Below are positions 1 to 54,577 of a DNA stretch of 54,577 bases, piece by piece. How positions within the stretch are numbered: the stretch's first letter is position 1; every line of letters starts with the position of its first letter. The position numbers were made by a program, and so were the translations under genes. The DNA is from a virus. The notes below the pieces were generated by a model. The model did no database searches. It saw only the letters and a list, made by a program, of their open reading frames with translations, and was not told the origin of the DNA. The stretch is from the UHGV virus genome UHGV-0031053; one strand, written 5' to 3'.

Positions 1-3
1 AAT

Positions 4-306
4 ATGAATAATGAAGAAGTAGTAAATGTAACAGAAAATTTAGAGGGAGGCAGTCAAATAGTAACTGATGCAGCAAATGCAGTTGCTGAAACAGTTAGCA
101 ATGTCAAGTTATCTAAAGGTAAAATAGCCGTAATCGTAGTAAGTTGTACAGCAGGAGCAGCTGCAGTATATCTATTCGCAAAAAAGGTTGTAGGACCTAA
201 GGTGGCCGATATCAAAGCTAAACGTAAGGCAAAAAAGGATGCTAAAAAGCAGACTATCGACGCTGAAGTCAAAGAAGAAAACATTTCTGCTGACGCAGAA
301 GCTTAA
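4..306 (+). CDS. hypothetical small membrane protein, Lys-rich C-terminus
   Basis: ORF track. ATG at 4. One hydrophobic helix (IAVIVVSCTAGAAAVYLF) followed by a K-rich tail. Confidence 0.45.
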   Translation: MNNEEVVNVTENLEGGSQIVTDAANAVAETVSNVKLSKGKIAVIVVSCTAGAAAVYLFAKKVVGPKVADIKAKRKAKKDAKKQTIDAEVKEENISADAEA

Positions 307-402
307 TCTAAGAATTAAGGAAGATTGTATCAAAGATATCGAGTCTTGAACTAAAAACAAGGCTCTTTATCTTTTGCATTTTAATTGAAAGTGGAGGAAT
401 TT

Positions 403-1005
403 ATGGCAAATTTAGAAGGAAATTCATTTGCATCAAAGGCAAAGAAAGTTGAGGAGCCAAAGGTTAAACAAGTTGTAACAACGGCTAAAGTTAAAAAGCA
501 ATCTGAACTTAGCAAATTTGGTAAAAATTTAGTATCTGATGATGCTGCAGATGTTAAAGAAAGATTAATAAGTGATATATTAATTCCCAAATTTAAGGAT
601 TTAATCGTTGGGTCTATTAAATATGCAGCAGATTTTATATTTTATGGTGGCAGAGGCACTGACTCATATAACAAATCATCGAGTGGTCCTAAAACAGTAT
701 CATATAGTTCATTATATTCTCAGCAATATAATAACTATCAGCAACAAAAACCAAGAAATAGTATCTATGAAGTTGGCGATGTAACATTTGATACGCGAGC
801 TGAAGCAGAGGATGTATTGTTTGCTTTACGTGATGCTTTAAATCGTTATGGGGTTGTATCTGTAGCTGATTATTATGATACATTCGGCGGAAGTCATGAC
901 TTTACAGCAAATAAATATGGTTGGAGAGATTTGAGTACAGCCGATGTTATATCTGTTCGTGGAAGATATTCAATTACATTACCACGTGCAGTACCAATTG
1001 AATAA
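403..1005 (+). CDS. hypothetical protein
   Basis: ORF track frame 385-1005. ATG at 403 preferred, 6 nt after GGAGG at 393-397; 385 is a TTG. Confidence 0.5.
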   Translation: MANLEGNSFASKAKKVEEPKVKQVVTTAKVKKQSELSKFGKNLVSDDAADVKERLISDILIPKFKDLIVGSIKYAADFIFYGGRGTDSYNKSSSGPKTVSYSSLYSQQYNNYQQQKPRNSIYEVGDVTFDTRAEAEDVLFALRDALNRYGVVSVADYYDTFGGSHDFTANKYGWRDLSTADVISVRGRYSITLPRAVPIE

Positions 1006-1023
1006 TTAAGAGGGGAAAAATAT

Positions 1024-2046
1024 ATGAAAATTAACACAATTACAAAATTATTTAAATCTGGTATTAATAAATTGTCATTTAAATTTAATAAAAATAAACC
1101 AGAAATATTAGTAGCAACAGCAATTATATCTAGCATTGGAGCTGTTGTAACTGCATGCATAGCTACAAATAAGGCTAATAATGTTATTGAGCCATTTAAT
1201 AAAAAAGTAGCCGATATAAAAAATAAATTATCTGATGAAACAGCAATTGCAACAGGTGAAGTTAATCCAATAGTTCAAAAAAAGAAACTTGCTAAGACTT
1301 ATTTATCTGCCTTTTCTAAGTTAGCAGTATTATATTCACCTTCAGTTTGCTTATTAGCTATTTCTGCTGGTTCAACAATAGGATCACATAAAATTATGAA
1401 GAATAGAGCATTAGCCTTAGCAGCTGCTTATACAACTGTAGATAGTGGGTTTAAGGCTTATCGTCAAAGAGTTAAGGAAAGATTTGGCGAAGATGTTGAA
1501 GACCTTATTTATCGTAATGTTAAGGACGAAAAAGTTCTAGTTAAAAAGCATGACGAACAAGGAAATGAAGTTGAGGTTGAGGAAATTCAAAAAGTTGCTC
1601 ATCATGATACTTCAAATGAATTTGGATATTTATTTGATGAATCTAATAGGTTATGGGAGAATTCAGCAAAACAAAATATTGATTTAATACTGAATACTCA
1701 AAAATGGCTAAATGATAGTTTAATGGCTAAGAAGTATGTATTTCTTGATGAAGTATTTAGAGCTTTAAATATTCAAGCGGAAAGTATATCTCCACAATTA
1801 GCTAGAATGAGTAAAACATTTGGATGGGTATATGACCCAAGCGATTTAACAAGGGATTCATTTATTTCTTTTGGCATTACTAAACCCGGTTCAAATAGAG
1901 ATTTAAATAAGGCTGGTATGGATGCAATTAGATTTAATCAACCAAGCATTTGGCTATCATTCAATGTCGATGGTGATATTGTTACTCCTTATGATGAAAA
2001 AGGTAAACCAAGAAAGACTTTCTTGAATTATATTTCCGAGTTCTAA
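1024..2046 (+). CDS. membrane protein, member of a 3-copy paralog family (with 52954-53796 and 53780-54544)
   Basis: RBS AGAGGGG. N-terminal TM segment then K-rich stretch then a shared core (KTYLSAFSKLAVLYSP...AAAYTTVDSGFKAYRQRVKERFGED) resembling the two genes at the window end. Confidence 0.55.
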   Translation: MKINTITKLFKSGINKLSFKFNKNKPEILVATAIISSIGAVVTACIATNKANNVIEPFNKKVADIKNKLSDETAIATGEVNPIVQKKKLAKTYLSAFSKLAVLYSPSVCLLAISAGSTIGSHKIMKNRALALAAAYTTVDSGFKAYRQRVKERFGEDVEDLIYRNVKDEKVLVKKHDEQGNEVEVEEIQKVAHHDTSNEFGYLFDESNRLWENSAKQNIDLILNTQKWLNDSLMAKKYVFLDEVFRALNIQAESISPQLARMSKTFGWVYDPSDLTRDSFISFGITKPGSNRDLNKAGMDAIRFNQPSIWLSFNVDGDIVTPYDEKGKPRKTFLNYISEF

Positions 2047-2058
2047 GAGGTGAAAAAA

Positions 2059-2655
2059 ATGAATAAAATATGGGCTTTATTATCTTTTGGTATTGGTGCT
2101 ATAGGTGGATATTTTGTTGCAAAAAAACAGTGTGAAAAGAAATGCAGGGTTGAAGTAGAGGAGATAAGAGCTTACTATCTTGACAAATTTGGTAGCAAAG
2201 AAGATAAGCCAGCTAACGAACCAATTGAACTAGAAATTAAACATGAAGTTCCTTCTCCAGCACAGTCTTCTTTAGATTCTAAAAGTTTTCAGAAGGCTAT
2301 GAAGGATTATAAGAATTATGCATCACAGTATGGTGCTAAAGATATTCCGATGTCAGATATAAACACTAAATTTGTAATAGAAGAAGACGAATATGATGTA
2401 GCTGATAATTATGACGAAAAGAGTCTTATCTATTATAAAGATAAAGTTGTAGCTGATTATGATGACATTGTATACTCAAAAGAAGAGGTTGAAGAATATC
2501 TTGGATGGACTAATTTGAAAGTATTAGACGCCAGTGAAGATAACCGTATATATATTCGTAATACACGCTTGCATATTGATTACGAGGTTATTACAAGTGA
2601 TAAATCATTCTACGGCAATAATTCAAGTATGTGTGATGCTGAAGATGAGGATTAA
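2059..2655 (+). CDS. hypothetical protein with N-terminal TM helix
   Basis: ORF track frame 2050-2655 (GTG). ATG 2059 lies 8 nt after AAGAGG. Confidence 0.5.
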   Translation: MNKIWALLSFGIGAIGGYFVAKKQCEKKCRVEVEEIRAYYLDKFGSKEDKPANEPIELEIKHEVPSPAQSSLDSKSFQKAMKDYKNYASQYGAKDIPMSDINTKFVIEEDEYDVADNYDEKSLIYYKDKVVADYDDIVYSKEEVEEYLGWTNLKVLDASEDNRIYIRNTRLHIDYEVITSDKSFYGNNSSMCDAEDED

Positions 2656-3185
2656 TGGAGAATTTATATTTCAATTGGTTAGCTCAAAAGGCTATCAATG
2701 ACGAGGAAAAGAGAGCCCAATATAGTAATTTATTGATGGCTCTTTATTCTTGTCAATTTAATTATATTATTCCTAAGGATAGAAATAGGTATTTAGATGG
2801 CGTAAATCTTCGATATAGATTTGGTGATGAGTGCAACATTCCATGCAATTATGTAGCATCTGAACTAGATGTAAGAGATTGTTCAATGTTAGAAATGATG
2901 GTAGCTCTAGCAATAAGATGCGAAGAGTCAATTATGCACGAAGAATCTATGGGAGATAGGACATCATTATGGTTTTCTACAATGCTTAATAGCTTATTAT
3001 TAACATGCATGACAAATGAAAATTTTGACATTGATTATGTTTATTATAGGCTTGATATTTTTATGAATAGACAATATAAAGCTGACGGTGAAGGAGGTTT
3101 ATTCACTATTGCTAATCCTAGGGAAGATATGAGAACAGTAGAGATATGGTATCAAATGTGCTGGTATTTAGATACTATATCTTAA
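2655..3185 (+). CDS. hypothetical protein
   Basis: ORF track. ATG overlaps the upstream stop (TAATGG). Confidence 0.45.
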   Translation: MENLYFNWLAQKAINDEEKRAQYSNLLMALYSCQFNYIIPKDRNRYLDGVNLRYRFGDECNIPCNYVASELDVRDCSMLEMMVALAIRCEESIMHEESMGDRTSLWFSTMLNSLLLTCMTNENFDIDYVYYRLDIFMNRQYKADGEGGLFTIANPREDMRTVEIWYQMCWYLDTIS

Positions 3186-3206
3186 TAGAAATAAGGAGAA
3201 ACAATA

Positions 3207-6200
3207 ATGGTAGATTTTATTCAAATATCTGCTAGATCTAAAGGCAAAGTAGTAGAAATCTACCCAAAATTTATCATTGGAAAAACTAAAGATTTAATGA
3301 TTAAAGGAGGAGATTTCTATGCTATATGGATTGAAGAAAAGGGGTTATGGTCCACTGATGAGCAAGATGTCATAACTTTAATTGACAATGAATTAACAAA
3401 GTACGCCAATGAGCATAAATCTAAGTTTGAAGATGATTACGTAAATATATTGTATATGCATGATGCTGATTCTGGAACAATAGATAGATGGCATAAATAT
3501 GTTCAAAAACAAATGCGAGATACTTATAAGGATTTAGATACAAGTTTAATATTCTCGAATGAAAAAACTAATAAGGATATGTATGCTAGTAAAACTTTAT
3601 CATATCCGCTAGTAAGTGGTAATTGTGAGAATTATGAAAAACTTATATCTACATTGTATGATGAGGATGAGCGTAGAAAAATTGAATGGGCTATTGGAGC
3701 GATTGTTAGTGGAGATTCAAAGCACTTGCAGAAATTTTTAGTATTATATGGTCCACCGGGTAGCGGTAAATCGACAATATTAAATATAGTCCAAATGTTA
3801 TTTGATGGCTACTATACAGTGTTTGAAGCATCTGTATTAGGCTCACCAAATGCTCAATTTGCTATGGAGCAGTTCAAGTCCAATCCATTAGTAGCAATAC
3901 AACAAGATGGTGATTTATCTAAGATTGAGGATAACACTAGATTGAATTCATTGATATCGCATGAATTAATGGTAGTTAATGAAAAACATAAGTCATTATA
4001 TTCAGTCAAATTCAGATGCATGTGCTTGCTCGGTACTAATAAATTTATTAAGATTACAGATTCTCAATCAGGTATGATAAGACGTCTAATTGATGTAGTA
4101 CCATCTGGGCGAAAGTTACCTAATAGTGAGTACGAAGACATAATGGGAAAAATACCATTTGAGCTTAGTGCAATAGCATATCATTGTAAGAGTGTTTATA
4201 CCAAATATGCACATTATTATGATAACTACAAACCTATTCGTATGATGGGTGAATCTAATGATTTCTTTAATTTCATATTAGACAGTTACTTCACATTTGA
4301 GAAAGAGGATGGGGTAAGTTTAAAGCAAGCATGGGAGCTTTATAAAATGTACTGTAGTGAGTCTAATATTCCTTATCCGTTGACTAAGAGAGTATTTAGA
4401 ACTGAACTTGCTAATTATTTTAGGGATTATTCGGATAGAGTTAAGGTTGGCGATGAATGGGTTAGAAGTTGGTATTCGGGTTTTAAATACGAAATGCTAA
4501 ATAATACAATCGAAAAAACAAATGCAAAAGTAGTAGATGAACCTGTGAATTATATTGACTTCAAGGAACAAAAGTCTAACCTTGACATTTTATGTGCTGA
4601 TTGTCCTGCTCAATATGGTACAGATGCAGGTATCCCTAAACGTAAATGGGATAATGTTACAACTAAGTTATCTGATTTAGATACAGCTAAATTGCATTAC
4701 CTTAAAGTTCCAGAGAATCATATTGTTATTGATTTTGATTTAAAAGATGAAGATGGTAATAAGTCGTTCGAAAGGAACTTAAAGGAGGCTTCTAAATGGC
4801 CTAAAACATATGCTGAATTATCTAAATCTGGCGGTGGAATCCATTTACATTATATTTACAATGGTGATGCTTCAAAATTATCAAGATTGTATGCTGACGA
4901 TATCGAAATAAAGATATTTACAGGCAATAGTTCACTGAGAAGAAAACTTACAAAGTGTAATAGTGAACCTATTAATACAATCAGCTCTGGCTTACCGATA
5001 AAAAAAGGAGAAGGCAAGATGGTTAATTTTGAAACAATTAACAATGAGAAGGCTCTAAGAACAATAATTAAAAAGAACCTTCATAAAGAAATACATCCGG
5101 CGACAAAGCCATCTATTGATTTTATTTATAAGGTTTTAGAGGATGCTTATGAGTCTGGTATTGTATATGACGTTTCTGATTTGTATAATGCAGTACTTTC
5201 ATTTGCTAATGCTAGTACAAATCAGTCTGAATATTGTTTGAAATTAGTAACAAAGATGCATTTTAAATCAGATTTAGCATCTGAGAGCGTTGACTATTGT
5301 GATAGTGACCCCGTTGAGAAACCTATTACAATGTTTGATATTGAGGTATTTCCAAATGTATCATTTGTTAATTTTAAACAAGTTGGCGATGATAAGCCAA
5401 TGAAAAGATTTATAAATCCAAAACCTAATGAAATTGAGGCATTAATTAAAAATCATAGGATTGTTGGTTTCAATTGTAGAGGCTATGATAATCATATTTT
5501 ATATGCGATGATGCTCGGATATACAAATATGCAATTGTATAATCTATCACAGAAATTGGTCGGGGCTAATAAGAAAGATATGAATGGTAAATATGCCGGT
5601 TTCTTAGAGGCATACAACATAAGTTATACGGATATTTACGATTATGCAGTTAAGAAACAAAAGTTAAAAAAGTGGGAACTTGAATTAATGGATGAGTGGA
5701 ATCTTAAGCATCCACATATGCAAATTAAGCACCACGAATTAGGTTTGAAATGGGACCAGCCTGTTCCTGAAGAGTTATGGCCTAAAGTATCTGAGTACTG
5801 TGATGATGATGTATATGCAACCGAGGCAACTTGGTTTGCAACTCAAGCCGACTTCAAGGCAAGAGAAATATTAGTAGAACTTGTTAAGATTATTCATGGT
5901 ATTGATGCAAATGTTAATATGACTACTAATACATTATCAGCAAAGATTATATTTGGAAATAACAAAACACCTCAGTTAAATTATGTCGCAGCTCAAGAGC
6001 AATTGCGAAAGGAATTTCCGGAGTATGAATTTAAGCAAATAACTGATGATGGCGGTAAAACACATTGGGTAAATTGGTATAGAAATACTGATTTAGGTTT
6101 CGGTGGATATATATATGCTTCACTGGGAATGTATGGAAATCTTGATGTAGAAGATGTAGAAAGTATGCATCCAACAACTATCGAGGTTCTTAAATTGCTA

Positions 6201-7154
6201 GGTGAAGAAGGTACAAAATTATTTTCAGTTATTAAAAATCTAAGAATTAATATTAAACATAAAGAATTTGATAAAGCAAGACATCTATTTGAAGGTAAGT
6301 TAGCACCATATCTTGAAGATGAGGATATGGCAAAGGGACTAGCTGGTGCATTAAAGATAGTTATAAACAGTGTGTATGGTCTTACATCAGCTAAATTTGA
6401 TAATCCATTCACAGATAGACCAAATAATGCTAATAACATTGTCGCATTAAGAGGAGCTCTTATGATGAGAACACTTCAAGATGAGGTTGAAGCTCGTGGA
6501 TTTAAGGTAGTACATATTAAGACAGATTCAATTAAGATTGCTGATGCAACACCTGAGATAATTGAATTTGTTAGAGAATTTGGTAAAAAGTATGGTTATA
6601 ACTTTGAAACAGAGGATACATTTGACCGTATATGTCTTGTGAATGATGCAGTGTATATTGCTAAAGATAAAGAAGGACAATGGCATGCAACAGGAGCTCA
6701 GTTTGCTGTACCTTACGTGTTTAAGAAATGCTTTAGTAAAGAACCTATCGAATTCAAAGATATGTGTGAAATTAAGGAAGTTCAAACTGCTATGTTCCTA
6801 GATTTTGGAGAAGGTAAGGATTTACGATTTGTAGGTAAGGTTGGTTCATTCACACCAATTAAATTAAATTGTGGTGGCGGCTTACTTGTTAAGGAGCAAT
6901 TAAAGAAAGATGGCTCTATTGGAATGGATGCGGTTACTGGCACAAAAGGATATCAATGGCTTGAATCGTCAGATGTGTCATCTAATCTACTAATGGATTC
7001 AATTGATAAGTCTTATTATGAGGAACTTGTCAATAAGGCTGTTGAAACAATAAATAAATATGGGGACTATGAGTGGTTTGTATCTGATGATCCATATCAA
7101 GGTCCTGTATATATTAATGGACGACCTGACTATTCAATCGGATGTCCATTTTAA
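3207..7154 (+). CDS. multidomain replication protein: P-loop NTPase + AEP-type primase (prim-pol) domain + family-B DNA polymerase with 3'-5' exonuclease
   Basis: Walker A LVLYGPPGSGKST (~nt 3761-3787). AEP motif I VIDFDLKD (~4730-4750) and motif II SGGGIHLHYIY (~4829-4855). PolB Exo I MFDIEVFPN (~5336), Exo II YCDDDVYATE (~5795), motif A LDVEDVESMHPT (~6148-6180; His where the steric-gate Tyr of DxxSLYPS normally sits), motif B KIVINSVYG (~6352-6378), motif C HIKTDSI (~6508-6534). Confidence 0.75.
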   Translation: MVDFIQISARSKGKVVEIYPKFIIGKTKDLMIKGGDFYAIWIEEKGLWSTDEQDVITLIDNELTKYANEHKSKFEDDYVNILYMHDADSGTIDRWHKYVQKQMRDTYKDLDTSLIFSNEKTNKDMYASKTLSYPLVSGNCENYEKLISTLYDEDERRKIEWAIGAIVSGDSKHLQKFLVLYGPPGSGKSTILNIVQMLFDGYYTVFEASVLGSPNAQFAMEQFKSNPLVAIQQDGDLSKIEDNTRLNSLISHELMVVNEKHKSLYSVKFRCMCLLGTNKFIKITDSQSGMIRRLIDVVPSGRKLPNSEYEDIMGKIPFELSAIAYHCKSVYTKYAHYYDNYKPIRMMGESNDFFNFILDSYFTFEKEDGVSLKQAWELYKMYCSESNIPYPLTKRVFRTELANYFRDYSDRVKVGDEWVRSWYSGFKYEMLNNTIEKTNAKVVDEPVNYIDFKEQKSNLDILCADCPAQYGTDAGIPKRKWDNVTTKLSDLDTAKLHYLKVPENHIVIDFDLKDEDGNKSFERNLKEASKWPKTYAELSKSGGGIHLHYIYNGDASKLSRLYADDIEIKIFTGNSSLRRKLTKCNSEPINTISSGLPIKKGEGKMVNFETINNEKALRTIIKKNLHKEIHPATKPSIDFIYKVLEDAYESGIVYDVSDLYNAVLSFANASTNQSEYCLKLVTKMHFKSDLASESVDYCDSDPVEKPITMFDIEVFPNVSFVNFKQVGDDKPMKRFINPKPNEIEALIKNHRIVGFNCRGYDNHILYAMMLGYTNMQLYNLSQKLVGANKKDMNGKYAGFLEAYNISYTDIYDYAVKKQKLKKWELELMDEWNLKHPHMQIKHHELGLKWDQPVPEELWPKVSEYCDDDVYATEATWFATQADFKAREILVELVKIIHGIDANVNMTTNTLSAKIIFGNNKTPQLNYVAAQEQLRKEFPEYEFKQITDDGGKTHWVNWYRNTDLGFGGYIYASLGMYGNLDVEDVESMHPTTIEVLKLLGEEGTKLFSVIKNLRINIKHKEFDKARHLFEGKLAPYLEDEDMAKGLAGALKIVINSVYGLTSAKFDNPFTDRPNNANNIVALRGALMMRTLQDEVEARGFKVVHIKTDSIKIADATPEIIEFVREFGKKYGYNFETEDTFDRICLVNDAVYIAKDKEGQWHATGAQFAVPYVFKKCFSKEPIEFKDMCEIKEVQTAMFLDFGEGKDLRFVGKVGSFTPIKLNCGGGLLVKEQLKKDGSIGMDAVTGTKGYQWLESSDVSSNLLMDSIDKSYYEELVNKAVETINKYGDYEWFVSDDPYQGPVYINGRPDYSIGCPF

Positions 7155-7178
7155 AATTAATAAAGAGGGGAATTAAAA

Positions 7179-7772
7179 ATGAGTAATTTATCAACTAATG
7201 CTTATTTAGCATTGCAACAATCAGAGTTTATATTTGGAACTAGAAATAATGCTAAGGATATTGAAATCCGTAATGCAGTTATATTATTTAGAAACTTAGC
7301 TGGCGCTGAGCGTGTAGGTAAGAGAAAGGATGGTTCTTCATTTAAGTCACGTGGAGCTGATTTTAAGGTTGCTATTTCCGAGGAAGTATATAAAACACTT
7401 GAAAAGATTGGTACTTTCTCTATTTCAGCTTTACCAGTTGAGTTGCCTGAGAGTGAGGAAACAACATTATATTTATTAAGAGTTAAGGTTACTATGGATT
7501 CTGAGTGGCCTCCAGTTATTAAATTATATACTAAAATGAATGGTAAGACATCTGTTAATCAATTGACTAAAGATAGTATTGAAACAGCTGATAGAGTTGA
7601 AATCGATAGAGCAGATATCATCATTCATCCAAGTGAGTATGATGATGGAAAGTTCTCAGTATATTTAAAGCAAATGAATATTTGTACTGTAGAGGCTCAA
7701 GATTTTGGTGGTTATTGGGATGAACTAATTGCTTCAGATGATGTTGAGACTAATCCATTTCCTCAGAACTAA
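7179..7772 (+). CDS. hypothetical protein (possible ssDNA-binding, DUF2815-like)
   Basis: Position between polymerase and helicase. Weak resemblance of the N-terminal region (VILFRNLAGAER...) to phage SSB-like proteins. Not verified. Confidence 0.3.
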   Translation: MSNLSTNAYLALQQSEFIFGTRNNAKDIEIRNAVILFRNLAGAERVGKRKDGSSFKSRGADFKVAISEEVYKTLEKIGTFSISALPVELPESEETTLYLLRVKVTMDSEWPPVIKLYTKMNGKTSVNQLTKDSIETADRVEIDRADIIIHPSEYDDGKFSVYLKQMNICTVEAQDFGGYWDELIASDDVETNPFPQN

Positions 7773-7782
7773 GAGGTTCTAA

Positions 7783-9033
7783 ATGGAGGGAGTACAGCTA
7801 TTCGATTGGCAAGTAGAAGCTCTCCATAAAATGAAAAATGGTTGTATATTGAATGGCGGTGTCGGTTCTGGTAAGTCTAGGACTGGCATCGGCTATTATT
7901 ATATTCTCAATGGTGGAGAGATTAATACTAAAAAGTATGTGAAGATGACAAATCCTACTGACTTATATATTATCACTACCGCCAGAAAGAGGGATACTGG
8001 CGAATGGGATAAGGATTTGAAACCATATGGTTTGTCAGTTAACTCTGAGATTAATATGTACAAGAATAAGGTCATTGTAGATTCTTGGAATAATATAGGA
8101 AAATATTATGGTGTTAAAAATGCTTTCTTTATATTTGATGAGCAAAGAGTTGTTGGCTATGGAAAGTGGTCAGCTACGTTCATAGAGATATCAAAGCATA
8201 ATAAGTGGATTTTATTGTCAGCTACACCGGGCGATACGTGGATGGACTTTATACCAGTGTTTATAGCAAATGGATTTTACAAAAATAAGACTGACTTTTG
8301 TAATAAGCACGTTATATATAGTCGATATACTAACTATCCGAAAGTTGATAAGTTCTTTGGCGAAGGGCGTCTTATAAGACTTAAAAAGGAAATACTTATT
8401 GATATGGATTTTCAAAGGAAGACTATTCCGCATAAGATTAAAATCTACACAGAATATGATAAAAAATTATATTCAATTGTAGATAGGCAAAGGTGGAATC
8501 CGTATAAGGAAGAACCTATCAAGAATGCAGGCGAATGGTGCTTATGCTTGAGAAGAGTAGTTAACAGCTCAGAAGAAAGAAAAAAAGCAGTTCTAGATAT
8601 AGTAAAAGAACATCCAAAAGCTATTATATTCTATACATTTGATTATGAACTTGAGATGCTCAGGGATGTATTTAAGGATTATCCACATGCTGAGTGGAAT
8701 GGACATAAACATCAAGATTTACCTGATGGCGATGAATGGGTTTACTTTGTTGAGTATATTGCTGGTAATGAAGGATGGAATTGCATTACAACTGATACTA
8801 TTATTTTCTATTCACAGAACTATTCATATAAGGTTATGACTCAGGCTGCGGGTAGAATAGATAGGCTTAATACACCATATACGGACTTATATTATTATCA
8901 TCTTATGTCAATGTCGAATATAGATAGAACTATAGCTCGTTCATTAGCATGCAAGAAAAAATTCAATGAAAATAAATATTACGAAAGCAAATTCGGAAAT
9001 GAAAAGGAGAAAGAAATTTATGGAATTCGATGA
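7783..9033 (+). CDS. SF2 (DEAD/DEAH or SNF2-like) DNA helicase
   Basis: Motif I GGVGSGKSRTG, motif II FIFDEQ, motif III LLSATPG, motif VI QAAGRIDR. Confidence 0.75.
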   Translation: MEGVQLFDWQVEALHKMKNGCILNGGVGSGKSRTGIGYYYILNGGEINTKKYVKMTNPTDLYIITTARKRDTGEWDKDLKPYGLSVNSEINMYKNKVIVDSWNNIGKYYGVKNAFFIFDEQRVVGYGKWSATFIEISKHNKWILLSATPGDTWMDFIPVFIANGFYKNKTDFCNKHVIYSRYTNYPKVDKFFGEGRLIRLKKEILIDMDFQRKTIPHKIKIYTEYDKKLYSIVDRQRWNPYKEEPIKNAGEWCLCLRRVVNSSEERKKAVLDIVKEHPKAIIFYTFDYELEMLRDVFKDYPHAEWNGHKHQDLPDGDEWVYFVEYIAGNEGWNCITTDTIIFYSQNYSYKVMTQAAGRIDRLNTPYTDLYYYHLMSMSNIDRTIARSLACKKKFNENKYYESKFGNEKEKEIYGIR

Positions 9034-9391
9034 TGAAACAAAAACAATAACATGTACAAATAAAAAAGATGCATTTTTTCTAATAACGGCAATTGAGTAT
9101 TATTTGAATCCTCATTCAAAAATTATGTCACTTGCAACAGTTCGCGAACTACTTGAACAGCTCCCTGTTAAAGAGAATTTCGGTTTTAAAGAAAAGGGGC
9201 ATTTAATATTTAAATATAACATAGAAAAATCATTAATTATTCTTGATTTTAGTTATGAGTTATACGATGAAAAAATGAGTTATGTTTTAGAGGTGGGACC
9301 ATTTTGTGTTGAAGATGGTGGTTTAAGTGTAATGGATAACGACACTAGAATGTACGATGCCTTAAAACAAATAAAAAATATTAAAAACTAG
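9020..9391 (+). CDS. hypothetical protein
   Basis: ORF track frame 8966-9391. ATG 9020 follows AAGGAG (9004-9009) and avoids a long overlap with the helicase gene. Confidence 0.4.
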   Translation: MEFDDETKTITCTNKKDAFFLITAIEYYLNPHSKIMSLATVRELLEQLPVKENFGFKEKGHLIFKYNIEKSLIILDFSYELYDEKMSYVLEVGPFCVEDGGLSVMDNDTRMYDALKQIKNIKN

Positions 9392-9403
9392 GTGGTGTGA
9401 TTT

Positions 9404-9922
9404 ATGACAAAATTTGGAGTTAAGTTTTCTAATTTGATTATTAAAATTGGTGGTTTTATAGCTAGTAAGAAATGGCTATATTACTTGCTAAATTATACGT
9501 GGGGATTATTACCTACATTACTTGGATGGCTATTATATTTATGCTGTATGCCATTTGCGTTCTATAAAGACAAAAGATATGGTATGAGATATATTAGCTT
9601 TGATGCTCAGAGTGGATGGGGCTTTTCATTAGGCACTTCAATATTCATTAGTAATCGTATTTCTGAGTGTGTTATACCTCATGAAATAGGGCATACAATA
9701 CAGAATGCAATATTTGGACCTTTTCAAATTATATTGGTTGATATACCTAGTGCCATAAGATTCTGGTATAGAAAGATACTCGCTAAATGTGGAAAGAAGT
9801 TAATTAAAAAATACGATGACATTTGGTTTGAATCTTCCGCTACATCTTTAGGAGTAATTATTAGTATCACTTGGAAGAGAAACTGGTCAACAGACAGAAG
9901 AAAAGAAAAAGAAAAGAAATAA
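9404..9922 (+). CDS. integral membrane protein with HExxH motif (putative zincin-like metallopeptidase)
   Basis: Several hydrophobic helices. CVIPHEIGHTIQN contains HEIGH. Confidence 0.45.
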   Translation: MTKFGVKFSNLIIKIGGFIASKKWLYYLLNYTWGLLPTLLGWLLYLCCMPFAFYKDKRYGMRYISFDAQSGWGFSLGTSIFISNRISECVIPHEIGHTIQNAIFGPFQIILVDIPSAIRFWYRKILAKCGKKLIKKYDDIWFESSATSLGVIISITWKRNWSTDRRKEKEKK

Positions 9923-10128
9923 TTGGGGGTTCAGAATTTATTCATTTGGATAAGTCTGTTCCCGTTACATATAAGTGTTTGGTCTGTGGTGGAAAACGAA
10001 CACTACGTTTCAACTATAAGGATGCTACTACAGGACAATTATGGAGATACGTTAAGTATAAGGCTAGGATTCCTTATGGTGGAAAGATAAAATGTAATAA
10101 ATGCAATGGTCTAATGCAAATGGAGTGA
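9871..10128 (+). CDS. zinc-ribbon protein (CxxC...CxxC)
   Basis: ORF track (TTG start; true start uncertain, possibly downstream). CLVCGG...CNKCNG. Overlaps the end of the previous gene. Confidence 0.3.
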   Translation: MEEKLVNRQKKRKRKEIIGGSEFIHLDKSVPVTYKCLVCGGKRTLRFNYKDATTGQLWRYVKYKARIPYGGKIKCNKCNGLMQME

Positions 10129-10137
10129 GGTGATATA

Positions 10138-10545
10138 GTGGAGCAAGAAAAAATAGAGGCAATAAAAGAAATTTTTAAACGTGATTGGCTTGGTAAGTAT
10201 AGGGATAATAATAGGGAACCTGAGTATGTCGATAAGTATCATTGTCTTACAGTGATGGGGTATTCAACTCTAAAAAAATTTGGTAATTTGCTTATATCCG
10301 AACGGCATTATCATAGATGCTTGAATTTAGCTCATTCGGAATTGTTCGGTGATGAATATGATTTAATGCCTTGCTATTTTAGTAATCAAAATATATATAA
10401 TATGGAATACAATGCTTGTGAAAGAGCCGTATTGAAGGGCATTGAGGATTTGGTTGGATTTCCAGTGGTAATTAGAAAAGTACTTGGAGAAAATGAGGCA
10501 AATGTTGTAGATTGCATTATATTTGAAAAGGGGACAAAAGTATGA
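10138..10545 (+). CDS. hypothetical protein
   Basis: ORF track. GTG start after GGAGTGAGGTG. Confidence 0.45.
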   Translation: MEQEKIEAIKEIFKRDWLGKYRDNNREPEYVDKYHCLTVMGYSTLKKFGNLLISERHYHRCLNLAHSELFGDEYDLMPCYFSNQNIYNMEYNACERAVLKGIEDLVGFPVVIRKVLGENEANVVDCIIFEKGTKV

Positions 10546-10763
10546 ATAAGAAAAATATGAAATTGCGAGATATGACTAGCGAAGATATGCAAAACTATTG
10601 TAATTTATATCATATCGATTGTTCTGACCCACATGTAAATAAATGTTTTTTTAATGGAAAAGGAATTAATTGTCGATGGTGGGACAATAACTGCTGGGTA
10701 AATCATAAGGAATTATATTCAGATTTGTTTCTAAATCAGGAAATTGAGGTGCCTGTGAAATGA
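10542..10763 (+). CDS. Cys-rich domain protein, short member of the modular Cys-rich paralog family
   Basis: C-terminus NKCFFNGKGINCRWWDNNCWVNHKELYSDLFLNQEIEVPVK parallels the tails of 11219-11614, 11615-12016 and 49114-49872. Confidence 0.45.
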   Translation: MNKKNMKLRDMTSEDMQNYCNLYHIDCSDPHVNKCFFNGKGINCRWWDNNCWVNHKELYSDLFLNQEIEVPVK

Positions 10764-10817
10764 AAGTTTATGTTGATGATGAGAAAATTCAAGAAATGAT
10801 AACAATAATGAAGGAGT

Positions 10818-11216
10818 ATGAACATGATGAGAATAACCAAAAAGCTTAACGAACCATATGTAATTGATAATAATACCATTATGTATTATGTAGATTCAAG
10901 TATGAGTGTAATTAATTCAAGTGGATTAAATATGGTTAATAAGTTAGGTAAATTAGAGGATATAGAAGAACAATTAGAGTGTCCTTTAGAAGCTAGGGAG
11001 CAAGCATTAAAGCAAGGATACATTTATACAGCATGGCATAGTAGAGATGGATTTGAAAAACAAGAAATAACCCATTTAGTTTATGACAAAGATATAAAAA
11101 TGTGGATTTTTAAAGACCTTGAAAAAAATACTGAAGGATTTTATTGTGAGTTGGCTAATATTCCTGTTGATGGATATAAAAAGACTTGGTGGCTTAGAGA
11201 GGATGGGAGTGAATAA
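10818..11216 (+). CDS. hypothetical protein
   Basis: ORF track. RBS AAGGAG. The start may be one of the ATGs at 10818-10827. Confidence 0.45.
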   Translation: MNMMRITKKLNEPYVIDNNTIMYYVDSSMSVINSSGLNMVNKLGKLEDIEEQLECPLEAREQALKQGYIYTAWHSRDGFEKQEITHLVYDKDIKMWIFKDLEKNTEGFYCELANIPVDGYKKTWWLREDGSE

Positions 11217-11218
11217 AA

Positions 11219-11614
11219 ATGAATGATAATGTAAAAAAGGTATTTGATATACTAGGTGTTGAACCTTATGAAGAGTTCAAATTGCAAACCGAAGATGGAG
11301 ATATTACTGATAAATTATATCATATTGATGATGAATTAGATATATTATGTGGTGGAAGATTAACATTTGCAAGTGTTGTTTTATTATTAAAAGGTGATTT
11401 TAAAATCATTAAATTACCAAAGAAAAAGAAACTAAGAGATTTAACAATAGAAGAGTATGAAAAATGGTATGAAAATAATTGTGGAGCTAGTGATTGTTAC
11501 GAATGTCCATTTGCTACTGTAAATTGCTCAGCTCACAGTGAAAATGGTTGGGCAAAACATAAAAACTTATTTTCAGATAAATTCCTAGACCAAGAAGTAG
11601 AGGTAAAAGAATAA
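11219..11614 (+). CDS. modular Cys-rich family protein (FDILGVEP module + KLPKKKKLRDLT/Cys-rich module)
   Basis: VKKVFDILGVEPYEEF...IIKLPKKKKLRDLTIEEYEKW...CGASDCYECPF..C...W.KHKNLFSDKFLDQEVEV. Shares near-identical nucleotide stretches with the next gene. Confidence 0.55.
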   Translation: MNDNVKKVFDILGVEPYEEFKLQTEDGDITDKLYHIDDELDILCGGRLTFASVVLLLKGDFKIIKLPKKKKLRDLTIEEYEKWYENNCGASDCYECPFATVNCSAHSENGWAKHKNLFSDKFLDQEVEVKE

Positions 11615-12016
11615 ATGACAGATAATGTAAGAAAAATATTTGATATGCTAGGTGTTGAACCTAATGAGGTGTTTAAAGTTAAAAAACGATACAGTTATTT
11701 TTACAAAATAGATGAAAAATTAAATGTATTTTTTAAATATATGTCATGTGAAGAATGGGGAGAATCAGTCATTAAAATTGGTGATTTTTTAACCGGTGAA
11801 AATGAAATTGTTAAATTACCAAAGAAAAAGAAATTAAGAGATTTAACAATAGAAGAGTATGAAAAATGGGAAGAGAGATGCTGCCCTAATAATGATTGTG
11901 ATAATTGTCCATTTTTTGCTTTTGCATGTAATAGTTCATCCGACTCTTGTTGGATAAAACATAAAGACTTATTTTCGGATAAATTCCTAGACCAAGAAGT
12001 AGAGGTGCCTGAATAA
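11615..12016 (+). CDS. modular Cys-rich family protein
   Basis: VRKIFDMLGVEPNEVF...KLPKKKKLRDLTIEEYEKW...CCPNNDCDNCPF...CWIKHKDLFSDKFLDQEVEVPE. Confidence 0.55.
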   Translation: MTDNVRKIFDMLGVEPNEVFKVKKRYSYFYKIDEKLNVFFKYMSCEEWGESVIKIGDFLTGENEIVKLPKKKKLRDLTIEEYEKWEERCCPNNDCDNCPFFAFACNSSSDSCWIKHKDLFSDKFLDQEVEVPE

Positions 12017-12391
12017 ATGATTGCTACAATAGTATGTGGATTAGTAATTATAGCGTGCATAGTGATTCTTATATTGCATTTGAACGATGTTACTTATTAT
12101 GTAAACGAGGATGCGATATTGTTATTATCTATTGTGTCTTTGCTTATATTAAGTACTAGTTTGATTCTCGGCTACGTACATAATGGTTCTAAAGAGGAAT
12201 GTGAATCAAAGAAGAATACTATTATATTTTTATTAGAGCAAAAACCAGATAAATACTCTATTGAATTGGCAGAAAAATATAATAGAAAAGAACATATTGG
12301 TAACAATTACTGGTGTAGATTTACACTTAGAGAAGAGAATACAATAGACATTTATTCTTATTTGATAGAGTATGGAAAAGAGTCTAAATAA
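12017..12391 (+). CDS. membrane protein, tandem paralog 1
   Basis: N-terminus MIATIVCGL.II.CIV identical to the next gene. Shared GNNYWCRFTLREE motif. Confidence 0.5.
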   Translation: MIATIVCGLVIIACIVILILHLNDVTYYVNEDAILLLSIVSLLILSTSLILGYVHNGSKEECESKKNTIIFLLEQKPDKYSIELAEKYNRKEHIGNNYWCRFTLREENTIDIYSYLIEYGKESK

Positions 12392-12960
12392 TGATAGCAA
12401 CAATAGTGTGTGGATTAATAATTATATTTTGCATAGTTGGGATTGCTATAATGGCATACCAATGGTTTGAATCCCTTTATGATGATGGTTCTTTCTCTGG
12501 GATTATATGTGCGTTCCTTTGCGTAATTGGTGTTGGCATAATATTCTTGGTACTATCTTTGATGATTGGCTACTATAATGTCGACTCTGATGCTAAACGA
12601 GAATTTGAAAAGAATGAAATTGTTAAGATGCTTGAAGAAGGTCCAAACGAGTATAACGTTGGCTTAGCTGAAGAGCATAACAAGAAGGAAAAGCAGGGCA
12701 ATAATTACTGGTGTAGATTTACACTTAGAGAAGAGTACTTGATTGACATTAAATCATATTTATACAATGGTAACAAAGGAGATAAGATGGACGGAATTGC
12801 AAATAGTGATTGCAAGTTTTATGATTTTGGTAAACAATACATAGAACTAAAAGAGGGGTCTATAGTAGAAGTTATAGGTAAGTCCGAAGATTATTATGTT
12901 GTACGATGGAATGGTACGACTGGTCTTATCGATAAGAAATATATAGATTTACAGGAGTGA
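12391..12960 (+). CDS. membrane protein, tandem paralog 2, with C-terminal SH3b-like domain
   Basis: Same N-terminus and GNNYWCRFTLREE motif. C-terminus YYVVRWNGTTGLIDKKYIDL is SH3-like. Confidence 0.5.
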   Translation: MIATIVCGLIIIFCIVGIAIMAYQWFESLYDDGSFSGIICAFLCVIGVGIIFLVLSLMIGYYNVDSDAKREFEKNEIVKMLEEGPNEYNVGLAEEHNKKEKQGNNYWCRFTLREEYLIDIKSYLYNGNKGDKMDGIANSDCKFYDFGKQYIELKEGSIVEVIGKSEDYYVVRWNGTTGLIDKKYIDLQE

Positions 12961-12973
12961 TTTATTAAAAATT

Positions 12974-13010
12974 AGGAAGGCGTTTAATGAACAATCCTTC
13001 TTAATTTTTG
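12974..13010 (+). terminator. rho-independent terminator-like hairpin after the early region
   Basis: AGGAAGG...CCTTCTT stem (7 bp, one G-T) followed by AATTTTT. Confidence 0.35.
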
Positions 13011-13024
13011 CCTTATAATAGTAG

Positions 13025-13054
13025 TTAATTCCTACACAATACTCGTACATTATA
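13025..13054. promoter_or_regulatory. pair of CTACA(C/T)(A/T)ATA boxes, near-identical to 47925-47953
   Basis: TTAATTCCTACACAATACTCGTACATTATA versus TTAATCCTACACAATAAACCTACATTATA. Confidence 0.6.
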
Positions 13055-13108
13055 GGGAAAATAGATGGTAATCGTACACAATTTGGGTGGAAAATTGCTA
13101 AAAAATCC

Positions 13109-13471
13109 GTGTCAAAAACCTTGTCAAATCCATGTCAATTTGTGTCAATTTTTTGGTTTTGACATGAAAATGCGAAAAATGGCGATTAAAATTTGGTGAA
13201 AAATACGAAAAAAGTGCCATTTCTGTGTCAAATTGCCACTTTTGAAAAAAAGTGTCACGGTTTTGACATGGAATTTTGACATGAAAAATTGCGAAAAAAG
13301 TGCGTTTTTTGGTCATTTTTGACTGTTTTTGGGCGTTTTTTGCCGTTTTTTGGGGTATTTTTGGGTAAAAATTGAGTTCTGTGTCAAATTGCCACTTTTT
13401 TTCTTAAAAATAAAATTTTTTTTAAAAAATAAATAATATAAAAATATACAAATTTTTTGAATTTTTTGACA
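13109..13471. repeat. array of at least 10 TGTCAA/TTGACA hexamers plus CGAAAAA-type repeats and a 22-bp direct repeat
   Basis: Four tandem TGTCAA at 13110, 13122, 13133, 13143 (10-12 bp phasing). Inverted TTGACATG at 13159, 13264, 13276, 13466. TCTGTGTCAAATTGCCACTTTT at 13222-13243 and 13378-13399. (A/T)GCGAAAAA(T/A)G at ~13170, ~13204, ~13290. Confidence 0.7.
13316..13375. repeat. phased T-tracts (intrinsically bent DNA)
   Basis: GTTTTTGGGC GTTTTTTGCC GTTTTTTGGGG TATTTTTGGGT: T5-6 runs every 10-11 bp. Confidence 0.55.
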
Positions 13472-13560
13472 TGGCGTAAAAATGAGCCTTTTTCGGCTAA
13501 AATTTAACAATATAAAAATATGCTCTAATAATATAAAATAAGATTATTTTTTTCTTTACA

Positions 13561-13630
13561 AATATAAGACGATATAAGTGAATATAAACTGATATAACCA
13601 AATATGGGCAAATATACGCGGAATATAAAA
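13561..13630. repeat. seven tandem 10-bp repeats, consensus RATATAANNN, exactly helically phased
   Basis: aatataagac gatataagtg aatataaact gatataacca aatatgggca aatatacgcg gaatataaaa. Confidence 0.7.
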
Positions 13631-13754
13631 AATAATATGACAATTATATTTAAAATATAAGGTCGCACGAAAAACAAAGTCTTTTATGGAGAGAATACGT
13701 TTTTATTTTTAATATAACAAGTTCTTTGAATTTTTGTAAAGGGGAAGAGCAACT

Positions 13755-14069
13755 ATGGCAAAAAATAAAATATATCGTGTTGAAGCTGAATATCAAAAGC
13801 ATTTGATAGAAGAAATTTATCATCGCATTGATGAAGTAACAATTCTAAAAAATGATTCTGGTTATCTACAAGGTATTCCAGATTTGTGTATCTTAGGACC
13901 ACGAGGAAAGGATGCTTTGTTAGAGGTCAAGCTTCACGAGAATTCACCACACAGACCAAACCAAGACTACTATATTCAGCGTGAATGTAAACGTGGAGGT
14001 TTTGCTAGATTTATATATCAAGAGAATGAAGAGGAAGTTCTTGGCGATTTGGTGAATTGGTTTAAGTAA
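13755..14069 (+). CDS. VRR-NUC domain nuclease
   Basis: GIPDLCILGPRGKDALLEVK matches the VRR-NUC PD...(E)xK signature. Confidence 0.7.
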   Translation: MAKNKIYRVEAEYQKHLIEEIYHRIDEVTILKNDSGYLQGIPDLCILGPRGKDALLEVKLHENSPHRPNQDYYIQRECKRGGFARFIYQENEEEVLGDLVNWFK

Positions 14070-14089
14070 TTGGAAAGGGGATTATATTT

Positions 14090-14728
14090 ATGAAGTGGAA
14101 TGACCACCATCAATTAGAAGGTAAACATGCCTTCTTAAGTGCTAGCAAATTTACTTGGCTTAATTGGGATCCAGAAACTTTGGAAATGAGATTCTATAGT
14201 CAATATCAACAAGAGATTGGAACTCTTATTCACGAGCTTGCTCACAGGCGTATTGTGTGTAGACGTAAAATTAATAAAAATGATGTCCATTTGATTGAAG
14301 ATGTCATGGACCAGAATTATATTCCAAGAGGAGCTTATGACCCAGCCAAAATATTGGAGAATTTAGTACCATTTATTAATGACGCTATTGGCTTTAGAAT
14401 GGATAGCGAAATCATTCTATATTACAACCAATATTGCTTTGGCACAACTGATGCAATCGTATATGATGAGAAGAATAAGATTCTTAGAATACACGATTAC
14501 AAGAATGGAGTTACTCCAGCACATATGGAGCAGTTATTAATCTATGCGGCATTATATTGTTTGGAATACAACAAAAATCCAAAAGATTTTGCTACTGAGC
14601 TTAGATTATATCAGTTGAGTGAAATTATTGTTCACCAACCAAAGCCAGAAGAGATATTAACAATTATAAATGTTATTAAGCAACAAACATTATGTATTTA
14701 TGGATTTGCAGGAGGCGACATTAGATAA
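14090..14728 (+). CDS. putative PD-(D/E)XK-family nuclease (Cas4/RecB-like fold?)
   Basis: GTTDAIVYDEKNKILRIHDYK fits hhhD...(D/E)xK. Also contains IHELAH, so a metalloenzyme alternative is not excluded. Confidence 0.35.
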   Translation: MKWNDHHQLEGKHAFLSASKFTWLNWDPETLEMRFYSQYQQEIGTLIHELAHRRIVCRRKINKNDVHLIEDVMDQNYIPRGAYDPAKILENLVPFINDAIGFRMDSEIILYYNQYCFGTTDAIVYDEKNKILRIHDYKNGVTPAHMEQLLIYAALYCLEYNKNPKDFATELRLYQLSEIIVHQPKPEEILTIINVIKQQTLCIYGFAGGDIR

Positions 14729-17700
14729 TGGAAGAAAATACTTTAAAGGCATCGGCCGAAGAAATGGAAATGTTCCACGATTTATTTAGTGGAGCCGAAG
14801 AACTAATTAATGAAATAAATGACGAAGATTATATTCAACATTATGGTATGCCAAGACGTTCTGGACGTTATCCTTGGGGCTCTGGTGATAATCCATATCA
14901 ACATTCAGGTGATTTCTTAGCTCGTAAGAATGAGTTAAAGAAATCTGGAATGAGCGAAAAAGAAATAGCTGATTATTTTAATATGTCAACTACACAGTAT
15001 AGAGCAGCTGTATCAATTGCAAATGCTGAGCGTAGATCATATCAAGTAGAAACAGCTAAATCATTAAAAGCTCATGGATATAATAATGTTGAAATTGCTA
15101 AAAAGATGGGATTACCCGGAGAATCATCAGTTAGGTCATTACTTAATTCAGATTCCGAATCAAGAATGAAAAAAGCAGAATCAACAGCGTCAAATTTAAA
15201 GAAATTAGTTGATGAACGAGGTATGATTGATGTCGGTATTGGTGCGGAGCGTCAATTAGGTATATCAAAAGAAAAAATGAACCAAGCACTTGAGATGCTA
15301 AAAATGGAAGGATATGAGGTTTATGGAAATAGAGTTCCACAAGCCACTAATCCCGGTAAATATACAACATTAAAAGTGCTTTGCCCTCCCGGAACTAAAC
15401 ATAGTGAAATTTATGACTATGATAAAATTAATTATATTAATGATTTAACATCAAGAGATGGCGGAGATACATTTGAACCAACATTCGTATATCCTAAATC
15501 ATTAGATTCAAATCGTTTAGCAATTAGATATGCTGAAGATGGTGGCGTAAATAAAGATGGCGTTATGGAAATACGTCGTGGAGTAAAGGATCTATCATTA
15601 GGTGAATCTAATTATTCACAAGTACGTATTTTAGTTGATGGTAAACGTTATTTAAAAGGTATGGCTGTGTATTCAGATGATCTTCCTGATGGTGTTGACA
15701 TTGTATTTAACACTAACAAGGGCAAGGATAAATCAAAAATGGAAGTTTTAAAGGAAATAAAAGAAGATTCCGAAAATCCATTTGGTTCTTCAGTAAGATC
15801 AACCTATTATATTGATGAAAATGGAGAAAGACAGCTATCATTAATAAACAAGCGTTCCGACGAAGGAGAATGGGGGAATTGGTCAGACCATTTGCCATCG
15901 CAGTTCTTAGCCAAGCAATCTTTAAGCCTTATTAAGAAGCAATTAAATTTAACAGCATCTGATAAGGAGGATGAATATGATGAAATATGTCGTCTTACTA
16001 ATCCAACAATTAAAAGAAATATGCTAGAAACGTTTGCTGATGATTGCGACTCTGCTGCAGTTCATTTACAAGCTGCTGCATTGCCAGGTCAAAAATATCA
16101 GGTTATATTACCATTGACATCAGTCAAAGATACCGAAGTATATGCACCAAATTTCAAAGATGGTACGCAAGTAGCACTTGTGCGATATCCACATGGTGGA
16201 ACATTTGAAATACCAATTCTTAAAGTAAATAATAAACTTGAAGAAGGCAAGAAAATGATGGGTACAAATCCAGCTGATGCTATTGGTATAAATAAAAATG
16301 TAGCAGATAGATTATCTGGTGCTGATTTTGATGGTGATACTGTAATGGTTATACCACTAAGTGATAAGGTAAAAATAACTTCTACTAAGCAACTAAAAGA
16401 ACTAGAAGGATTTGATACTAAATTAGCATATCAATATGATGACAAGGTAAAAGATGCTAATGGTAAAGAACATTACTATCGTGCTGGCAAAGAAATAAAA
16501 ATTATGAACAATACCCAAACAGAAATGGGTAAAATTTCAAATCTTATCACAGATATGACATTAAGAGGTGCTTCTACAGAAGAGTTAGCACGTGCTGTTA
16601 AACATTCAATGGTTGTTATTGATGCTGAAAAGCATAAATTAGATTATAAACAATCTGAAATAGACAATAATATTGACCAATTGAAACGTGATTATCAGGG
16701 GCGTGAAGACAGTACACGTTATGGTGGAGCTTCAACTTTAATTTCTAAAGCTAAGTCACCAATCATAATTAATGAAAGAAAAGATGGTGCTTTCTTTACA
16801 AAGGAAGGAAATCATCCAGCATCTGTGGTTGATGAAGATAAGAAAATATATGTAGATGATATTACTGGTGAAATACTAAAGCGTAATCAACTTAAGCCAG
16901 TTGTATATGTAAATCCGGAAACTGGTGAAAAAATGTATCATGATACAAATCGTACATTTAGACAAGCTGTTTATAAGGATTCTAATGGTAAAACTAGAAA
17001 ATCTACTGTTATTACAAAAGATGGAAAAGATTATTTCAAAGATGAGGATGGACAATATACTCAAGTTACAAATGAAATAATTAAGGTTAGAAAAGCAACT
17101 CAAGAATCTACAAAAATGGCTGAAACATCTAATGCAAGAACACTATCATCTGGTACCCCACAAGAGGAAGCATATGCAGAATATGCAAATAAAATGAAGG
17201 CTTTAGCCAATAGAGCAAGAAAAGAAGCATTAGTTACTAAGGATATTCCATATTCTCCAGCAGCTAAGGAAGCATATTCAGAAGAGGTTAAGACCCTTAA
17301 TGCTAAATTAAATATAGCCGAACTTAATGCACCTAAGGAAAGACAAGCTCAAACTATAGCAAATACAGCTATTCGAGCTCAAACGCAAGCAAATCCTAAG
17401 ATGACTAGTGAGGAGAAAAAGAAATTATCTCAAAGAGAAATAGCTAAAGCTAGAATTAAAGTAGGTGCGGGTAAGAAAAATATAGAAATAACACAAAAAG
17501 AGTGGGCAGCCATTCAAGCAGGTGCCATTTCTAAATCTCGCTTACAAAATATCATAAATAATTGTGATACAAAGACGCTGAGACAGTTAGCTACACCTAG
17601 AGATAAGGTATCTGTAAGTAGTTCTAAGATTGGTCGTATGAAGAGTATGGCTAATTGTGGATATACCAATGCAGAAATAGCAGAAGCCCTAGGATTATCA

Positions 17701-17739
17701 GCTTCTACTGTAGTTAAATATATTAATGGAAAGGAGTAA
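14728..17739 (+). CDS. single-chain RNA polymerase homologous to multisubunit RNAP beta/beta-prime (YonO-like), fused to HTH DNA-binding modules
   Basis: Beta-like DPBB: VDGKRYLKGMAVYS (nt 15634-15675) and LPDGVDIVFNTN (15688-15711), cf. GDKMAGRHGNKGVIS...GTPVDIVLNP. Beta-prime-like DPBB: VALVRYPHGG...FEIPIL...SGADFDGDTVMVIPLS (nt ~16180-16365), cf. VLLNRAPTLHRLG...NADFDGDQMAVHVPLS. HTH-like segments near the N-terminus (MSEKEIADYFNMSTTQYRAAVSIA; YNNVEIAKKMGLPGESSVRSLL) and at the C-terminus (GYTNAEIAEALGLSASTVVKYI, sigma region 4/LuxR-like). Confidence 0.75.
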   Translation: MEENTLKASAEEMEMFHDLFSGAEELINEINDEDYIQHYGMPRRSGRYPWGSGDNPYQHSGDFLARKNELKKSGMSEKEIADYFNMSTTQYRAAVSIANAERRSYQVETAKSLKAHGYNNVEIAKKMGLPGESSVRSLLNSDSESRMKKAESTASNLKKLVDERGMIDVGIGAERQLGISKEKMNQALEMLKMEGYEVYGNRVPQATNPGKYTTLKVLCPPGTKHSEIYDYDKINYINDLTSRDGGDTFEPTFVYPKSLDSNRLAIRYAEDGGVNKDGVMEIRRGVKDLSLGESNYSQVRILVDGKRYLKGMAVYSDDLPDGVDIVFNTNKGKDKSKMEVLKEIKEDSENPFGSSVRSTYYIDENGERQLSLINKRSDEGEWGNWSDHLPSQFLAKQSLSLIKKQLNLTASDKEDEYDEICRLTNPTIKRNMLETFADDCDSAAVHLQAAALPGQKYQVILPLTSVKDTEVYAPNFKDGTQVALVRYPHGGTFEIPILKVNNKLEEGKKMMGTNPADAIGINKNVADRLSGADFDGDTVMVIPLSDKVKITSTKQLKELEGFDTKLAYQYDDKVKDANGKEHYYRAGKEIKIMNNTQTEMGKISNLITDMTLRGASTEELARAVKHSMVVIDAEKHKLDYKQSEIDNNIDQLKRDYQGREDSTRYGGASTLISKAKSPIIINERKDGAFFTKEGNHPASVVDEDKKIYVDDITGEILKRNQLKPVVYVNPETGEKMYHDTNRTFRQAVYKDSNGKTRKSTVITKDGKDYFKDEDGQYTQVTNEIIKVRKATQESTKMAETSNARTLSSGTPQEEAYAEYANKMKALANRARKEALVTKDIPYSPAAKEAYSEEVKTLNAKLNIAELNAPKERQAQTIANTAIRAQTQANPKMTSEEKKKLSQREIAKARIKVGAGKKNIEITQKEWAAIQAGAISKSRLQNIINNCDTKTLRQLATPRDKVSVSSSKIGRMKSMANCGYTNAEIAEALGLSASTVVKYINGKE

Positions 17740-17745
17740 CAGTGT

Positions 17746-18000
17746 ATGAAAGAACTTAGAATAACAACGCAAGACAATCCATACAATCCATTCACACAAT
17801 GGGATGATTGGTACATGTTTGATTTGCAAAAAGGCTATCATACATGCGAACGTTTAGCTTCAGTAGCATACACTTCTGATGCACTTTCCGATGATGAGAA
17901 CCTTGAACAAGTTGAAAGAGCAGCTAACATGCTTCTTAAAACTGGTGCAATCAACAAAGAAGGCAAAATTGTTGAGTACAAAAAGGTTTATAGAGACTGA
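17746..18000 (+). CDS. hypothetical protein
   Basis: ORF track. RBS AAGGAG. Confidence 0.45.
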   Translation: MKELRITTQDNPYNPFTQWDDWYMFDLQKGYHTCERLASVAYTSDALSDDENLEQVERAANMLLKTGAINKEGKIVEYKKVYRD

Positions 18001-18041
18001 AATAAGCTCAAAAAGCAATAAAAAAGCTTAAAATGGCTTAA

Positions 18042-18120
18042 CCCCACCCCGGGGGAGGGTATCGCAAAAGACACCCCCTCCCCGTATCGGGTCGGTCCTA
18101 AAAAATTCCCCACGGGAAAA
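18042..18120. other. GC-rich structured island in AT-rich DNA (hairpin GGGGAGGG/CCCTCCCC), candidate cos/packaging site or structured RNA
   Basis: CCCCACCCCGGGGGAGGGTATCGCAAAAGACACCCCCTCCCCG, then a second imperfect palindrome AAAATTCCCCACGGGAAAATTTT. Lies directly upstream of terS, HNH and terL. Confidence 0.4.
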
Positions 18121-18315
18121 TTTTACCAAAAGTTTTTGATATTTTAGTGGACATTTAGTCGAGTATATGAGGCTCTTTTGCATAACCTCTTTCTTTGCAA
18201 TTTTTCCTCCCATGCTCTTCTCCTTTTCAGCATCTGGGAGTCCTTGTATACTCTGCTAAATGCCTACCTAAAGTGTTTTAAACTTATATTAAACTATATG
18301 GAAAAGGAGTATAAC

Positions 18316-18654
18316 ATGCCTACAAATAGAGCTAAAAACATAGGTTCTGGCGAATTGCCTCCAAAAAGACCAGCTCTTACACCAGAGGCACGTGAGAATC
18401 AAATGATATCCTTGGCTTTTGATGCTGCTGAACGTCAATTAAGGGATGGAACAGCATCTGCACAAGTCATAACTCATTTTCTAAAGCTCGCTACAGTTAG
18501 AGAGCAAAAGGAACTTGAAAAAATTGAATTAGAAAAGCAACTTCTTGAAGCTAAGAAGGGTGCAATTGAATCCGAACAGCATGCTTCAGAATTATTTGAT
18601 GAAGCTATTAAGGCTTTCAGTACATATTCTGGAGGAGGCAATAAAAGTGAATGA
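18316..18654 (+). CDS. terS: putative terminase small subunit
   Basis: ORF track frame 18178-18654. ATG 18316 sits 6 nt after AAGGAG. Small helical protein (EKIELEKQLLEAKK coiled coil) immediately upstream of HNH and TerL. Confidence 0.45.
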   Translation: MPTNRAKNIGSGELPPKRPALTPEARENQMISLAFDAAERQLRDGTASAQVITHFLKLATVREQKELEKIELEKQLLEAKKGAIESEQHASELFDEAIKAFSTYSGGGNKSE

Positions 18655-19081
18655 TATTAAACTACGAACATATAGTGAACTCAAAGAATTAAAGACATAT
18701 AAAGAGAGATTTAATTATTTGAAGATACATAATGCTGGTGTTGGTATCAGCACATTCGGATTTGATAGATATTTGAATCAGGATTTTTATAAATCAAAAG
18801 AATGGAAGCGAGTTCGTGATGAAGTAATAGTCCGTGACAATTGTTGCGACCTAGGCATTGAAGGTCGTGAGATATGCGGCAAGGTATATGTCCATCATAT
18901 GAACCCTTTAACGGTAGAGGACGTAAAATTTTCTACCGATTTTTTATTGAATCCTGAATACCTAATTTGTGTTTCACACGAAACGCACAACGCCATACAT
19001 TATGGCGATGATGCCATACTTGATAAGTATGAGTATAAAGAAAGAGAAAAAAATGACACTTGTCCTTGGAGGAAGAAATGA
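18647..19081 (+). CDS. HNH endonuclease
   Basis: ORF track frame 18545-19081. GTG 18647 sits 8 nt after GGAGGAGG. CCDLG...CGKVYVHHMNP...SHETHNAIHY is an HNH/Zn motif. The terS-HNH-terL arrangement is typical of cos-type packaging. Confidence 0.7.
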   Translation: MNDIKLRTYSELKELKTYKERFNYLKIHNAGVGISTFGFDRYLNQDFYKSKEWKRVRDEVIVRDNCCDLGIEGREICGKVYVHHMNPLTVEDVKFSTDFLLNPEYLICVSHETHNAIHYGDDAILDKYEYKEREKNDTCPWRKK

Positions 19082-19428
19082 AGAATTACGATGATTCAAT
19101 ATTGAATGATGTCAAGAAATCGTTAGGTATGACTCCAGAATATGATGCATTTGATAATGACTTGATTTTGCACATAAACACAGTGTTTTCAACCTATCGA
19201 CAAATGGGAATAGGTCCACAAGATGGTTTCTCAATACAAGATGAGAATGCTACATGGCAAGATTATCTAGGGGATAGATTAGCATTACTTGAACAAGTAA
19301 AAACATGCACTTGTTTAAAAGTAAGATTGCTATTTGATCCACCATCAAGTTCAGTTCACTTAGATTCTATGAACAAAATAATAGCTGAGCTTGAGTATAG
19401 AATGTATATAGAAGAAGGAGGTTACTAG
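19078..19428 (+). CDS. hypothetical protein (possible gp6-like head-tail connector/DNA-packaging protein)
   Basis: ORF track frame 19060-19428. ATG 19078 overlaps the HNH stop (ATGA). LNDVKKSLGMT...DNDLILHINTVFSTYRQ resembles the gp6-like connector N-terminal pattern. Confidence 0.3.
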   Translation: MKNYDDSILNDVKKSLGMTPEYDAFDNDLILHINTVFSTYRQMGIGPQDGFSIQDENATWQDYLGDRLALLEQVKTCTCLKVRLLFDPPSSSVHLDSMNKIIAELEYRMYIEEGGY

Positions 19429-19430
19429 TT

Positions 19431-19970
19431 ATGGATTTCTTTGGATTGAGTTATTTAATGCACCATGGCATAAAAGGTCAAAAATGGGGTGAAAGAAATT
19501 ATCAAAATTTGGATGGTTCTTTAACTGATGCTGGTAAAGCTCGCTATAGTAAATCATCAAATAAAGATAATGACAAGAACCAGAAGAATAGCAATACTAA
19601 TAAGCAAGATAAGAAAAACAATAACAAAAAGAAAGAATTCGATTATAAAGATGCTTCTGAAGTATTAAATAATACATCAAAAGTGTTTAAAGATAGTTCT
19701 AATTTATTAAAAACTGGTAACGGCAAATACATTAAAAAAGATTACTCAAATATTTCTGATGAAGAATTAAAGATGCGTATTCGTAGACTTGAAATGGAAA
19801 AGAAATATGGAGATTTAACTGGTGATACAAAATATATTCGTTCCGGTAGCGAAAAAATAAAAGATGTCATCGGTACTGTAGGTGCTATTGTTGGTATAGC
19901 TGGCACAACAGTTATGATAGCTCAAGGTATACATAATATGAAAAAATCAAAGTCTGGAGGTAAATCATAA
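19431..19970 (+). CDS. small protein with HHGIKGQKWG N-terminal motif, K/N-rich linker and C-terminal TM helix (motif family member 1)
   Basis: LMHHGIKGQKWGERNY. Hydrophobic segment VIGTVGAIVGIAGTTVMIAQGI. Confidence 0.5.
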   Translation: MDFFGLSYLMHHGIKGQKWGERNYQNLDGSLTDAGKARYSKSSNKDNDKNQKNSNTNKQDKKNNNKKKEFDYKDASEVLNNTSKVFKDSSNLLKTGNGKYIKKDYSNISDEELKMRIRRLEMEKKYGDLTGDTKYIRSGSEKIKDVIGTVGAIVGIAGTTVMIAQGIHNMKKSKSGGKS

Positions 19971-20410
19971 TGGACTATATTGATGTGCATGAGTTATACC
20001 ATTATGGAGTGCCGGGAATGAAATGGGGGCATCATAAAACTCCAAAAGTTATGGTATCTAATGGAAATCGAAGAAAAAATGGTCAACAGACAGAAGAAAA
20101 GAAGAAAGAAAAGAAACCATTTCTTTATAATAGAGCTGTTAAGACTAGTAAACAATTAGAAAAATTTTCTGAAAGAATACCGGGAATTAGAAAAATAGCT
20201 TATACAAAAGAACTTTCTAAAGACCAACATGCTACACGTGGTTATGCATTTATGGCGACTGTATTAGCAGCTGGAATCGCTACTAAGGTGACTATTGGTG
20301 CAATTCGTAAGCATAAAGGTATTACACCTATTACACCTCTAGAGACGAAAAAAAATGGAACAGTTGTTGATGCAGTTTTAAAAGATATTCCTAAAAAATC
20401 CAAAGCATAA
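19970..20410 (+). CDS. small protein with YHYGVPGMKWG N-terminal motif and TM helix (motif family member 2)
   Basis: LYHYGVPGMKWGHHKT. Hydrophobic segment YAFMATVLAAGIATKVTIGAI. ATG overlaps the upstream stop. Confidence 0.5.
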   Translation: MDYIDVHELYHYGVPGMKWGHHKTPKVMVSNGNRRKNGQQTEEKKKEKKPFLYNRAVKTSKQLEKFSERIPGIRKIAYTKELSKDQHATRGYAFMATVLAAGIATKVTIGAIRKHKGITPITPLETKKNGTVVDAVLKDIPKKSKA

Positions 20411-20461
20411 TAAATTGTTTCATTATTAAGAAATGTTTACTGAAAATGGTAATGGATTAAT

Positions 20462-22192
20462 ATGCTATCTAATACAGCAGTTCCCATTTATTATGGGCAA
20501 TTCAGAGATTCAGTCTTAAAAGGTGAATTACCTGTCTGTGCTACCATTTCAATGGAAATGAATCGCATAGATAAATTAATTGAAAATCCCGGTGTATTTT
20601 ATGATGATGAGGCTGTTAATGGCTTTATTTCATACTGCGAAAATGAATTAACACTGACTGATGGTTCGGATTTAAAAATGCTTGATTCATTCAAGCTATG
20701 GGCTGAACAAGTATTTGGTTGGTACTATTTCATAGAGCGAAGTGTCTTTGTACCTGATGAAGAAGGCATAGGTGGACACTATGAAAAACGCCTGATAAAG
20801 AAAAGATTAACGCAAAAGCAATTTTTAATAATACCGAGAGGTGCTGCAAAATCAATGTATGCATCTTTTATTCAAAGTTACTTTTTAAATATCGATACTA
20901 GTACTACTTATCAGGTATCAACTGCTCCTACAATGAAGCAGGCTGAAGAGGTAATGTCACCAATAAGAACCTCTATCACAAGGGCGAAAGGCCCTTTTTT
21001 TAAATTTCTAACAACTGCGAATACTCAAGGTAAAGTTAAGAAGAGAATGCTAGAATCCACCAAAAAGGGAATAGAAAACTTCTTAACAGGCTCATTACTT
21101 GAAATTAGACCTATGAGAATAGATAAACTGCAAGGTATGAGATGCAAAATAGCTACTATAGATGAGTGGCTTTCTGGAGATGTTCGAGAAGATGTAATTG
21201 GTGCAATCGAGCAAGGTGCTTCTAAATTAGACGATTGGCTAATTGTAGCAACTTCATCAGAAGGTACTGTTAGAAATGGTAGCGGTGACACAATTAAAAT
21301 GGAATTAATGTCAATTCTTAAAGGTGAATACATTAATCCACATGTATCTATTTGGTACTACAAATTAGATGCAATTGAAGAAGTTGGTAAACCTGAATTG
21401 TGGATTAAGGCTAATCCAAATTTAGGTAAAACTGTTTCATATGAAACATACCAATTGGATGTAGAGAGAGCCGAGAAGGCTCCGGCAACAAGAAATGATA
21501 TTTTGGCAAAAAGATTTAACCTTCCTATGGAGGGTTTTACATATTTCTTTGCTTATGAAGAAACAGAAGTACATCCTCATCGAGATTATTGGGGACTACC
21601 ATGCTCGTTGGGTGCAGACTTATCACAGGGTAATGACTTCTGTGCATTTGCATTTTTATTTCCATTAAATAATAGTCAATTCGGTATTAAAACATTGAGT
21701 TATATAAGTTCATTAACATTACACAAATTACCGCCAGCTCTTAGGGCTAAATATGATGAATTTATTAATGAAGGTACATTGATAGTCTTGGATGGAACAA
21801 TTCTTGATATGAATGATGTTTATGATGATTTAGATAATCATATAACAAGTCACGATTATGATGTACGTTGCTTAGGTTTCGACCCTTATAATGCAAAAGA
21901 GTTTGTCAATCGTTGGCAAACGGAAAACGGCCCATTTGGAATAGAAAAAGTATCTCAGGGGGTAAAAACGGAATCGGTACCACTTGGCGAATTGAAAAAC
22001 CTTGCAGAAGCAAGATTACTTTTATTTGATGAAAAAATAATGACTTTTACAATGGGTAATTGTATTGCTATTGAGGATACAAACGGCAATAGAAAATTAA
22101 ATAAGCAAAAAAGAGAAGCTAAAATTGATAATGTGGCAGCCTTACTGGATGCCTTTGTTGCATATAAAGCACATAAGGAGGCATTTGACTAA
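20462..22192 (+). CDS. terL: terminase large subunit
   Basis: Walker A-like IIPRGAAKSMYAS and Walker B KIATIDEW. C-terminal RNaseH-like nuclease region (CSLGADLSQGNDFCAFAF). 576 aa. Confidence 0.85.
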   Translation: MLSNTAVPIYYGQFRDSVLKGELPVCATISMEMNRIDKLIENPGVFYDDEAVNGFISYCENELTLTDGSDLKMLDSFKLWAEQVFGWYYFIERSVFVPDEEGIGGHYEKRLIKKRLTQKQFLIIPRGAAKSMYASFIQSYFLNIDTSTTYQVSTAPTMKQAEEVMSPIRTSITRAKGPFFKFLTTANTQGKVKKRMLESTKKGIENFLTGSLLEIRPMRIDKLQGMRCKIATIDEWLSGDVREDVIGAIEQGASKLDDWLIVATSSEGTVRNGSGDTIKMELMSILKGEYINPHVSIWYYKLDAIEEVGKPELWIKANPNLGKTVSYETYQLDVERAEKAPATRNDILAKRFNLPMEGFTYFFAYEETEVHPHRDYWGLPCSLGADLSQGNDFCAFAFLFPLNNSQFGIKTLSYISSLTLHKLPPALRAKYDEFINEGTLIVLDGTILDMNDVYDDLDNHITSHDYDVRCLGFDPYNAKEFVNRWQTENGPFGIEKVSQGVKTESVPLGELKNLAEARLLLFDEKIMTFTMGNCIAIEDTNGNRKLNKQKREAKIDNVAALLDAFVAYKAHKEAFD

Positions 22193-22717
22193 ATGGACTA
22201 TATTCAATTTAGTGAATTATACCATCATGGTATTAAAGGCCAATCTTGGGGTGACAAAAATGGCCCACCCTATCCTTTAGATTACGAAGACCATACAGCA
22301 GAGCAAAAAAAGAATAATCCTAAATCAACAATAGATGGTAAGTCTAGTACTAAAACTACAAGTAGTAAGACTAAGAAATCCACTTCAAATTCAACTAATT
22401 CTAATAAAAATAAAAAAATAGTTGAAAAAGAAAATGAAGCAAAAAAGAAGAAAATTCTTATTGGTGCAGGTGTGACTGCTGCTACTGTGGCTGCTGTTGC
22501 CGCTGTTGGTGTTGCTTGGTATAAAGGACAAAAAGTAGGTGCTACCAAGATGGAAACATTCTACAATAACAAAAATCATGAAAGAGTAGCAAAAGCAGCT
22601 GCTACGAGAAAAGTCAATGCGGTTAAACACGCCGGTCAAGTTAAAATTAATGGCTATGCTGATAAATTCGCAGCGATGAATTTTGATGGCGTTATTCGTA
22701 GAATGAACAAAGTATAA
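22193..22717 (+). CDS. small protein with YHHGIKGQSWG N-terminal motif, K/S/T-rich linker and TM helix (motif family member 3)
   Basis: LYHHGIKGQSWGDKNGPPY. Hydrophobic segment ILIGAGVTAATVAAVAAVGVAWY. ATG overlaps the terL stop. Confidence 0.5.
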   Translation: MDYIQFSELYHHGIKGQSWGDKNGPPYPLDYEDHTAEQKKNNPKSTIDGKSSTKTTSSKTKKSTSNSTNSNKNKKIVEKENEAKKKKILIGAGVTAATVAAVAAVGVAWYKGQKVGATKMETFYNNKNHERVAKAAATRKVNAVKHAGQVKINGYADKFAAMNFDGVIRRMNKV

Positions 22718-22752
22718 TCAGTATCTAATTTTATATCCGTGAGGTGATTGAT

Positions 22753-24030
22753 ATGAAAATATTAGATAGATTAGCCCATGCATGGAATGCATTCGTGGGC
22801 AATGAGTCAAACTGGCAAAAGTCATACAGTTATGGCTCATCCTATTCATATCGTCCTGACAGGGTCATAGTAAGTCGTGGTGCTGAACGTTCGATAGTAA
22901 ATTCAATATATAATAGAATTTCTGTAGATGTTGTATCAGTAAAAATACGACACGTATTATTAGATGATAATGATAGGTATGTTAGAGAAATTAATACATA
23001 CCTTAATAATTGCTTTAAAGTTGAAGCAAATATTGACCAATCTGCTCAACAGTTTTTATTGGATGCTGTAATGTCAATGCTTGACGAAGGTTGTGTGGCA
23101 TTAGTGCCAATAGACACAGCACTAAATCCAAATAATACAAGTTCATATGACATAGAAACATTACGTGTTGGTAAGATATTACAATGGTATCCGCAACACA
23201 TACAAGTTGAAGTATACAATGAAAGAATAGGTCGAAAGCAACAAATATTTATGCCTAAAAAAGACGTGGCAATAATAGAGAATCCGTTCTATTCGGTAAT
23301 GAATGCGCCGAATTCGACATTGCAAAGACTTATCAGAAAACTTGCTATTTTAGATGCTATTGATGAGCATAGTGGTAGCGAAAAATTGGATTTAATTATT
23401 CAATTGCCTTATATGGTTAAGACTGATGCTCGAAAGAAACAAGCAGAACAACGTAGATTGGATATCCAAGAGCAACTTGCCAATTCAAAGTATGGTATAG
23501 CTTATACAGATGGAACTGAACATATTACTCAATTAAATAGACCAGTTGAGAATAACATTCTTAAGTCCATTGAATATTTGACTAATATGCTATTCAGCCA
23601 ATTAGGTATCACTCAGTCAATCCTTGACGGAACTGCTGATGAAAAAACTATGCTTAACTATGAAAATAGAATAATTATACCTATAGTAAAAGCCATAGTC
23701 GACGAAATGAATCGTAAGTTCTTAACTAAAACTGCAAGAACAGAGAAACAAGCAATTATGTACTTTAATGATCCATTTAGGTATGTACAAATTACTAATC
23801 TTGCTGAAATAGCGGATAAGTTTACAAGAAATGAAATTATGACATCTAATGAATTACGTCAAGTCATCGGTATTAAACCATCTGATGACCCTAACGCAGA
23901 TGAATTAAGAAATAAAAATTTAAATAGTTCTGAAGCCGAGGCTCCTGCAACAGAAGAGCCAGTTGAAGAAGATGCACAAGAAGTTGAACAGCAAACAGTT
24001 AATCCTGAAGATGTTGTTCAGCTTTTTTAA
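22753..24030 (+). CDS. putative portal protein
   Basis: ORF track frame 22744 (GTG). ATG 22753 follows GAGGTGA. About 425 aa with acidic C-terminus, positioned between TerL and capsid. Confidence 0.5.
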   Translation: MKILDRLAHAWNAFVGNESNWQKSYSYGSSYSYRPDRVIVSRGAERSIVNSIYNRISVDVVSVKIRHVLLDDNDRYVREINTYLNNCFKVEANIDQSAQQFLLDAVMSMLDEGCVALVPIDTALNPNNTSSYDIETLRVGKILQWYPQHIQVEVYNERIGRKQQIFMPKKDVAIIENPFYSVMNAPNSTLQRLIRKLAILDAIDEHSGSEKLDLIIQLPYMVKTDARKKQAEQRRLDIQEQLANSKYGIAYTDGTEHITQLNRPVENNILKSIEYLTNMLFSQLGITQSILDGTADEKTMLNYENRIIIPIVKAIVDEMNRKFLTKTARTEKQAIMYFNDPFRYVQITNLAEIADKFTRNEIMTSNELRQVIGIKPSDDPNADELRNKNLNSSEAEAPATEEPVEEDAQEVEQQTVNPEDVVQLF

Positions 24031-24058
24031 TTGATATGAACTAGGAGGAAAAATCAAA

Positions 24059-25864
24059 ATGGCTAAAAAAAAATACGACTTTTGTGGTTGGGCAACCAAA
24101 TGCGGAGTCAAATGTGCTGACGGCAGAACAATTATGCCTGGTGCATTTGATGATAATAATGGTCAGACAGTTCCGCTAGTTTGGAACCATGACCACAAGT
24201 CAGCTGATAACGTATTAGGACACGCGTTATTGGAAACACGTGATAATGGCGTGTATGCGTATTGCAATTTTAATAATACTCCGCAAGGAGAAAACGCAAA
24301 GGAATTAGTTCGTAATGGCGACATTAAATCGCTATCAATATTTGCAAATAAGCTAAAGCAAAACAGCGGTGGAGAAGTATACCACGGCTATATTAGAGAA
24401 CTTAGCTTAGTGTTAGCTGGAGCAAATCCACAAGCATACATTGAAGAGATTAATATTCAGCATAGCGAAGGCTCTGATGAGTTTGAAGCTATCATCTATA
24501 CAGATGATGGTATGACTGAATTAACATTAAGCCATTCCGAAGAAGAAAAAGAGGGGGCGCTTGAACATATGGATGAAGAAAACAAGCAAAAAGAAAGTAA
24601 ACAGGAAGAAACCCAACAAGAATCAAGTGGCAAATCAATACAAGATATAATTGACACAATGAATGAAGAGCAAAAGACTGTATTGAATTACGTTGTTGGA
24701 CTTGCTGTAGAAGAAGGACAAAATGCAGACGATGAGGGGGATAATGAAATGAAACACAATGTATTTGACAATGAAGGAAATGTAATTGGTGGTGATGGTC
24801 AATACTTAAGCCACAGCGATTTAGAGCAAATCGTAGAAAACGCTAAGGCATGCGGCTCATTAAAGAAAGCATACCAAGAATATGCAAAGGATTTTGCATT
24901 ACAACATGGTATTACTAATGTTGAAAATTTAATGCCTGATTCAAAAGTATTACCTGGTCATCCTTTAACATTAAATGATGATACTGAATGGGTAAGCAAA
25001 GTTATTTCAAAGGTACATCACACACCATTTGCTAAAGTTAAGTCAAGATATTTCGATATTACAGGTGATGAAGCTAGAGCTCGTGGTTACGTTAAGGGCG
25101 ACCAAAAGATCGATGAAGTAATCACAGCATTACAAAGAGAAACTACACCTCAAACAGTTTATAAGCATCAATCAATGGATCGTGATGACATTATTGATAT
25201 TACTGACTTTGATGTTGTTGCTTATTTAAAGGCTGAAATGCAAGGTAAGCTTGACGAAGAATTAGCACGTGCATACTTAATCGGCGATGGACGTACTTTA
25301 TCTGATAAGTATAAGATTAAGCCTACTAACATCAGACCAATTTTAGGTGATGACCCTACATATTCAGTATCACTATACATTGATGCCGTTGATGGTGAAG
25401 ATGATGAAACTTTAGCAAAGAGATTCATGAAATTCGTTAAGAAGAATAGAAAGAATTATAAGGGTAAGGGTTCTCCAGACCTATTTACAACTGAAGATAT
25501 GCTAAGTTCAATTCTTTGCATTGAAGATAAGAATGGTAGAGTTATTTATGATACTGTTGAGCAAGCCGCAAGAGCAATGCGTGTAAACGACATCATCACA
25601 GTTCCACCTATGGAATTAGCTAAGAGAACAGCTGATGGTTGCGACTATAGCTGTATCGGTATTATGGTTAACTTAGCAGATTACAATGTTGGTATGAATG
25701 CTAAGGGAGATAAGGAGTTCTTCAACCAATTCGATATCGATTATAACAAAGAAAAGTACTTAATTGAAACTCGTCAATCTGGTGCATTAGTTGTTCCTAA
25801 GTCTGCTTTAACATTTGAGTTAAAGACTAAAAAAGCAACATCTTCTGACAATCATGAAAATTAA
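24059..25864 (+). CDS. prohead protease (HK97/U35-like) fused to scaffold-like acidic linker and major capsid protein
   Basis: N-terminal ~140 aa with LVWNHDH...IRELSLVLAGANPQA (U35 protease-like). Central D/E-rich segment. C-terminal ~300 aa capsid-like. 601 aa, in the capsid position. Confidence 0.55.
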   Translation: MAKKKYDFCGWATKCGVKCADGRTIMPGAFDDNNGQTVPLVWNHDHKSADNVLGHALLETRDNGVYAYCNFNNTPQGENAKELVRNGDIKSLSIFANKLKQNSGGEVYHGYIRELSLVLAGANPQAYIEEINIQHSEGSDEFEAIIYTDDGMTELTLSHSEEEKEGALEHMDEENKQKESKQEETQQESSGKSIQDIIDTMNEEQKTVLNYVVGLAVEEGQNADDEGDNEMKHNVFDNEGNVIGGDGQYLSHSDLEQIVENAKACGSLKKAYQEYAKDFALQHGITNVENLMPDSKVLPGHPLTLNDDTEWVSKVISKVHHTPFAKVKSRYFDITGDEARARGYVKGDQKIDEVITALQRETTPQTVYKHQSMDRDDIIDITDFDVVAYLKAEMQGKLDEELARAYLIGDGRTLSDKYKIKPTNIRPILGDDPTYSVSLYIDAVDGEDDETLAKRFMKFVKKNRKNYKGKGSPDLFTTEDMLSSILCIEDKNGRVIYDTVEQAARAMRVNDIITVPPMELAKRTADGCDYSCIGIMVNLADYNVGMNAKGDKEFFNQFDIDYNKEKYLIETRQSGALVVPKSALTFELKTKKATSSDNHEN

Positions 25865-25888
25865 TAACTAAGAAAAGGAGAATTCAAA

Positions 25889-26218
25889 ATGGGCAAATTT
25901 TGTGGAAAAGTAGGCTATGGAATAACCAAAGAAGATGAAGATAATCCCGGTATATGGACTACTCAAATAATTGAACGAACAATATTTGGTGAAACATTAA
26001 GTAATTACCGTCAATTAGATAGTTCATCTGGCAACCTCAATGATGATATCAACATATCAGCTAAAGTTAGTTTTGTAGCTGATCCATATGCCTATGAGAA
26101 TTACCAATATATTAAATACATTCAGTACGGAGGAGCGAAGTGGAAGGCTAAGTTTGTTGACCCTACTTCGTATCCTAGACTGATTGTAACTTTGGGAGGT
26201 TTATACAATGGGGAGTAG
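25889..26218 (+). CDS. putative head-tail joining/head completion protein
   Basis: Position between capsid and tail genes; size. Confidence 0.3.
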   Translation: MGKFCGKVGYGITKEDEDNPGIWTTQIIERTIFGETLSNYRQLDSSSGNLNDDINISAKVSFVADPYAYENYQYIKYIQYGGAKWKAKFVDPTSYPRLIVTLGGLYNGE

Positions 26219-26513
26219 AATAGATTTACACAACTTATTGGTTGAATTACTAGGCTCTAGGAATGTATATTACCAACCACCTGAAAATCTAAAACTCAAT
26301 TATCCTTGCATTGTTTATACAAGAATAATTGGTAAAAACAAGAAGGCTGATAACTTAAAGTATCTTAAAGATACTTGCTATAGAGTAACTTACATTGATA
26401 CAAAGGTTGATAGCCCTATTGTTGATAAAATTTATGATTTAAATTATTGCGAGTACGAGAACCATTTCGTATCCAATAATCTCAGTCATGATTCATTTAA
26501 ACTATACTTTTAA
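26208..26513 (+). CDS. putative head-tail joining/tail completion protein
   Basis: Position between capsid and tail genes; size. Confidence 0.3.
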   Translation: MGSRIDLHNLLVELLGSRNVYYQPPENLKLNYPCIVYTRIIGKNKKADNLKYLKDTCYRVTYIDTKVDSPIVDKIYDLNYCEYENHFVSNNLSHDSFKLYF

Positions 26514-26527
26514 GGAGGACATATAAA

Positions 26528-27196
26528 ATGTCAAAAATTGAATTTGATAAAACTGGTGAACGTTATTATGAGACTGGTGTGTCTGATTGTGCTTTATACG
26601 TTCAAGGTGCTAAAGGTGTTTATGGCACAGGTGTAGCTTGGAACGGTATCTCATCAATTAGTGAGTCACCAGAAGGTGCTGAAGTTTCATCAGTTTATGC
26701 TGATAATATTAAATATTTAAACTTGATGTCTGCTGAAGATTTTAAAGCTACTATTGAAGCTTACACATACCCAGATGAATTTGCAATTTGTGATGGTTCT
26801 GCCTCATTAGAAAATGTTCCAGGATTGAAAATTACACAACAAACAAGAAAGAAATTTGGTATTGTTTATAAATCTAAAATTGGCAATGATGTAGATGCTG
26901 AATTAGGATATAAATTACATATTGTCTACAATTGTTTGGCTGCACCAAGCGAAAGACAATATCAAACTGTAAATGACTCACCAGAGGCAATGACAATGAG
27001 TTGGTCTATTTCGACTGAACCAATTAATACTGGAGAAGCAAACCTAAAACCAACTGCTCATTTAGAGATCGATTCCACTAAGACTACACCAACTATTATG
27101 CAAAAGCTTATTGATAAATTATATGGTACTGAGGATACTGAACCTACTTTATTATTACCAAATGAAGTTATTGCATTAATGAAACAAGCAGCTTAA
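26528..27196 (+). CDS. putative major tail protein
   Basis: Position upstream of the chaperone pair and tape measure. Followed by a terminator hairpin. 222 aa. Confidence 0.45.
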   Translation: MSKIEFDKTGERYYETGVSDCALYVQGAKGVYGTGVAWNGISSISESPEGAEVSSVYADNIKYLNLMSAEDFKATIEAYTYPDEFAICDGSASLENVPGLKITQQTRKKFGIVYKSKIGNDVDAELGYKLHIVYNCLAAPSERQYQTVNDSPEAMTMSWSISTEPINTGEANLKPTAHLEIDSTKTTPTIMQKLIDKLYGTEDTEPTLLLPNEVIALMKQAA

Positions 27197-27210
27197 AAAC
27201 ATTTATATTT

Positions 27211-27250
27211 AGGGCAATTAGTATGAAAGCTACTTGCCCTTTTAATTTTT
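27211..27250 (+). terminator. rho-independent terminator after the major tail gene
   Basis: AGGGCAA...TTGCCCT stem followed by TTTAATTTTT. Confidence 0.5.
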
Positions 27251-27274
27251 AGAAGAAAAAGGAGAAAAGCAAAT

Positions 27275-27670
27275 ATGATTAAAAAAACAATTACTTATGA
27301 AGATTATGATGGAAATAAGCAAACTAGAGAATTTTACTTTGGTTTAAGTAAAGCCGAATTAATTAAGTTGGATGTAAGCAATAAAGGTGGTTTACAAAAG
27401 ACTGTAGAGCGTATCATGAATGAAAATGATGCCGAAAAGATTTATGAGTTATTCGAAACAATTATTCAAAAATCTGTTGGTAAGAAAAGTGAGGATGGTC
27501 AACGCTTCGTGAAGAGTAAAGATATGACTGATGCATTTGTTGAATCGCCTGCATATTCAGAATTGATTATGGAAATGATACAAAATCCTGAGGCTGCATC
27601 AGCATTTATTACTGGTATCTTACCTAAGGATTTACAGGAAAGTGCGAAGCAAGTTGGTTTAAATGATTAA
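27275..27670 (+). CDS. tail assembly chaperone (gpG-like)
   Basis: Position immediately upstream of the tape measure region. Acidic 131-aa protein. Confidence 0.45.
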   Translation: MIKKTITYEDYDGNKQTREFYFGLSKAELIKLDVSNKGGLQKTVERIMNENDAEKIYELFETIIQKSVGKKSEDGQRFVKSKDMTDAFVESPAYSELIMEMIQNPEAASAFITGILPKDLQESAKQVGLND

Positions 27671-28208
27671 ACTTGCAATAGCAGAACAAGAGCTATATGA
27701 CGAGTCTACAAGTAGGTTCATTTATACACCAAACACGATATTAGAGTTGGAGCACTCATTGATATCCATATCTAAATGGGAGGCTATGTATCATAAGCCT
27801 TTTCTTTCACAAAAACAAAAATCCAAGAAAGAAATTATAGATTATATAAAATGTATGACTATTAACAATTGTAACGATAGCAATGTTTACTTTGCATTAT
27901 CTGATACAAATGTTAAAAAAATAACTGCATACATAGATAATCCTATGACAGCAACTCGGTTTAATGAATCACCAAACGAACGAAAATCAAGTAGAGAACA
28001 AATCACATCGGAGCTTATTTATTATTGGATGGTTGCATTAAATATTCCATTTGAATGCCAAAAGTGGCACTTGAATAGATTACTAACATTAATAAGAATT
28101 TGCAATATTAAGAACGCACCGCCAAAGAAAATGAGTCAACGTGAAATAATGTCAAGAAATACTGCTTTAAACGCAGCACGTAGAAAAGCTCTAGGAACAA
28201 AAGGTTAA
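27663..28208 (+). CDS. second tail chaperone-position gene (gpT-like position; possibly expressed by frameshift from 27275-27670)
   Basis: Overlaps the previous gene end by 8 nt in the +1 frame. Has its own ATG. Confidence 0.35.
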   Translation: MIKLAIAEQELYDESTSRFIYTPNTILELEHSLISISKWEAMYHKPFLSQKQKSKKEIIDYIKCMTINNCNDSNVYFALSDTNVKKITAYIDNPMTATRFNESPNERKSSREQITSELIYYWMVALNIPFECQKWHLNRLLTLIRICNIKNAPPKKMSQREIMSRNTALNAARRKALGTKG

Positions 28209-28229
28209 AAAAGAAAATAAGGAGGTTCC

Positions 28230-28607
28230 ATGATTAAAATTAAAGTTAAAGGAAATTTTGACAAAGTAGATTCTTACTTTAAAAAATCTCGTAAAATATC
28301 AAAATTTAATAATATTCAAATAATTGCTGACAATTGTCTTGAAGCTCTTAAAAGAGCAACTCCTAAAGATACTGGCTTAACTGCAAAGTCATGGAACTAT
28401 GAAATAATAGAAGAAGGCAATGAAAAAAAGATAGCCTTCAATAATACAAATATTCAAAATGGAGTAAATATTGCTCTACTTTTGGAATACGGTCACGGTA
28501 CTCCTAGTGGGACTTGGGTAGAAGGAAAGGAATTCATTGCCCCAACTATTCAAAAGGCCTTACTAGATGCCATTGACCAAGCATGTAAGGAGATGAGAAG
28601 GTTATGA
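28230..28607 (+). CDS. hypothetical protein
   Basis: ORF track. RBS AAGGAGG. The stop overlaps the tape measure gene start. Confidence 0.4.
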   Translation: MIKIKVKGNFDKVDSYFKKSRKISKFNNIQIIADNCLEALKRATPKDTGLTAKSWNYEIIEEGNEKKIAFNNTNIQNGVNIALLLEYGHGTPSGTWVEGKEFIAPTIQKALLDAIDQACKEMRRL

Positions 28608-31600
28608 GTAGTAAATTGGTTGATGAACGTGTCGTTGAGATGACGTTTGACAACAAAAAATTTGAATCAGGTGTTAAACAAAGCATGTCTACGCTTGACA
28701 ACTTCAAAGAATCTCTAAATTTTAAAAGTGCTGCGGCAGCTATGAATGCTTCCTTAGCATCTATTACGGTTAAGCCACTTAGTTCAGCATTAGAAACGGG
28801 AAAGAAGTCATTCAGTTCTTTTGCTGATTATGTTGAATTTACAATTATAAATCGTCTAACTAATAAAATATTAGATCTTGGTGAGAAGACTACAAAAGCA
28901 TTAAGTATTGACCAAATTACAGCTGGTTGGAGTAAGTTAGAATCGGAAGCAAAGAGCTCAGGTACACTAGCTAATATCTATGAGGATATGGACTTCTCAG
29001 GAATTGAAGAGCAAATGAGTAAACTTAAGTGGTATTCAGATGCTACATCTTATTCATACACTACAATGATGGAAACATTACAACAATTTGCGTCAACTGG
29101 TATGGACATTGATAAGGCAGCTACTTCAATTATGGGTATTGCACAATGGGCAGGTCAAGCAGGTGTTGGAGCAACAGAAGCTTCAGCGGCAATGCAACGA
29201 CTTTCTCAGGCCATGATGCAAGATAAGGTTACTTGGCAACAATGGGAATCAATTAACCTAAAAGGAATGAATACTGAAGCTTTCCGTAAGCAGTTGATTG
29301 AAACTGCCAAAGAAATTGGCACAGTAACAGAAGATGCTTTGGGAAATTACTACGTAGCTGGAACTGATAAATTAATTGCAAATTTTGATGAAGCCGCACA
29401 AAAGTGGACTTGGTCTGGATTTAAGGATACAATGTCTGATGGTTGGTTCACAGGTTCAGTATTATCCGAAACATTATCGAAATATGCATCGTCACTAGAT
29501 GATATTTACAATTTAGTTCAAGATGACAGTAATGGCATTGATACAACTCAACAAGCCATCGACGCCTTTAATAAATCGCTTGAAGAAAATGAAATGGGCT
29601 TAACTGAAGAGGATAAGCAATTGCATAAGATGTCTTCATCTGCATTAGAGGCAGCCTCAGAGTGTAGAACATTAACAGATGCTCTTAATGCTGCTAAAGA
29701 TGCTGTGGCTACAGGTTGGATGAATATCTATGGAGCTATATTTGGTAATTATGAAGAGGCTAAACAAGTATGGAATGGACTATATGAAAAGCTAATTTAT
29801 CCAATATTTATTCAAAGTGTTAAGAATCTTGAGGATGTATTCAAGACTTGGAATGAACTTGGCGGACGTTCTAGCTTATTTAATATGGATGAGAATAATG
29901 GTCCCATTGGTGCTTTATGGAATATAGTAGGAGCAGTAAATGATGTTATTGATGTCGTTAAGTCTGCATTCAAGACGGTATTCCCATTCTTTGAAGCATT
30001 CGATGGTAATAAATTGCTTGAGTTTACTAAGTCGTTACAAACATCTACTGCTAAGTTAAGGCTTAATGAGCAATCGGCAGAAAGACTTGGCAACATATTA
30101 AAAGGACTACTATCAGTTATCAAATTAATTGGAAAAGCTATTAAAGCAGCTTGGACTGCAATTGGCCCAATTATAAATTTAGCCAAATCATTTGCCGGTG
30201 CATTTGTTGAAATGCTAAGTGGTATCGGAAAGAATGTAACCGATTTTGCTAATTCTTTCGAAGGATTTGCAAAGGTTGCTAGCATTATTTCAAATAAATT
30301 ACGTGAACTTATTGACTATGTAAGTAAACTTGAAATAATAGTTAAAATTAAAGATAAATTTAATAGTTTTATAGAGCAACTAAAATCCGGTTTCAAACTA
30401 TCCGAAAAAGGTCAAAAAATATTAGAAGGATTTAAAAGCCTTGGACAAATACTTATACAATTATTAAAATCAATTGTTGGAGTGATTGCAAAAATTGTTA
30501 TTCCGGCGATAGGTTTACTTGTAAGCAAATTAGTTTCATTGGCATCTAAAATTGGACCTACTTTAATTAATTTCTTAGCTAAAATTTCAGAGAAGCTAAC
30601 ACAATTTGCAAATTATTTGAAAGAAAATAATCTAATTCAAAATGGGGCACAAAAATTTGTAGATTTCTTTAAAAAGATTCCAAAAGTATTGAGTCCAGTT
30701 TGGAATTTTATAAAGTCTTTCTTTTCTAATATCATCAATGCATTTAAATCATTCGGTGATTTCGTTTCAGGGAAGACTGGTAAAAATATTGGTGATATTT
30801 TCTTAGGAATTTTCAATTCAATTTCTGGTGCAGTTAAAAAGATTGCTTCTGCAATAGCATCTTTCGCTCATATTAATACAAAACCAGTTGAAGATTTCTC
30901 AAATGATGTTGAGAAGAAAACATCACCACTTAAATCATTATTTGATGGTTTAAAATCATTCCTTAATGGTATTTGGTCCGTAGTTAAGGCCGTCGTTCCA
31001 GTAATAGGAAAAATACTTAATAAGATTGGTGATTTATTAAGGGCATTAGCCGGCACTATTAATAACGTATTCAACAATCCGGATAGTCAAGGTATGTCAC
31101 TCACTCAAATACTTACTTCTGGTTTGATTGTAGCAGTTATTGCTAAAATTGCATCAAGTATCTATAATTTAACATTTGCAATTTCAGCATTAATTAAACC
31201 AATTGCAAACTTAATGTCATCGATTCAAGGTGTTATTGATGCTCAAAGTGCAAAGATGTATGCTGAGGCATTCAATACACTTACAAAATCAATAATTATT
31301 ATTGTAGCTGCACTAGTAGTATTATCATTAATTGATACTAAAAAGTTATTAGCAGCTGCTGGAGTGCTAACAGTATTAATTGGCGTTCTCGGTGTTGTTT
31401 TCTATTCACTAACAAAACTATCTTCAATGATAATAGTTGGTAGTAAGACAGCGGCAAGAGCATCTAAAAATATTTCATTATTTAAGTCGAGAATTTCTAA
31501 GACAATAGACGATTTCTCAACTGCGATGTCACAAACTTTAAGAATTGCAGCTATAGGTTCGGCAGTTAAAGAACTTTCCGTAGCACTATTAATTTTAGTA

Positions 31601-34069
31601 ACATCACTTGCAATAATAAATCGTATGGATCATAGTAAAATTTGGGAATCTTTGGGAATATTAGAAGTAATATTAGTTTCTATGGTTGGACTTATTGGTG
31701 CTTTGACATTATTTTCCAAAATTGCTACTAAAAAGTCTATTAAAGCAATGAAAACCATTATAGGATTTGCTGTGTCAGTATCAGCACTAGTTCCTGCAAT
31801 TAACAAAATTGGTCAAATGGATACTAAATTATTAATAAAAGCTGTTTCCACAATATCAGTAATAGGTTTTGCATTTGCACTTATGGCTAAAATAATAGGT
31901 ACACAAGGTACATTTAATAAAGCCCTTAGTCAAATGAAAGGTACTGATAAAATAATCAAAATGATGACAAAAAATGTTAAAACGTCAGTATCACAGTTTG
32001 TTTTATTAGCCGCTGGTATTTGGCTATTCTCAAAAGCAATTGAATCAATGATTGAACCAATGAAGGCAATAAGCACAATGAACACTGGATATGTTTTAGG
32101 TTTCTCTGGTGTTTGCCTTGCAATACTTGGGGCTTTAAGCATAATGTTTAAATCTATTGAAAAAACTAACTTTAAAGCTGCTGCAACATTTGTAAGTGTA
32201 CTGCTTTCATTATCAAAGGGAATTAATATGATTGCAAAAACATTAGTTACTATGAGCAATATAGAAAACCCTTCAATGCTTAAACAAGCAACTAGTTCAA
32301 TGATTCAAATATTAACAATTTTATCTGCAATGATTTTGATAAGTTCTAAGTTTGAAAAAGATAATAAAGGTTTAGGTCTAAGCTTTGCAGGTTCATGTCT
32401 TATGATAGCTGCATCATTAAGGGTTATTGCTGATGCATTGAAGGTTCTTTCGACTATAGATACTAAAAATATAGCCATAGGTGTAGGTGTTCTTACTTTA
32501 TTGGTGGGTTTATTAACCGCTGTGACTATTGTACTGTCAAAGATGACTCAGGCTAAAAATACTAATGTATTGGGTGATATGGCATCGGCGATGATTTCTT
32601 TATCAATATCATTGCTTGCTATGGCTTTAGCCATAAAGGTTCTTGGAAAACTGGATTTGGCAACATTGGCAAAAGGCTTAGGTGCAATAATAATTGTATT
32701 AGTAGCAGTAACAGCATCGTTTGTTATCCTATCTAAACTCGGGCCAACACTTATAATTGTGGCAGCTGCTTTTGCTGCAGTGGCTATATCGGTTTATATA
32801 CTTGCATCGGCATTCTACAAGACAGCAGAGGCTATGGGATTGTTTGCGGATAATACTGAGAAATTTGTAGAATCTATAAATAAGAATTCAGAAGGTCTTA
32901 AGAAATCATTTAAAGTAATGGGTTTATCTCTAGGTCTAGCTATTGTTGAAATGTCAAAGACGATAGGCGAGCATAAAAATGAACTTATAAGTGCATTCTT
33001 TGAATTATTTCTCGGAACACTTGTGGAAATGCATAATAGCCTCAATGAATTTATAGATGAAATATTAAGCATAGTATTTGATGTTTTGTATGCTATTGAT
33101 AACAATATCGCAGAGTTAATAAACGTGCTTGGTGATATTTGTTACAATATAGTTATGGGAGGATTAGAATTCTTATTAAAGAAAATACCAGAATTTTGTT
33201 CTAAATTAGTGGACCTTATTTGTAATTGTTTATATGAATTAGGACCTATTTTAGATGAAGGTGGTGGAAAATTGCATGATGCACTTGTTGATTTTGCTGG
33301 GCATTTACTAAGTGCTATTGGTAAATTCATATTTGGTGCTGATTTTGTAGAAGGTGTAAAAGGGTTCTGGAATAGTGCTTTTGGAAAAGCAATAGAAGAT
33401 GCTGGAAACAATCTTGGACCATTAGATAAAGAAGTTAAATCATATGGTGCTAATATTATTGAAGGTCTTGGCGATGGAGTAAATGGTCGTAAAAATTATG
33501 TTCTTGACGCTTTTAAATCTTTGGGTGAAGGTATTGCGGATTGGTGGACAAGTTTTTGGGATATTCATTCACCATCAAAAGTGTTTGCTAGTTACGGCGA
33601 CTATATGGTGCAAGGTCTGGCTATTGGTTTAACTGATAACTCTGGCAAAGCTATTAATGCAATTGATGATGTCGGCAATGACGTTGCTGATAGTATGACT
33701 AAAATAATATCAAATGTTTCAAAGTCACTTAATTCCGATATTGGTGATGATTTGGTAATTACACCAGTATTAGACTTGACTGAAATTCAAAATGGAACTG
33801 ATAAGATTTCGGGAATGATGAATTCCATCGATGGCTACGAGATTTCAGGATCTAATACATATGCAGTTAAGGCGGCTAGAAGTGCTCAAGTAAGAAATGA
33901 TGGTTATAAAGGTGCTAATGGCTCCACAACTAATACAACTAATAATGATAATAGCAGCACTGTTAACAATTTTTATATAACAGGTGACAGTCCTGATGAT
34001 ATTGCTGACAAAGTTGCTAAAGAATTACAAAAACAAGTAAATAAGGGGAAGGCAGTATGGGGACATTAA
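28604..34069 (+). CDS. tail tape measure protein
   Basis: 1821 aa, the longest tail gene. Extended helical and hydrophobic (TM-like) stretches, typical placement. Confidence 0.85.
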   Translation: MSSKLVDERVVEMTFDNKKFESGVKQSMSTLDNFKESLNFKSAAAAMNASLASITVKPLSSALETGKKSFSSFADYVEFTIINRLTNKILDLGEKTTKALSIDQITAGWSKLESEAKSSGTLANIYEDMDFSGIEEQMSKLKWYSDATSYSYTTMMETLQQFASTGMDIDKAATSIMGIAQWAGQAGVGATEASAAMQRLSQAMMQDKVTWQQWESINLKGMNTEAFRKQLIETAKEIGTVTEDALGNYYVAGTDKLIANFDEAAQKWTWSGFKDTMSDGWFTGSVLSETLSKYASSLDDIYNLVQDDSNGIDTTQQAIDAFNKSLEENEMGLTEEDKQLHKMSSSALEAASECRTLTDALNAAKDAVATGWMNIYGAIFGNYEEAKQVWNGLYEKLIYPIFIQSVKNLEDVFKTWNELGGRSSLFNMDENNGPIGALWNIVGAVNDVIDVVKSAFKTVFPFFEAFDGNKLLEFTKSLQTSTAKLRLNEQSAERLGNILKGLLSVIKLIGKAIKAAWTAIGPIINLAKSFAGAFVEMLSGIGKNVTDFANSFEGFAKVASIISNKLRELIDYVSKLEIIVKIKDKFNSFIEQLKSGFKLSEKGQKILEGFKSLGQILIQLLKSIVGVIAKIVIPAIGLLVSKLVSLASKIGPTLINFLAKISEKLTQFANYLKENNLIQNGAQKFVDFFKKIPKVLSPVWNFIKSFFSNIINAFKSFGDFVSGKTGKNIGDIFLGIFNSISGAVKKIASAIASFAHINTKPVEDFSNDVEKKTSPLKSLFDGLKSFLNGIWSVVKAVVPVIGKILNKIGDLLRALAGTINNVFNNPDSQGMSLTQILTSGLIVAVIAKIASSIYNLTFAISALIKPIANLMSSIQGVIDAQSAKMYAEAFNTLTKSIIIIVAALVVLSLIDTKKLLAAAGVLTVLIGVLGVVFYSLTKLSSMIIVGSKTAARASKNISLFKSRISKTIDDFSTAMSQTLRIAAIGSAVKELSVALLILVTSLAIINRMDHSKIWESLGILEVILVSMVGLIGALTLFSKIATKKSIKAMKTIIGFAVSVSALVPAINKIGQMDTKLLIKAVSTISVIGFAFALMAKIIGTQGTFNKALSQMKGTDKIIKMMTKNVKTSVSQFVLLAAGIWLFSKAIESMIEPMKAISTMNTGYVLGFSGVCLAILGALSIMFKSIEKTNFKAAATFVSVLLSLSKGINMIAKTLVTMSNIENPSMLKQATSSMIQILTILSAMILISSKFEKDNKGLGLSFAGSCLMIAASLRVIADALKVLSTIDTKNIAIGVGVLTLLVGLLTAVTIVLSKMTQAKNTNVLGDMASAMISLSISLLAMALAIKVLGKLDLATLAKGLGAIIIVLVAVTASFVILSKLGPTLIIVAAAFAAVAISVYILASAFYKTAEAMGLFADNTEKFVESINKNSEGLKKSFKVMGLSLGLAIVEMSKTIGEHKNELISAFFELFLGTLVEMHNSLNEFIDEILSIVFDVLYAIDNNIAELINVLGDICYNIVMGGLEFLLKKIPEFCSKLVDLICNCLYELGPILDEGGGKLHDALVDFAGHLLSAIGKFIFGADFVEGVKGFWNSAFGKAIEDAGNNLGPLDKEVKSYGANIIEGLGDGVNGRKNYVLDAFKSLGEGIADWWTSFWDIHSPSKVFASYGDYMVQGLAIGLTDNSGKAINAIDDVGNDVADSMTKIISNVSKSLNSDIGDDLVITPVLDLTEIQNGTDKISGMMNSIDGYEISGSNTYAVKAARSAQVRNDGYKGANGSTTNTTNNDNSSTVNNFYITGDSPDDIADKVAKELQKQVNKGKAVWGH

Positions 34070-34800
34070 TTTTTAATGGTATATCTTCGGAGGAATTGAG
34101 TATAATTATTCAAGCACCTCCTACATATGCCATTCCAGAAAAAGATTATACAGTAACTCACATTAATGGTAAAAATGGGGATATTATTTTAAATGATAAA
34201 TCTTACAAGAATGTTGAAATTACTTATAGTCTTGCTTGTATTTTCCAAAACGAAACTAATTTCGCTACAAATGCTGAAGCTATTTCAACTTGGTTACATT
34301 CAGCAGATGGCTATGCTAGACTAGAGGATTCTTATGATCCTGAAGTTTTTAGATTAGCTATGTATAAAGATTCTGCTGAAATGCAAAATTATTATGATAC
34401 AGTTACTACTATTACGCCCGTATTTAATTGCAAACCTCAAAGATACTATAAGTCAGGTGATAATTTTGTTGAAATTGTGAATGGACAAGCTGTGATTAAT
34501 CCTACTGGTTTTAAGGCATTACCGCTTATCTCTTTTACTCAAGCTGATAGTAGTAAGGAATCTAAGATTACATTTACAAATGGTTCAAATGTTTCTACAT
34601 TGACTTTATCTCAAACATTAAAGAATGATAATATCTATGTTGATTGTGAAATTATGGAAGTTTATACGGATACTTCACTTATTAATAATAAAGTATCAAT
34701 TAACACGGATGAATTTCTTTGTTTAGATAAAGGTACAACGATAATTACATTTGAAAATATTACAAACCTAAAAATCAAACCAAGGTGGTGGAGTCTATGA
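34057..34800 (+). CDS. distal tail protein (Dit)
   Basis: Immediately after the tape measure gene. N-terminus MGTLIFNGISSEELSIII is typical of siphophage Dit. Confidence 0.55.
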   Translation: MGTLIFNGISSEELSIIIQAPPTYAIPEKDYTVTHINGKNGDIILNDKSYKNVEITYSLACIFQNETNFATNAEAISTWLHSADGYARLEDSYDPEVFRLAMYKDSAEMQNYYDTVTTITPVFNCKPQRYYKSGDNFVEIVNGQAVINPTGFKALPLISFTQADSSKESKITFTNGSNVSTLTLSQTLKNDNIYVDCEIMEVYTDTSLINNKVSINTDEFLCLDKGTTIITFENITNLKIKPRWWSL

Positions 34801-37800
34801 TTATCTTATTCGATAGAAATGAAAAGAAATTCACTACTCTTGGTATTGGTGTATTAAAAGATGCTCATTCATGCATTGTCAAAGAAGCTCTTAACGGAGA
34901 ATTTACTCTTGAAATGGAATATCCGGTTGATGGACAACATTACGAAGATATACAGCAAAAAAGAATTATCTTAGCTAAACCAAATCCATATATGAGAGCC
35001 CAACCATTTCGTATCAATAGTATTGAAAGACCTATTGATGGAGTCGTTACTGTATCGGCAGAACACATATCATACGATTTAAGTGGACTTCCAGTAAAAG
35101 AACTTAATACAGAGGATGAATCATTTCAAAATGAAACAAATAAGGTTCAAGCAGCTTTTGATTCGTTGAAGAAAAATTCAGCCTTACCAATGCCATTTAA
35201 CTTTGTAGCTGAGCTTACTTCAAAAGTTGAACTAAATACTGCCACACCAGCTAATGCTAGAAGTATGTTGGCTGGTTCTAGTGGCTCAATATTAGAGACA
35301 TATGGTGGCGAATTTATATTTGACCAATATGATGTCAAATTAGTTAAAAACCGTGGCTATGATAGAGGATTTAGTATAAAGTACGGAAAGAACATGACTG
35401 ACCTTGAACAAGATATCGACGGTTCTAAACTTTATACAGGCGTTTATCCATATTACTTTGTTAAAGAAAGTAAAACAGTAACAAGCAAAAAAATGCAATA
35501 TCGAAAGGTCTATATAGTTCCTAATAGTGAACCTTATAGAGCTGGTTGGTTGACTGCAGTTGATAGTAGTACTGCAAGTAAAACTGCTATACTAACAGCG
35601 TTCTTGGATAAATTAAGTCCAGTAATAATATCGGCTGATAGTGATTACGTTTACAACAATAAAACATATAATGTTAACAATCAAGTATTCATTTACACTA
35701 CAAATGACACTGATGGTCCCATAACAGTTACTAACACTGATAATAACAATGTTACTACTACAATTACAGTAGAATCTGGAAAAGGTTATTACAAGAGAGT
35801 TGACACCGAGTACATACGAGTATATACTAAAAGTGATAGCGAAACATTTAGCAAGTCATGGCTATCTAACAAAGAGAAGGGCAACGCTATTACTCCTGAA
35901 GCAGGTAAATTGTATCAGGTATGGTCTGAAGGATTGTATTATCTATATATTTATGCTTGGATTGAAAAACTTAATAAATATATGCAAGTAGGAGCTTCTA
36001 CTGTTTATGCATATATTAAAAATATTAATGTTAAAGTCAAAGATAGTGATATGGAAAAAGGTTTATCAAGTTATGCAGTTGATGAACTTGTTACAACGTC
36101 TGGTAGTGCATTAGCCTTATATGACAATAGACTTTACAAGATTATTAAAGATTATAAAGATGGATTCTCAAAAGGAACTTACTACTACGATAAAAATTCT
36201 AATCGATTTATCAAAAGTGAGCCGGATGCAAGACGTGATTCTGAGTGGTTGTCAAAAGGTTCACCTACTCAATCTGCTATTGACCCAGCAGTTTCGACGA
36301 ATGTAACTTATGTAATTAACAACTCCGATTTAGTAAATCAAAATGGAGAATCTTTTAAGAATTATACTTACATTTGGGTTAAAGCTGAGAATAAAGATGA
36401 AGGACAATATTATTTGGTATCTAAGACTAAGGTTTATTATCCACCTTTAGGACTAACTTCAACTGAAACTATTGAGAGTAACAATAGTGTTTACATTCCA
36501 GAAGGTATAATTTATCTTGGAAGTGTTGATACATATATTAGAGATGCCGAGCAATACTCAAAAGATTGGTTATCACTTACATCAGGTGGAGAAGCAATAT
36601 CACCTGAAGAAGGAGTTCCTTACCGAATTGTTAATGAGGGTTCGGATTTGAAGTACCATACATTCTATTGGACTGGTACTAAATATGTCGCTGCTGATTC
36701 TGAGGATTCACCTATAGTTCAGAACATCTATTCACTGGATTGTTCTAACGAATTTGATGCTAAACCTACTGAGGATGAATTAAGAACTAAAGCTCAGGAA
36801 TTGATTAAGGATAGCGATGTTGGTCAGTTAACTGAATCAGTAACAGTATCATTTACAAATTTATCTGAGAGTAGTGAATATGCTCATTTAAAAGCCTTCG
36901 AACAAGTTGAACTTGGTGATATCGTTCACGTTGAGTATTCACGACTTGGTGTTAAGACGTTACTTAAAGTAATAACAACTGAGTACAATGTTCTAACGGG
37001 TAGATACAATAGTATTGAAATGGGTACAACCAAAGCTACAATCGTTAACAGTATCGTTTGCAAGAATGACAATATTAGTAGTTTAACAAACGATAAAGGT
37101 TACACTGACCAAACGACAGTAAATGAACTGATTGCTAAAAATATTACAGCTGAGTTTATCAAAGCTCAGAATGCTGAATTAAGTCAAGCACAGATTGACC
37201 AATTATCTTCAGGTCAATTGAATGTAGATGGCAATATTAATATTACAAGGGGTTCTATTAATATTCAAAATGAAGAGAACAATACTCAATTTAGTGTATC
37301 ATCAGATGGTAATGTGATTGCTAATAGTGTTGAAATTAAAGGACATGTTGAAGCTGATAGTGGTAAAATCGCCGGATTTGATATTAATTCCGATGGATTA
37401 ACAAAAGGTACTGATGGGGCTGATAATTATGTATATCTCGGACCGAAAGGTATAAAAATTGGTAAAGAAAAATTTGAAGTTGATGATCATGGGAATGTTA
37501 AAGCAAATGGGTTCTTAACATGGAATAATGTTACTCAAGCATTAACTGAAGATACATCTCATGGTGTAACATTAAACGAATATGATGGTGCTAGTAAGTT
37601 CTCTGTTGAAGCGATTAACGCTAATCATGGAAGAGTTGGACCTTTGAAAATAAGTGGCTATGATTTGGATTATATAGATGCAACTAAAGATGTTATAAAT
37701 GTAGCATTTCATAATCGACAAGATTTTCTTCATGGTTATGCACACAATTGTTTAAATGATACGTTATTGTATGGTGGCGTAGTACTTGACAACTTCGCGT

Positions 37801-38219
37801 ATCATACAATTCTTGGTGGGGCTGACTATGGTCTTGGATCTAATGGAGGATTACAAGTATGTAGGGTATATAAAGGTGAAAATGCAAGTGGAAGAGTATC
37901 CGATAGGCGTGTGTTTAATCCAAATGAGTTAGGAAATATGATTATACTTGATAAAAAAGATACAAGTTATAAATTCACGTCCCCAATTAAATTCGGTACA
38001 CAATCAGTAACAATGGCAACAGTATCAAGCACTAATCAGCAAGCATATTCAATAGATGGAGCTCATTGTATATACGCAGCTTGGTGCGTTGATGACACTA
38101 ATTGGACAAATACTTGTCTAGCAATATCATGGACACCTATCGGCAACACAATAAAATTATATAGTGGCAAAACAGATGTCGGAACAAGAAAAGTTCATTT
38201 ATTTTATATATATAATTAA
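34785..38219 (+). CDS. tail-associated protein Tal (baseplate hub/tail tip)
   Basis: N-terminus MIILFDRNEKKFTTLGIGVLKDAHSCIVKEALNGEFTLEMEYP is Tal-like. 1144 aa, follows Dit. Confidence 0.6.
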   Translation: MVESMIILFDRNEKKFTTLGIGVLKDAHSCIVKEALNGEFTLEMEYPVDGQHYEDIQQKRIILAKPNPYMRAQPFRINSIERPIDGVVTVSAEHISYDLSGLPVKELNTEDESFQNETNKVQAAFDSLKKNSALPMPFNFVAELTSKVELNTATPANARSMLAGSSGSILETYGGEFIFDQYDVKLVKNRGYDRGFSIKYGKNMTDLEQDIDGSKLYTGVYPYYFVKESKTVTSKKMQYRKVYIVPNSEPYRAGWLTAVDSSTASKTAILTAFLDKLSPVIISADSDYVYNNKTYNVNNQVFIYTTNDTDGPITVTNTDNNNVTTTITVESGKGYYKRVDTEYIRVYTKSDSETFSKSWLSNKEKGNAITPEAGKLYQVWSEGLYYLYIYAWIEKLNKYMQVGASTVYAYIKNINVKVKDSDMEKGLSSYAVDELVTTSGSALALYDNRLYKIIKDYKDGFSKGTYYYDKNSNRFIKSEPDARRDSEWLSKGSPTQSAIDPAVSTNVTYVINNSDLVNQNGESFKNYTYIWVKAENKDEGQYYLVSKTKVYYPPLGLTSTETIESNNSVYIPEGIIYLGSVDTYIRDAEQYSKDWLSLTSGGEAISPEEGVPYRIVNEGSDLKYHTFYWTGTKYVAADSEDSPIVQNIYSLDCSNEFDAKPTEDELRTKAQELIKDSDVGQLTESVTVSFTNLSESSEYAHLKAFEQVELGDIVHVEYSRLGVKTLLKVITTEYNVLTGRYNSIEMGTTKATIVNSIVCKNDNISSLTNDKGYTDQTTVNELIAKNITAEFIKAQNAELSQAQIDQLSSGQLNVDGNINITRGSINIQNEENNTQFSVSSDGNVIANSVEIKGHVEADSGKIAGFDINSDGLTKGTDGADNYVYLGPKGIKIGKEKFEVDDHGNVKANGFLTWNNVTQALTEDTSHGVTLNEYDGASKFSVEAINANHGRVGPLKISGYDLDYIDATKDVINVAFHNRQDFLHGYAHNCLNDTLLYGGVVLDNFAYHTILGGADYGLGSNGGLQVCRVYKGENASGRVSDRRVFNPNELGNMIILDKKDTSYKFTSPIKFGTQSVTMATVSSTNQQAYSIDGAHCIYAAWCVDDTNWTNTCLAISWTPIGNTIKLYSGKTDVGTRKVHLFYIYN

Positions 38220-38239
38220 TATAATGGAGGTTATGCAAT

Positions 38240-38698
38240 ATGAGAAAAGGATTGATATTTTATGTTTTATGTGGTTTTTGTGCTTTAAGCACTATAGGAA
38301 CTTTATCTTCATGCAGCAGCACAAATGTAGATAATTCTTCTATAAAAACTTCATCTTCATGTAGCACCACTAATCATAATGAATCTAAAAAGGAGGAAAC
38401 AATTGTGACGGACTACAATAATTTAGATGAGTTGATGCAAAGTTTAAAGATTGACCCAGACTCAGTTGTTGGAAAAACTGTTACTATTTTATATGATGAT
38501 ATAGACATACCAATTGGTGGAATTAGAGAATTTTTTCAAGACTCAGATTATCATTTTTATTGCGAGATTGATATGGAAAAAATCCCAACCCCAACCTCTG
38601 GTGATATATTTAAGTTTAAAGTTACTGATGTAAGAATTCCAACCCCCGCAATTCAATTTTATAGTATTGGTTTATACGATTTATCCGAAATTCAATAA
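38240..38698 (+). CDS. lipoprotein (signal peptide with lipobox LSSC)
   Basis: MRKGLIFYVLCGFCALSTIGTLSSCSS. Sits inside the tail module, so a superinfection-exclusion candidate. Confidence 0.55.
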   Translation: MRKGLIFYVLCGFCALSTIGTLSSCSSTNVDNSSIKTSSSCSTTNHNESKKEETIVTDYNNLDELMQSLKIDPDSVVGKTVTILYDDIDIPIGGIREFFQDSDYHFYCEIDMEKIPTPTSGDIFKFKVTDVRIPTPAIQFYSIGLYDLSEIQ

Positions 38699-38754
38699 CT
38701 AACTATAAAAGATTAGAGTTATTCACATGACATAAAAATAGAAAGAGGTTATAT

Positions 38755-38823
38755 GTTTATGAGAAAAGGGTTAATATCTTATGCATCATTCTGGATATGT
38801 ATTTCAAACAAATTAATTTAATA
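38755..38823 (+). pseudogene. degenerate duplicate of the lipoprotein N-terminus
   Basis: ATGTTTATGAGAAAAGGGTTAATATCTTATGC... encodes MFMRKGLISYASFWICISNKLI*, cf. MRKGLIFYVLCGFC in the 38240 gene. Confidence 0.35.
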
Positions 38824-38837
38824 ACTAACTAATTATA

Positions 38838-38867
38838 CCTAGGCTTTTCAGAGTCTAGGTTTTTTTT
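38838..38867 (+). terminator. rho-independent terminator
   Basis: CCTAGGCT tttc AGTCTAGG followed by T8. Confidence 0.6.
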
Positions 38868-38922
38868 GTGCTTAGCGAGTAGCACTTATGAAACTCGTAA
38901 ATTGTAAAATAGGAGGTTATAT

Positions 38923-39510
38923 ATGGCAGTTAAAACATATATTCCTGACACTAACAAATTCATTATTCATAAAACAAAAGTGGATTTTGTTAAGCGAATT
39001 ATTCAAAAGCCAATCCATTTAGTACAATATGACAACGTGATACCAATTGTTGAAATTGAATTATTGTATAATGGTAATCTTTATGAGCTTCCAAATGAAG
39101 CCGATTTAACTATGCTATGGCGAAAAAGAGATAAAACATATGTCATAAAAAATACATTAGGATTATCCGAAGATAGAACTAAAGCATATTTCGAAATTGA
39201 TAATAATATGACTGCTTTAGATGGAATTGTAGAACCAGTATTATCAATATCAATCAATGAAAAAACATGTGCTTCATCAACAATGAATTTTGTCATCGAT
39301 AGAAATCCTGTCCAAAGAGATGACATATTATCCATATTTGATGATTTTGTAGTCGATGAAATAAAGTCTTCAATTTCAAAATTAGAGGCAAATATAGAAG
39401 GCATTCAGCAAAGTAAATCAATAGAAGTCGGTTCCGATTCTCAGAAAGAACCATCTAATCAGTTAGTAACAGGTGGACTATTCTTTCAGAAAATGGAGGA
39501 AAGCAAATGA
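38923..39510 (+). CDS. putative tail fibre/baseplate protein; C-terminal PSN.L..GGLF..K motif shared with 40221-41162
   Basis: C-terminus EPSNQLVTGGLFFQK versus APSNSLAIGGLFLEK in the 40221 gene. Confidence 0.35.
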   Translation: MAVKTYIPDTNKFIIHKTKVDFVKRIIQKPIHLVQYDNVIPIVEIELLYNGNLYELPNEADLTMLWRKRDKTYVIKNTLGLSEDRTKAYFEIDNNMTALDGIVEPVLSISINEKTCASSTMNFVIDRNPVQRDDILSIFDDFVVDEIKSSISKLEANIEGIQQSKSIEVGSDSQKEPSNQLVTGGLFFQKMEESK

Positions 39511-39830
39511 TTGAAATGGCATGTGAAGGACGATTAGAAATCGTCAGTGGTGATACTTATGATGTTTTAGTTGAAGTTGAGAATTTTGACGTCAACCTTA
39601 TAGAAAAAATTGTATTCTCATGCAAGAACCTTAATCTAGTTAAAGACTTTGACAGGGATTGGACTGAAAATAGTAATTTATTTGCTCTTCATTTCGATTC
39701 TGAAGAAACAAAGAATTTCCCTCCTAAGTGCTTTGATTATGACATTACAGTTATATTTACAGATGGAACAATTAATACAGCAACGTATCGTTCTGCTATT
39801 AAGATTTATCCTAAAGTAAATACAATTTAG
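39507..39830 (+). CDS. hypothetical protein
   Basis: ORF track. Start overlaps the upstream stop. Confidence 0.4.
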   Translation: MIEMACEGRLEIVSGDTYDVLVEVENFDVNLIEKIVFSCKNLNLVKDFDRDWTENSNLFALHFDSEETKNFPPKCFDYDITVIFTDGTINTATYRSAIKIYPKVNTI

Positions 39831-39840
39831 GAGGTAAAAA

Positions 39841-40218
39841 ATGGACAAGAAACCTCAACTTTCATTTATTAATCAAACTAGATTAAAAATGTCCGTTAAA
39901 GAAATCACCAGAATACAAGTGAAGCCTATTATGGACCATAGTCAACTTGATAATCTTGATTATGAGCATAGCGGACATACTGGTTTTGCTAGTAAAAATG
40001 ATTTATTATCATTCGTTCCTAAAAGACTAGAAAATGTGGCTTCTGCAAGTCCAGAAGTTAAAAATAATAATTTATATTTATTTGTAGATGCAGAAAATAG
40101 TGATGCAAAAATGAATGTGAAAGAACTAGGGGAACGAATTATTAAACGTGTAGACCGTGCACAAACTGATTATAATGACGGTCAATTCATATTTGAAAAA
40201 ATACAAGGAGATAAATAA
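39841..40218 (+). CDS. hypothetical protein
   Basis: ORF track. RBS GGAGG. Confidence 0.4.
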   Translation: MDKKPQLSFINQTRLKMSVKEITRIQVKPIMDHSQLDNLDYEHSGHTGFASKNDLLSFVPKRLENVASASPEVKNNNLYLFVDAENSDAKMNVKELGERIIKRVDRAQTDYNDGQFIFEKIQGDK

Positions 40219-40220
40219 TT

Positions 40221-41162
40221 ATGGCTGAAAATTTTAGAATTAAACAACAAACTGCTAATGGACAATTAGTAATTCATCCAGAAACTAACGCCGATGTTGT
40301 GCTAGAAACAGAAACTAAAAAGGTGATGACTGCTGCTGAACGTACTAAATTGGCAGGTATTGCATCTAATGCCCAAGTGAATGTAATTGAGGAAATTAAG
40401 GTCAATGGTACAAAGGTAACACCTTCTGGTAAGAGTGTTAATATTACAATTAATACAACAAATTATATACCAGTAACAGATAAAGGTGCTAAGGGTGGCG
40501 TCGCTACATTAGGTTCTGATGGAAAAGTTCCAAGTGCTCAATTGCCTTCATATGTTGATGATGTTCTTGAAGCCGATTCTAAATCGAAGTTTCCAACTAC
40601 AGGTGAAACAGGTAAGATTTATGTAGCTAAGGATACAAACTTAACATATAGATGGTCAGGTACAGCTTACATTGAGATTTCACCAAGTTTAGCATTAGGT
40701 GAAACATCTGCAACTGCATATCCCGGTGATAAAGGTAAGGCAAATGCGGATGCAATTACAGCATTAAAGACTCGTGCTACAGCTGTTGAAACAAAGAATA
40801 CATCTCAGGATACAGAAATCACTAATATTAAAGATGGTACAACTAAGGTTGCTAAGGCAGGGACAGCAGACACAGCTACAACAGCAACAACAGCTACTTC
40901 AGCTGGAAAGCTAAGTACAGCACGTAAAATCGCATTATCTGGCGATGCAACTGGTAGTGTAGCATTTGATGGTAGTGCAGATAAGACTATTTCATTGGCA
41001 TTAGCTAATACTGGCGTTACAGCAGGTACATATAGTGTTATTGAGGTAGATGCAAAAGGTAGAGCACTAAAAGGTGGAACTATTCTTGAAATTGGTGCTG
41101 CTGAACAAACTGCGCCATCAAATAGTCTTGCTATAGGTGGATTATTCTTAGAAAAAATTTAA
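40221..41162 (+). CDS. putative tail fibre protein
   Basis: Gly/Thr/Ala-rich beta-like repeats (TADTATTATTATSAG). Shares the C-terminal GGLF motif with 38923-39510. Confidence 0.45.
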   Translation: MAENFRIKQQTANGQLVIHPETNADVVLETETKKVMTAAERTKLAGIASNAQVNVIEEIKVNGTKVTPSGKSVNITINTTNYIPVTDKGAKGGVATLGSDGKVPSAQLPSYVDDVLEADSKSKFPTTGETGKIYVAKDTNLTYRWSGTAYIEISPSLALGETSATAYPGDKGKANADAITALKTRATAVETKNTSQDTEITNIKDGTTKVAKAGTADTATTATTATSAGKLSTARKIALSGDATGSVAFDGSADKTISLALANTGVTAGTYSVIEVDAKGRALKGGTILEIGAAEQTAPSNSLAIGGLFLEKI

Positions 41163-41182
41163 TTAAGAAGGGAGTATAAGAT

Positions 41183-41983
41183 ATGAGTTCTTATAGACCA
41201 AGAATTAAAAATCAAAATGGAACTACAACTGACTTGCCAATTGATGCTGAAACTCTAAGTGGCAAGAAGATAGATGATATTGCATTAGTTAATGACCTAT
41301 CAAAAGCCGCTTTCAGTGGTAGCTATAAAGATTTGGAGAATCAAGCTCAGTTTAAAGTCACAGCAGGAGCAAATATTGATAAAGTAGGAACTCCTGCTGT
41401 GGAAGTTTCCACAATTGATAATGTTGTTAATCTTATATTTAATTATTTAAAGGGTGCTAAGGGAAACAAAGGTGACAAAGGCGACACTGGAGCAACTGGT
41501 GACACTGGAGCTCAAGGACCACATGGAGAAACAGGACCTCAAGGACCAAAAGGTGACAAAGGTGATACTGGAGCTCAAGGACCACGGGGAGAAACAGGAC
41601 CTCAAGGTGAAACGGGGCCACAAGGTCCACGAGGTCCACAAGGTTTACAAGGACCGACGCTATATAATCACAATTTATCAATTTCGCTTAGAGAAACATC
41701 GGACATATTATTAAGCGGAACAATGAATGCGGTTGTTACTTTACCTTTTAGCGACAAAATAACAAATTATCAAGAATTATATGACGCAATTGAAAATTAT
41801 TTAGGTACAATCATGCTTAATGGTATTATTAATTATAATGCGAATAAAATACTATGCTACACTCTTGAATGTGATGAATATTTATTTTTACAATTTATAA
41901 AAACATTTCCTACTATTGAATACGTTATTTTTGACGAAACGAGCATTGCTCGTATTAGTGATACAGTATCCAAATTATCATAA
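41183..41983 (+). CDS. collagen-like repeat tail fibre protein
   Basis: G-X-Y triplets [62 protein letters not shown] (nt ~41470-41660). Confidence 0.7.
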
Positions 41984-41994
41984 GGAGTGATTCT

Positions 41995-42327
41995 ATGATA
42001 ACATTATCTTTATATCAATTTACAGGCGAGAAAATTTTATGCGATAAAACTCAATTTTTAACTAAAATCTATTTTGCAAATATTACTGCTACATTTGAGG
42101 ATAATGTTGATGATTTTAATTGGTAATCTAAAAACAAGTTTAATAAAGAATACACTACTCGCTATTTTAAAGTTCCTGCGGATGGAACATATAAATTTTC
42201 CGCATTATACAAAAATTCATATATAGGTTATGAAACAATAATTCAAAATGAAACTGACACATATGAAGAAATAAATTACGTTGAAGAGAAAGAATTTACT
42301 TTGAGTATGATTTGGAAGTTTCATTAA
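41995..42327 (+). pseudogene. ORF interrupted by a single in-frame TAA (42124-42126): 43 codons, stop, then 66 stop-free in-frame codons with no start codon
   Basis: Strong RBS AAGGAGTGA 6 nt before ATG 41995. The downstream stretch 42127-42324 has no in-frame ATG/GTG/TTG until 42301 and no stops. Confidence 0.4.
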
Positions 42328-42350
42328 TTTAAACGGAGGTGTTATAAATT

Positions 42351-43139
42351 ATGAATAAGGATAAATTTGAATTAAAGGTCAATTCCAATAGTGTATCTTG
42401 GAATGCCAAAAGTGTTTTAAAATTAGCTGATGAAAATCAAAAGAAATTTGATAAAGAACGTGAAAAATATGTCAAGGAAATCGAGAAATTGAAGGCTAAT
42501 GGTGGTGGAGTGAGTTTTATTAACGAAAAAAAACCGGCTGAGGTGATGGAACTACAAAAAGAGAATATTTATTCGTATACACCTAAATTTTTAAAAATAG
42601 ACATTCAAAAATTGCAAGAAATTTTGAAAACAAAATTCTCAAAATTTTCGGATATTACATTACGGTCAAATGATGAGAATGAATTTCATGGTTTCGTATT
42701 GACGGGCGTAGGTGCAAATAGTTCAACAATATGGTTCCGTGATTATAACGAGGATATTGATGGCTATTTTGATTCCGTATATAAAGCAACCGGAGTCTCT
42801 ATACAAAAAAATTTTTATAATATTAGTAACTATAGCCCAGAAACTTATAGATCGTCAAATTGTGATGGCTATATCCTATTATCGAATCATGTTTATCTTC
42901 CGGGCTTTGATACTTTTTCATCGGATGTGCAATTTGTATTAATTCCTATAACATTCGGTTATTACCCCGGTGCCCAAGATTTTTTCAAATATGAATCATC
43001 GTGGGGTGCCGACACTTTTAATAATCCTTTTCCGTATATATATAGAAGTTCATATAGTGATACAAATATTGTAAATGATTTAATTGAATTATATCCAAAA
43101 TTTCAAGAATGTCTTTCACTCGTAGAGGGCATTGAATAA
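42351..43139 (+). CDS. hypothetical protein, paralog A of a tandem pair in the host-range region
   Basis: YTPKFLKIDIQKLQEILKTKFSKFSDI and VQFVLIPITFGYYPG parallel the next gene. Confidence 0.5.
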   Translation: MNKDKFELKVNSNSVSWNAKSVLKLADENQKKFDKEREKYVKEIEKLKANGGGVSFINEKKPAEVMELQKENIYSYTPKFLKIDIQKLQEILKTKFSKFSDITLRSNDENEFHGFVLTGVGANSSTIWFRDYNEDIDGYFDSVYKATGVSIQKNFYNISNYSPETYRSSNCDGYILLSNHVYLPGFDTFSSDVQFVLIPITFGYYPGAQDFFKYESSWGADTFNNPFPYIYRSSYSDTNIVNDLIELYPKFQECLSLVEGIE

Positions 43140-43159
43140 AAGAAAGGAAGAATAAAAAT

Positions 43160-44104
43160 ATGTTTAGAGGAACAAATCCAATTATTACAATGAATTTATC
43201 TTGTGATCCTAGTCTAATCACAAAATTAAAAATTACTTTTAAGCAAGGAACAACTGTTGTTTTAGAAAAAATTTTAACTGACTGCACTATTGAGGATAAT
43301 AAAATTAAGGTACAGTTATCAGAAAGTGACACTTTAGCTTTCAAATCTTGCACTTTACAAATGCAAGCGAGAATTCAATTATCAACTGGCGATATATTAG
43401 TAACTGATGTTCTTGAAACTTATGTTGATGATATTTTTAATGATGCATCATTAGATGCGAAGCCAATAGTACCTGGAAAAAATACAGAGGAAGGTTATAA
43501 AGTGCAATTCCTTAACGAGAAGACATTAAATATTGGGGATACATTAGTCGACACTCATTATCAATATTTTAAAATTGATATTCAAAGGTTACAAGATATT
43601 TTACGTAAAAAGTTTAAAAACATAGATGAGATTCCAACTTCTATCTCGTATCGTGGCAGTAAGGAGAGTAATACTGAACATTGTATCCCATTATTTAAAT
43701 ATTGCGTTCCCTACTATAATCGTGAGGAGTATATGATTGGTTTAAATGCAAATAGAATTAGCTTTGATATTAATGAGAATGACAATTTTGCTTCGGGTGA
43801 TGCTGGTCAAAATTATTTTTCAATGGCATGTTACCCGGAACGTGTTAATACATATCAATCTTTAGAAAATGCATTTGAAATACCTAATTTTTATGATTTT
43901 ACATCAACAATTAAATTTGTAATCGTTCCATTTTTAGCGAATTTCTATAGTCGTGATGCTATACGTTCGATGGAAATTGTGAATTTAAACGCTGTTAACA
44001 GCTTGTTTTCATCCGATACTATTACGGTAAATAATTTCGATTCAATAAGTGACATCGAAGATGATCTACGTTCTTGTGTAACGGTATTCGAGAGTATTGC
44101 ATAA
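43160..44104 (+). CDS. hypothetical protein, paralog B
   Basis: THYQYFKIDIQRLQDILRKKFKNIDEI and IKFVIVPFLANFY parallel the previous gene. Confidence 0.5.
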   Translation: MFRGTNPIITMNLSCDPSLITKLKITFKQGTTVVLEKILTDCTIEDNKIKVQLSESDTLAFKSCTLQMQARIQLSTGDILVTDVLETYVDDIFNDASLDAKPIVPGKNTEEGYKVQFLNEKTLNIGDTLVDTHYQYFKIDIQRLQDILRKKFKNIDEIPTSISYRGSKESNTEHCIPLFKYCVPYYNREEYMIGLNANRISFDINENDNFASGDAGQNYFSMACYPERVNTYQSLENAFEIPNFYDFTSTIKFVIVPFLANFYSRDAIRSMEIVNLNAVNSLFSSDTITVNNFDSISDIEDDLRSCVTVFESIA

Positions 44105-44730
44105 TGAAATATTACGTTAGAACAACTGGTGAACGAGATTTAAGTCAATATTCATTTTTAGATTATACTCCTCTATATGATTTTAAGCATGAATCAGTAA
44201 AAAGCTTTATTGAACAGATGCGACTAATTAGCAATGATGATGCTTTATTTATGGAGGACGATATTATATTTTGCGATAATTTCATCAATAAAGTCAATGA
44301 GGTCATTGCTCAATATCCTAATCAAATTATAAATTTCTTTTTTCAACCTTTGGCTTATTTACAAACAAGTGAGGTCAAAGGCAAAAAATTCTTGTATAAT
44401 CAGTGCGTGTATTATCCAAAAGGAATCAGCAAAATCATTGCTGATAAAATGCAAGAGTTAATTGATAACGGTATCGAGTGGAAACAGTACGATGAAATTG
44501 AAGGGGCCGCATTGGATGCTTTGGGAATCAATTTTATTCAATATAGACCAATGCTCGTTCAACATATTGGGGTTAATAGTATAATAGGAAATAATTGGCT
44601 TAATGATGCTAAAACAATATATTTTATAGATGACATTAAAGGCATGGATTATAATGATGCTGGTTTAATGCTAAAATATGGATATAAGCAATATGACAAA
44701 ATCGGAATATCTCATCCAATAATCATTTAA
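44104..44730 (+). CDS. hypothetical protein (possible DXD-type glycosyltransferase-like)
   Basis: ORF track frame 44074. ATG 44104 overlaps the upstream stop. FMEDDIIFCDNF is a DXD-like motif. Weak call. Confidence 0.25.
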   Translation: MKYYVRTTGERDLSQYSFLDYTPLYDFKHESVKSFIEQMRLISNDDALFMEDDIIFCDNFINKVNEVIAQYPNQIINFFFQPLAYLQTSEVKGKKFLYNQCVYYPKGISKIIADKMQELIDNGIEWKQYDEIEGAALDALGINFIQYRPMLVQHIGVNSIIGNNWLNDAKTIYFIDDIKGMDYNDAGLMLKYGYKQYDKIGISHPIII

Positions 44731-44750
44731 AGTATAGGAGACAATAATTT

Positions 44751-45041
44751 ATGAAAAACATCAAAAAAGGTACATTCATAAGAACTGTTTTACAAATTCT
44801 TGTATATATAAATCAGCTAATTGCGGTAATAGGTTCCACGTCTTTTGCAGCATCGCCTATTTATCAATGGGTTTCTGTTATTGTAACTATTTTAATAACA
44901 GCTTTAACATATTGGTATGATAATGACTGGACGAAGGAAGCTCAATTATGCTCAGATGTATTTGATATGTTAAAAGATGGGAAAATTACTAAAGAAGAAT
45001 TGCAAGAATTCATGAACAAATATAGGAACAAGAAAGAGTGA
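44751..45041 (+). CDS. holin-like small membrane protein
   Basis: 96 aa with two hydrophobic segments and a charged C-terminus, at the end of the late operon. Confidence 0.45.
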   Translation: MKNIKKGTFIRTVLQILVYINQLIAVIGSTSFAASPIYQWVSVIVTILITALTYWYDNDWTKEAQLCSDVFDMLKDGKITKEELQEFMNKYRNKKE

Positions 45042-45376
45042 TATTGAATATGACGTGGTATGAATGGCTATGCGTATTTAGTGTACCTTCAATCATGTTC
45101 TTTATGTTTCAATTCTTATGGACAAAAGTAGTAGCTAAATACAGTAAAAAGACTAGCGAGGACGAAACACTTAAATTAGGTGTTCAGGCTTTGCTTAGAA
45201 ATGAATTAATGCACAGTTACAAGTTATTTATAGCCCAAGGATGGATTGATATTTATGAAAAACAAAATTTTGATAACATGTATCAACGCTATCACAATTT
45301 GGGGAAGAATGGGGTGATGAACTCAATGCACGATGAAATTATGGCATTGCCCACCACACCAAATAAACTGAGGTGA
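45038..45376 (+). CDS. small membrane protein (second holin-like/lysis accessory)
   Basis: N-terminal TM helix (WLCVFSVPSIMFFMFQFLW). Followed by a strong terminator. Confidence 0.35.
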   Translation: MILNMTWYEWLCVFSVPSIMFFMFQFLWTKVVAKYSKKTSEDETLKLGVQALLRNELMHSYKLFIAQGWIDIYEKQNFDNMYQRYHNLGKNGVMNSMHDEIMALPTTPNKLR

Positions 45377-45388
45377 CTTGGTTGAAGG

Positions 45389-45419
45389 ATAAGAGCTCTT
45401 ACAAGGGCTCTTATTTTTT
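45389..45419 (+). terminator. rho-independent terminator at the end of the late operon
   Basis: ATAAGAGC tcttacaagg GCTCTTAT followed by TTTTTT. Confidence 0.7.
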
Positions 45420-45462
45420 GTCGCAGTTAAAACATTCCTTTTAATGAAGGAGGAATACTGCT

Positions 45463-45657
45463 ATGGGATTAATAAAGAAAGGAATTGCTATAGGATTAGA
45501 ATTATATACGATAAAAAAAATATTAGAAATAGTTGTAGACGCAGCAGTGAATTATGATGAGCGTACTAGAGAGGCTAAAGATAATTCGTATATTAAAAGA
45601 AAAATGGCAAAAGATATAATCGATGCAGAATTCGAGGAAATTGATGAAGAGGAATGA
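45463..45657 (+). CDS. hypothetical small protein with acidic C-terminus (moron)
   Basis: ORF track. RBS AAGGAGG. Bracketed by terminators. Confidence 0.4.
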   Translation: MGLIKKGIAIGLELYTIKKILEIVVDAAVNYDERTREAKDNSYIKRKMAKDIIDAEFEEIDEEE

Positions 45658-45688
45658 GCGTGAAATACAAACGCTCTTCTTTTTTTTC
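45657..45688 (+). terminator. rho-independent terminator
   Basis: GAGCGT gaaatacaa ACGCTC followed by TTCTTTTTTTT. Confidence 0.55.
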
Positions 45689-45717
45689 GCAAATTTTACA
45701 AGTGTTTTAATGGAAGA
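45689..45717 (+). promoter_or_regulatory. conserved 28-mer box CGCAAATTTTACAAGTGTTTTAATGGAAG (second copy at 48543-48569)
   Basis: Near-identical sequence immediately downstream of a terminator in both places. Candidate promoter or operator. Confidence 0.4.
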
Positions 45718-45746
45718 AAAATAAAAATTTATAGGAGGATAAAAAA

Positions 45747-45902
45747 ATGAGCAACAACAAAAACAAAGAAAAGAAGGAAATGACAATCGGAAAGGCACTA
45801 GAGAAGTCAGTTATTATAGGAATTCTTGGTGGAACAGTATTGCATTTCATAGCGAAGGCAGCAAAAGTTGGTTGTGGAGTAGCAAAAACTATTAAAAAGT
45901 AA
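45747..45902 (+). CDS. small hydrophobic protein, 51 aa (not in ORF track)
   Basis: TAGGAGGAT RBS 7 nt before ATG 45747. MSNNKNKEKKEMTIGKALEKSVIIGILGGTVLHFIAKAAKVGCGVAKTIKK. Followed by a terminator. Confidence 0.4.
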   Translation: MSNNKNKEKKEMTIGKALEKSVIIGILGGTVLHFIAKAAKVGCGVAKTIKK

Positions 45903-45922
45903 CAACTTCCAAAAGGAGGACT

Positions 45923-45959
45923 AAAGGGATGTAAGATGAACATACCCTTTAGCTTTTTT
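45923..45959 (+). terminator. rho-independent terminator
   Basis: AAAGGGATG...CATACCCTTT stem (one bulge) followed by AGCTTTTTT. Confidence 0.45.
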
Positions 45960-46010
45960 GCCAATAATAAAGATAATTAGAAAAATGTAAATTTATTTCC
46001 ATAAATTGGA

Positions 46011-46039
46011 AACTATCATTTCATTATGAGGTGATAGTT
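46011..46039. promoter_or_regulatory. perfect 8-bp inverted repeat AACTATCA-N13-TGATAGTT spanning the RBS of the zf gene
   Basis: Read directly from the sequence. Candidate operator or RBS-sequestering hairpin. Confidence 0.35.
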
Positions 46040-46333
46040 ATGATAAAGAAAGGTGAAAAGCAATGTCCTTATTGTGGAGGAGAATTACAAAAGAGAGGAA
46101 CAGTTAAAAGAACAATCAAATTTGGCGATTGCAAAAAGATATTTTATTTGATGAGATATAGTTGTAAGCAATGTGGCAGGTGGCATAGAGAATTACCAAT
46201 TGATATTTTGCCATATAAGCAATATCCAAAAGAAATAGTTGAGGGATTCGCTAGTAATGAGTTAAATAATGAAATTGAGCAGTTTTTAGATTTTCCATCC
46301 GAAGCGTCAATTAATCGTTGGAAAAAGCACTAA
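46040..46333 (+). CDS. standalone zinc-finger protein resembling the N-terminal zf-ISL3 domain of ISL3 transposases
   Basis: ORF track frame 46031 (GTG). ATG 46040 follows GAGGTGA. CPYCGG...RYSCKQCGRWHRELP follows the zf-ISL3 pattern C.xCG...RY.C..CG. No transposase catalytic domain follows. Confidence 0.45.
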   Translation: MIKKGEKQCPYCGGELQKRGTVKRTIKFGDCKKIFYLMRYSCKQCGRWHRELPIDILPYKQYPKEIVEGFASNELNNEIEQFLDFPSEASINRWKKH

Positions 46334-46348
46334 ATCATTAATTTATTC

Positions 46349-46550
46349 ATACATTATTTATACACATAATTTAAAAAAGTGGTATCAAATATAACTATTT
46401 TTATTGTTTTAATAATTCTACTTATATTATTAAATAGTATCGCTTTTGACACAAAATGGCATTAAATCACACTTTTTTAATTGTCAAGTTAGTAAAAAAA
46501 TGCAGGAAATTGTGTTGTTTAATGGTTTATTCCTACACTATTCCTACACT
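46349..46550. promoter_or_regulatory. AT-rich region downstream of int with CTACAC-type boxes, candidate attP
   Basis: TACATTAT (46349-57) and TACACATAAT (46361-70). Tandem TCCTACACT at 46531-39 and 46542-50 abutting the int stop. Confidence 0.35.
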
Positions 46551-47752
46551 CATTTTTTTATTTTTTCTATTTCAGATGCATACCACTCTGGTTTCCTTTT
46601 TGTGTAAATTGCTTCGGTTATATCATTTATTGTATGGCCTACCATATATTTTATTGCATATTCATCTACATCATATTCTTTGCACATAGATACAAATTGA
46701 ACACGGCAATCATGTGGCATATGAATGTCATTTAATTTTAATGCATTTATTTTTGAAATAAAATGACGCCTATATAAATCGTATGTCAATTGTTTTCTTT
46801 TGTTTGTTTTTATTATCGATGCTAAATGTTGTATATTATTAGATTTTGCAATGTTATAAAAATATAATATAAAATCTCTTATCTTGCTGTGTATCGGTAC
46901 TATTCTATTTGTACCCGCCATAGTTTTCATGCCACCCTTTATGGTCCAATTAATAATATCTACATTTTCTATAAGAATATTACATAATTCTCTTGGACGC
47001 CATCCCATATAGCATTGTATCAATATTAACTTAATAAGCTCATCACTCGAATGGGCCCATAGAGTTTGAATTTCTTCATCTGTAAAATTGATATGATGCT
47101 TTATGTCTACTTGATCAACTATTTCTCCGGAATAAAATTTTATTTGTTTTATAATATTTTGTTCAACATAACCACTATTAGCTGCATAATCAAAAACTGA
47201 ATTTAGAAATATTTTATATTTTTTCATACTCGTAATTGAAGGAGCAAAATCAATTAAAAATTGCTTGACCCATTGAGGTGTAAATTTAGTGATGTCTTTA
47301 TCCCATATTTCTTTTAATCTATTTTCAAAAGACTTATAATTTCTTAAAGTTAATTCATTAATTCCATTTTCAATTTTACTCAAGTATTCGTCAGCGACTT
47401 CTTTAAAAGTTCTAGTTTCATTGTAATATTTTGGATCCTTGTTATATTTTATAAGTGCTTCATATGCTTCATTGTAAGTAGCAAAATAACCTTCAGGCTT
47501 AAGTAGCTTAGATATTGGCTTGCCATTATCGTTAAAACCAATGGTGACCATAGCTCTAAATGGTTTTCTTAGGTTTCTAGTTTTAATTTCTGTTATTTGG
47601 CCAAATCCATTTGGTAATCTTTGTCTTTTGGATTTTGCATTATTTCTTTTTACCTTTTTTATCATAGGCTCAAAAGGATATCCGCAATGAGGACAAGAGA
47701 ATGCCTTATCGGAAACCTGTAATTCACACTCAGGACATTTAATCAATGCCAT
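46550..47752 (-). CDS. int: tyrosine integrase with N-terminal zinc-ribbon
   Basis: ORF track 46550-47764; ATG (MALIK...) preferred, 9 nt after AGGAG. Catalytic signature HDCRVQF...VGHT...TEAIYTKR (H-x-x-R, H, Y). N-terminal CPECELQ...CPHCGYPFEP. Confidence 0.85.
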   Translation of the reverse strand: MALIKCPECELQVSDKAFSCPHCGYPFEPMIKKVKRNNAKSKRQRLPNGFGQITEIKTRNLRKPFRAMVTIGFNDNGKPISKLLKPEGYFATYNEAYEALIKYNKDPKYYNETRTFKEVADEYLSKIENGINELTLRNYKSFENRLKEIWDKDITKFTPQWVKQFLIDFAPSITSMKKYKIFLNSVFDYAANSGYVEQNIIKQIKFYSGEIVDQVDIKHHINFTDEEIQTLWAHSSDELIKLILIQCYMGWRPRELCNILIENVDIINWTIKGGMKTMAGTNRIVPIHSKIRDFILYFYNIAKSNNIQHLASIIKTNKRKQLTYDLYRRHFISKINALKLNDIHMPHDCRVQFVSMCKEYDVDEYAIKYMVGHTINDITEAIYTKRKPEWYASEIEKIKK

Positions 47753-47813
47753 AATACACCACACTCCTACACAATTTCATCGATATTTTGATACTATCAC
47801 ACAAACAATTAGA

Positions 47814-47868
47814 TGTCAACGCAGAAAAAAAAACAAATTACTTTGTGGAGGTAAAGATAGTATGAAAG
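47814..47868 (+). repeat. 55-bp leader repeat copy A (TGTCAACGCAGAAAAAA..CAAATTAYTTTGTGGAGGTAAAGATAGTATGAAA) ending in mini-ORF MKGII*
   Basis: Near-identical to 48189-48240, which forms the promoter-leader-start of the 48234 gene. Confidence 0.5.
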
Positions 47869-47897
47869 GAATAATATAAAGACAAAATTGAAAAATT

Positions 47898-47926
47898 GCA
47901 GGCCAATAACTAAGCCTGCCTTTTTT
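47898..47926 (+). terminator. GC-rich hairpin followed by T6 (terminator-like), directly followed by the CTACAC box pair
   Basis: GCAGGC caataactaa GCCTGC then CTTTTTT. Confidence 0.45.
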
Positions 47927-47953
47927 AATCCTACACAATAAACCTACATTATA
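47925..47953. promoter_or_regulatory. pair of CTACA(C/T)(A/T)ATA boxes (copy of 13025-13054); a single box is at 47765-47775
   Basis: TTAATCCTACACAATAAACCTACATTATA. Confidence 0.6.
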
Positions 47954-48008
47954 CAAATAAAAAAAAGCAATCGCATTGTGAACAATTGCTTTAATGGAGG
48001 TGATAATC

Positions 48009-48113
48009 GTGTTAGAAGATGAAAATTATACATCTTATAGTTGGATTGGTCCAGACGGAATCGAATATGTATCTGAGCAAGAATACTATGAGAGTATAAC
48101 AGACAACGAGTAA
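48009..48113 (+). CDS. possible small acidic peptide (34 aa), speculative
   Basis: GTG 5 nt after GGAGGTG. VLEDENYTSYSWIGPDGIEYVSEQEYYESITDNE. Confidence 0.2.
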   Translation: MLEDENYTSYSWIGPDGIEYVSEQEYYESITDNE

Positions 48114-48188
48114 TTATCTACTCCGTTAAAGGGGATTGCAGATACATTGCATTCCCTTTAATTGTTTTATACATCTTTTATTGATATT

Positions 48189-48240
48189 TGTCAACGCAGA
48201 AAAAACAAATTATTTTGTGGAGGTAAAGATAGTATGAAAA
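48189..48240 (+). promoter_or_regulatory. 55-bp leader repeat copy B with candidate sigma-70-like promoter (-35 TTGTCA 48188-93, -10 TATTTT 48211-16)
   Basis: 17-bp spacing. Leads into ATG 48234. Confidence 0.4.
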
Positions 48241-48494
48241 CAAATAATAGAATTGAAATAAATGAAGGAGATGTGTACGCTATAGTTACAACAAGTGAAG
48301 TCGAAAGAGATAAGTATATCACTGAGGGTTATAAATATGTAATGTTCAGCATAAAAGCTGGACTTACTAAATATTACCTTAGCAAAGATAATACTCTTAA
48401 AGGAATATTTCACAAAGATGATACTATAGCCGATGCTCAAGATTTATCAAATTTATTCAATAGAATATTTGATAGTTGGTCATATATCTATTAA
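48234..48494 (+). CDS. hypothetical protein (first early gene rightward of int)
   Basis: ORF track frame 48162 (TTG). ATG 48234 follows GGAGGTAAAG. Confidence 0.45.
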   Translation: MKTNNRIEINEGDVYAIVTTSEVERDKYITEGYKYVMFSIKAGLTKYYLSKDNTLKGIFHKDDTIADAQDLSNLFNRIFDSWSYIY

Positions 48495-48497
48495 TTA

Positions 48498-48569
48498 AAT
48501 AATTGAGTCATTGATATTTTTCAGTGACTCTTTTATTTTGCTCGCAAAATTTACAAGTATATTAATGGA
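48498..48569 (+). promoter_or_regulatory. terminator-box cassette: AATAATTGAGTCATTGATA...CAGTGACTC hairpin + TTTTATTTTG + 28-mer CGCAAAATTTACAAGTATATTAATGGA
   Basis: The hairpin part is duplicated at 52859-52906. The 28-mer part is duplicated at 45689-45717. Confidence 0.5.
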
Positions 48570-48659
48570 CAAGGTGGGATACTGAGTCCATTATTTTTTG
48601 TCAAATATGAAAAGGAGGAAATTGTATGATGAAAGAAGAAAAGAAAAAGGGGGAAAATA

Positions 48660-48908
48660 ATGAATTCATTAGGAAAAAAATATTTAGCTAAATTTGGAGT
48701 AGGATTAATTGCTACAGCTACTCTTGACGCAATTATTACTCTAAATGCTGAAAAGATTAAATTTCTTGAAGGCGAAAAATTCGATAAAGAAAGCAAATTT
48801 AAGCGATATGCTATAAGTCTTTCTGAAGGATTTATTGTTGGAGTTGTTTGTAGTGTACCAGTATTATTTGCGGGTATAAATTTTTATAAAACATATAGAA
48901 GGAGGTAA
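48660..48908 (+). CDS. small membrane protein
   Basis: ORF track. Preceded by a 20-codon upstream ORF (48629-48691) that has a stronger RBS (AAAGGAGGAA). Confidence 0.4.
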   Translation: MNSLGKKYLAKFGVGLIATATLDAIITLNAEKIKFLEGEKFDKESKFKRYAISLSEGFIVGVVCSVPVLFAGINFYKTYRRR

Positions 48909-48911
48909 CAT

Positions 48912-49064
48912 ATGAAACATATTGTATGGGGCATAGTTACTGTTTGGGTTGCTGGTATTGCATGCCAAACGGTAGAGAATATTGCCAACGCAAAATTTGA
49001 TGTGGTTAAATACATATCTAATAATCAGAAAGATATTTAATGAAAATGTGCTCAAGTTGATTTA
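48912..49064 (+). CDS. small hydrophobic protein, 50 aa (not in ORF track)
   Basis: AGGAGGTAACAT then ATG 48912. MKHIVWGIVTVWVAGIACQTVENIANAKFDVVKYISIIRKIFNENVLKLI. Confidence 0.35.
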
Positions 49065-49089
49065 ACAGCTTGGGCTTTTTTATTTATAA
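49049..49089 (+). promoter_or_regulatory. terminator hairpin (GCTCAAG...CTTGGGC + T6) overlapping a sigma-70-like promoter (-35 TTAACA 49061-66, 17 bp, -10 TATAAT 49084-89)
   Basis: Read directly. Upstream of the 49114 gene. Confidence 0.4.
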
Positions 49090-49113
49090 TCAGGTGCAAA
49101 AAAGAAAAGGAGA

Positions 49114-49872
49114 ATGAATAATATGAATAAAAAAATAACATTAAAGGCGTTTTTTGATAGTGAAAAAAGCTTGGCTATTCATTGTGATAGCGAGTGGAAA
49201 GCAAAACAGTTATTAAGAGCTTTCCATAAAATGGGAAAGCATTGGCGTGATGAGAAGAGTTATTTAGACGAGAGTTGTTGGGAGGTGTATTATGAGAAAA
49301 CTTGTTATTCAAACAATGGAGGATTTGAGAAATTAGATTGGCTTACGGAGCATTATGACGCTGTTTATGAATTTGAAGATGTATATTTACCTAACGATGA
49401 AGATATAGCAACAGCAATGGCTGAATTAAAGAGAACCATTAATAGTGCATACGATCTTACATCTGTTAAAAAAGTGTTTGATATACTAGGTGTTGAACCA
49501 AATGAAGAATTTAAAATTAAACACAATGATTATACATATGTTCCACATTATAAAATAGATGAAGAATTACATGTATGGATTGCTGGATCGTATTGGTTAC
49601 GTTCTGGTATAAATCTAGCTGATTTTATAGTAGGAACTTATGAAATCATTAAATTACCAAAGAAAAAGAAATTAAGAGATTTAACATTAGAAGATTATAA
49701 AAAATACTATAAATACTGTAATTGTCTTGAATGTGATAAATGCCCATTTAAAATGATACAATGTTGTCCTGAAATACGAAATTGTTGGATATATAATAAA
49801 TCAATATTAAAGGCTGAGGCTCTAGACCAAGAGGTAGAAATACCAATCGAAACTGAGGAGGAGAATGAATAA
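49114..49872 (+). CDS. modular Cys-rich family protein, long form (N-terminal module + FDILGVEP module + Cys-rich tail)
   Basis: VKKVFDILGVEPNEEFKIK...IIKLPKKKKLRDLTLEDYKKY...CNCLECDKCPF...CCPEIRNCW...LDQEVEIP. N-terminal ~110 aa parallel the next gene. Confidence 0.55.
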   Translation: MNNMNKKITLKAFFDSEKSLAIHCDSEWKAKQLLRAFHKMGKHWRDEKSYLDESCWEVYYEKTCYSNNGGFEKLDWLTEHYDAVYEFEDVYLPNDEDIATAMAELKRTINSAYDLTSVKKVFDILGVEPNEEFKIKHNDYTYVPHYKIDEELHVWIAGSYWLRSGINLADFIVGTYEIIKLPKKKKLRDLTLEDYKKYYKYCNCLECDKCPFKMIQCCPEIRNCWIYNKSILKAEALDQEVEIPIETEEENE

Positions 49873-50356
49873 TATGAATAAAAAAATAACTTTAAAAGAG
49901 TTTTTTGATAGTAATTGTAAGCTGGCCATTAAATGCTCTACTGAAGAAGAAGCTAAGAAATTATTAAGGGCTTTTGACAGAATGGATAAGAGGTGGACAG
50001 ATGGCAATAGTTATCTAGGAATTACTTGTTGGAAAGACTATAGAAGTGATACATGTTATTCAAATTCAGGTTACTATGCTGATGTTAACCATTATGCCGA
50101 ATCAGATTATCAAATATACAATTTTGAAGATGTAATTTTAGAGGATAATGAATTTAGCGATATTGCTAAAAAAGTATTTGAGCTACTTGGTGTTGAGCCA
50201 AACGAAGATTTTAGACTTAAGACATCTGCACATATGTTGAATGAAATTTTTTACATCAATGAAAATTTAATAGTTATTTATAAAAAGTATCAGTGTGTCT
50301 TTAATAATGGTTTGATTAGCATTCTTAATGGCAAATATAAAATTGTTAAATTATGA
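49865..50356 (+). CDS. modular family protein lacking the Cys-rich tail (tandem paralog of 49114-49872)
   Basis: Same start MNNMNKKITLK.FFDS...LLRAF...CYSN.G. Contains AKKVFELLGVEPNEDFRLK. Confidence 0.5.
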   Translation: MNNMNKKITLKEFFDSNCKLAIKCSTEEEAKKLLRAFDRMDKRWTDGNSYLGITCWKDYRSDTCYSNSGYYADVNHYAESDYQIYNFEDVILEDNEFSDIAKKVFELLGVEPNEDFRLKTSAHMLNEIFYINENLIVIYKKYQCVFNNGLISILNGKYKIVKL

Positions 50357-50374
50357 TGAAAAGGAGGATAAATA

Positions 50375-50641
50375 ATGGATGAGCTAAAATTCCCAACTGG
50401 AAGTGTCCCAGTATCTATAGTTGCAAAAATTTATGGAAAAGATTCCTGTTGGGTTAGGGCTGGAATTATATCTGGTTGGCTCCCTATTGGTTTAGCTACT
50501 AGAAATGGCAAACAAATAACTAGTATCTCTGAAATAAATGGTAGAGAAGGAAGGATAAATTTTTATGTTTCACCAAAGTTGCTTTATGAGCAAACTGGAT
50601 ATTTATGGCCGGGAAAACAAATCCCAAAAGCAAAAGAGTAA
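50375..50641 (+). CDS. hypothetical protein
   Basis: ORF track. RBS AAGGAGG. Confidence 0.45.
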   Translation: MDELKFPTGSVPVSIVAKIYGKDSCWVRAGIISGWLPIGLATRNGKQITSISEINGREGRINFYVSPKLLYEQTGYLWPGKQIPKAKE

Positions 50642-50666
50642 TCAATAATAAGAAAGAGGAATAAAA

Positions 50667-51125
50667 ATGAGTGATCCAAAAATTGAATATTACGTACCTT
50701 ATCGTATGAGAAATGAATTAAAGTGGATGTGTAGACAGTACCATCAGTATCAAAAAATGCTTAATGGAATTGAAAAACTTAATGATACTAAATATAAAGT
50801 GCTACATGGTAAAGATTTGTTAGACTTTATAAATAATTATCCTTTACAAAGGGATTTCTTAACAACAAGAATTGCTATAATAAGCGATGCTGCAAAAAAT
50901 ACAATCAATGCATGTAATGTACAACCTAATTTATATATTAAATTATTAGCTGCTGTTACACGAGGAGTTTCATATGAAAAGCTTCGTGAAAGATATAAAA
51001 ATTTCAATATTTCAAAGGAAGAATTCTCAGCTCTTAAATATCGTTATTGGTATGAATTGGCTGAGTTATTCATGAAAAATGAATTTTGGAGAATTAGAAA
51101 ATGTTTAAATCATGGAAGAAATTAA
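50667..51125 (+). CDS. hypothetical protein (possible ArpU/RinA-like phage transcriptional regulator)
   Basis: Size ~150 aa, basic/aromatic composition. Weak resemblance only. Confidence 0.25.
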   Translation: MSDPKIEYYVPYRMRNELKWMCRQYHQYQKMLNGIEKLNDTKYKVLHGKDLLDFINNYPLQRDFLTTRIAIISDAAKNTINACNVQPNLYIKLLAAVTRGVSYEKLRERYKNFNISKEEFSALKYRYWYELAELFMKNEFWRIRKCLNHGRN

Positions 51126-51397
51126 AAGAAGGTATCAATGGCACAAAGGAAAAGGCTGAATCAGCCATTGAAAAAACATCAGCCAATGTGAATGAAGCTA
51201 TACAAAAGACTAACGAGTTATTAAACGTTAGCTCTGAAAATATAGAATTTGCTGTCGGCATATTGTGTGGGGTTGCTGCTGTAAAAATTGTACAAGGTGT
51301 AACAAAAACAATTGCTAATATCAAGATGATAAAAGTACTCGATACAGCAAATGAAATACTTAAATACACTAAATGGAATGGAGGAAACCTAAAATGA
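51101..51397 (+). CDS. hypothetical protein
   Basis: ORF track. Overlaps neighbours at both ends. Confidence 0.4.
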   Translation: MFKSWKKLKEGINGTKEKAESAIEKTSANVNEAIQKTNELLNVSSENIEFAVGILCGVAAVKIVQGVTKTIANIKMIKVLDTANEILKYTKWNGGNLK

Positions 51398-51615
51398 GAC
51401 ATGTTAGAGAAGTTGCTATACGACTTGGCAGAGCTATTGGTTTAGTTGCTTTAGGTGCAGTTATTGACAAGTACTATACAATGCTAAAAACAAATGCTGT
51501 TGGAAATCTTAAGATTATTAAAGATGAAAATGGCGATGATATGTTCTTCGAAGTGATTGACAAAGACTTATTGGATAAGTCCGACACAATTATATTACGT
51601 GTCATTAGAAAATAA
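51394..51615 (+). CDS. hypothetical protein
   Basis: ORF track frame 51373. ATG 51394 sits 8 nt after GGAGGA and overlaps the upstream stop (ATGA). Confidence 0.4.
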   Translation: MRHVREVAIRLGRAIGLVALGAVIDKYYTMLKTNAVGNLKIIKDENGDDMFFEVIDKDLLDKSDTIILRVIRK

Positions 51616-51673
51616 CGCAGACACTGCAACTACCTTAATGGAAACTTATTGATTATAAAGGAGGATAAATTAG

Positions 51674-52216
51674 ATGAATAATAATCAAAAGGTAGCATTT
51701 AACAGTGCATTAAATAATATCATTAATGACCTAAACACAGAATCAAAATTAAGCTATAGTGGTGTTGATAAAGCAGCAAAATTATCAAAGCTAATGAAAA
51801 ATGTAGCTGATGCCAGTAAATTAATTGATGGTAGCAATGAAAAAAGCTTAGAAAATGAGATGCTAAGAGCTAAAATTAATGATTTAAATGAGCAACGAAA
51901 AATTAGGTACTCTGAAATAGAGATTGAGCGTGAAAGAATTAATTATCAACGTGAAAAGGACATTATGGATGCTCATCTTGAAGAAGAGAAAATTAAATTG
52001 GAGTATGCCAAAATTAAGTCTGAGGAAGCTAAAGCAAAGCGAGAAAGCAAAAGTGATCTCATCAAAACTACAGTATCAACTATAGCAAAAGGAGCTATTG
52101 AGGTAATTCCTGTTGTGTCATATGTATGGCTAAGTTTGGTTGGGTTAAAATGTGAATTGAGTGGCGAGGCAATACTACCTAAGGTATTCACTAAAACAGT
52201 TGACAGATTAAAATAA
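51674..52216 (+). CDS. coiled-coil protein with C-terminal TM anchor
   Basis: K/E-rich heptad-like centre. C-terminus AIEVIPVVSYVWLSLVGL. Confidence 0.45.
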   Translation: MNNNQKVAFNSALNNIINDLNTESKLSYSGVDKAAKLSKLMKNVADASKLIDGSNEKSLENEMLRAKINDLNEQRKIRYSEIEIERERINYQREKDIMDAHLEEEKIKLEYAKIKSEEAKAKRESKSDLIKTTVSTIAKGAIEVIPVVSYVWLSLVGLKCELSGEAILPKVFTKTVDRLK

Positions 52217-52346
52217 GTTAACAATAGATAAGGAAATGTGCAAAATAAACATATTTCCTTAGTCTTTGGCTTGATAATTTAATATTTAATGAAGTATAAT
52301 TAATGCAGATGTATACATTAAAAATATTTCGAAAAGGAGTGGTATT

Positions 52347-52619
52347 ATGGATAAAACAGTATGCCCAATTTGTGGTAGAGAACTTGAGGAAGAGCAAGAC
52401 TTTTACTCAGGTGAATCACGTTATTATTGCAGATATTGCAATGAAACATTCGAGGAGGATGACGTTGACTACATCGATGATGAAGAATATGAGGATGTTC
52501 CTGAAGAGGACAAAGAAATATTCGAAATGATGCAAGACGATATCCCAGACGTATGTGAATCTTGCGGTGGAGATTATCCTCATTGCAAACGTGGATGCCA
52601 TTTATTGGATGATGATTAA
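52347..52619 (+). CDS. highly acidic zinc-ribbon protein
   Basis: CPICG...CRYCN...CESCGG...CKRGC with D/E-rich linker (DDVDYIDDEEYEDVPEEDKE). Confidence 0.5.
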   Translation: MDKTVCPICGRELEEEQDFYSGESRYYCRYCNETFEEDDVDYIDDEEYEDVPEEDKEIFEMMQDDIPDVCESCGGDYPHCKRGCHLLDDD

Positions 52620-52666
52620 TATACTCCTTTAGAAGTTGTTACAAACTCGCAGAAATTACACTTCCT

Positions 52667-52852
52667 TTGATGAGAAGGAGGAATGATGATATGTTGAAGA
52701 ATTGGGACTTAAATCAAAAGTTAAAGTTAGCTTCTTTAATAACGACATCAGTTGCAACAGTAGCAGAAGTAGCTATGTTTGTAATGAAGAGAAGAGAAAA
52801 GAAACAGAAGCAATTAACTAATGAAGCAGATGAAACATCATCAAAAAATTAA
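52667..52852 (+). CDS. small membrane protein
   Basis: ORF track. RBS AGAAGGAGGAATG. Hydrophobic LASLITTSVATVAEVAMFV. Confidence 0.4.
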   Translation: MMRRRNDDMLKNWDLNQKLKLASLITTSVATVAEVAMFVMKRREKKQKQLTNEADETSSKN

Positions 52853-52858
52853 ATAGAA

Positions 52859-52925
52859 AATAATTGAGTCATTGATAATGAATAAATCAGTGGCTCTTTT
52901 ATTTTTGCCTAAAAATTGGTTAGGC
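52859..52925 (+). terminator. duplicate of the 48498 terminator cassette plus a second hairpin GCCTAA...TTAGGC
   Basis: AATAATTGAGTCATTGATA...CAGTGGCTC then TTTTATTTTTGCC. Then GCCTAAaaattggTTAGGC flanked by A/T runs (possible bidirectional). Confidence 0.45.
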
Positions 52926-52953
52926 GAAAAAAAATAGTGTAGAGGAGGAAAAT

Positions 52954-53796
52954 ATGGACACTAAAATGCAAAGAAAGTTGGCAATTGGTTTATCACTGCT
53001 AAATTCAATTGGTGTAATCGCAACAATTGGAACAGCAATAAAAGGAACTAAATTGGCAACAAAAAAACTAAATAATTCTGAAAAAAAACTTAACAAGAAG
53101 GAAGTTTTTAAACTTGTGTGGAAGGATTATATTCCTACAGCAGTTGTTGCTACGGCTACTATTGCTAGTGGTTTATCATCAGCATTGTTATCAAGAAAAG
53201 TGGAGGCATCATTGATTAGTGCTGCTACAATGATTGATTACAATTATAAGAAGTATAAAGATAAAGTAAAAGAAATGCTTGGAGTAGATGGCGAACGTCA
53301 AGTTACAAGTTCTATTGCGAATGATAAGTTCGATGCGCAAAAAGAAGAAATAATTGAAAAACTAAAGAACTCTAATCGTAAATTATTTTACGAAGAGCAT
53401 ATTGGTTTCTTCATAGCTGATGAGACCGATATTGCATGGGCTATTAATCAGTTAAATGAGGATGTTTCTTTTGCCTCATATTCATCTAATGGGTTTACGA
53501 CATTAAAAAAATTTATCGAGTATTCGCGTGCTGAATTATTAGACAAAGAGGTTGAAGAAGGATGGTTTAACTTCGGATGGTCTTGTGATTACTTAAGTGA
53601 AGAATGGGAAAATGTTTGGATTCATGTTTATTTAAGAGATGATATTGAAGAATACGGAAATCCATATACTGAGGTATGTTGGTGCGAAACACCAGTTTAT
53701 AATCCCGAATGTTGGTATGAGTGGAGTACAGAACACACAATTTCATTAGAAGAATATAGGAAAGGAGCACCAAAACAATATGAAATCGAAAGTTAA
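52954..53796 (+). CDS. membrane protein, paralog family member (with 1024-2046 and 53780-54544)
   Basis: KDYIPTAVVATATIASGLSSALLSRKVEASLISAATMIDYNYKKYKDKVKEMLGVDGE parallels the other two members. Confidence 0.5.
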   Translation: MDTKMQRKLAIGLSLLNSIGVIATIGTAIKGTKLATKKLNNSEKKLNKKEVFKLVWKDYIPTAVVATATIASGLSSALLSRKVEASLISAATMIDYNYKKYKDKVKEMLGVDGERQVTSSIANDKFDAQKEEIIEKLKNSNRKLFYEEHIGFFIADETDIAWAINQLNEDVSFASYSSNGFTTLKKFIEYSRAELLDKEVEEGWFNFGWSCDYLSEEWENVWIHVYLRDDIEEYGNPYTEVCWCETPVYNPECWYEWSTEHTISLEEYRKGAPKQYEIES

Positions 53797-54544
53797 CCAG
53801 TTGATTAGATCAATTAAGCCTTGGCTAAGTAAACATAGTAATGCTATTATGACTGGAACTGGTATGTGTTTAGTTGCTGCAACAGTAGCTCATACTGGAT
53901 ATGCAACCTTTAAGGCAACTAAAAAGATTGAAAAATTAAAAGAAACAAAATCTTTAACTAAGACAGAAATAGTTAAAGAGACTTGGAAGTATTATGTTCC
54001 ACCAGTAGTTGAGTTTCTATCTGCTGAGCTATTAATATTTGGTGGGTTCAGAGCTGAGAGTAAAAAAGTGGCAGCATTGTCGCTTGCTTATACAGCAGCT
54101 GAAACAGCTTTAACCGAATATCAAGATACCGTTAAAGAAGTTGTAGGCGAAAAAAAAGAGAATGAAATTCGTGAGAAAACAAGTGAAAAAGTAGTCCAAA
54201 AATTAGACAATAATGTTGTGCAATCATTACCAATACTTGATGATGGAGCAGTATGGTTTATAGATGATTTAACAAGACAAGCTCCATTTAAGTCCACTTG
54301 GCAAGATGTAAGAGCTAAGGCAAATGATTTAAATTGTCGAATTAACACTAATGCAGAAGGATTAGTAACTGTAAATGATTGGCTAGATGAATTAGGATTA
54401 GAACCAGTTGCAACAGGTTATGAGCTTGGATGGCGTTGGAATCATTTAATTGACATTCGTTTAGATGCATCTGTAAGAGATGGGCGAGTATTCGGTGTCA
54501 TTAGGTACATAAATATGCCTGTAGTATTAAACAGTGATTATTAA
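53780..54544 (+). CDS. membrane protein, paralog family member
   Basis: KYYVPPVVEFLSAELLIFGGFRAESKKVAALSLAYTAAETALTEYQDTVKEVVGE. Confidence 0.5.
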   Translation: MKSKVNQLIRSIKPWLSKHSNAIMTGTGMCLVAATVAHTGYATFKATKKIEKLKETKSLTKTEIVKETWKYYVPPVVEFLSAELLIFGGFRAESKKVAALSLAYTAAETALTEYQDTVKEVVGEKKENEIREKTSEKVVQKLDNNVVQSLPILDDGAVWFIDDLTRQAPFKSTWQDVRAKANDLNCRINTNAEGLVTVNDWLDELGLEPVATGYELGWRWNHLIDIRLDASVRDGRVFGVIRYINMPVVLNSDY

Positions 54545-54577
54545 AAAAGTCGCAGAAAAATTTAATGGAGGAAGAAA

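Follow-up and report, generated by a model that had tools for sequence, protein, structure and literature searches.

Background

[quoted passage not shown] Its members are PolBs that carry an SF3 helicase and a PrimPol domain at their N-terminus; they are common in metagenomes and have diverged in MotifC and KxY (PMC4889955, PMC7544198). The gp55 product of Lactococcus phage 1706 (Fremauxvirus), named GP55, was reported as a 'four-in-one replicase' by Zhang et al. (NAR 2025, PMC12205980). According to that work, its helicase runs on UTP/dTTP and brings about dimerisation, RNA primers are made de novo with a GTP start at CCAAC-like sites, and the PolB domain proofreads and extends primers down to 4 nt with dNTPs. 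Primer extension was efficient at 1.25 nM enzyme, with dATP preferred, and 7.2-kb ssM13 was fully replicated in 0.2 min at 50 nM enzyme. Mutation of each of K189, D509, Y655, F667, D712, E714 and D949 removed an activity: the exonuclease was lost with D712/E714 and the polymerase with D949A, and Y655 and F667, in the alpha-helical domain (aHD), were essential for primer synthesis (PMC12205980).

The HelPrimPolB gene and its neighbours

The window analysed here is the whole 54,577-nucleotide stretch of virus genome UHGV-0031053, from a phage with 32% GC of a Hadza human-gut metagenome. It contains the following gene, with these domains:

3207..7154, + strand: HelPrimPolB / GP55-type four-in-one replicase gene, an ORF from ATG to TAA (1315 aa plus stop)
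3207..3608, + strand: N-terminal domain ahead of the ATPase core, aa 1-134; confident AF2 model (block pLDDT about 78-92), many residues nearly invariant in the family
3609..4496, + strand: D5-type SF3 helicase, aa ~135-430, with a C-terminal Pox_D5-like region
4569..5006, + strand: PriS-like AEP primase catalytic domain, aa ~455-600
5040..5270, + strand: aHD, aa ~612-688; AF2 helices at 614-625, 630-650, 657-668 and 674-683
5304..5906, + strand: PolB 3'-5' exonuclease subdomain, aa ~700-900; PolB fold, motifs invariant or almost so
5907..6806, + strand: PolB polymerase subdomain, aa ~901-1200; AF2 pLDDT 90.9
6807..7151, + strand: C-terminal region, aa 1201-1315; confident AF2 model with a beta-rich part plus helices, conserved GTKGY.W and GDYEWF

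The protein matched phrog_4210 end to end (phrog positions 1-1291 of 1304, E=0) and GP55 over its full length (BLASTP, 38% identity, 810 bits, E=0), and 252 phage records aligned over at least 80% of it; together with the conserved motifs, these matches place the reality of the ORF and its motifs far beyond chance. The family comprised 322 clusters at E<=1e-30, and the helicase-primase-polymerase fusion was present in about 262 phage records as well as in hundreds of metagenomic clusters. Conservation was tallied over 152 sequences, representing about 150 diverse family members clustered at 50% identity, among which the catalytic motif residues were invariant or nearly so. As judged from its 322 clusters, the family is large and purifying selection on it is clear. 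It was also very abundant in human-gut data.

Structure prediction, fold searches and profile searches gave the order D5-type SF3 helicase, AEP primase with the small aHD, and proofreading PolB. The original prediction had placed an NTPase, an AEP primase and a PolB in that order on one polypeptide; the ORF proved exact, folds and profiles agreed, and every motif that it quoted was located in the translation. The architecture is not new, the product being a further member of an already described, named and assayed family, and it showed no difference in kind from the HelPrimPolB group. The similarity to GP55 (1317 aa) includes the order SF3 helicase, PriS-like AEP, aHD and PolB with its exonuclease and polymerase parts, colinear over residues 1-1300, and all seven of the mutated GP55 residues listed above are identical here, as K188, D511, Y654, F666, D711, E713 and D983, respectively, and show conservation throughout the family. 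The two proteins differ in their level of identity (38%) and belong to different phage lineages and hosts. Full-length homologues with 40-55% identity (252 records) are annotated as 'DNA primase/polymerase' in siphophages of Arthrobacter, Gordonia, Streptomyces, Rhodococcus, Listeria and Lactococcus, and as 'helicase/polymerase' in Faecalibacterium phage FP_oengus, which is the closest cultured relative (54.5% identity); the functions of these proteins are known by annotation only and their hosts are mostly Actinobacteria. In contrast, the D5-type primase-helicases (vaccinia D5 / mpox E5, the SaPI5 primase-helicase, NrS-1 polymerase and ASFV C962R) have the AEP first and lack a PolB, whereas here the helicase comes first, the aHD takes the place of the helix-bundle/PriL-like partner, and the PolB follows.

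Two genes lie downstream of the replicase gene:

7179..7772, + strand: ssDNA-binding / single-strand annealing protein (phrog_4787, 1.9e-17; Pfam Phage_ssDNA_bind, 4e-15), in the order of orf66 of phage 1706
7783..9033, + strand: Snf2-type SF2 helicase/ATPase (phrog_62 DNA helicase, 1.1e-56), in the order of orf67 of phage 1706

PDB sequence matches of the latter product were HELLS (4.5e-6) and Chd1. An annealing protein, an SF2 helicase, an endonuclease and an exonuclease are neighbours common to both phages; some ten small ORFs lie between gp55 and the annealing protein gene in phage 1706, whereas here the two genes adjoin.

Helicase and primase domains

The segment of aa ~135-430 showed the D5-type helicase fold and matched the family HMMs, and DUF5906 was the sole Pfam family recognised in the 1315-aa protein. 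The Walker A and Walker B motifs, the sensor 1 Asn and the Arg finger were all present and conserved in the family:

3750-3776, + strand: Walker A GPPGSGKST, aa 182-190, with K188
3888-3914, + strand: Walker B LVAIQQDGD
4032-4040, + strand: sensor GTN (GTN278; sensor 1 / motif C Asn)
4071-4085, + strand: Arg finger GMIRR (GMIRR293)

The features of the primase and of the aHD were as follows:

4722-4748, + strand: AEP motif I IVIDFDLKD, aa 506-514, with D509 and D511
4821-4853, + strand: AEP motif II SKSGGGIHLHY, aa 539-549
4899-4946, + strand: candidate AEP motif III region IEIK...SSLRRK
5166-5168, + strand: codon of aHD Y654
5202-5204, + strand: codon of aHD F666

Fold and profile searches assigned the primase segment to the AEP fold. 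D509-F-D511 and S541-G-G-G-I-H546, both invariant in the family, aligned with the primase motifs of SaPI5 and NrS-1. In the putative motif III region, I-E567-I-K and R578/R579 were also invariant. Pfam Prim-Pol matched the segment weakly (17.9 bits, cut-off 22.8, E=0.0043), and at E<=1 it matched 29 of 36 family members, the best at 1.6e-5. The aHD, with two helix pairs lying between the AEP and the PolB, aligned with that of GP55, and the equivalents of GP55 Y655 and F667 were conserved in 138/152 (Y654) and 141/152 (F666) sequences.

Polymerase and exonuclease domain

The motifs localised in the PolB domain were:

5331-5357, + strand: Exo I FDIEVFPN, D711/E713
5466-5504, + strand: Exo II GFNCRGYDNH, N756/Y760/D761
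5796-5825, + strand: Exo III YCDDDV, Y864/D868
6153-6176, + strand: motif A DVESMHPT, aa 983-990
6168..6170, + strand: His988 codon CAT, at the site of the canonical PolB steric-gate Tyr
6354-6380, + strand: motif B KIVINSVYG, aa 1050-1058, matching KxxxNSxYG
6513-6530, + strand: motif C HIKTDS, aa 1103-1108
6519..6521, + strand: Lys1105 codon AAG, where motif C has lost its first Asp (KTDS, not DTDS)

The top 50 Foldseek PDB matches of the PolB model were all family B polymerases (probability 1.00, E about 1e-14 to 1e-12), which confirmed the polymerase fold proposed for the C-terminal half, and a profile alignment with E. coli Pol II spanned motifs A to C (E=4.7e-6). The structural neighbours were RNA/DNA-primed enzymes (archaeal PolB, Pol II and Pol alpha). 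PF00136 (DNA_pol_B) gave no match in the 1315-aa protein even at E<=1, because the domain is divergent, the fold and profile evidence being clear; among relatives it scored 19.1 bits in P0145 and 26.1 bits in HHU-22.

Exo I (DxE), Exo II (Nx2-3[FY]D) and Exo III (Yx3D) were all present and conserved. In motif B, K, N (N1054) and G were found in 152/152 sequences and Y1057 in 151/152. Motif C departs from the canonical two-Asp form (YxDTDS), since the second Asp alone is retained in HIKTDS; Lys1105 aligned with the D that opens DTDS in Pol II, and this position was Lys in 147 of the 152 sequences, Ser in four and Arg in one. The KTDS sequence was a feature absent from the original prediction. 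The first motif C Asp is likewise missing in active piPolBs, the B2/G2 groups and the SITDG group.

The closest unfused relatives were the stand-alone PolBs of Staphylococcus phage HHU-22 and of Enterococcus Efquatrovirus (e.g. TwoStep), with 21-24% identity over about 75% of the domain. They share the Exo and Pol motifs and a motif C without the first Asp (NTD), but are unfused and keep the canonical motif A Tyr (SLYPN). In HHU-22, a separate D5-like helicase gene annotated 'DNA primase' adjoins the PolB gene, and its Pfam matches were D5_N, DUF5906 and Pox_D5 only.

Histidine at the steric-gate position

Compared with the canonical DxxSLYPS, motif A keeps the Asp, Ser and Pro and has His in place of Tyr, the fold and the catalytic residues being unaffected. 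The replacement originally proposed was confirmed by alignment of His988 with the Tyr of Pol II (LDYKSLYPS) and of the stand-alone phage PolBs (DFASLYPN, DWGSLYPN). His occupied this column in 122/122 close homologues and in 150/152 representatives, and the remaining two, which are also fused, had Tyr, so His and Tyr can replace each other on this scaffold. GP55 has both the motif A His and the motif C Lys (VKTDS) and is active. Since His is found in 150/152 sequences, and since GP55, which has it too, polymerises dNTPs efficiently, the residue represents a clade hallmark rather than decay. The words steric gate, ribonucleotide, histidine and tyrosine occur nowhere in the text of the GP55 paper (PMC12205980); in PMC4889955 and PMC7544198, 'steric gate' and 'tyrosine' are absent, the motif A histidine is not discussed, and the sole 'histidine' concerns motif C of the B2/G2 groups. 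What is new is confined to this unstudied His, at the position that usually excludes ribonucleotides from DNA.

The clade-wide change from Tyr to His might lower sugar discrimination, with the PolB inserting ribonucleotides at an appreciable rate, perhaps as an adaptation to dNTP-poor hosts or for a smooth RNA-to-DNA transition after its own primase. We consider this unlikely, although the His side chain is smaller than that of Tyr and His is the derived state, because the nearest stand-alone phage PolBs keep Tyr. In human PrimPol, Tyr-to-His at the gate (Y100H) abolished sugar discrimination and made NTP use as efficient as dNTP use (PMC6362072), which means that a His cannot be taken for a competent gate as a matter of course; however, this precedent comes from an unrelated fold and thus transfers poorly, and in PolD a histidine steric gate (H931) has been experimentally established (PMC7708050). 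With four NTPs plus dNTPs, GP55 produced a smear of 600-4000 nt in alkaline gels, and discrete bands with GTP alone (PMC12205980); alkali-labile embedded rNMPs would, in our opinion, give a similar smear, whereas the authors ascribed it to multiple priming events. When only GTP and ATP were supplied, full-length GP55 and a polymerase-deleted mutant gave the same 2-22 nt RNA, and because these products were identical the PolB domain adds nothing detectable with NTPs alone, while addition of dATP turned the products to near full-length extension (PMC12205980). Moreover, DNA made by GP55 with equimolar NTPs (0.5 mM) was cut normally by EcoRI/NdeI (PMC12205980), and the protein studied here has kept the Asn sensor of motif B.

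The original prediction was thus supported in part, as to the domains, their order and the His at the Tyr site; its suggestion of a divergent, piPolB-like enzyme, which would start DNA by itself with the AEP accessory or vestigial, did not hold. The motif A His, the missing first Asp of motif C and a domain wholly missed by Pfam DNA_pol_B are in its favour, but primase-inactive GP55 (D509A or deletion of residues 1-688) made no de novo synthesis and still extended supplied primers (PMC12205980), and this dependence on the primase contradicts such a reading. The AEP catalytic residues are invariant in the family, the structural neighbours are primed PolBs, and HelPrimPolB was placed in the EpsilonN-like clade of PolBmain and not in the pPolB+piPolB cluster (PMC7544198), all of which makes primer independence highly improbable. 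Least credible is that the two active-site substitutions reflect a weak, repair-type or inactive PolB in a phage using the host replicase. For a long time, archaeal B2 PolBs that have only one Asp in motif C were regarded as inactivated, and their activity is weak and of translesion type, but GP55, with the same His and Lys, replicates ssM13 within the time given above and with proofreading, and a large family under purifying selection shows little or no variation in the three Exo motifs, the Lys/Asn/Tyr of motif B and the catalytic Asp of motifs A and C.

Proposed mode of action

The activities of this protein and the role of His988 are deduced here from its domains, folds, residue conservation and homology. 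They indicate that it is very probably a GP55 orthologue, the HelPrimPolB replicase of a temperate gut siphophage working as GP55 does. His988 and the motif C Lys are a fixed clade hallmark that does not stand in the way of efficient DNA synthesis. Unwinding of DNA, as in GP55, would be the task of the N-terminal D5-type SF3 helicase, which would also confer strand displacement; the AEP domain and the small aHD would make short RNA primers de novo; and the C-terminal PolB would extend them with dNTPs, its 3'-5' exonuclease proofreading the product. The sugar gate is most likely still His988, which would stack beneath the deoxyribose in the manner of the PolD histidine, and the Asn/Tyr of motif B, intact in the finger domain, would give it support. 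In Pol epsilon, N828 (the sensor Asn) and Y831 (PMC10639073) would correspond, in our own reading, to the Asn and Tyr of KxxxNSxYG, the term 'motif B' not being used in that paper. Given the 38% identity to GP55, the NTP preference of the helicase or the priming-site specificity may differ here.

Implications

Public metagenome records leave the family unnamed or misnamed, one homologue being called 'EcfA2 transporter ATP-binding protein', so the assignment has value for annotation. In a large and active PolB clade, over 98% of the members have His where PolBs have the steric-gate Tyr, and rare natural Tyr variants exist. A bolder proposal, to which we give a low probability, is that the near-universal gate Tyr was replaced by a His fixed after or along with the fusion to an RNA primase, and that it tunes sugar selectivity (measurable insertion of ribonucleotides at cellular NTP excess, or NTP use when dNTPs are scarce) with proofreading and the motif B Asn intact. 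If true, natural PolBs that combine a non-aromatic gate with an altered sugar selectivity would have their first example here, and the Toprim-DnaB-PolB variant P0145 would mark the His-PolB as a portable module that can join both types of primase-helicase. The two alternatives for His in the PolB scaffold, a gate equivalent to Tyr or a natural relaxation, lend themselves to a sharp test with purified GP55 as the model enzyme, and the answer on sugar discrimination is relevant to replication enzymologists and polymerase engineers.

Domain architecture of the replicase

The ORF at 3207..7154 (+) runs from ATG to TAA and encodes a protein of 1315 aa (the window protein). All the motifs quoted in the original prediction were located in its translation, at the positions expected for them:

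aa 182-190, + strand, Walker A GPPGSGKST
aa 506-514, + strand, AEP motif I IVIDFDLKD
aa 539-549, + strand, AEP motif II SKSGGGIHLHY
+ strand, Exo I FDIEVFPN, Exo II GFNCRGYDNH and Exo III YCDDDV
aa 983-990, + strand, PolB motif A DVESMHPT
aa 1050-1058, + strand, PolB motif B KIVINSVYG
aa 1103-1108, + strand, PolB motif C HIKTDS

Pfam searches with the window protein gave only DUF5906 above threshold, with Pox_D5 and a weak Prim-Pol match below it, and no DNA_pol_B match in any part of the protein. The PHROGs family phrog_4210 ('DNA polymerase') matched over positions 1-1291 of its 1304 (E=0). A single-sequence phmmer search against the PDB found Pol II marginally (E=0.026), and the family profile aligned significantly with E. 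coli Pol II (E=4.7e-6). Because the sequence HMMs alone were weak, the two halves of the protein (aa 1-700 and aa 689-1315) were modelled with AlphaFold2 on family alignments. When the C-terminal model (pLDDT 90.9) was compared with the PDB using Foldseek, the best 50 matches were all family B polymerases, each with probability 1.00, including 9°N, KOD, Tgo, Pfu, E. coli Pol II and Pol alpha. The N-terminal half was modelled with a pLDDT of 81.7. A profile of the AEP segment built from 36 diverse members matched the SaPI5 (E=0.0016) and NrS-1 primases, where DFD aligned with the DxD motif of these primases and SKSGxGxH with SPSGTGLH; Pfam Prim-Pol was matched by 29 of these 36 segments and AEP-TOTE by 18. 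The SF3 motifs were also kept (Walker A, Walker B, sensor Asn278 and Arg292/293).

Taken alone, the missing DNA_pol_B and weak Prim-Pol matches in Pfam would argue against the original prediction, but they are overridden by the fold and profile evidence, since the C-terminal half has a PolB fold and the AEP motifs are present in alignment with known primases. The domain HMM searches that it had proposed thus failed for the polymerase and were weak for the primase in Pfam, and succeeded with phrog_4210 over the full length and with the family profiles. The order NTPase-AEP-PolB in one polypeptide was borne out by the fold and profile searches. The original prediction had read the sequence correctly, and what it flagged is indeed unusual. 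The primase is reported to be N-terminal in 94% of primase-helicase fusions (PMC4889955).

Family membership and distribution

The architecture itself is known. It was described by Kazlauskas et al. [quoted passage not shown] 2020 (PMC7544198), and biochemically dissected in 2025. HelPrimPolB is regarded as a divergent member of the EpsilonN-like clade, with 'profound' differences in MotifC and KxY (PMC7544198), and the window protein is a new, divergent gut-phage member of HelPrimPolB.

Among 50,697 phage records searched with tblastn, the window protein was found in 262, with at least 80% of its length covered in 252; the best match was Faecalibacterium phage FP_oengus (54.5% identity), and many homologues from Arthrobacter, Gordonia, Streptomyces, Lactococcus and Listeria phages were already annotated as 'DNA primase/polymerase'. 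The identical protein occurred on 17 public contigs; of the four described in detail, three were from Hadza or other human-gut metagenome assemblies, one of them being 54,906 bp long. When 1.84 billion representatives were scanned exhaustively with HMMER, using the PolB part as query, 1127 matched at E<=1e-3, of which 649 reached E<=1e-10 and 322 reached E<=1e-30. Proteins of at least 1200 aa with the PolB at about residues 700-1300 made up 129 of the best 150 matches, and the shorter representatives were mostly truncated or mis-started gene calls with the domain order unchanged. No clear case of an unfused PolB with the motif A His was found among these short representatives, where P0156, on a 3.7-kb contig, may be the only candidate for a truly stand-alone one. 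Most homologues had no name and carried PF19263 (DUF5906) only; a full-length homologue of 1296 aa (P0006) was named 'energy-coupling factor transporter ATP-binding protein EcfA2' in JGI, evidently a mis-annotation driven by the P-loop.

Two homologues departed from this picture. P0145 (1239 aa; L008 8001-11720, L009 257-3976, L010 275-3994) is a relative within the PolB clade that carries the motif A His; its motif A reads DIESMHPSS and its motif C HIKTDS, and it matches the PolB part of the window protein with E=2.6e-145. Its N-terminus has no SF3 and AEP domains and contains a zinc-ribbon-like CxxC segment, recognised by eye, followed by Toprim and a DnaB_C helicase, that is, a T7 gp4-like bacterial-type primase-helicase. 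This looks like a swap of the primase-helicase module before a conserved PolB. Seven contigs, drawn from NCBI, JGI and Logan, carry the identical P0145 protein, making an assembly chimera unlikely; its neighbours include genes for a T2SSE ATPase, a Flp-pilin and a prepilin peptidase, and not phage genes. The second was a 6.7-kb metagenomic contig (L012), in which an AEP-aHD-PolB frame at 479-2833 (aHD, the alpha-helical domain between AEP and PolB) aligned continuously, in a single frame, with aa 459-1282 of the window protein. Gene calling divided this frame into three ORFs (3-557, 602-970 and 1079-2881), implying in-frame stop codons that could reflect a pseudogene, sequencing error or stop-codon recoding.

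Origin of the motif A histidine and motif C lysine

The assignment of a His (His988) to the steric-gate Tyr position of PolB was upheld by three comparisons. From motif A to motif C, the family profile aligned lDvaSlhP with LDYKSLYPS and ikTDS with gDTDS of E. coli Pol II. The nearest unfused PolB relatives, those of Staphylococcus phage HHU-22 and Enterococcus phage TwoStep, have DFASLYPN and DWGSLYPN at this site. In PolB structures motif A consists of a strand and then a helix; in our model a beta strand (model residues 286-296) ends at D983 and S-M-H-P starts the next helix (299-306), a predicted arrangement consistent with that expected for motif A.

The His was present in all 122 close homologues, including GP55 of Lactococcus phage 1706, and in 150 of 152 representatives. 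The other two, the divergent members P0257 (891 aa) and P0262 (1434 aa), have DIASQYPHS, with Tyr at the gate, and still have Lys in motif C. The fused architecture is complete in P0262, which has a DUF5906 match. Both are natural comparators for the His/Tyr question. A crude neighbour-joining tree rooted on the stand-alone PolBs, with deep branches of about zero length, placed them provisionally within the His lineages; they may be either basal or revertants. Judged from these sequence comparisons, the motif A His is a derived state that characterises the fused clade.

A second substitution had gone unremarked in the original prediction. In motif C (6513..6530) the first Asp is replaced by Lys1105 (6519..6521), giving KTDS; this position was Lys in 147 of the 152 representatives, Ser in 4 and Arg in 1, and its variation did not follow that between His and Tyr in motif A. 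In the stand-alone relatives motif C reads NTD, already without the first Asp, so the loss of this Asp is older than the fusion. In HHU-22 (L002 3983-7561) the stand-alone PolB, with its canonical Tyr, is directly followed by a separate gene for a 608-aa 'DNA primase' in which Pfam detected D5_N, DUF5906 and Pox_D5, an arrangement that plausibly resembles the state before the fusion.

Orthology with GP55 and proposed mechanism

Zhang et al. 2025 (PMC12205980) demonstrated four activities in purified GP55: a UTP/dTTP-dependent helicase, abolished by K189A; an RNA primase, which primes at CCAAC with a preference for GTP and depends on both a PriS-like domain (D509A) and a newly described alpha-helical one (Y655, F667); a 3'-5' exonuclease, abolished by D712A/E714A; and a DNA polymerase, abolished by D949A. 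The same study reported that GP55 dimerises, displaces strands and replicates ssM13 completely de novo (PMC12205980). GP55 aligned with the window protein from residue 6 to 1287 (38% identity, E=0), and in the 122-sequence alignment its mutated residues were identical in the window protein (K188, D511, D711, E713 and D983), with Y655 and F667 corresponding to Y654 and F666. From this orthology we infer every activity of the window protein, of which the present analysis established the anatomy. The two phages also have a gene neighbourhood in common, with counterparts of orf66-69 of phage 1706 present in the window, the first two next to the replicase gene:

7179..7772, ssDNA-binding/annealing protein
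7783..9033, Snf2-type SF2 ATPase
13755..14069, endonuclease
14090..14728, exonuclease

The window protein, probably dimerised through its helicase domain, would load on phage DNA, and the SF3 motor would unwind this DNA. The AEP and aHD would make short RNA primers, and the PolB would extend those of at least 4 nt with dNTPs, in cis or in trans and with proofreading, strand displacement being supplied by the helicase. The annealing protein, Snf2-type ATPase, endonuclease and exonuclease would probably act in recombination-dependent replication and processing.

The suggestion that the polymerase might be piPolB-like is contradicted by GP55, which could not start synthesis when its primase was dead; the structural neighbours found by Foldseek are primer-dependent PolBs, and the clade does not belong to the pPolB+piPolB cluster (PMC7544198). 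An inactivated polymerase was rejected because GP55 replicates ssM13 with the same His and Lys, and a vestigial AEP because GP55 needs an active primase for de novo synthesis.

Genome context

The window is clearly a siphophage genome, with a GC content of 32% and nearly all genes on the same strand. Further features were:

20462..22192, large terminase
46550..47764, - strand, tyrosine integrase, with matches to Phage_integrase (7.6e-9) and to SAM-like and central domains
14728..17739, + strand, 1003-aa protein with a full-length match (E=0) to phrog_4291 'RNA-dependent RNA polymerase'
52954..53796, 53780..54544 and 1024..2046, + strand, three DUF6353 paralogues (280, 254 and 340 aa) encoded upstream of the replicase gene

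The integrase, the only large minus-strand gene, indicates a temperate lifestyle. The 1003-aa protein had a weak match to Pfam RdRP PF05183 (22.9 bits against a cut-off of 23.8) and a C-terminal HTH or sigma-70 region-4-like segment; it is a candidate for a single-subunit, two-barrel phage RNA polymerase of the YonO-like type, fused to a DNA-binding domain. The DUF6353 trio lies within about 4 kb on a Hadza contig (L004), whereas the window has one copy near its beginning and the other two near its opposite end. The window is accordingly a rotated version of a genome of some 54.6-54.9 kb that is circular or terminally redundant.

Significance of His988

The GP55 paper makes no mention of the steric gate, ribonucleotide, histidine or tyrosine (PMC12205980), and no discussion of the motif A His of the clade was found in the literature accessible to us. 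His988 is most likely a competent gate variant. The original prediction had suggested that it might relax sugar discrimination, which we consider unlikely. In human PrimPol, a protein of unrelated fold, changing the gate Tyr to His abolishes discrimination (PMC6362072); however, family D polymerases have His (H931) as an effective, experimentally proven gate, and a His gate has also been proposed for family C (PMC7708050). The GP55 data argue, indirectly, against a grossly relaxed gate. With GTP and ATP only, full-length GP55 and a polymerase-deleted mutant made identical RNAs of 2-22 nt, the addition of dATP switched the products to near full-length extension, and products made with 0.5 mM NTPs and 0.5 mM dNTPs were cut normally by EcoRI and NdeI (PMC12205980). 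An alkaline-gel smear of 600-4000 nt, seen with GP55 only when all four NTPs were present, could in principle include alkali-labile sites; multiple priming, to which the authors ascribe the smear, is a confounding cause in that gel.

Motif B also bears on the gate, its Asn (N1054, in 152/152 representatives) and Tyr (Y1057, in 151/152) being invariant or nearly so. We take the Asn and Tyr of KxxxNSxYG to correspond to N828 and Y831 of Pol epsilon. These two finger-domain residues form a second layer of sugar discrimination (PMC10639073), and their conservation here speaks against a relaxed gate. The motif A His is real, clade-wide and, by the alignments, derived; it offers a clean follow-up experiment and, on present evidence, is no surprise.

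Follow-up and report, generated by a model that had tools for sequence, protein, structure and literature searches.

A conserved repeat hub in a temperate gut phage as a possible iteron-type replication origin with an embedded promoter

Why should a phage keep some 800 bp of non-coding DNA, filled with short phased repeats, among its replication genes? The question is raised by positions 12961-13754 of the virus genome UHGV-0031053, and the window considered here is the whole 54,577-nt stretch, a complete temperate gut phage of ~54.6 kb. This phage encodes both a helicase/DNA-polymerase fusion and a single-chain, YonO/RdRP-like RNA polymerase, and the family with this pair of genes is very large and hardly studied experimentally, comprising hundreds of prophages of human-gut Lachnospiraceae and Oscillospiraceae, FP_oengus of Faecalibacterium, Lactococcus phage 1706, and many Arthrobacter, Gordonia, and Streptomyces phages. 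A preliminary description of this DNA had placed the hub between the early and late regions; it actually lies within the replication/recombination part of the genome, with small accessory genes on one side and the VRR-NUC/exonuclease/RNA-polymerase operon on the other, and the terminase-like and structural genes start ~5-6 kb downstream. From left to right the hub begins with a terminator hairpin and a CCTACAC box. Next come ~25 short repeats, which fall into two related kinds (TGTCAA/TTGACA and AAAAGTGSCA/TTTTTGGNC) and in many cases stand 10-12 bp apart; after them lie an AT-rich spacer, an ATATAA block, and a promoter-shaped element. The earlier picture of a ~800-bp non-coding hub of phased repeats and AT-rich, presumably bent DNA is confirmed. 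Our preferred reading, to which we give a probability of roughly 45%, is that this hub is an iteron-type replication origin with an embedded promoter.

The genes that bear on the question are these:

3207-7154, + strand: D5-like SF3 helicase fused to a DNA polymerase, 1315 aa, the candidate initiator
13755-14069, + strand: VRR-NUC endonuclease, in the downstream operon (13755-17739)
14090-14728, + strand: PD-(D/E)XK exonuclease, in the same operon
14728-17739, + strand: two-barrel RNA polymerase of the RdRP/YonO-like type, 1003 aa, bearing HTH domains at its N- and C-termini
46550-47764: tyrosine integrase

GC and AT skew do not change sign at the hub, which is uninformative because all genes are co-oriented. 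A blastn search in distant mode with the hub against 50,697 deposited phage genomes gave no match, and a PDB sequence search with the helicase/polymerase and the RNA polymerase gave zero matches. In addition, no separate primase domain was detected in this phage, and no small DNA-binding regulator, RHH or other, is recognisable in the window.

Is the stretch non-coding at all? Coding sequence that has decayed or been mis-called, or functionless low-complexity DNA, might be suspected from two minus-strand ORFs in mechanical ORF lists (13098-13316 and 13313-13510, 72 and 65 codons) and from an AT-rich composition like that of the rest of the genome. However, the ORFs are unconserved and translate into low-complexity K/F/T-rich peptides, and four independent metagenome contigs spanning this DNA with almost unchanged sequence received no gene calls here. 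The ORFs are, as the preliminary description had it, artefacts of the repeats, and the coding reading is rejected; deposited CDS at equivalent places, such as gp83 and gp84 of Arthrobacter phage CapnMurica, probably overlie a cis element and are not genes. Absence of function is scarcely credible either, given an architecture that recurs in 150 loci, including another phylum, and repeat statistics far from chance. A structured RNA was also considered and rejected, since an Rfam scan of the whole window found no family at gathering score.

The left end of the hub carries two features:

12966-13010, + strand: terminator-like hairpin (AAAAATTAGGAAGG / CCTTCTTAATTTTT), identified as an inverted repeat and by folding, at the end of the upstream small-gene operon
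13031-13054, + strand: two-part box CCTACACAATA-N3-GTACATTATA, with a half-copy GTACACAAT at 13074-13082

The hairpin folds with -15.7 kcal/mol (z = -3.95; equalled by 0 of 200 shuffles) and is followed by TTTTT, and with an A-run and a T-run at its flanks it could be bidirectional. A strict-rule terminator scan of 12500-14200 found no terminator; folding nonetheless favours the hairpin, and two relatives (L001 and L002) have a hairpin with a T-run at the equivalent position. What had been described as a CTACAC box pair corresponds to CCTACACAAT at 13031 and GTACACAAT at 13074. CCTACAC occurs seven times in the window against 2.5 expected, with five copies intergenic on the + strand, four of which flank the integrase gene. 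Its 24-nt two-part form (CCTACACAATA-N3-STACATTATA) is found only at 13031 and at 47930-47953, with none expected by chance, and the second copy also stands directly after a hairpin.

Downstream of these boxes lies the repeat array, in three parts:

13103-13148, + strand: B-type boxes, (A)AATCC(R)TGTCAA four times in tandem, 12, 11, and 10 bp apart
13155-13304, no strand assigned: mixed array of B-type boxes (inverted, TTTTGACATG, at 13159, 13263, and 13276; direct at 13226) and A-type boxes (AAAAAGTGCCA at 13208-13219, TTGCCACTTTT at 13233-13243, AAAAAAAGTGTCA at 13245-13257, and AAAAAAGTGCG at 13294-13304)
13302-13367, + strand: six TTTTTG(G/A)NC units, T-tracts phased at 10-12 bp

Where at least 10 TGTCAA/TTGACA hexamers had been noted, four of them in tandem at 10-12 bp, the count is exactly 10 in 13110-13471 against 0.29 expected (Poisson P about 1e-12), and the tandem copies start at 13110, 13122, 13133, and 13143. 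A second box type, newly singled out, reads AAAAGTG(C/T)(C/G) at 13210, 13248, and 13296 and is inverted, as (G)CCACTTTT, at 13235 and 13391; 5 of the 10 AAAAGTG-type sites of the whole window fall in the hub. The A-type box is this window's form of a family-wide AAAAGTGGGCA repeat. Moreover, an exact direct repeat links the array to the segment beyond it (13221-13243 and 13377-13399), two copies as described earlier, at a length of 23 and not 22 nt. The (A/T)GCGAAAAA repeats that had been seen interleaved with the hexamers are indeed present three times in the array (13172, 13205, and 13291), but their enrichment is modest, with 15 copies in the window. T-tracts of five to six residues number six rather than four (13305, 13316, 13326, 13336, 13346, and 13358) and are spaced 11, 10, 10, 10, and 12 bp. 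Their phasing is the strongest in the window: ranked across the 54.6 kb by T-tract periodicity at 10-11 bp, the top eight 80-bp windows all fall at 13271-13306, with a power of 2.4 against a mean of 0.06 (sd 0.11). Intrinsic curvature is expected across 13302-13367.

Judged by their sequence, the TTTTTG(G/A)NC units are degenerate B-type boxes. Thus, although the four repeat systems of the preliminary description are all present where it located them and above chance, they are not independent, the second (hexamers) and the third (T-tracts) being one box family. Altogether, 13103-13475 contains 10 TGTCAA, five AAAAGTGSCA-type, and six TTTTTGGNC units, the helix-phased short repeats looked for in an iteron array, and copies in related loci reach up to 13. 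In a strain variant (L250) exactly one 10-bp T-tract unit is missing with the phasing kept, which counts in favour of an origin; the absence of DnaA boxes (TTATCCACA with up to one mismatch) from 12901-13800 counts against it.

The array leads into the part of the hub that is conserved in the family:

13377-13475, + strand: conserved core, made of a left arm, a spacer, and an inverted right arm
13380-13403: left arm, TGTGTCAAATTGCCAC followed by T7, containing the second copy of the 23-nt repeat
about 13396-13457: spacer, 96.7% A+T
13463-13475: right arm TTTTTTGACATGG, inverted, matching the closest relatives (L001, L002, L232, and L238)

Of all 40- and 60-bp duplexes in the 54.6 kb, those in the spacer are the least stable (-56.6 versus -72.9 +/- 4.2 kcal/mol), with the 60-bp minimum at 13398-13457 and 96.7% A+T at 13396-13455, and an AT-rich unwinding element adjacent to the repeats is in this sense present as predicted duplex instability. 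Across the family the core is an element of ~100 bp with one direction, composed of two to three short boxes, a T-run, a 45-60-bp AT-rich spacer, an A-run, and inverted boxes, with the arm consensus GCCCACTTTCCCAC-T7 ... A7-GTGGGC-ATTT-GGCCAC. The family palindrome GTGGGCATTTGGCCAC has its counterparts in this phage in TGTGTCAAATTGCCAC-T7 and TTTTTGACATGG. The window's own core is divergent: with a profile built without the window, its best match is 13376-13407, the left half only, at E = 0.005.

Conservation in related phages, an earlier-named check on the repeats, was borne out. The core is single-copy and was detected in 150 of 246 related loci, with its best match on the gene strand in 144 of the 150; detection used an nhmmer profile, which replaced a strict regex (arm and T-run, then A-run and inverted arm) that had found 24 loci, with 0 in controls of reversed sequence. 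Further copies of the arm 7-mer always lie on the upstream side of the core (in the window, 13103-13367), at 2.90 copies per 700 bp upstream, 0.06 downstream, and 0.07 elsewhere among 116 distinct cores. The boxes vary between lineages (GTGGGC, GTGACA, GTGGCA, ACTGGTA, TGTAACA, and TGGCACA) around a constant architecture. The lytic Arthrobacter phage CapnMurica has a core whose AAAAGTGGGCA and GGCCAAAAACCCACTTTTT boxes are identical to those of gut Clostridia prophages, and these common boxes suggest that their reader is encoded by the phage and not by the host. The element is always in the replication/recombination module, the linkage to replication genes expected of iterons, and always upstream of the RNA-polymerase gene. 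In most genomes 6-10 kb separate it from the helicase/polymerase gene. In a compact sub-clade (L178, L181, L183, L188, L191-197, L209, L222, and L231), array and core stand directly upstream of the helicase/polymerase gene, and the RNA-polymerase gene is several kb from the element. A literature search found no description of the element and no origin mapping for any family member.

Not everything in the hub belongs to this conserved device. Two further features lie between the core and the operon:

13561-13630, + strand: the ATATAA block, RATATRNNNN seven times, with an exact 10-bp period in six units
13663-13698, + strand: promoter-shaped element TCGCACGAAAAACAAAGTCTTTTATGGAGAGAATAC, of the form CGCA-N16/17-TATGGA (P3), 57 nt before the VRR-NUC start codon

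Seven exact-period 10-bp repeats had been claimed for the block; there are seven ATATA(A/G/C) units, but only six keep the period (13562, 13572, 13582, 13592, 13602, and 13612), the seventh being at 13623, and a 20-bp A/G alternation is superimposed. The three-unit ATATAA pattern has three matches against 0.15 expected. The block has zero matches in 230 related loci, is missing at the equivalent position of L001, L002, L085, L157, L163, and FP_oengus, and is near-identical, with two substitutions at most, wherever strain-level contigs cover it. Because the block is absent from all other loci except strain-level copies, it is, on this sequence comparison, phage-specific and outside the conserved device. 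Like the CCTACAC box it is a lineage-specific addition, and both are probably sites for other regulators. P3 behaves differently. At high stringency it has one copy in the window. Its profile matches 316 sites in 210 loci; of these sites 301 lie on the gene strand, and a genome often has several of them, placed before early genes. Such a distribution would be expected of a phage promoter family. It precedes the VRR-NUC gene in the window, L001, L002, L085, FP_oengus, and CapnMurica. A 32-bp "boundary repeat" has been reported in cluster AU phages (10.1101/2020.01.10.891226); from its position before successive early genes, it probably corresponds to the P3 family and not to the repeat array.

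What, then, does the conserved device do? If it is an origin, the hub would be the main cis-acting assembly site of the phage family: a conserved phage protein would coat the phased boxes, bend the DNA, and clamp the spacer from both sides, the AT-rich spacer would melt, and the helicase/polymerase would be loaded there. The best candidate for the reader of the boxes would be the SF3-helicase/DNA-polymerase fusion itself, by analogy with other SF3-helicase initiators, and firing would probably be coupled to transcription of the nuclease/RNA-polymerase operon. P4 alpha, SV40 T antigen, papillomavirus E1, and AAV Rep, all of them replication proteins with an SF3 helicase, recognise their own origins. 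The coupling would resemble that of iteron plasmids, whose initiator also binds inverted repeats over a promoter, and that of phage lambda, in which transcription activates the origin. Several observations argue for an origin: dense phased boxes beside a clamped, least-stable duplex; a single-copy core kept across the family, with its further box copies upstream; a constant place in the replication/recombination module; the layout of the compact sub-clade, with the replication gene in its classical place beside the iterons; and boxes that vary by lineage while the architecture is kept, as iteron/initiator pairs behave. The embedded promoter is suggested by a gene start close to the core and, in several lineages, by a hairpin before it. 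Specifically, about one-third of the 116 distinct cores have a gene start, complete with ribosome-binding site, 17-25 nt past the right arm (in the window the next gene lies 280 nt downstream of the core), and a GC-rich hairpin stands just before the core in L157, L163, L178, L188, and L197. The spacer, kept AT-rich in 133 distinct cores, has the consensus hexamers TTGtGA-17-TATAta, and sigma-A-like matches of at least 9/12 number 73 on the gene strand versus 46 on the opposite strand among 133 cores. The core appears to carry an outward, rightward promoter, which in the window is followed by P3.

The same observations could mean that the hub is purely transcriptional, the main rival reading, which we hold to be somewhat less probable. 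According to it, the AT-rich core is a host-type promoter of the nuclease-RNA-polymerase operon and the boxes are operators or enhancer-like sites; the promoter works without the phage RNA polymerase, for example at prophage induction, a conserved regulator times or silences the operon, and the CCTACAC box, the ATATAA block, and, in other lineages, RHH/XRE sites are further regulatory inputs, with no role in replication. The fixed direction, the close downstream gene start, the preceding hairpin, and the spaced hexamers fit a promoter/operator at least as well as an origin, and in every case the RNA-polymerase gene lies downstream of the element. In addition, 18 loci have an RHH regulator gene immediately before the array, and in L071 and L147, the two loci read, the core is immediately followed by an XRE-type (XRE-HTH) regulator gene, the usual context of a transcriptional switch, and CCTACAC, being common to the hub and the integrase region, suggests a lysogeny-linked regulator. 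Against an origin must also be counted the weak covariation of the helicase/polymerase with the boxes, described below, and the divergence of the window's core. On the other hand, 10-25 sites in both orientations over 300-400 bp exceed most operator sets. The promoter signal is itself uneven: in the "-35" hexamer, TTG, the part that sigma-A keeps best, is the least conserved, and GA with the following AAA is the most conserved; the strand asymmetry is modest, and a promoter scan of 12500-14200 in the window gave 13 sites versus 8.9 +/- 2.8 expected, not above chance. Moreover, with P3 already before the VRR-NUC gene in the six phages named above, a second promoter 10-700 bp upstream is not needed. 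Finally, the boxes are kept between lytic actinophages and temperate Clostridia phages, unlike fast-diversifying immunity repressor/operator pairs, and no small DNA-binding regulator is recognisable in the window.

Which protein reads the boxes was approached by covariation. Between box type and 60-column segments of the helicase/polymerase, covariation is at most +0.12 identity and inconsistent among three box groups, and none of the other proteins in the 24-kb loci covaries notably with box type. AlphaFold models of two conserved early proteins had no informative structural neighbours. The RNA polymerase carries two N-terminal HTH domains and one C-terminal, sigma-region-4-like HTH domain, and it is conceivable that these three bind the boxes, so that the hub is the loading site or main promoter of the polymerase, where it would begin to transcribe its own operon and then, on through the genome end, the late genes. 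The polymerase is the sole family-wide protein with recognisable sequence-specific DNA-binding domains, both it and the boxes are conserved across phyla, and the hub is always upstream of its gene; in SPbeta, a long late operon transcribed by YonO has a single start site (PMC5467207), which counts in the same direction. However, among ~45 polymerases grouped by box type, the HTH domains change in no consistent way between groups, and their recognition helices do not follow CCCAC, GTCAC, GCCAC, CCAGT, or the unrelated box lineages. Furthermore, the compact sub-clade element fronts the helicase/polymerase gene, several kb away from the RNA-polymerase gene, and it is P3, not the boxes, that has the multi-copy, gene-strand distribution of a promoter; boxes and core do not recur before several operons and are confined to a single locus, unlike phage-polymerase promoters. 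The HTH domains are therefore rejected as readers of the repeats, and the suggestion of a promoter array for the phage RNA polymerase, made in the preliminary description, does not hold for repeats that occupy one spot per genome and whose variation is not mirrored in those domains. We regard this use of the hub as quite improbable.

The polymerase could still serve the origin in another way. The core may be a transcription-primed origin, fired by the YonO-like RNA polymerase, whose transcript would prime the helicase/DNA-polymerase fusion. In that case the RNA polymerase might travel in the virion, and the multi-copy CGCA-N16/17-TATGGA elements would be its promoters; the fusion has no recognisable primase domain. 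In phage 1706 the RNA-polymerase homologue carries a structural-protein annotation. This variant of the origin is unlikely, but if true it would mean that the logic of T7 was re-invented with an unrelated RNA polymerase in phages from Actinobacteria to Firmicutes.

Short repeats in both orientations with bent DNA are also found in parS/parC sites and in the binding regions of terminase small subunits, and the hub could on this ground be a centromere-like partition site or a packaging (pac/cos) site. However, no ParA/ParB-like family was matched by the ~40 proteins scanned (Pfam or PHROGs), and an integrase is present. As for packaging, the window's terminase-like genes are ~6 kb downstream, and the linear deposited genomes of Lactococcus phage 1706 and CapnMurica end after the RNA-polymerase operon, 3.5-4 kb past the equivalent hub, which places the ends far from the hub if record ends are physical genome ends. 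In several relatives a separate region of repeats follows the RNA-polymerase gene and makes a better packaging-site candidate. Both readings are rejected for want of Par genes and for the distance of the hub from ends and terminase, and we consider them very improbable. Thus, of the functions proposed in the preliminary description, the replication origin and the promoter/activator array both stay in the lead, and the centromere is dropped.

Whichever of the two holds, the analysis defines a ~100-bp single-copy element with set arms and a multi-copy promoter-shaped element, both conserved across two phyla, which can serve as probes for the initiator or regulator, for origin mapping, and for the specificity of YonO-like polymerases. 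If the hub is only an operator/promoter, it is of an ordinary kind, though unusually well conserved.

The hub can be set beside several known systems. The closest class for an origin is that of the iteron-type origins, such as pSC101, F oriS, R6K gamma, and P1 oriR, together with the ori of phage lambda and the ori/crr of phage P4 with its alpha primase-SF3 helicase. Like these, the hub has helix-phased direct and inverted short repeats beside an easily melted AT-rich segment and inverted copies over a promoter-like segment, lies in or beside the replication module, and varies in repeat sequence by lineage around a constant architecture. In P4, an SF3-helicase protein reads the repeats, and the reader proposed here is analogous. 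Unlike many iteron origins, the hub is without DnaA boxes; its repeats, at 6-11 nt, are very short, belong to two kinds that interleave, and stand within A/T runs; its spacer has inverted arms clamping it left and right and does not lie to one side of the repeats; and its core sequence is conserved across two bacterial phyla, mostly 6-10 kb from the helicase/polymerase gene.

Origins of lactococcal phages are known through plasmid-borne phage-encoded resistance ("Per"), as for the c2 ori and the per elements of sk1 and phi31. These, too, are non-coding module boundaries in Firmicutes phages, with direct and inverted repeats, AT-rich DNA, and an internal promoter. Their sequences and replication proteins are unrelated to those considered here, and the hub is conserved far beyond one host genus; in addition, the Per origins were shown by experiment, whereas the hub is a putative origin.

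Repeat-array promoters are represented by the omega (RHH) protein of pSM19035 on 7-10 heptads, the late promoter of TP901-1 with Alt, and the p4/p6 switch of phi29 with its bent DNA. The likeness lies in short sites of mixed orientation upstream of and over a promoter, in bending, in RHH genes that adjoin the array (18 loci), and in a fixed direction with a close gene start. In contrast, the window has no RHH or small regulator, its sites are more numerous and more widely spread, a separate promoter-shaped element is present, and the hub boxes are common to lytic actinophages without lysogeny.

Finally, in the primary origin of T7 the promoters 1.1A and 1.1B, read by the phage RNA polymerase, precede an AT-rich region, and transcripts prime DNA synthesis. 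T7 has no repeat arrays, the RNA polymerase here is of the two-barrel YonO/RdRP-like type, and transcript priming in the present family is conjecture. Nevertheless, in both cases a phage with its own RNA and DNA polymerases combines promoter-like elements with an AT-rich segment, and in the phage studied here no separate primase domain was detected.

At about 54.6 kb, the window represents an entire phage genome, with a G+C content of about 32% and nearly all genes on the plus strand, and the same sequence is present in several human-gut metagenomes as contigs of 15-55 kb, one of them of 54,906 bp. The genes relevant to the hub, a non-coding region of phased repeats, are arranged as follows.

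3207-7154, D5-like SF3 helicase and DNA polymerase fusion, 1315 aa
7179-7772, single-strand annealing / ssDNA-binding protein
7783-9033, SNF2-type helicase
9404-12960, run of small genes without assigned function
12961-13754, hub
13755-14069, VRR-NUC endonuclease, operon downstream of the hub
14090-14728, PD-(D/E)XK exonuclease, operon downstream of the hub
14728-17739, RdRP/YonO-like two-barrel RNA polymerase, 1003 aa, HTH domains at both ends
46550-47764, minus strand, tyrosine integrase

The RdRP/YonO-like polymerase family has been described as a signature of a phage supercluster across Actinobacteria and Firmicutes (bioRxiv 10.1101/842583). The early region also carries three paralogous DUF6353 genes (1024-2046, 52954-53796 and 53780-54544), of which one or more appear to have a membrane helix at the N-terminus, and Faecalibacterium phage FP_oengus likewise has three. 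A GC-rich island (ccccaccccgggggaggg ... cccctccccg) at 18040-18110, in a genome otherwise of 32% G+C, lies just after the RNA-polymerase operon and before the terminase-like genes; it may serve as a cos/pac site or as a strong terminator.

Every element listed for the hub in the preliminary description was found there. The hairpin at 12966-13010 has a folding energy of -15.7 kcal/mol (z = -3.95) and a T-run behind it, and TGTCAA/TTGACA hexamers occur 10 times in 13110-13471 versus 0.29 expected (P about 1e-12), with four TGTCAA copies in tandem at spacings of 12, 11 and 10 bp. Some dimensions needed correction: the long direct repeat is exact (13221-13243 equals 13377-13399) but measures 23 nt rather than 22 bp; the phased T5-6 tracts, spaced at 10-12 bp, number six instead of four and form the genome's strongest T-tract periodicity; and the ATATA(A/G/C) repeats keep an exact 10-bp period six times, whereas the seventh unit, also counted as exact, follows at a spacing of 11 bp. 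The two minus-strand ORFs are, as proposed, translations of the repeats into low-complexity peptides, and gene finders left them uncalled on four independent contigs spanning the stretch. Interleaved with the TGTCAA boxes is a second box, AAAAGTG(C/T)(C/G), with the inverse (G)CCACTTTT. The T-tracts had been regarded as a distinct system, but their units read TTTTTG(G/A)NC and are therefore degenerate copies of the hub box family. A strain-level variant (L250) has a clean 10-bp deletion at the equivalent of 13334-13343, exactly one T-tract unit, which leaves the phasing intact; between strains, hub substitutions are few and mostly outside the TGTCAA hexamers.

The ATATAA block is near-identical in strain-level copies of this phage and absent from all 230 related loci searched. 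The CCTACAC box of the hub has four other intergenic copies, flanking the integrase gene, and its 24-nt version is common to 13031 and 47930 only, each just past a hairpin.

13031-13054, plus strand, 24-nt two-part CCTACAC version, hub copy
46532-46549, plus strand, two tandem CCTACAC boxes at the integrase 3' end
47766-47772, plus strand, CCTACAC box upstream of the integrase gene
47930-47953, plus strand, CCTACAC box upstream of the integrase gene

Their role could be that of arm-type sites for the integrase, or of operators for a lysogeny-linked regulator. The CCTACAC box and the ATATAA block are lineage-specific additions around a conserved device. Also near the integrase gene, 46337-46436 is the genome's least stable 100-bp stretch, with a small group of hub-type boxes after it (TTTTGACACA, AAAATGGCA, CACACTTTTTT and TTGTCAA). 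The region 46337-46490, which has a DUF6431 zinc-ribbon gene on one side and the integrase 3' end on the other, may be attP or else another site bound by the putative hub-binding protein.

With the RNA polymerase and the helicase/polymerase fusion as queries, more than 220 related loci were gathered from viral contigs and bacterial genomes (prophages of Lachnospiraceae, Oscillospiraceae, Ruminococcus and others, with RNA-polymerase identities of 50-65% for the related prophage loci), to which the annotated phages FP_oengus, Lactococcus phage 1706 and Arthrobacter phage CapnMurica were added. A multi-copy 7-mer occupies, in most loci, the longest gene-free gap ahead of the RNA-polymerase gene; it is most commonly AAAAGTGGGCA, in up to 10 copies, and in other lineages TGTGTCAC, GTGGCCA, TGGTCAAA, ACTGGTATAA, TGTAACA or TGGCACA; a few loci have unrelated palindromes instead. 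Reading several gaps revealed a common core that comprises, from left to right, one or two boxes ending in CAC, 6-8 T, an AT stretch of 45-60 bp of almost pure A+T, 5-8 A and the boxes inverted. A profile built from an alignment of 22 cores and run against all loci found exactly one core in 150 of 246, with the best match on the gene strand in 144 of the 150; the near-palindromic arms account for a weaker opposite-strand match at the same site. The consensus of 133 distinct cores is TTttGcCCAcTTtCCCACTTTTTTT.ttaatttatT.tGAtAaAAAa.ttaAatataTATAta.Aat..g..aaaAAAAgTGGGcattTGgcCA, in which the left arm consists of two direct GCCCAC/CCCAC boxes 9 bp apart and the right arm is a small palindrome, GTGGGC-ATTT-GGCCAC. 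Further boxes form a one-sided array: extra arm 7-mers per 700 bp average 2.90 upstream of the core versus 0.06 downstream and 0.07 elsewhere, and at least three lie upstream in 71 of 116 distinct cores but downstream in none. That such a hub is without function is hardly credible.

The lytic phage CapnMurica, whose Arthrobacter host has a much higher G+C content, has the same boxes and the same core, and the core and the same promoter-shaped element precede its endonuclease, exonuclease and RNA-polymerase genes. In its record (L229, NC_041951), the CDS gp83 and gp84 overlie the repeat array and core (23800-24144, record 53799-54143) and are probably not genes. The window core (13377-13475) is a divergent member: a profile built without the window recovers only its left half, which is still the window's best match (E = 0.005), and its right arm, TTTTTTGACATGG, agrees with that of the nearest relatives L001, L002, L232 and L238 (TTTTTGACATTTGACAC). 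No description of the element was found in the literature searched, and we know of no experimental study of the phage group carrying it. Phage 1706 (L165) has its own repeats, CTATCACGAAAAAACTTCGGGAAAACTTCGGGATT, present as two full and two partial copies along with several shorter AAAACTTCGGGA units in the region 4680-5100; the RNA-polymerase gene follows directly, and the endonuclease and exonuclease genes lie elsewhere. Several relatives have a second repeat region directly downstream of the RNA-polymerase gene (e.g. AATATCAC nine times).

L182, 18404-19430, second repeat region
L200, 11983-12283, second repeat region
L209, 19242-19471, second repeat region
L191, 13504-14436, second repeat region

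This downstream region is a better packaging-site candidate than the hub, for which a partition or packaging role is very improbable.

The spacer of the window core (13398-13457, 96.7% A+T) is the window's least stable 40- and 60-bp duplex, at -56.6 kcal/mol versus a mean of -72.9 (sd 4.2). The position of the element varies among genomes, always inside the replication/recombination part: in most, the RNA-polymerase gene follows 0.8-2.9 kb downstream, and in a compact sub-clade the element lies directly between a homolog of window gene 2655-3185 and the helicase/polymerase gene, so that it does not simply travel with the RNA-polymerase operon. We tentatively favor, at a probability of roughly 45%, an iteron-type replication origin with an embedded promoter. 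Such an origin would fit how many boxes there are, how they are phased and that both orientations occur; it would also fit the clamped segment of minimal stability, the single-copy status, the conservation regardless of host phylum, and box sequences that vary by lineage within a constant architecture. The sub-clade placing the element right before the SF3-helicase replication-protein gene points the same way, and SF3-helicase enzymes (P4 alpha, SV40 T antigen, papillomavirus E1, AAV Rep) as a rule recognise their own origin. At the hub, a protein would then bind, and the DNA would bend and melt.

The next gene often starts 17-25 nt past the right arm, and in several lineages a GC-rich hairpin lies ahead of the core; thus, a rightward promoter very probably lies within the core or next to it. 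The spacer consensus reads TTGtGA-17-TATAta, with GA, AAA and TATA, not TTG, as the best-conserved positions, and sigma-A-like matches among the 133 cores show a modest excess on the gene strand (73 versus 46 on the opposite strand). One may argue that the hub is purely transcriptional, a promoter/operator, as suggested by the fixed direction of the core, the nearby gene start, the preceding hairpin, and the RHH and XRE genes adjoining in some lineages; this is a plausible second reading, somewhat less probable than the first. In 18 other loci, the array is immediately preceded by the end of a ribbon-helix-helix (RHH; CopG/Arc-like) gene (218-360 bp before the core in the seven with a recognisable core), an XRE-type HTH gene begins right after the core in L071 and L147, and these lineages have extra palindromic repeats (TTGTACGTACAA, TATGCGTATATGCATA, GGATATCCA).

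L071, 3351-3850, example RHH region
L147, 4360-4730, example RHH region
L157, 3330-3516, example RHH region

P3, a promoter-shaped element of the general form CGCA-N16/17-TA(T/A)(T/G)G(A/G), stands ahead of the VRR-NUC gene in the window, L001, L002, L085, FP_oengus and CapnMurica. Its profile gave 316 matches in 210 loci, with 301 on the gene strand; a genome often has several, and early genes are often what they precede. Within 3 kb of the core, P3-like matches amount to 0.85 downstream versus 0.09 upstream. This is the distribution of a promoter family.

13663-13698, P3 in the hub
about 45421-45450, 45683-45720, 47815-47850, 48194-48223 and 48537-48575, other P3 family members

Together with this distribution, a motif unlike sigma-A promoters and kept across phyla (as far as the Arthrobacter phage) makes P3 a candidate promoter class for the phage's own YonO-like RNA polymerase. 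That the hub is the loading site for this polymerase we consider improbable. The P3 family is probably the "32-bp boundary repeat" reported for cluster AU phages. The phage 1706 homolog of the polymerase is annotated as a structural protein (EU081845), which suggests that the polymerase may be carried in the virion. P3 copies often stand directly after a hairpin. Near-duplicate leaders, (T)GTCAACGCAGAAAAAA..ACAAATTA(C/T)TTTGTGGAGGTAAAGATAGTATGAAA, at 47805-47875 and 48180-48240 each precede a small gene, the two genes being consecutive and located where the early region begins.

As for the reader of the boxes, the three HTH domains of the RNA polymerase stay conserved whatever the box type, which speaks against them. 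Genomes of the same box type share only marginally higher segment-wise identity in the helicase/polymerase, box type is followed by none of the other proteins in the 24-kb loci, and the window encodes no recognisable small DNA-binding regulator. AlphaFold models (high or partial confidence) of two conserved early proteins had no informative structural neighbors. Lytic actinophages and temperate Clostridia phages have the commonest box in identical form, so the reader must belong to the small set of proteins that are conserved throughout the supercluster; an immunity repressor is unlikely.

In summary, a defined element of about 100 bp is conserved across a very large, cross-phylum phage group with an unusual RNA polymerase, and the core and the P3 family make the origin, regulatory circuit and promoter specificity of these polymerases directly testable. 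The hub would act as both origin and promoter, and the origin and promoter/operator readings are compatible: in iteron plasmids, inverted half-repeats sit over the promoter, and the lambda, T7 and T4 origins are transcription-dependent. Hence, we prefer an origin with an embedded promoter, in an AT-rich, repeat-rich intergenic hub of a kind familiar from phages and plasmids.

Follow-up and report, generated by a model that had tools for sequence, protein, structure and literature searches.

The polymerase gene and its neighborhood

The window analyzed here is a 54,577-nucleotide virus genome (UHGV-0031053) from an uncultured phage with a G+C content of about 32%; the phage is temperate, with an integrase gene at 46550-47764. 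An ATG-to-stop open reading frame (ORF) at 14728-17739 encodes a 1003-aa product. The ORF is real, and translation returned both it and the peptides that an earlier note had quoted from it. The gene, its parts, and its surroundings are as follows.

13755-14069, plus strand: VRR-NUC-like endonuclease gene, first of a conserved cassette (PHROG 93 endonuclease, E 6.4e-11)
14090-14728, plus strand: RecB/Cas4-like PD-(D/E)XK exonuclease gene (PHROG 3953 exonuclease, E 1.4e-53)
14728-17739, plus strand: polymerase gene, single-chain and two-barrel with three helix-turn-helix (HTH) units (PHROG 4291 match, AF2 model, fold matches)
14839-14904, plus strand: conserved N-terminal peptide motif HYGMPRRSGRYPWGSGDNPYQH, aa 38-59 (alignment; predicted disordered)
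14911-15165, plus strand: two N-terminal HTH units, aa ~62-100 and ~104-146 (PHROG matches, AF2 helices, internal similarity)
15490-15867, plus strand: first barrel, beta/Rpb2-like DPBB-B, aa ~255-380 (invariant acidic and basic residues)
16075-16362, plus strand: second barrel, beta-prime/Rpb1-like DPBB-A, aa ~450-545 (R486-Y-P488-H489 and metal-binding loop D533-F-D-G-D537)
16513-16695, plus strand: conserved helices after the catalytic loop, aa 596-656, likely the bridge-helix region (alignment, AF2 helices, Pfam RdRP coverage)
16705-17607, plus strand: beta-rich insertion, aa ~660-800, and C-terminal helical region, aa ~803-960, possibly clamp-like (AF2)
17617-17739, plus strand: C-terminal HTH, aa 964-1003, sigma-region-4/LuxR/resolvase-like (Pfam)
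17746-18000, plus strand: conserved 84-aa ORF, 6 bp downstream of the polymerase gene (PHROG 4303, E 2e-25)
18046-18138, plus strand: conserved G+C-rich non-coding element, predicted cos site (alignments A4 and A5, nhmmer)

The order of the VRR-NUC, exonuclease, and polymerase genes and the small ORF hardly varies across 80 loci. In 76 of 78 loci, a VRR-NUC gene precedes the polymerase gene by at most 1.5 kb; the exonuclease gene is directly upstream in 75 of 78, and the 84-aa ORF is directly downstream in 69 of 72. The 13755-14069 product matched Pfam VRR_NUC under the cut-off (E 5e-4), and the exonuclease ORF gave weak matches to PDDEXK_1 and DUF2800. The stop codon of the exonuclease gene overlaps the start codon of the polymerase gene (ATGA). 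Members of PHROG 4303 also occur in Faecalibacterium phage FP_oengus, Lactococcus phage P162, Streptomyces phage Scap1, and Arthrobacter phage Circum, and the 84-aa product is a candidate partner protein of the polymerase.

The earlier note had placed the polymerase gene first after a repeat hub and directly before terS, and neither placement held. The gene is the third after the hub, following the VRR-NUC-like and exonuclease ORFs, and the 84-aa ORF and a 315-bp gap containing the cos element separate it from the packaging genes. The element is present once per genome in 75 loci (nhmmer), and the virion DNA ends are predicted near 18096/18097, within it. In the linear P162 record the element is split between the two termini, and in the Scap1 and Circum records it adjoins the right end. 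Where the genome ends are known, the polymerase gene occupies the far right of the linear molecule, with cos between it and the late genes. In 44-50 of 56 loci, terS-like, HNH, connector, and terL genes are joined to the cassette. In two loci (L017 and L034), the cos element is upstream of the cassette, yet the cassette is still joined to the packaging genes.

Fold, catalytic residues, and HTH units

Judged from the AF2 model (pLDDT 80.5), the product is one chain with both barrels of the multisubunit-RNAP catalytic core and with HTH modules fused at both ends. Two DPBB domains form the active site in the model, as in the two-barrel superfamily, and Foldseek agreed. The best 18 Foldseek matches in the PDB were all QDE-1 or RDR2 (E 1.6e-7 to 5.6e-4); beta-prime DPBB segments ranked after them, and no beta/Rpb2 chain was among the best fold matches. 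A PDB search by sequence matched no polymerase. The solved structures nearest to the model are QDE-1/RDR2, the P74-26/P23-45 single-chain RNAPs, and the crAss single-chain RNAPs. The structure-prediction check proposed in the earlier note thus found the DPBB/RNAP fold (E 1.6e-7 to QDE-1), and its claim of two barrels and a DFDGD loop on one chain was borne out by the AF2 fold, by Foldseek, and by the invariant residues described below.

We judged residue invariance on alignments of 64 homologs (39-70% identity) and on a second set of 39. In the second barrel, R486, P488, H489, and S530-GADFDGD537 are invariant among the 64 homologs. The DxDGD metal-A loop (D533, D535, and D537) and the R-x-P motif (R486 and P488) are invariant in both sets, and account for five of the eight universal two-barrel residues listed by Ruprich-Robert and Thuriaux in 2010 (PMC2919709). 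By translation, RYPH is encoded at 16183-16194 and DFDGD at 16324-16338.

The first-barrel peptide RILVDGKRYLKGMAV...PDGVDIVFN was found at 15625-15717, and the residues of this barrel that are invariant among the 64 homologs are D277, G278, R283, D288, R300, K310, G311, D324, N328, N330, and K331. The beta-like barrel signature consists of one Asp and two basic residues (D709, R738, and K743 in Qde1; D837, K979, and K987 in Rpb2). The candidate counterparts here are D277 or D288, R300, and K310, all of them invariant, although aligning the sequence with rpoB leaves them unplaced. R300 and K310 lie on neighboring strands of the AF2 model (296-303 and 307-316).

After the catalytic loop, AF2 predicts helices at 596-612 and 617-636, in a region also covered by the Pfam RdRP match. 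M600, G601, S604, N605, L606, D609, M610, A615, E619, A623, S627, V629, I631, D632, K635, H636, and L638 are invariant there, and this is likely the bridge-helix region. Residues ~660-960 were modeled at pLDDT 85-95 and matched no specific family. At the other end of the protein, H38, Y39, G40, S45, G46, R47, Y48, G51, S52, and G53 of the N-terminal motif are kept in at least 90% of sequences; the pLDDT for aa 21-61 is below 50, so this region is predicted to be disordered.

Two HTH-like units near the N-terminus had also been proposed, and both withstood scrutiny. The region matched PHROG 664 ("DNA binding protein") over aa 68-161 (E 1.6e-7) and PHROG 7061 ("HTH DNA binding protein") over aa 105-139, and AF2 places helices at 63-72, 77-83, 88-115, 120-127, and 132-139. 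Both units resemble the C-terminal one (z = 8.5 for the second and 3.0 for the first); the presence of three related units is confirmed. The proposed C-terminal HTH (aa 975-1002) scored above the Pfam gathering cut-offs for HTH_3, Sigma70_r4_2, HTH_24, and HTH_23. Because HTH_3, HTH_23, HTH_24, GerE, and HTH_7 match it equally, it is a generic tri-helical HTH. We rejected identity with a sigma-70 factor since the protein lacks a region 2 and has only short region-4-type matches, one to Sigma70_r4_2 at aa 977-998 (28.6 bits) and a second, weak, at aa 74-92.

Family membership and relation to known polymerases

The polymerase matched PHROG 4291 along its full length (E = 0, 1221 bits, aa 30-1002, profile positions 6-908 of 909), and shares its N-terminal HTHs, two-barrel core, and C-terminal HTH. 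The family occurs in 251 deposited phage genomes across two bacterial phyla, with 36-51% identity over 96-98% of the length; query coverage is at least 80% in 249 of the 251 records. The nearest deposited phage, MT835495, is only 51% identical. Homologs at E ≤ 1e-30 form at least 1203 clusters at 50% identity, and the best 150 representatives matched end to end.

The literature and the annotation databases already cover this large family, and the novelty of the first reading was overestimated. Koert et al. 2021 (bioRxiv 10.1101/842583) published the architecture, with a PF05183-like RdRP core, DxDGD, and N- and C-terminal HTHs, for relatives of Lactococcus phage 1706, FP_oengus, and actinophage clusters AM, AU, AW, BI, CC, DJ, and EL. 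The phage 1706 family of "YonO-like" proteins listed by Ruprich-Robert and Thuriaux (PMC2919709) is, we infer, the same as PHROG 4291. Relatives in the 1706 kin P162 and CHPC971, in FP_oengus, and in actinophages, named "HTH domain-containing protein / putative RNA polymerase," share both architecture and neighbors: endonuclease, exonuclease, polymerase, and small ORF, followed by cos or the end of the genome. Culturable relatives encode the protein as Circum gp98, Scap1 gp55, and P162 gp81. The window has this same neighborhood, with the nucleases, polymerase, and small ORF adjoining the genome end and packaging genes. Nothing essential differs; the window copy comes from an uncultured, low-G+C temperate phage with an integrase and an approximately 800-bp hub. 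Our literature search turned up neither biochemical nor expression data on any PHROG 4291 protein.

PHROGs and RefSeq name the family "RNA-dependent RNA polymerase," a transferred annotation. Taken literally, the name would mean that the enzyme uses transcripts of the phage or its host as templates for dsRNA or antisense RNA, with a function in regulation or counter-defense, the least probable of the roles that we considered. The best sequence-family match is indeed to Pfam RdRP PF05183 (E 4.2e-5, aa 524-661; E ≤ 1e-3 in 8 of 39 members), Koert et al. obtained an HHpred probability of 95.7% (bioRxiv 10.1101/842583), and the closest solved structures, QDE-1 of Neurospora and plant RDR2, are eukaryotic RNAi RdRPs of PF05183. 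Like the phage protein, these are single chains with two barrels and a DbDGD motif preceded by R-x-P. However, the Pfam score of 22.9 bits is below the gathering cut-off of 23.8, so formal membership does not follow, and the label arose by distant homology transfer, not from an assay. At the level of the fold, the relationship to PF05183 is real. The eukaryotic enzymes are only 10-14% identical to the phage polymerase, lack HTH modules, and act in RNA silencing, whereas the polymerase belongs to a dsDNA phage; its three HTH modules, of a sequence-specific dsDNA type, suggest a DNA target. YonO, too, was formerly classed among the RdRPs for the same reasons, but turned out to be DNA-dependent (PMC5467207). 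Finally, such RNA-mediated controls were unknown in bacteria according to Ruprich-Robert and Thuriaux 2010 (PMC2919709).

[quoted passage not shown] The P23-45 enzymes are associated with promoter motifs of their own, without a sigma factor. These phage enzymes share no detectable sequence similarity with the window polymerase and have no fused HTH domains, gp96 and gp66 being parts of giant virion proteins; they serve pre-early, early, or middle genes, not late ones.

YonO of the Bacillus subtilis phage SPbeta is similar in other respects: a single-chain, two-barrel enzyme of about 100 kDa from a temperate Firmicutes phage, whose gene immediately precedes the late operon. When the second barrels are aligned by Smith-Waterman, RYPH pairs with RSPH and DFDGD with DNDGD, a marginal result (z 2.4, 6 of 200 shuffles). 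With hhalign, the 64-sequence profile reached a probability of only 0.2%, and the family HMM found no meaningful domain in YonO (hmmsearch). The name "YonO-like" given in the earlier note therefore stands in a loose superfamily sense; membership in the YonO family we rejected, for want of profile homology beyond the marginal second-barrel alignment. Ruprich-Robert and Thuriaux likewise placed SPbeta YonO and the phage 1706 protein in separate "YonO-like" families (PMC2919709). In these hhalign, hmmsearch, and Smith-Waterman comparisons, the HTH regions of the window protein gave no match to YonO.

Compared with bacterial RNAP, the ADFDGD...PL segment is identical residue for residue to rpoC 458-473, and similarity to beta and beta-prime at the sequence level is statistically insignificant. 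The polymerase is one 1003-aa chain without sigma, versus about 2750 aa for beta and beta-prime together.

Possible roles of the polymerase

The polymerase most probably transcribes the late genes; this is our best guess, with a probability of about 0.5. Adding to the observed fold, invariant catalytic residues, HTH units, family membership, and conserved neighborhood, we infer the template type, the timing of expression, the target genes, and promoter reading by the HTH units. The R-x-P and DFDGD motifs, the first-barrel acidic and basic residues, the QDE-1/RDR2-type fold, the HTH units, the conservation of the protein across 251 phage records and 1203 clusters, and the linkage of the cassette to terS-like, HNH, connector, and terL genes count in favor. 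By analogy, so does the pattern that the phage single-chain two-barrel enzymes characterized so far all appear to be DNA-dependent transcriptases: YonO transcribes the SPbeta late genes (PMC5467207), its gene likewise just upstream of them, and P23-45 gp96 and gp64 are promoter-specific (10.1101/2022.12.01.518664). The PHROG scan of 41 ORFs revealed neither a sigma factor nor a late activator.

Several observations count against late transcription. The nearest solved structures are RNA-dependent enzymes; a passage in PMC9508822 describes QDE-1 as copying DNA too. No promoter-like motif recurs upstream of late genes in the window, where an exact k-mer search gave only paralogous genes, and the conserved cos-region element is single-copy. 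The gene lies across cos from the late genes where ends are known, and the conserved genes most tightly linked to it encode nucleases of DNA metabolism, not structural proteins.

This last linkage also bears on an unlikely but appreciable alternative, in which the polymerase is a phage primase or origin transcriptase and not a gene-expression polymerase. Its HTH units would bind, for example, the iteron-like part of the hub (13110-13470), and its RNA would prime or open an origin for an SF3-helicase/PolB fusion protein. The hub, of about 800 bp just upstream of the cassette, packs 10 copies of the TGTCAA/TTGACA hexamer into about 360 bp, where 0.8 would be expected per 800 bp, and an A+T-rich stretch comes after them. 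At the matching position in FP_oengus lies a non-coding region that also bears repeats; in actinophages, against this reading, no large hub was found upstream of the cassette. The polymerase gene comes last in the set of genes that Koert et al. name the replication module (bioRxiv 10.1101/842583). In the 1315-aa replication protein, only a family-B polymerase and a P4-type SF3 helicase ("primase_Cterm," aa 138-389) were recognized, and neither this protein nor the neighboring ORFs show an AEP or Toprim catalytic domain. No canonical primase catalytic domain was recognized in the window, which leaves room for a priming role, and Arthrobacter phage Circum also lacks a separately annotated primase. 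However, the name that SEA-PHAGES annotators give to the fusion protein is "DNA primase/polymerase"; a primase could thus be there and have escaped recognition, and a weak DUF3991 match (aa 59-116, E 0.004) lies in the fusion protein. Some PolBs need no separate primase, and we know of no two-barrel enzyme that acts as one. A 1003-aa enzyme with clamp-like domains also resembles a processive polymerase.

A packaged enzyme, made late, carried in the capsid, and injected with the DNA to transcribe the first phage genes, would follow the models of crAss gp66, N4 vRNAP, and P23-45 gp96, the first and last of which are structural neighbors of the polymerase. We consider this very improbable. The gene abuts packaging and structural genes, and in Lactococcus phage P162 an endolysin gene is immediately upstream; the polymerase gene is, however, probably translationally coupled to a recombination exonuclease. 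JGI labels three homologs "structural protein," though these are unsourced automatic names, and we found no proteomic evidence. The disordered N-terminal peptide (HYGxPRxSGRYPWGSG) is loosely like the HxGxxGxxWG start of two DUF7211 ORFs beside terL and could represent a shared targeting signal, but Pfam gives this likeness no support (best E 0.21 over 9 residues in one homolog, and nothing for the window protein). The phage is also temperate, and temperate phages normally start with host RNAP.

Under the preferred reading, late-gene transcription, the protein would be a catalytically competent single-chain two-barrel RNA polymerase of the clade that includes QDE-1/RDR, P23-45 gp64/gp96, and crAss gp66. 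Its gene, the last large one of the non-structural arm, would share a transcript with the recombination nuclease genes upstream and be coupled to them in translation. The three fused HTH units, rather than a sigma factor, may bring the enzyme to phage DNA, where it would make RNA on a DNA template, most probably for the adjacent packaging, structural, and lysis genes. Such a role would parallel that of YonO in SPbeta, and the polymerase would stand where other Firmicutes phages have a late activator of the RinA/ArpU type.

Predicted fold and HTH units of the polymerase

The open reading frame (ORF) that the earlier note had assigned to a polymerase was confirmed; it starts with an ATG at 14728, ends with a stop codon at 17739 on the plus strand, and encodes 1003 amino acids. 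The peptides cited in that note are present in translation, with RILVDGKRYLKGMAV..PDGVDIVFN at 15625-15717, RYPH at 16183-16194, and DFDGD at 16324-16338. The start codon overlaps the stop codon of the upstream exonuclease ORF (ATGA at 14728), which makes translational coupling of the two probable. An identical copy of the protein is found on a 50.5-kb ENA metagenome contig (ERZ27286987).

The polymerase matched PHROG 4291, "RNA-dependent RNA polymerase", over its full length (E = 0, 1221 bits, aa 30-1002, profile positions 6-908 of 909). The Pfam RdRP profile PF05183 gave a near-threshold match to aa 524-661 (22.9 bits; cut-off, 23.8). When PDB sequences were searched with phmmer and a profile, matches to solved structures were confined to the helix-turn-helix (HTH) units. 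We then modeled the structure from an alignment of 64 homologs (39-70% identity), obtaining a mean pLDDT of 80.5 and a pTM of 0.64, with disorder limited to residues 1-61. The best 18 Foldseek matches in the PDB were QDE-1 and plant RDR2 (E = 1.6e-7 to 5.6e-4); segments of the beta-prime barrel came next. The fold matches in BFVD were other phage proteins labeled RdRP. Given the quality of the model and the matches in both databases, the predicted two-barrel fold is well supported.

Eight residues are universal to two-barrel enzymes, according to Ruprich-Robert and Thuriaux 2010 (PMC2919709). Five of these are unambiguous and invariant in homologs of the polymerase (R486, P488, D533, D535, and D537), and the invariant first-barrel residues D277, D288, R300, and K310 would be good candidates for the other three. 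An inactive pseudo-enzyme was rejected because the catalytic-loop residues are all invariant across phyla. A terminase small subunit was also rejected, as the Terminase_5 match spans the HTH only and, at 19.9 bits, falls under its cut-off.

The earlier note had described the enzyme as YonO-like, with beta and beta-prime signatures, and had made this call depend on significant profile alignments to those motifs. At the sequence level, none was found. With filters off, the family HMM found nothing meaningful on YonO or E. coli rpoB, and its sole match on rpoC, the ADFDGD..PL stretch, was not significant. Smith-Waterman alignment of the polymerase with rpoC, compared with shuffled sequences, gave a z of 1.15. 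With rpoB, the best-scoring alignment lay in the wrong region, and the proposed beta-motif alignment is therefore statistically unsupported. The second barrel aligned marginally with YonO (z = 2.4), pairing RYPH with RSPH and DFDGD with DNDGD. Homology to YonO was rejected because hhalign of the family profile showed no relationship (probability 0.2%), leaving "YonO-like" valid only in the superfamily sense. The identity as a polymerase was rescued by the fold and the near-threshold Pfam RdRP match.

All three proposed HTH-like units were recovered in the model, as tri-helical units at aa ~62-100 (N1), ~104-146 (N2), and ~964-1000 (the C-terminal unit). The C-terminal unit passed four Pfam HTH cut-offs (aa 975-1002), the N-terminal region was matched by PHROG 664 and PHROG 7061, and HTH Pfams matched 30-37 of 39 family members. 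By sequence comparison, the relationship between N2 and the C-terminal unit is clear (z = 8.5, 0/1000 shuffles), and N1 is weakly related to the C-terminal unit (z = 3.0). The C-terminal unit had been likened to sigma region 4 or LuxR. It is an HTH, but sigma region 2 is absent from the polymerase, and "sigma-like" is therefore best read as "generic HTH". Three fused HTH units are present in every member of this family and distinguish it from the characterized single-chain relatives, in which none are reported.

A known enzyme family of phages and prophages

Using tblastn, we detected full-length homologs (36-51% identity) in 251 deposited phage genomes. These phages infect Arthrobacter, Gordonia, Streptomyces, Curtobacterium, Microbacterium, and Rhodococcus, and further include Lactococcus phages P162 and CHPC971 and Faecalibacterium phage FP_oengus. 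The deposited homologs are labeled "helix-turn-helix DNA-binding domain protein", "RNA-dependent RNA polymerase", or "putative RNA polymerase". Koert et al. (bioRxiv 10.1101/842583) linked the family protein to PF05183 by HHpred (95.7%), described HTH domains at both termini and a DxDGD loop, and treated it as a signature gene of a supercluster comprising actinophage clusters AM, AU, AW, BI, CC, DJ, and EL and relatives of 1706 and FP_oengus. Ruprich-Robert and Thuriaux 2010 (PMC2919709) had listed a phage 1706 protein among five "YonO-like" families; since Koert et al. group these Lactococcus phages with 1706, that protein probably belongs to PHROG 4291.

In metagenomes, the family forms at least 8000 clusters at 90% identity and at least 1203 at 50% identity (E <= 1e-30); the best 150 of the latter all matched end to end. 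A scan of genome contigs with the single protein found no close relatives. An alignment-based scan found a copy in 309 species-representative bacterial genomes, with [Ruminococcus] torques ATCC 27756, Hungatella hathewayi, Enterocloster lavalensis, Cuneatibacter caecimuris, and Lachnospira hominis among the cultured carriers. These copies are prophages, including those of human-gut Clostridia.

We found no experimental characterization of any family member in the literature searched, and the crAss preprint does not mention the family. The polymerase is thus a new member of a known, biochemically uncharacterized family. Because both family and architecture had been published and annotated, the novelty of the polymerase was overestimated.

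The nuclease/polymerase cassette and a predicted cos element

The window is a temperate siphophage, as indicated by its tyrosine integrase, and appears to span the entire phage genome, opened within the early region. The plus strand carries essentially all genes except the integrase.

Main features of the window (strand given for the polymerase and integrase genes)
3207-7154, fusion of SF3 helicase and family-B DNA polymerase (SF3-helicase/PolB; PHROG 4210, 1315 aa)
7179-7772, ssDNA-binding/annealing protein
7783-9033, helicase
9034-12960, small ORFs
12961-13754, non-coding, repeat-rich hub, 794 bp
13755-14069, VRR-NUC-like endonuclease
14090-14728, RecB/Cas4-like exonuclease
14728-17739, plus strand, polymerase
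17746-18000, 84-aa ORF, PHROG 4303, function unknown
18001-18315, 315-bp gap with cos element
to 18654, PHROG 4259 ORF, terS-like by position, no functional annotation
to 19081, HNH
19060-19428, connector
19431-20410, two DUF7211 ORFs
20462-22192, terL
46550-47764, minus strand, tyrosine integrase, the only clear minus-strand gene

The polymerase had been placed as the first gene after the hub and directly before terS. Instead, the VRR-NUC-like and exonuclease ORFs come before it, and the 84-aa ORF and the 315-bp gap separate it from the terS-like ORF. We counted conservation of this cassette over 80 genome loci (denominators of 78, 72, and 56), and its order is nearly invariant. The exonuclease lies immediately 5' of the polymerase gene in 75/78 loci, with VRR-NUC upstream in 76/78. 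The 84-aa ORF lies immediately 3' in 69/72 loci and in all deposited phages checked; it is a candidate accessory subunit. The terS-like, HNH, connector, and terL genes lie within a few kb of the cassette in 44-50 of 56 loci.

The DUF7211 ORFs between the connector and terL (19431-19970 and 19970-20410) begin with HHGIKGQKWG and HYGVPGMKWG, and related phages carry up to five such ORFs around terL (locus L008). A near-invariant N-terminal peptide of the polymerase, HYGMPRRSGRYPWGSG (aa 38-59; 14839-14904), is predicted to be disordered and resembles this motif. The two may represent a shared interaction or targeting peptide. Pfam does not support the polymerase motif as DUF7211 (best E = 0.21), and tblastn of ORF 19970-20410 against deposited phages gave no match.

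Elsewhere, three paralogous early-region genes encode DUF6353 (PHROG 2152; 1024-2046, 52954-53796, and 53780-54544), and a second set of ORFs (11219-11614, 11615-12016, and 49114-49872) has exact 12- to 16-mers in common, suggesting that early genes of unknown function were recently duplicated. No RNA genes were found by a tRNA scan or by searching the whole window and the cos gap against Rfam. A sigma-70 consensus scan of 12800-20600 showed no enrichment (42 sites compared with 36.9 expected).

The gap downstream of the 84-aa ORF contains a G+C-rich element of ~85 nt (18046-18138) in a genome of 32% G+C, with the sequence GGGGGAGGGT..AAAA..CACCCCCTCC..ATCGGGTCGGTCC|TAAAAAATTCCCC..GGG..TTTT. 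The element is conserved, and its flanks are not. A nucleotide HMM detected a single copy per genome in 75 related loci, spanning Firmicutes and Actinobacteria phages; such cross-phylum conservation of a non-coding site is unusual. The linear Lactococcus P162 record carries one half of the element at each end, and in the Scap1 and Circum records the element lies directly at the right end. For these reasons, it is almost certain that the element is the cos site, and the ends of the virion DNA are predicted to lie near 18096/18097. In the linear genome, the polymerase gene is consequently the final large gene on the right, non-structural arm; it meets the late genes only when the genome is circular or a prophage. 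The arrangement resembles that of phage lambda, where cos lies between Q, S, and R on one side and Nu1 and A on the other.

Two loci are arranged differently. In L017 (3914-4003) and L034 (2991-3088), a cos-like element precedes the polymerase gene by ~2-3 kb (and, in L017, the VRR-NUC gene by ~1 kb) instead of following the small ORF; the cassette is still joined to the packaging genes. In these phages, the cassette and packaging genes would head the left arm. That this linkage is kept lends some support to a functional tie between the cassette and the late module.

Late transcription or origin priming

In the best-supported model, to which we assign a probability of about 0.5, the polymerase would transcribe the adjacent late genes from DNA without a sigma factor, with its HTH units providing the targeting. 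This model is favored because the characterized phage single-chain two-barrel enzymes (YonO, P23-45 gp64 and gp96, and crAss gp66) are all DNA-dependent transcriptases, and because yonO is placed in the same way with respect to its late operon. RinA and ArpU are late activators found upstream of terS in other Firmicutes phages, and by analogy the polymerase would occupy their slot. Also in its favor, no sigma factor or late activator was recognized among the 41 ORFs scanned against PHROGs. A late promoter could also lie within the cos element. Despite the database label and the resemblance to QDE-1 and RDR2, a true RdRP is highly improbable, and an early polymerase packaged in the virion is very unlikely.

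Other results count against the transcriptase model. No recurrent promoter motif was found, as 12-, 14-, and 16-mers present at least three times on both strands traced to paralogous genes only, and the tightest linkage of the polymerase gene is with recombination nucleases. A sigma-70 consensus scan of 12800-20600 showed no enrichment (42 sites compared with 36.9 expected).

The main rival, which we consider rather unlikely, is that the polymerase acts in origin priming or origin activation. The hub directly upstream contains 10 TGTCAA/TTGACA hexamers in ~360 bp (13110-13470), against an expectation of 0.8 per 800 bp. Four of them form a tandem series with 10-12 bp spacing, and an exact 23-nt repeat at 13221 and 13377 is followed by an A+T-rich stretch. 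The hub resembles an iteron-type origin or operator array. At the corresponding position (L001:7259-8131), FP_oengus has a comparable non-coding region of ~870 bp with TTTGGCCAAAAA repeats. The 1315-aa replication protein (3207-7154) joins a P4-type SF3 helicase at aa 138-389 to a Pol II-like family-B DNA polymerase at aa ~966-1111. It shows a weak DUF3991 match at aa 59-116 and no recognizable primase catalytic domain. No AEP or Toprim primase domain was recognized across the replication region, nor a canonical primase elsewhere in the window, and none is annotated in Arthrobacter phage Circum.

A more specific form of this rival, which we regard as doubtful, extends to the supercluster of Firmicutes and Actinobacteria siphophages without a canonical primase. 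Here the polymerase would be an origin-specific primase or origin transcriptase and not a gene-expression enzyme; its fused HTH modules would guide the two-barrel RNAP to the repeat-bearing origin, and RNA primers would pass to the SF3-helicase/PolB fusion. If true, no two-barrel primase would have preceded it, and the enzyme would be living evidence of the evolutionary link that has been proposed between the enzymes of transcription and those of replication.

Backed by the predicted structure, the molecular observation in the earlier note is largely right, and its functional interpretation, late transcription, seems plausible. The worth of the finding lies not in discovery but in an abundant, culturable family ready for direct testing, and in correcting the misleading annotations "RNA-dependent" and "helix-turn-helix protein". 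Single-chain relatives of cellular RNAP serve as models for the ancestral transcription enzyme and are the means by which some phages free themselves from the host's transcription. The present family is abundant, essential-looking, and experimentally tractable, and if its HTH units read promoters, it would provide a two-barrel RNAP with target recognition inside the catalytic chain.

Follow-up and report, generated by a model that had tools for sequence, protein, structure and literature searches.

The window, that is, the whole 54,577-nucleotide stretch of viral DNA (UHGV-0031053) that was analysed, carries a head and packaging module in which three small genes flank the gene of the terminase large subunit (TerL). 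The gene of a putative RNA polymerase adjoins this module on the same strand. The genes concerned are as follows.

14728..17739, + strand: putative single-chain two-barrel RNA polymerase (1003 aa), with a GADFDGD catalytic loop and N- and C-terminal HTH domains
18298-18654: conserved small protein, phrog_4259
19060..19428, + strand: head-tail connector (Phage_connect_2; PF24829 at 6e-33), the upstream boundary of the first motif-gene slot
19431..19970, + strand: core DUF7211 protein (179 aa), a member of the sole widely conserved tail family
19970..20410, + strand: second DUF7211 protein (146 aa), with an orphan tail (singleton in tail clustering)
20462..22192, + strand: terminase large subunit (TerL_nuclease at 5e-39, phrog_9 at 2e-107), the fixed point between the motif genes
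22193..22717, + strand: third DUF7211 protein (174 aa), between terL and portal, with an orphan tail (clustering singleton)
22744..24030, + strand: portal protein (Phage_portal at 6e-15), a candidate partner of the tag discussed below
24059..25864, + strand: prohead protease-major capsid protein fusion, a candidate tag partner and possible processing enzyme

Ribosome-binding sites of the GGAGG type precede all three small ORFs. The initial annotation had proposed that an N-terminal motif is common to the polymerase and the three small proteins. The strict pattern H[HY]G[IVM].G..WG occurs exactly three times in the six frames of the window, always on the plus strand and at residues 11-20 of the ORFs at 19431-19970, 19970-20410 and 22193-22717, as against an analytical expectation of about 5e-5 sites and none in 300 amino-acid shuffles. 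The looser pattern [HY][HYF]G.{3,12}WG adds only one site, located in the polymerase, giving four observed against 0.12 expected. The proposal thus holds for the small genes, but the polymerase does not fit the pattern as it was written. The motif sites and the other segments of these proteins are listed below.

14833..14889, + strand: long motif variant at the polymerase N-terminus, IQHYGMPRRSGRYPWGSGD, residues 36-54
14839-14880: looser-pattern site in the polymerase, HYGMPRRSGRYPWG
19455..19547, + strand: DUF7211 motif of ORF 19431-19970, LMHHGIKGQKWGERNYQNLDGSLTDAGKARY, residues 9-39
19461-19490, 20000-20029 and 22223-22252, + strand: the three strict-pattern sites
19746..19817, + strand: second conserved motif of the core family, SNISDEELKMRIRRLEMEKKYGDL, residues 106-129 of ORF 19431-19970
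19866..19922, + strand: hydrophobic G/A-rich C-terminal helix of ORF 19431-19970, residues 146-164 (Kyte-Doolittle 19-residue mean 2.02)
19994-20029, + strand: motif of ORF 19970-20410, LYHYGVPGMKWG
20249-20305, + strand: hydrophobic segment of ORF 19970-20410, residues 94-112 (Kyte-Doolittle 19-residue mean 1.72)
22217-22252, + strand: motif of ORF 22193-22717, LYHHGIKGQSWG
22454-22510, + strand: hydrophobic segment of ORF 22193-22717, residues 88-106 (Kyte-Doolittle 19-residue mean 2.08)

Within the motif, the codons of the three small ORFs agree in their third positions at only 4-7 of 14, which indicates that the peptide has been kept by selection and is not the product of recent duplication. 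BLASTP of the tails alone detected no similarity among the three proteins beyond the motif. The motif had initially not been recognised as a named domain; its Pfam profile identifies it as PF23847 (DUF7211), a 25-position model of a family of unknown function. ORF 19970-20410 scores 31.5 bits, above the curated cut-off of 27 bits, and ORF 19431-19970 scores 22.7 bits, below it; the full-length homologues of the latter carry the DUF7211 annotation, as do most relatives. The Pfam model gave no match to ORF 22193-22717 or to the polymerase. With a custom HMM of the motif, the small ORFs at 19431, 19970 and 22193 reach 67, 54 and 59 bits, respectively. The consensus is ELYHhGhKGMKWGVRRYQNxDGSLTxAGKxRY, in which H, G, G, W and G are invariant. 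A search of a literature library found no paper mentioning DUF7211, a PDB sequence search with the motif profile returned no match, and NCBIfam and PADLOC scans of the motif proteins yielded nothing meaningful. The WXG100/T7SS signals, the KxYKxGKxW signal-peptide motif, choline-binding or WG repeats and AT-hooks were considered as relatives and rejected, as they differ in the spacing of their conserved residues.

Tail cluster 0, into which ORF 19431-19970 falls, has 136 members and occurs in 86 of the 105 loci having connector, TerL and portal; the ORF has 566 full-length homologues at E<=1e-3. Their alignment displays the motif, a variable linker, the segment MSDxELxxRVNRLxLExxYxxLxGDxxYVxxGxEK and a G/A-rich hydrophobic C-terminal helix, whose position is kept across the core family. 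In the second motif, E112, L113, R119, E123 and Y126 are invariant or nearly so among 62 homologues, and the same segment is found in FP_oengus gp69 and ReqiPoco6 gp015. The AlphaFold2 model of this protein (mean pLDDT 56) is too poor for a fold search, and its residues 1-20 have pLDDT values of 47-49. Each of the three window proteins contains a K/N/S-rich stretch and one hydrophobic segment, as initially annotated; the helix, however, is not a feature of the family, being found at the threshold used in only 67 of 262 motif proteins.

The polymerase matches phrog_4291, 'RNA-dependent RNA polymerase', the E-value being given as 0; its match to Pfam RdRP, at 4e-5, does not reach the cut-off of that family. 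Its AlphaFold2 model has a mean pLDDT of 77, and the best Foldseek matches of the model in the PDB are maize and Arabidopsis RDR2 and Neurospora QDE-1 (probability 1.00, E ~1e-4), after which rank the beta' subunits of multisubunit RNA polymerases. A PDB search with the sequence itself gave no match. The GADFDGD segment at residues 531-537, holding the DxDGD metal-binding loop, is invariant in 56 homologues. As modelled, the enzyme is a two-barrel (double-psi beta-barrel) RNA polymerase of the QDE-1/RDR/YonO/crAss gp66 type.

The motif variant at the N-terminus of the polymerase is four residues longer than the short motif, the addition lying between the HYG and WG halves. Residues H38, Y39, G40, P42, S45, G46, R47, Y48, P49, W50, G51, S52 and G53 are at least 90% conserved in 56 polymerase homologues, and SGRYPxG occurs within the first 130 residues of 53 of the 57 polymerases of at least 700 aa in the fetched loci. 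Alignment of the short motif with 16 polymerase N-termini by hhalign gives a probability of 79% (E 1.5e-5) over 21 columns that span the four-residue insertion; the short-motif HMM itself scores polymerases only at E 0.1-9. These profile comparisons suggest a link of only moderate strength between the polymerase variant and the short motif. Residues 22-61 of the polymerase have pLDDT values below 50 and are without secondary structure, the body being confident from residue 62, and the motif copy makes no predicted contact with this body. The motif is predicted to be disordered in both proteins modelled, which suggests a linear motif rather than a domain. The position of the polymerase gene fits the late expression that a virion enzyme would need. 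The phage also encodes an integrase, from which it is predicted to be temperate.

A search of a library of 1.8 billion proteins recovered the motif at E<=1e-3 in 37,263 representative proteins, and it is present in 239 of 50,697 phage records. By genus these comprise Arthrobacter 95, Gordonia 55, Streptomyces 54, Curtobacterium 7, Microbacterium 4, Rhodococcus 4 and Faecalibacterium 2, counts matched by those of the polymerase (251 records), the portal and the protease-capsid fusion. The motif marks one siphophage lineage, to which belong Lactococcus phage 1706, Faecalibacterium phage FP_oengus, gut Clostridia prophages and about 220 actinophages, and it is conserved across hosts of two bacterial phyla, Bacillota and Actinomycetota. 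In bacterial-genome loci of at least 15 kb with the motif, the same TerL is present in 42 of 42 and the polymerase lies within 10 kb in 31 of 42. A nucleotide search of positions 14000-24000 against the phage collection gave no match, relatives being detectable at the protein level only. The portal is 50-62% identical to actinophage portals, the highest value among the lineage proteins compared. Homologues of the protease-capsid fusion, in which an acidic linker joins the two parts, bear the annotation 'major capsid and protease fusion protein', and their phyletic distribution coincides with that of the motif.

The motif search of a 5.8-billion-protein database yielded, among the best 120 matches listed, proteins of 37-74 aa throughout; these sizes were taken as an artefact of candidate collection, and architectures were therefore derived from six-frame ORFs of the fetched loci (465 motif ORFs from 164 related loci). 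For 440 of the 465 ORFs, the motif start lies in the N-terminal 30 residues; the 465 ORFs fall into 183 unrelated tail clusters, 142 of them singletons. Out of 432 motif genes in loci with TerL, the interval from terL to portal contains 209 and that from connector to terL 155, and 43 more are found within 2 kb of terL, so that 94% of those placeable across the 164 loci stand directly beside terL; in the first 93 loci, all 242 motif genes are on the strand of terL. The motif genes are nearly confined to the two slots on either side of terL. A genome has between two and seven of these paralogues, which are hypervariable and in some cases end in enzymatic or toxin tails. The cargo includes the Gln_amidase/papain-fold toxin 1 (six gut loci and gp8 of Arthrobacter phage Sporto), GNAT, 2H phosphoesterase, P-loop NTPase, PG_binding_1 and CW_7 domains. 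Multi-copy motif proteins resemble read-through fusions of tandem genes, and some motif stumps are located in early regions.

The record of Lactococcus phage 1706 bears on the location of these proteins, as its depositors label 11 of 76 ORFs 'structural protein'. Only ORF7 and the polymerase homologue ORF75 bear the motif in this phage, and both have this label in the record annotation. ORF7 is located between connector and terL, contains the motif twice and is without a hydrophobic helix; ORF6, the connector homologue, is also labelled structural. The set further includes two small early-region ORFs, 62 and 71, without the motif, and it may therefore contain contaminants. The annotation of ReqiPoco6 gp106 derives from the 1706 record. 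The Arthrobacter phage paper is without proteomics (PMC5513430), and a literature search found no paper tying YonO-like polymerases of this lineage to virions.

These observations are best accommodated if DUF7211 is a linear tag for encapsidation and ejection, in which case the two-barrel RNA polymerase would be carried in the virion. We regard this proposal as evenly poised between right and wrong. A capsid-targeting tag on a packaged and injected polymerase was among the readings of the initial annotation; the N-terminal position and predicted disorder of the motif, the diversity of its tails, the placement around terL and the 1706 labels point to it indirectly. Against it speak the motif stumps in early regions and the only moderate link between the polymerase variant and the short motif. 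The tag would dock onto a conserved procapsid component, for which conservation ranks the portal as the first candidate and the protease-capsid fusion as the second. Tagged proteins, which in this window would be the core protein, the two orphan helix proteins and the polymerase, would enter the head before DNA packaging and be delivered into the host along with the DNA. Upon ejection, the orphan proteins 19970-20410 and 22193-22717 may insert into the host membrane, and the polymerase would act as a virion enzyme transcribing phage DNA at entry. We infer the partner of the tag, procapsid loading, any cleavage, ejection and early transcription by the injected polymerase. A broader claim, held only tentatively, is that a peptide of about 13-30 residues serves throughout the lineage, in Bacillota and Actinomycetota alike, as a portable head-load-and-inject code sufficient to package any protein, its cargo spanning 15-kDa membrane proteins, toxin-like enzymes and the 115-kDa two-barrel RNA polymerase.

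The motif could alternatively be a docking peptide for a conserved partner other than the capsid, such as the polymerase or a host factor, the tagged proteins acting unpackaged in the producing cell; we consider this fairly unlikely. With the polymerase as partner, the small proteins would be its regulators, membrane anchors or competitors of its N-terminus. Consistent with such docking are the perfect co-occurrence of motif and polymerase at the genus level, the predicted disordered, linear nature of the peptide and the position of the polymerase gene just upstream of the late module. The precedent of YonO, a non-virion enzyme of late-gene transcription, makes a non-virion role plausible by analogy, the more so because the phage encodes an integrase. 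However, co-occurrence is equally perfect for portal and capsid and, as all hallmark genes of the lineage are distributed alike, it cannot single out the partner of the tag. The polymerase also has its own motif copy in cis, without predicted contact with its body; the motif genes lie between terL and portal and not at the polymerase gene; and both motif proteins of 1706 are labelled structural. Furthermore, toxin, GNAT, phosphoesterase and cell-wall-binding cargo has no obvious reason to bind a polymerase. The same cargo fits poorly with the other initial suggestion, in which the small proteins serve as polymerase subunits or anchors and for which no specific support was obtained.

It is decidedly improbable that the DUF7211 proteins are envelope or lysis accessories, either holin- or antiholin-like or cell-wall-targeted enzymes, with the likeness to the polymerase convergent or irrelevant. 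The hydrophobic helices of the three window proteins and the PG_binding_1, CW_7 or papain-fold 'amidase' cargo of some relatives are in keeping with this role, as are the endolysin or holin genes that lie upstream of terL in several relatives (PMC5513430); the cell-wall-binding cargo and these lysis genes also count against the preferred tag. Yet the helix is confined to the minority of family members counted above and is lacking in 1706 ORF7, itself labelled structural, and phages with a tagged 'amidase' encode a separate lysin A as well. The motif genes do not adjoin lysis genes in the window or in phage 1706, and the conserved matching peptide on 53 of 57 polymerase homologues is left unexplained.

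A role of the motif proteins as head-assembly or packaging accessories, scaffold-like or substituting for the small terminase and not delivered as cargo, has an equally slim chance of being correct. The motif genes adjoin terL and portal, the core family, with its length of about 180 aa, its basic N-terminus and a middle part predicted to be helical, loosely resembles a small terminase or scaffold, and the window is without an annotated small terminase subunit, the phrog_4259 protein at 18298-18654 having no assigned role. The presence in each genome of two to seven paralogues, their hypervariability and the enzymatic or toxin tails of some are nevertheless unlike a scaffold or small terminase, and on these grounds the small-terminase role was rejected. 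The capsid protein is, moreover, already fused to its protease via the acidic linker, and the motif on a 115-kDa polymerase is not explained. That the resemblance is due to chance or is a by-product of low complexity, as the low-complexity linkers might suggest, is refuted by three sites against about 5e-5 expected and by the 37,263 library proteins, with conservation across two bacterial phyla.

If the motif is an encapsidation signal, as preferred here, it would be direct evidence of virion RNA polymerases beyond the N4-like and crAss-like podophages, in a siphophage lineage that is large, comprising many prophages of gut Clostridia and hundreds of members in culture (Arthrobacter, Gordonia, Streptomyces, Lactococcus). 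The hypervariable slots on the two sides of terL could then be understood as an arsenal of injected effectors, including papain-fold deamidase-like toxins, acetyltransferases, a 2H phosphoesterase and NTPases, some of which could be anti-defence. The tag would also offer a short sequence that could be transferred to foreign proteins to load them into phage heads and deliver them to Gram-positive bacteria. Should the portable code hold, these siphophages, common in gut and soil, would introduce into Gram-positive cells both a transcription enzyme of their own and an arsenal of swappable effectors. Testing the tag hypothesis would cost little, as many members of the lineage are available from culture collections.

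Amongst known systems, YonO transcribes the late genes of Bacillus prophage SPbeta, in an account in which virions are not mentioned (PMC5467207). The window polymerase resembles YonO, which is DNA-dependent, in being a predicted single-chain two-barrel RNA polymerase from an apparently temperate siphophage of a Gram-positive host; tblastn with the window polymerase did not find YonO, which is too distant. The vRNAP of N4 and gp66 of crAss-like phages are phage-encoded RNA polymerases carried in the particle, both in podovirus-like phages, and gp66 is a two-barrel enzyme of the QDE-1/RDR type. To our knowledge, neither shares an N-terminal tag with other cargo. The window polymerase has the fold type of gp66 in its model, and differs from both enzymes in belonging to a probably temperate phage and in that its packaging is a proposal. 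Two-barrel relatives have been discussed previously (bioRxiv 10.1101/842583; PMC7481178).

No MuF/Phage_Mu_F domain was matched in the 208 motif proteins scanned. MuF-domain polymorphic toxins of temperate Firmicutes phages are said to have been described by Jamet et al. in 2017. In these proteins, the N-terminal module is conserved and associated with the head, the toxin domains joined to it at the C-terminal side vary, and the genes adjoin the portal gene. DUF7211 proteins are alike in joining a conserved N-terminal module to variable C-terminal parts near the portal; the MuF module, however, is folded and a few hundred residues long, whereas DUF7211 is a predicted disordered peptide of 25-30 residues.

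The capsid-targeting sequence (CTS) of T4, carried by IPI-III and Alt, is a short N-terminal peptide on unrelated proteins that directs them into the prohead, from which they are injected with the DNA. Its binding partner is a separate scaffolding core, and gp21 cleaves it off at L/I-x-E sites. The two peptides are without sequence similarity, DUF7211 occurs in a siphovirus with a protease-fused capsid protein, and it is also found in fused tandem copies. Like the CTS, DUF7211 is a short N-terminal peptide on otherwise unrelated proteins, as evident from the 440 N-terminal copies among 465 and the 183 tail clusters.

The initial annotation had proposed that a short N-terminal motif, H[HY]G[IVM].G..WG, links an RNA polymerase to three small transmembrane proteins encoded on both sides of terL. 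The genes discussed here are as follows.

Genes of the window discussed in the text
14728-17739, plus strand: polymerase, 1003 aa, at the start of the region holding the motif genes
17746-18000, plus strand: small conserved ORF, phrog_4303, directly after the polymerase
18298-18654, plus strand: phrog_4259 protein, between the polymerase and the HNH endonuclease
between polymerase and connector, plus strand: HNH endonuclease
19060-19428, plus strand: head-tail connector
19431-19970 and 19970-20410, plus strand: small motif ORFs upstream of terL
20462-22192, plus strand: terL
22193-22717, plus strand: third small motif ORF, between terL and portal
22744-24030, plus strand: portal
24059-25864, plus strand: protease-major capsid fusion
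28604-34069: very long tape measure protein, 1821 aa
34785-38219: tail protein, 1144 aa, in part matching the phrog 'tail protein with peptidase activity'
46550-47764, minus strand: tyrosine integrase (phrog_1, E 3.5e-38), the sole long minus-strand gene

Six-frame search of the window with the motif as a regular expression gave exactly three matches, at residues 11-20 of each small ORF, as compared to about 5e-5 expected, and none in 300 shuffles. ORFs 19431, 19970 and 22193 display no detectable similarity to one another beyond the motif; the third positions of their motif codons agree at just 4-7 of 14, and all three have a GGAGG-type ribosome-binding site. Each product also carries the K/N/S-rich stretch and the single hydrophobic segment ascribed to it, and the observation on the three small proteins therefore holds. 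For the polymerase it holds in part: a looser pattern (4 sites observed against 0.12 expected) recovers a related-looking sequence, HYGMPRRSGRYPWG, as its sole extra site, but the original pattern does not match it because four extra residues separate the two halves of the motif.

The window looks like the whole genome of a temperate phage (about 54.5 kb), and identical proteins are encoded by a 54,906-bp contig from a human gut metagenome (Hadza). The tape measure and tail protein genes are siphophage tail genes of the ordinary kind. The protease-capsid fusion is a single 601-aa ORF with an acidic linker, EEEKEGALEHMDEENKQKESKQEETQQE, between its parts; it is characteristic of the lineage and is distributed across taxa just as the motif is. 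Proteins of phrog_4303 and phrog_4259 are small, lineage-conserved and uncharacterised, and the cos end of Rhodococcus phage ReqiPoco6 lies just past its phrog_4303 homologue. Since no small terminase subunit is annotated in the window, the phrog_4259 protein is a candidate for it. Three paralogues of phrog_2152, of uncharacterised function, lie near the left edge (1024-2046) and as an adjacent pair at the right edge (52954-53796 and 53780-54544).

The motif, which had not been recognised as a named domain, is in fact Pfam PF23847 (DUF7211), a 25-position family of uncharacterised function, no mention of which was found in the literature searched. ORF 19970 scores above the curated cut-off and ORF 19431 just under it, while ORF 22193 and the polymerase give no Pfam DUF7211 match. 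The relatives yield a fuller consensus, ELYHhGhKGMKWGVRRYQNxDGSLTxAGKxRY, and among 1.84 billion representative proteins the profile matches 37,263 at E<=1e-3 and 22,340 at E<=1e-10.

The polymerase is assigned to phrog_4291 ('RNA-dependent RNA polymerase') in PHROGs, with a sub-threshold Pfam RdRP match. Its GADFDGD loop is invariant among 56 homologues, and its AF2 model (mean pLDDT 77) best matches RDR2 of maize and Arabidopsis and QDE-1 of Neurospora, followed by the beta' subunits of cellular RNA polymerases. The assignment, the loop and the model matches indicate that the protein is a single-chain two-barrel RNA polymerase. HHpred analysis in the lineage preprint led to the same view and to the gene being termed a lineage signature, the polymerase N-terminus and the virions being left undiscussed (10.1101/842583). 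The N-terminal peptide, hxHYG[MTVI]x[RK]xSGRYP[WY]GSG, shows conservation of at least 90%, and this long variant is present in 53 of the 57 polymerases of at least 700 aa from the fetched loci, in phages of Firmicutes and Actinobacteria alike. Profile-profile comparison aligns the short motif with it across the four-residue insertion (probability 79%, E 1.5e-5), and the short-motif HMM by itself barely matches polymerases; the two forms are probably related.

Among 465 motif ORFs from 164 related loci, the motif starts within 15 residues of the N-terminus in 371 and within 30 in 440, with one to seven motif genes per genome. Of the 432 motif genes at loci where a TerL homologue is present, the terL-portal interval holds 209 and the connector-terL interval 155; 43 more lie no further than 2 kb from terL, with the second marker off the contig. 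All those of the first 93 loci (242/242) share the terL strand. Tails stripped of the motif fall into 183 clusters, including 142 singletons. The largest, a core family of 136 members that includes ORF 19431, occurs in 86 of the 105 loci having connector, TerL and portal; besides the motif its members share another conserved block (MSDxELxxRVNRLxLExxY...) and have a C-terminal hydrophobic helix that is G/A-rich. ORFs 19970 and 22193 have orphan tails. GNAT acetyltransferases, P-loop NTPases, and PG_binding_1 and CW_7 repeats are found as cargo. In ReqiPoco6 gp015 (locus L005, 14111-15727) a LigT-like 2H phosphoesterase with two HxT motifs stands N-terminal to the motif, which is internal (residue 345 of 538), one of few such cases, and the core-family tail is present. 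Proteins with two to five copies appear to be read-through fusions of tandem genes, the second unit of one retaining its own start sequence. Turnover of these genes seems to be rapid, given that stumps of 40-80 aa account for about 5% of the motif ORFs. The anatomy is thus one of a constant address and rapidly exchanged cargo.

A stand-alone stump of 62 aa (P0120; loci L010-L013, 8001-8189; contigs of 128 index blocks) belongs to the early or replication part of phages that encode the polymerase, and is far from terL. At locus L014 (4232-9956), adjoining a bacterial spoIIIA operon, an Acb2/Tad1-like hairpin protein, connector, TerL, two DUF7211 genes, a GH25 lysin and a holin are encoded, and portal and capsid genes are absent; this cluster could be what is left of a degraded prophage, or else a satellite-like element.

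In the AF2 model of the polymerase, residues 22-61 have pLDDT <50, lack secondary structure and are not predicted to pack on the body, the model being confident from residue 62 on. Residues 1-20 of the ORF 19431 model are likewise below 50, and the remainder forms low-confidence helices. Low pLDDT in both models suggests that the motif would act as a disordered linear peptide, ordering only upon a partner.

The link of motif proteins to virions rests on the annotation of the GenBank record of Lactococcus phage 1706, in which the depositors labelled just 11 of 76 ORFs (6, 7, 11, 12, 13, 17, 20, 21, 62, 71 and 75) 'structural protein', nearly all others being of 'unknown' or 'putative' function. 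These labels presumably derive from SDS-PAGE and LC-MS/MS of purified virions in that laboratory. ORF7, between connector and terL, carries two motif copies (LQHRGVIGMRWG and LLHKGVKGMKWG), and ORF75 is a polymerase homologue with the long variant; these are the sole motif-bearing proteins found in the phage. The 'structural protein' annotation of ReqiPoco6 gp106 was made via similarity to ORF75.

The most economical reading, held with middling confidence, is that the motif serves as a linear tag for encapsidation and ejection. Its partner would be a conserved component of the procapsid, and tagged proteins, polymerase included, would be loaded into the head and delivered with the DNA. Members with a hydrophobic helix could then insert into the host membrane at ejection, enzymatic cargo could serve as take-over or anti-defence effectors, and cell-wall-binding cargo could act locally at entry.

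Among 50,697 phage records, polymerase (251), motif (239), portal (266) and capsid fusion (244) have near-equal distributions, with the same genus counts for all four (Arthrobacter 95, Gordonia 55, Streptomyces 54, Curtobacterium 7, Microbacterium 4, Rhodococcus 4, Faecalibacterium 2), the remainder being mostly the Lactococcus 1706 group and gut metagenome phages. The sole outgroup seen is 21 Streptococcus phages, whose portals are distantly related (24-26% identity among the matches listed); Streptococcus is absent from the polymerase and motif genus tallies among the matches listed. Motif loci in bacterial genomes, mainly of gut Clostridia, have the same TerL type in 42 of 42 cases of at least 15 kb, portal and capsid fusion in 41 of 42, and the polymerase within 10 kb in 31 of 42. 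The motif is a hallmark of one lineage, and co-occurrence therefore cannot identify its partner. Identities to actinophage proteins are 50-62% for the portal, 33-54% for the capsid fusion (33-46% for full-length matches) and 36-51% for the polymerase; the portal, the most conserved across phyla of the lineage proteins compared, would suit as partner of so invariant a peptide.

A non-capsid partner, such as the polymerase itself, is unlikely, and an envelope or lysis role is less probable still. The single hydrophobic helix, found in all three small proteins of the window, does not extend to the whole family; just 67 of 262 motif proteins pass the threshold used for it, and the transmembrane trait is thus limited to some of them. 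The 'amidase' gp8 of Arthrobacter phage Sporto (L170, 5302-6366), which like proteins of six gut loci has a Gln_amidase 'papain fold toxin 1' domain after the tag, is probably not the endolysin because Sporto has a separate lysin A. This cargo is common to phages of Actinobacteria and Clostridia. A role as assembly or packaging accessories is equally improbable.

Caveats to the tag reading are the precedent of YonO, a late, non-virion enzyme described in a paper that makes no mention of virions (PMC5467207), the temperate nature of the window phage, and the moderate sequence-based link between the two motif forms. As a hypothesis the tag is specific and readily testable in cultured phages, and for siphophages it would come as a surprise if true. 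The DUF7211 motif as a tag, its variant on a two-barrel polymerase, and the confinement of the tag to two terL-flanking slots in a two-phylum lineage appear to be undescribed in the literature searched. The principle itself has precedents in the T4 capsid targeting sequence, in MuF-toxin fusions and in the virion polymerases that N4 and crAss-like phages carry.
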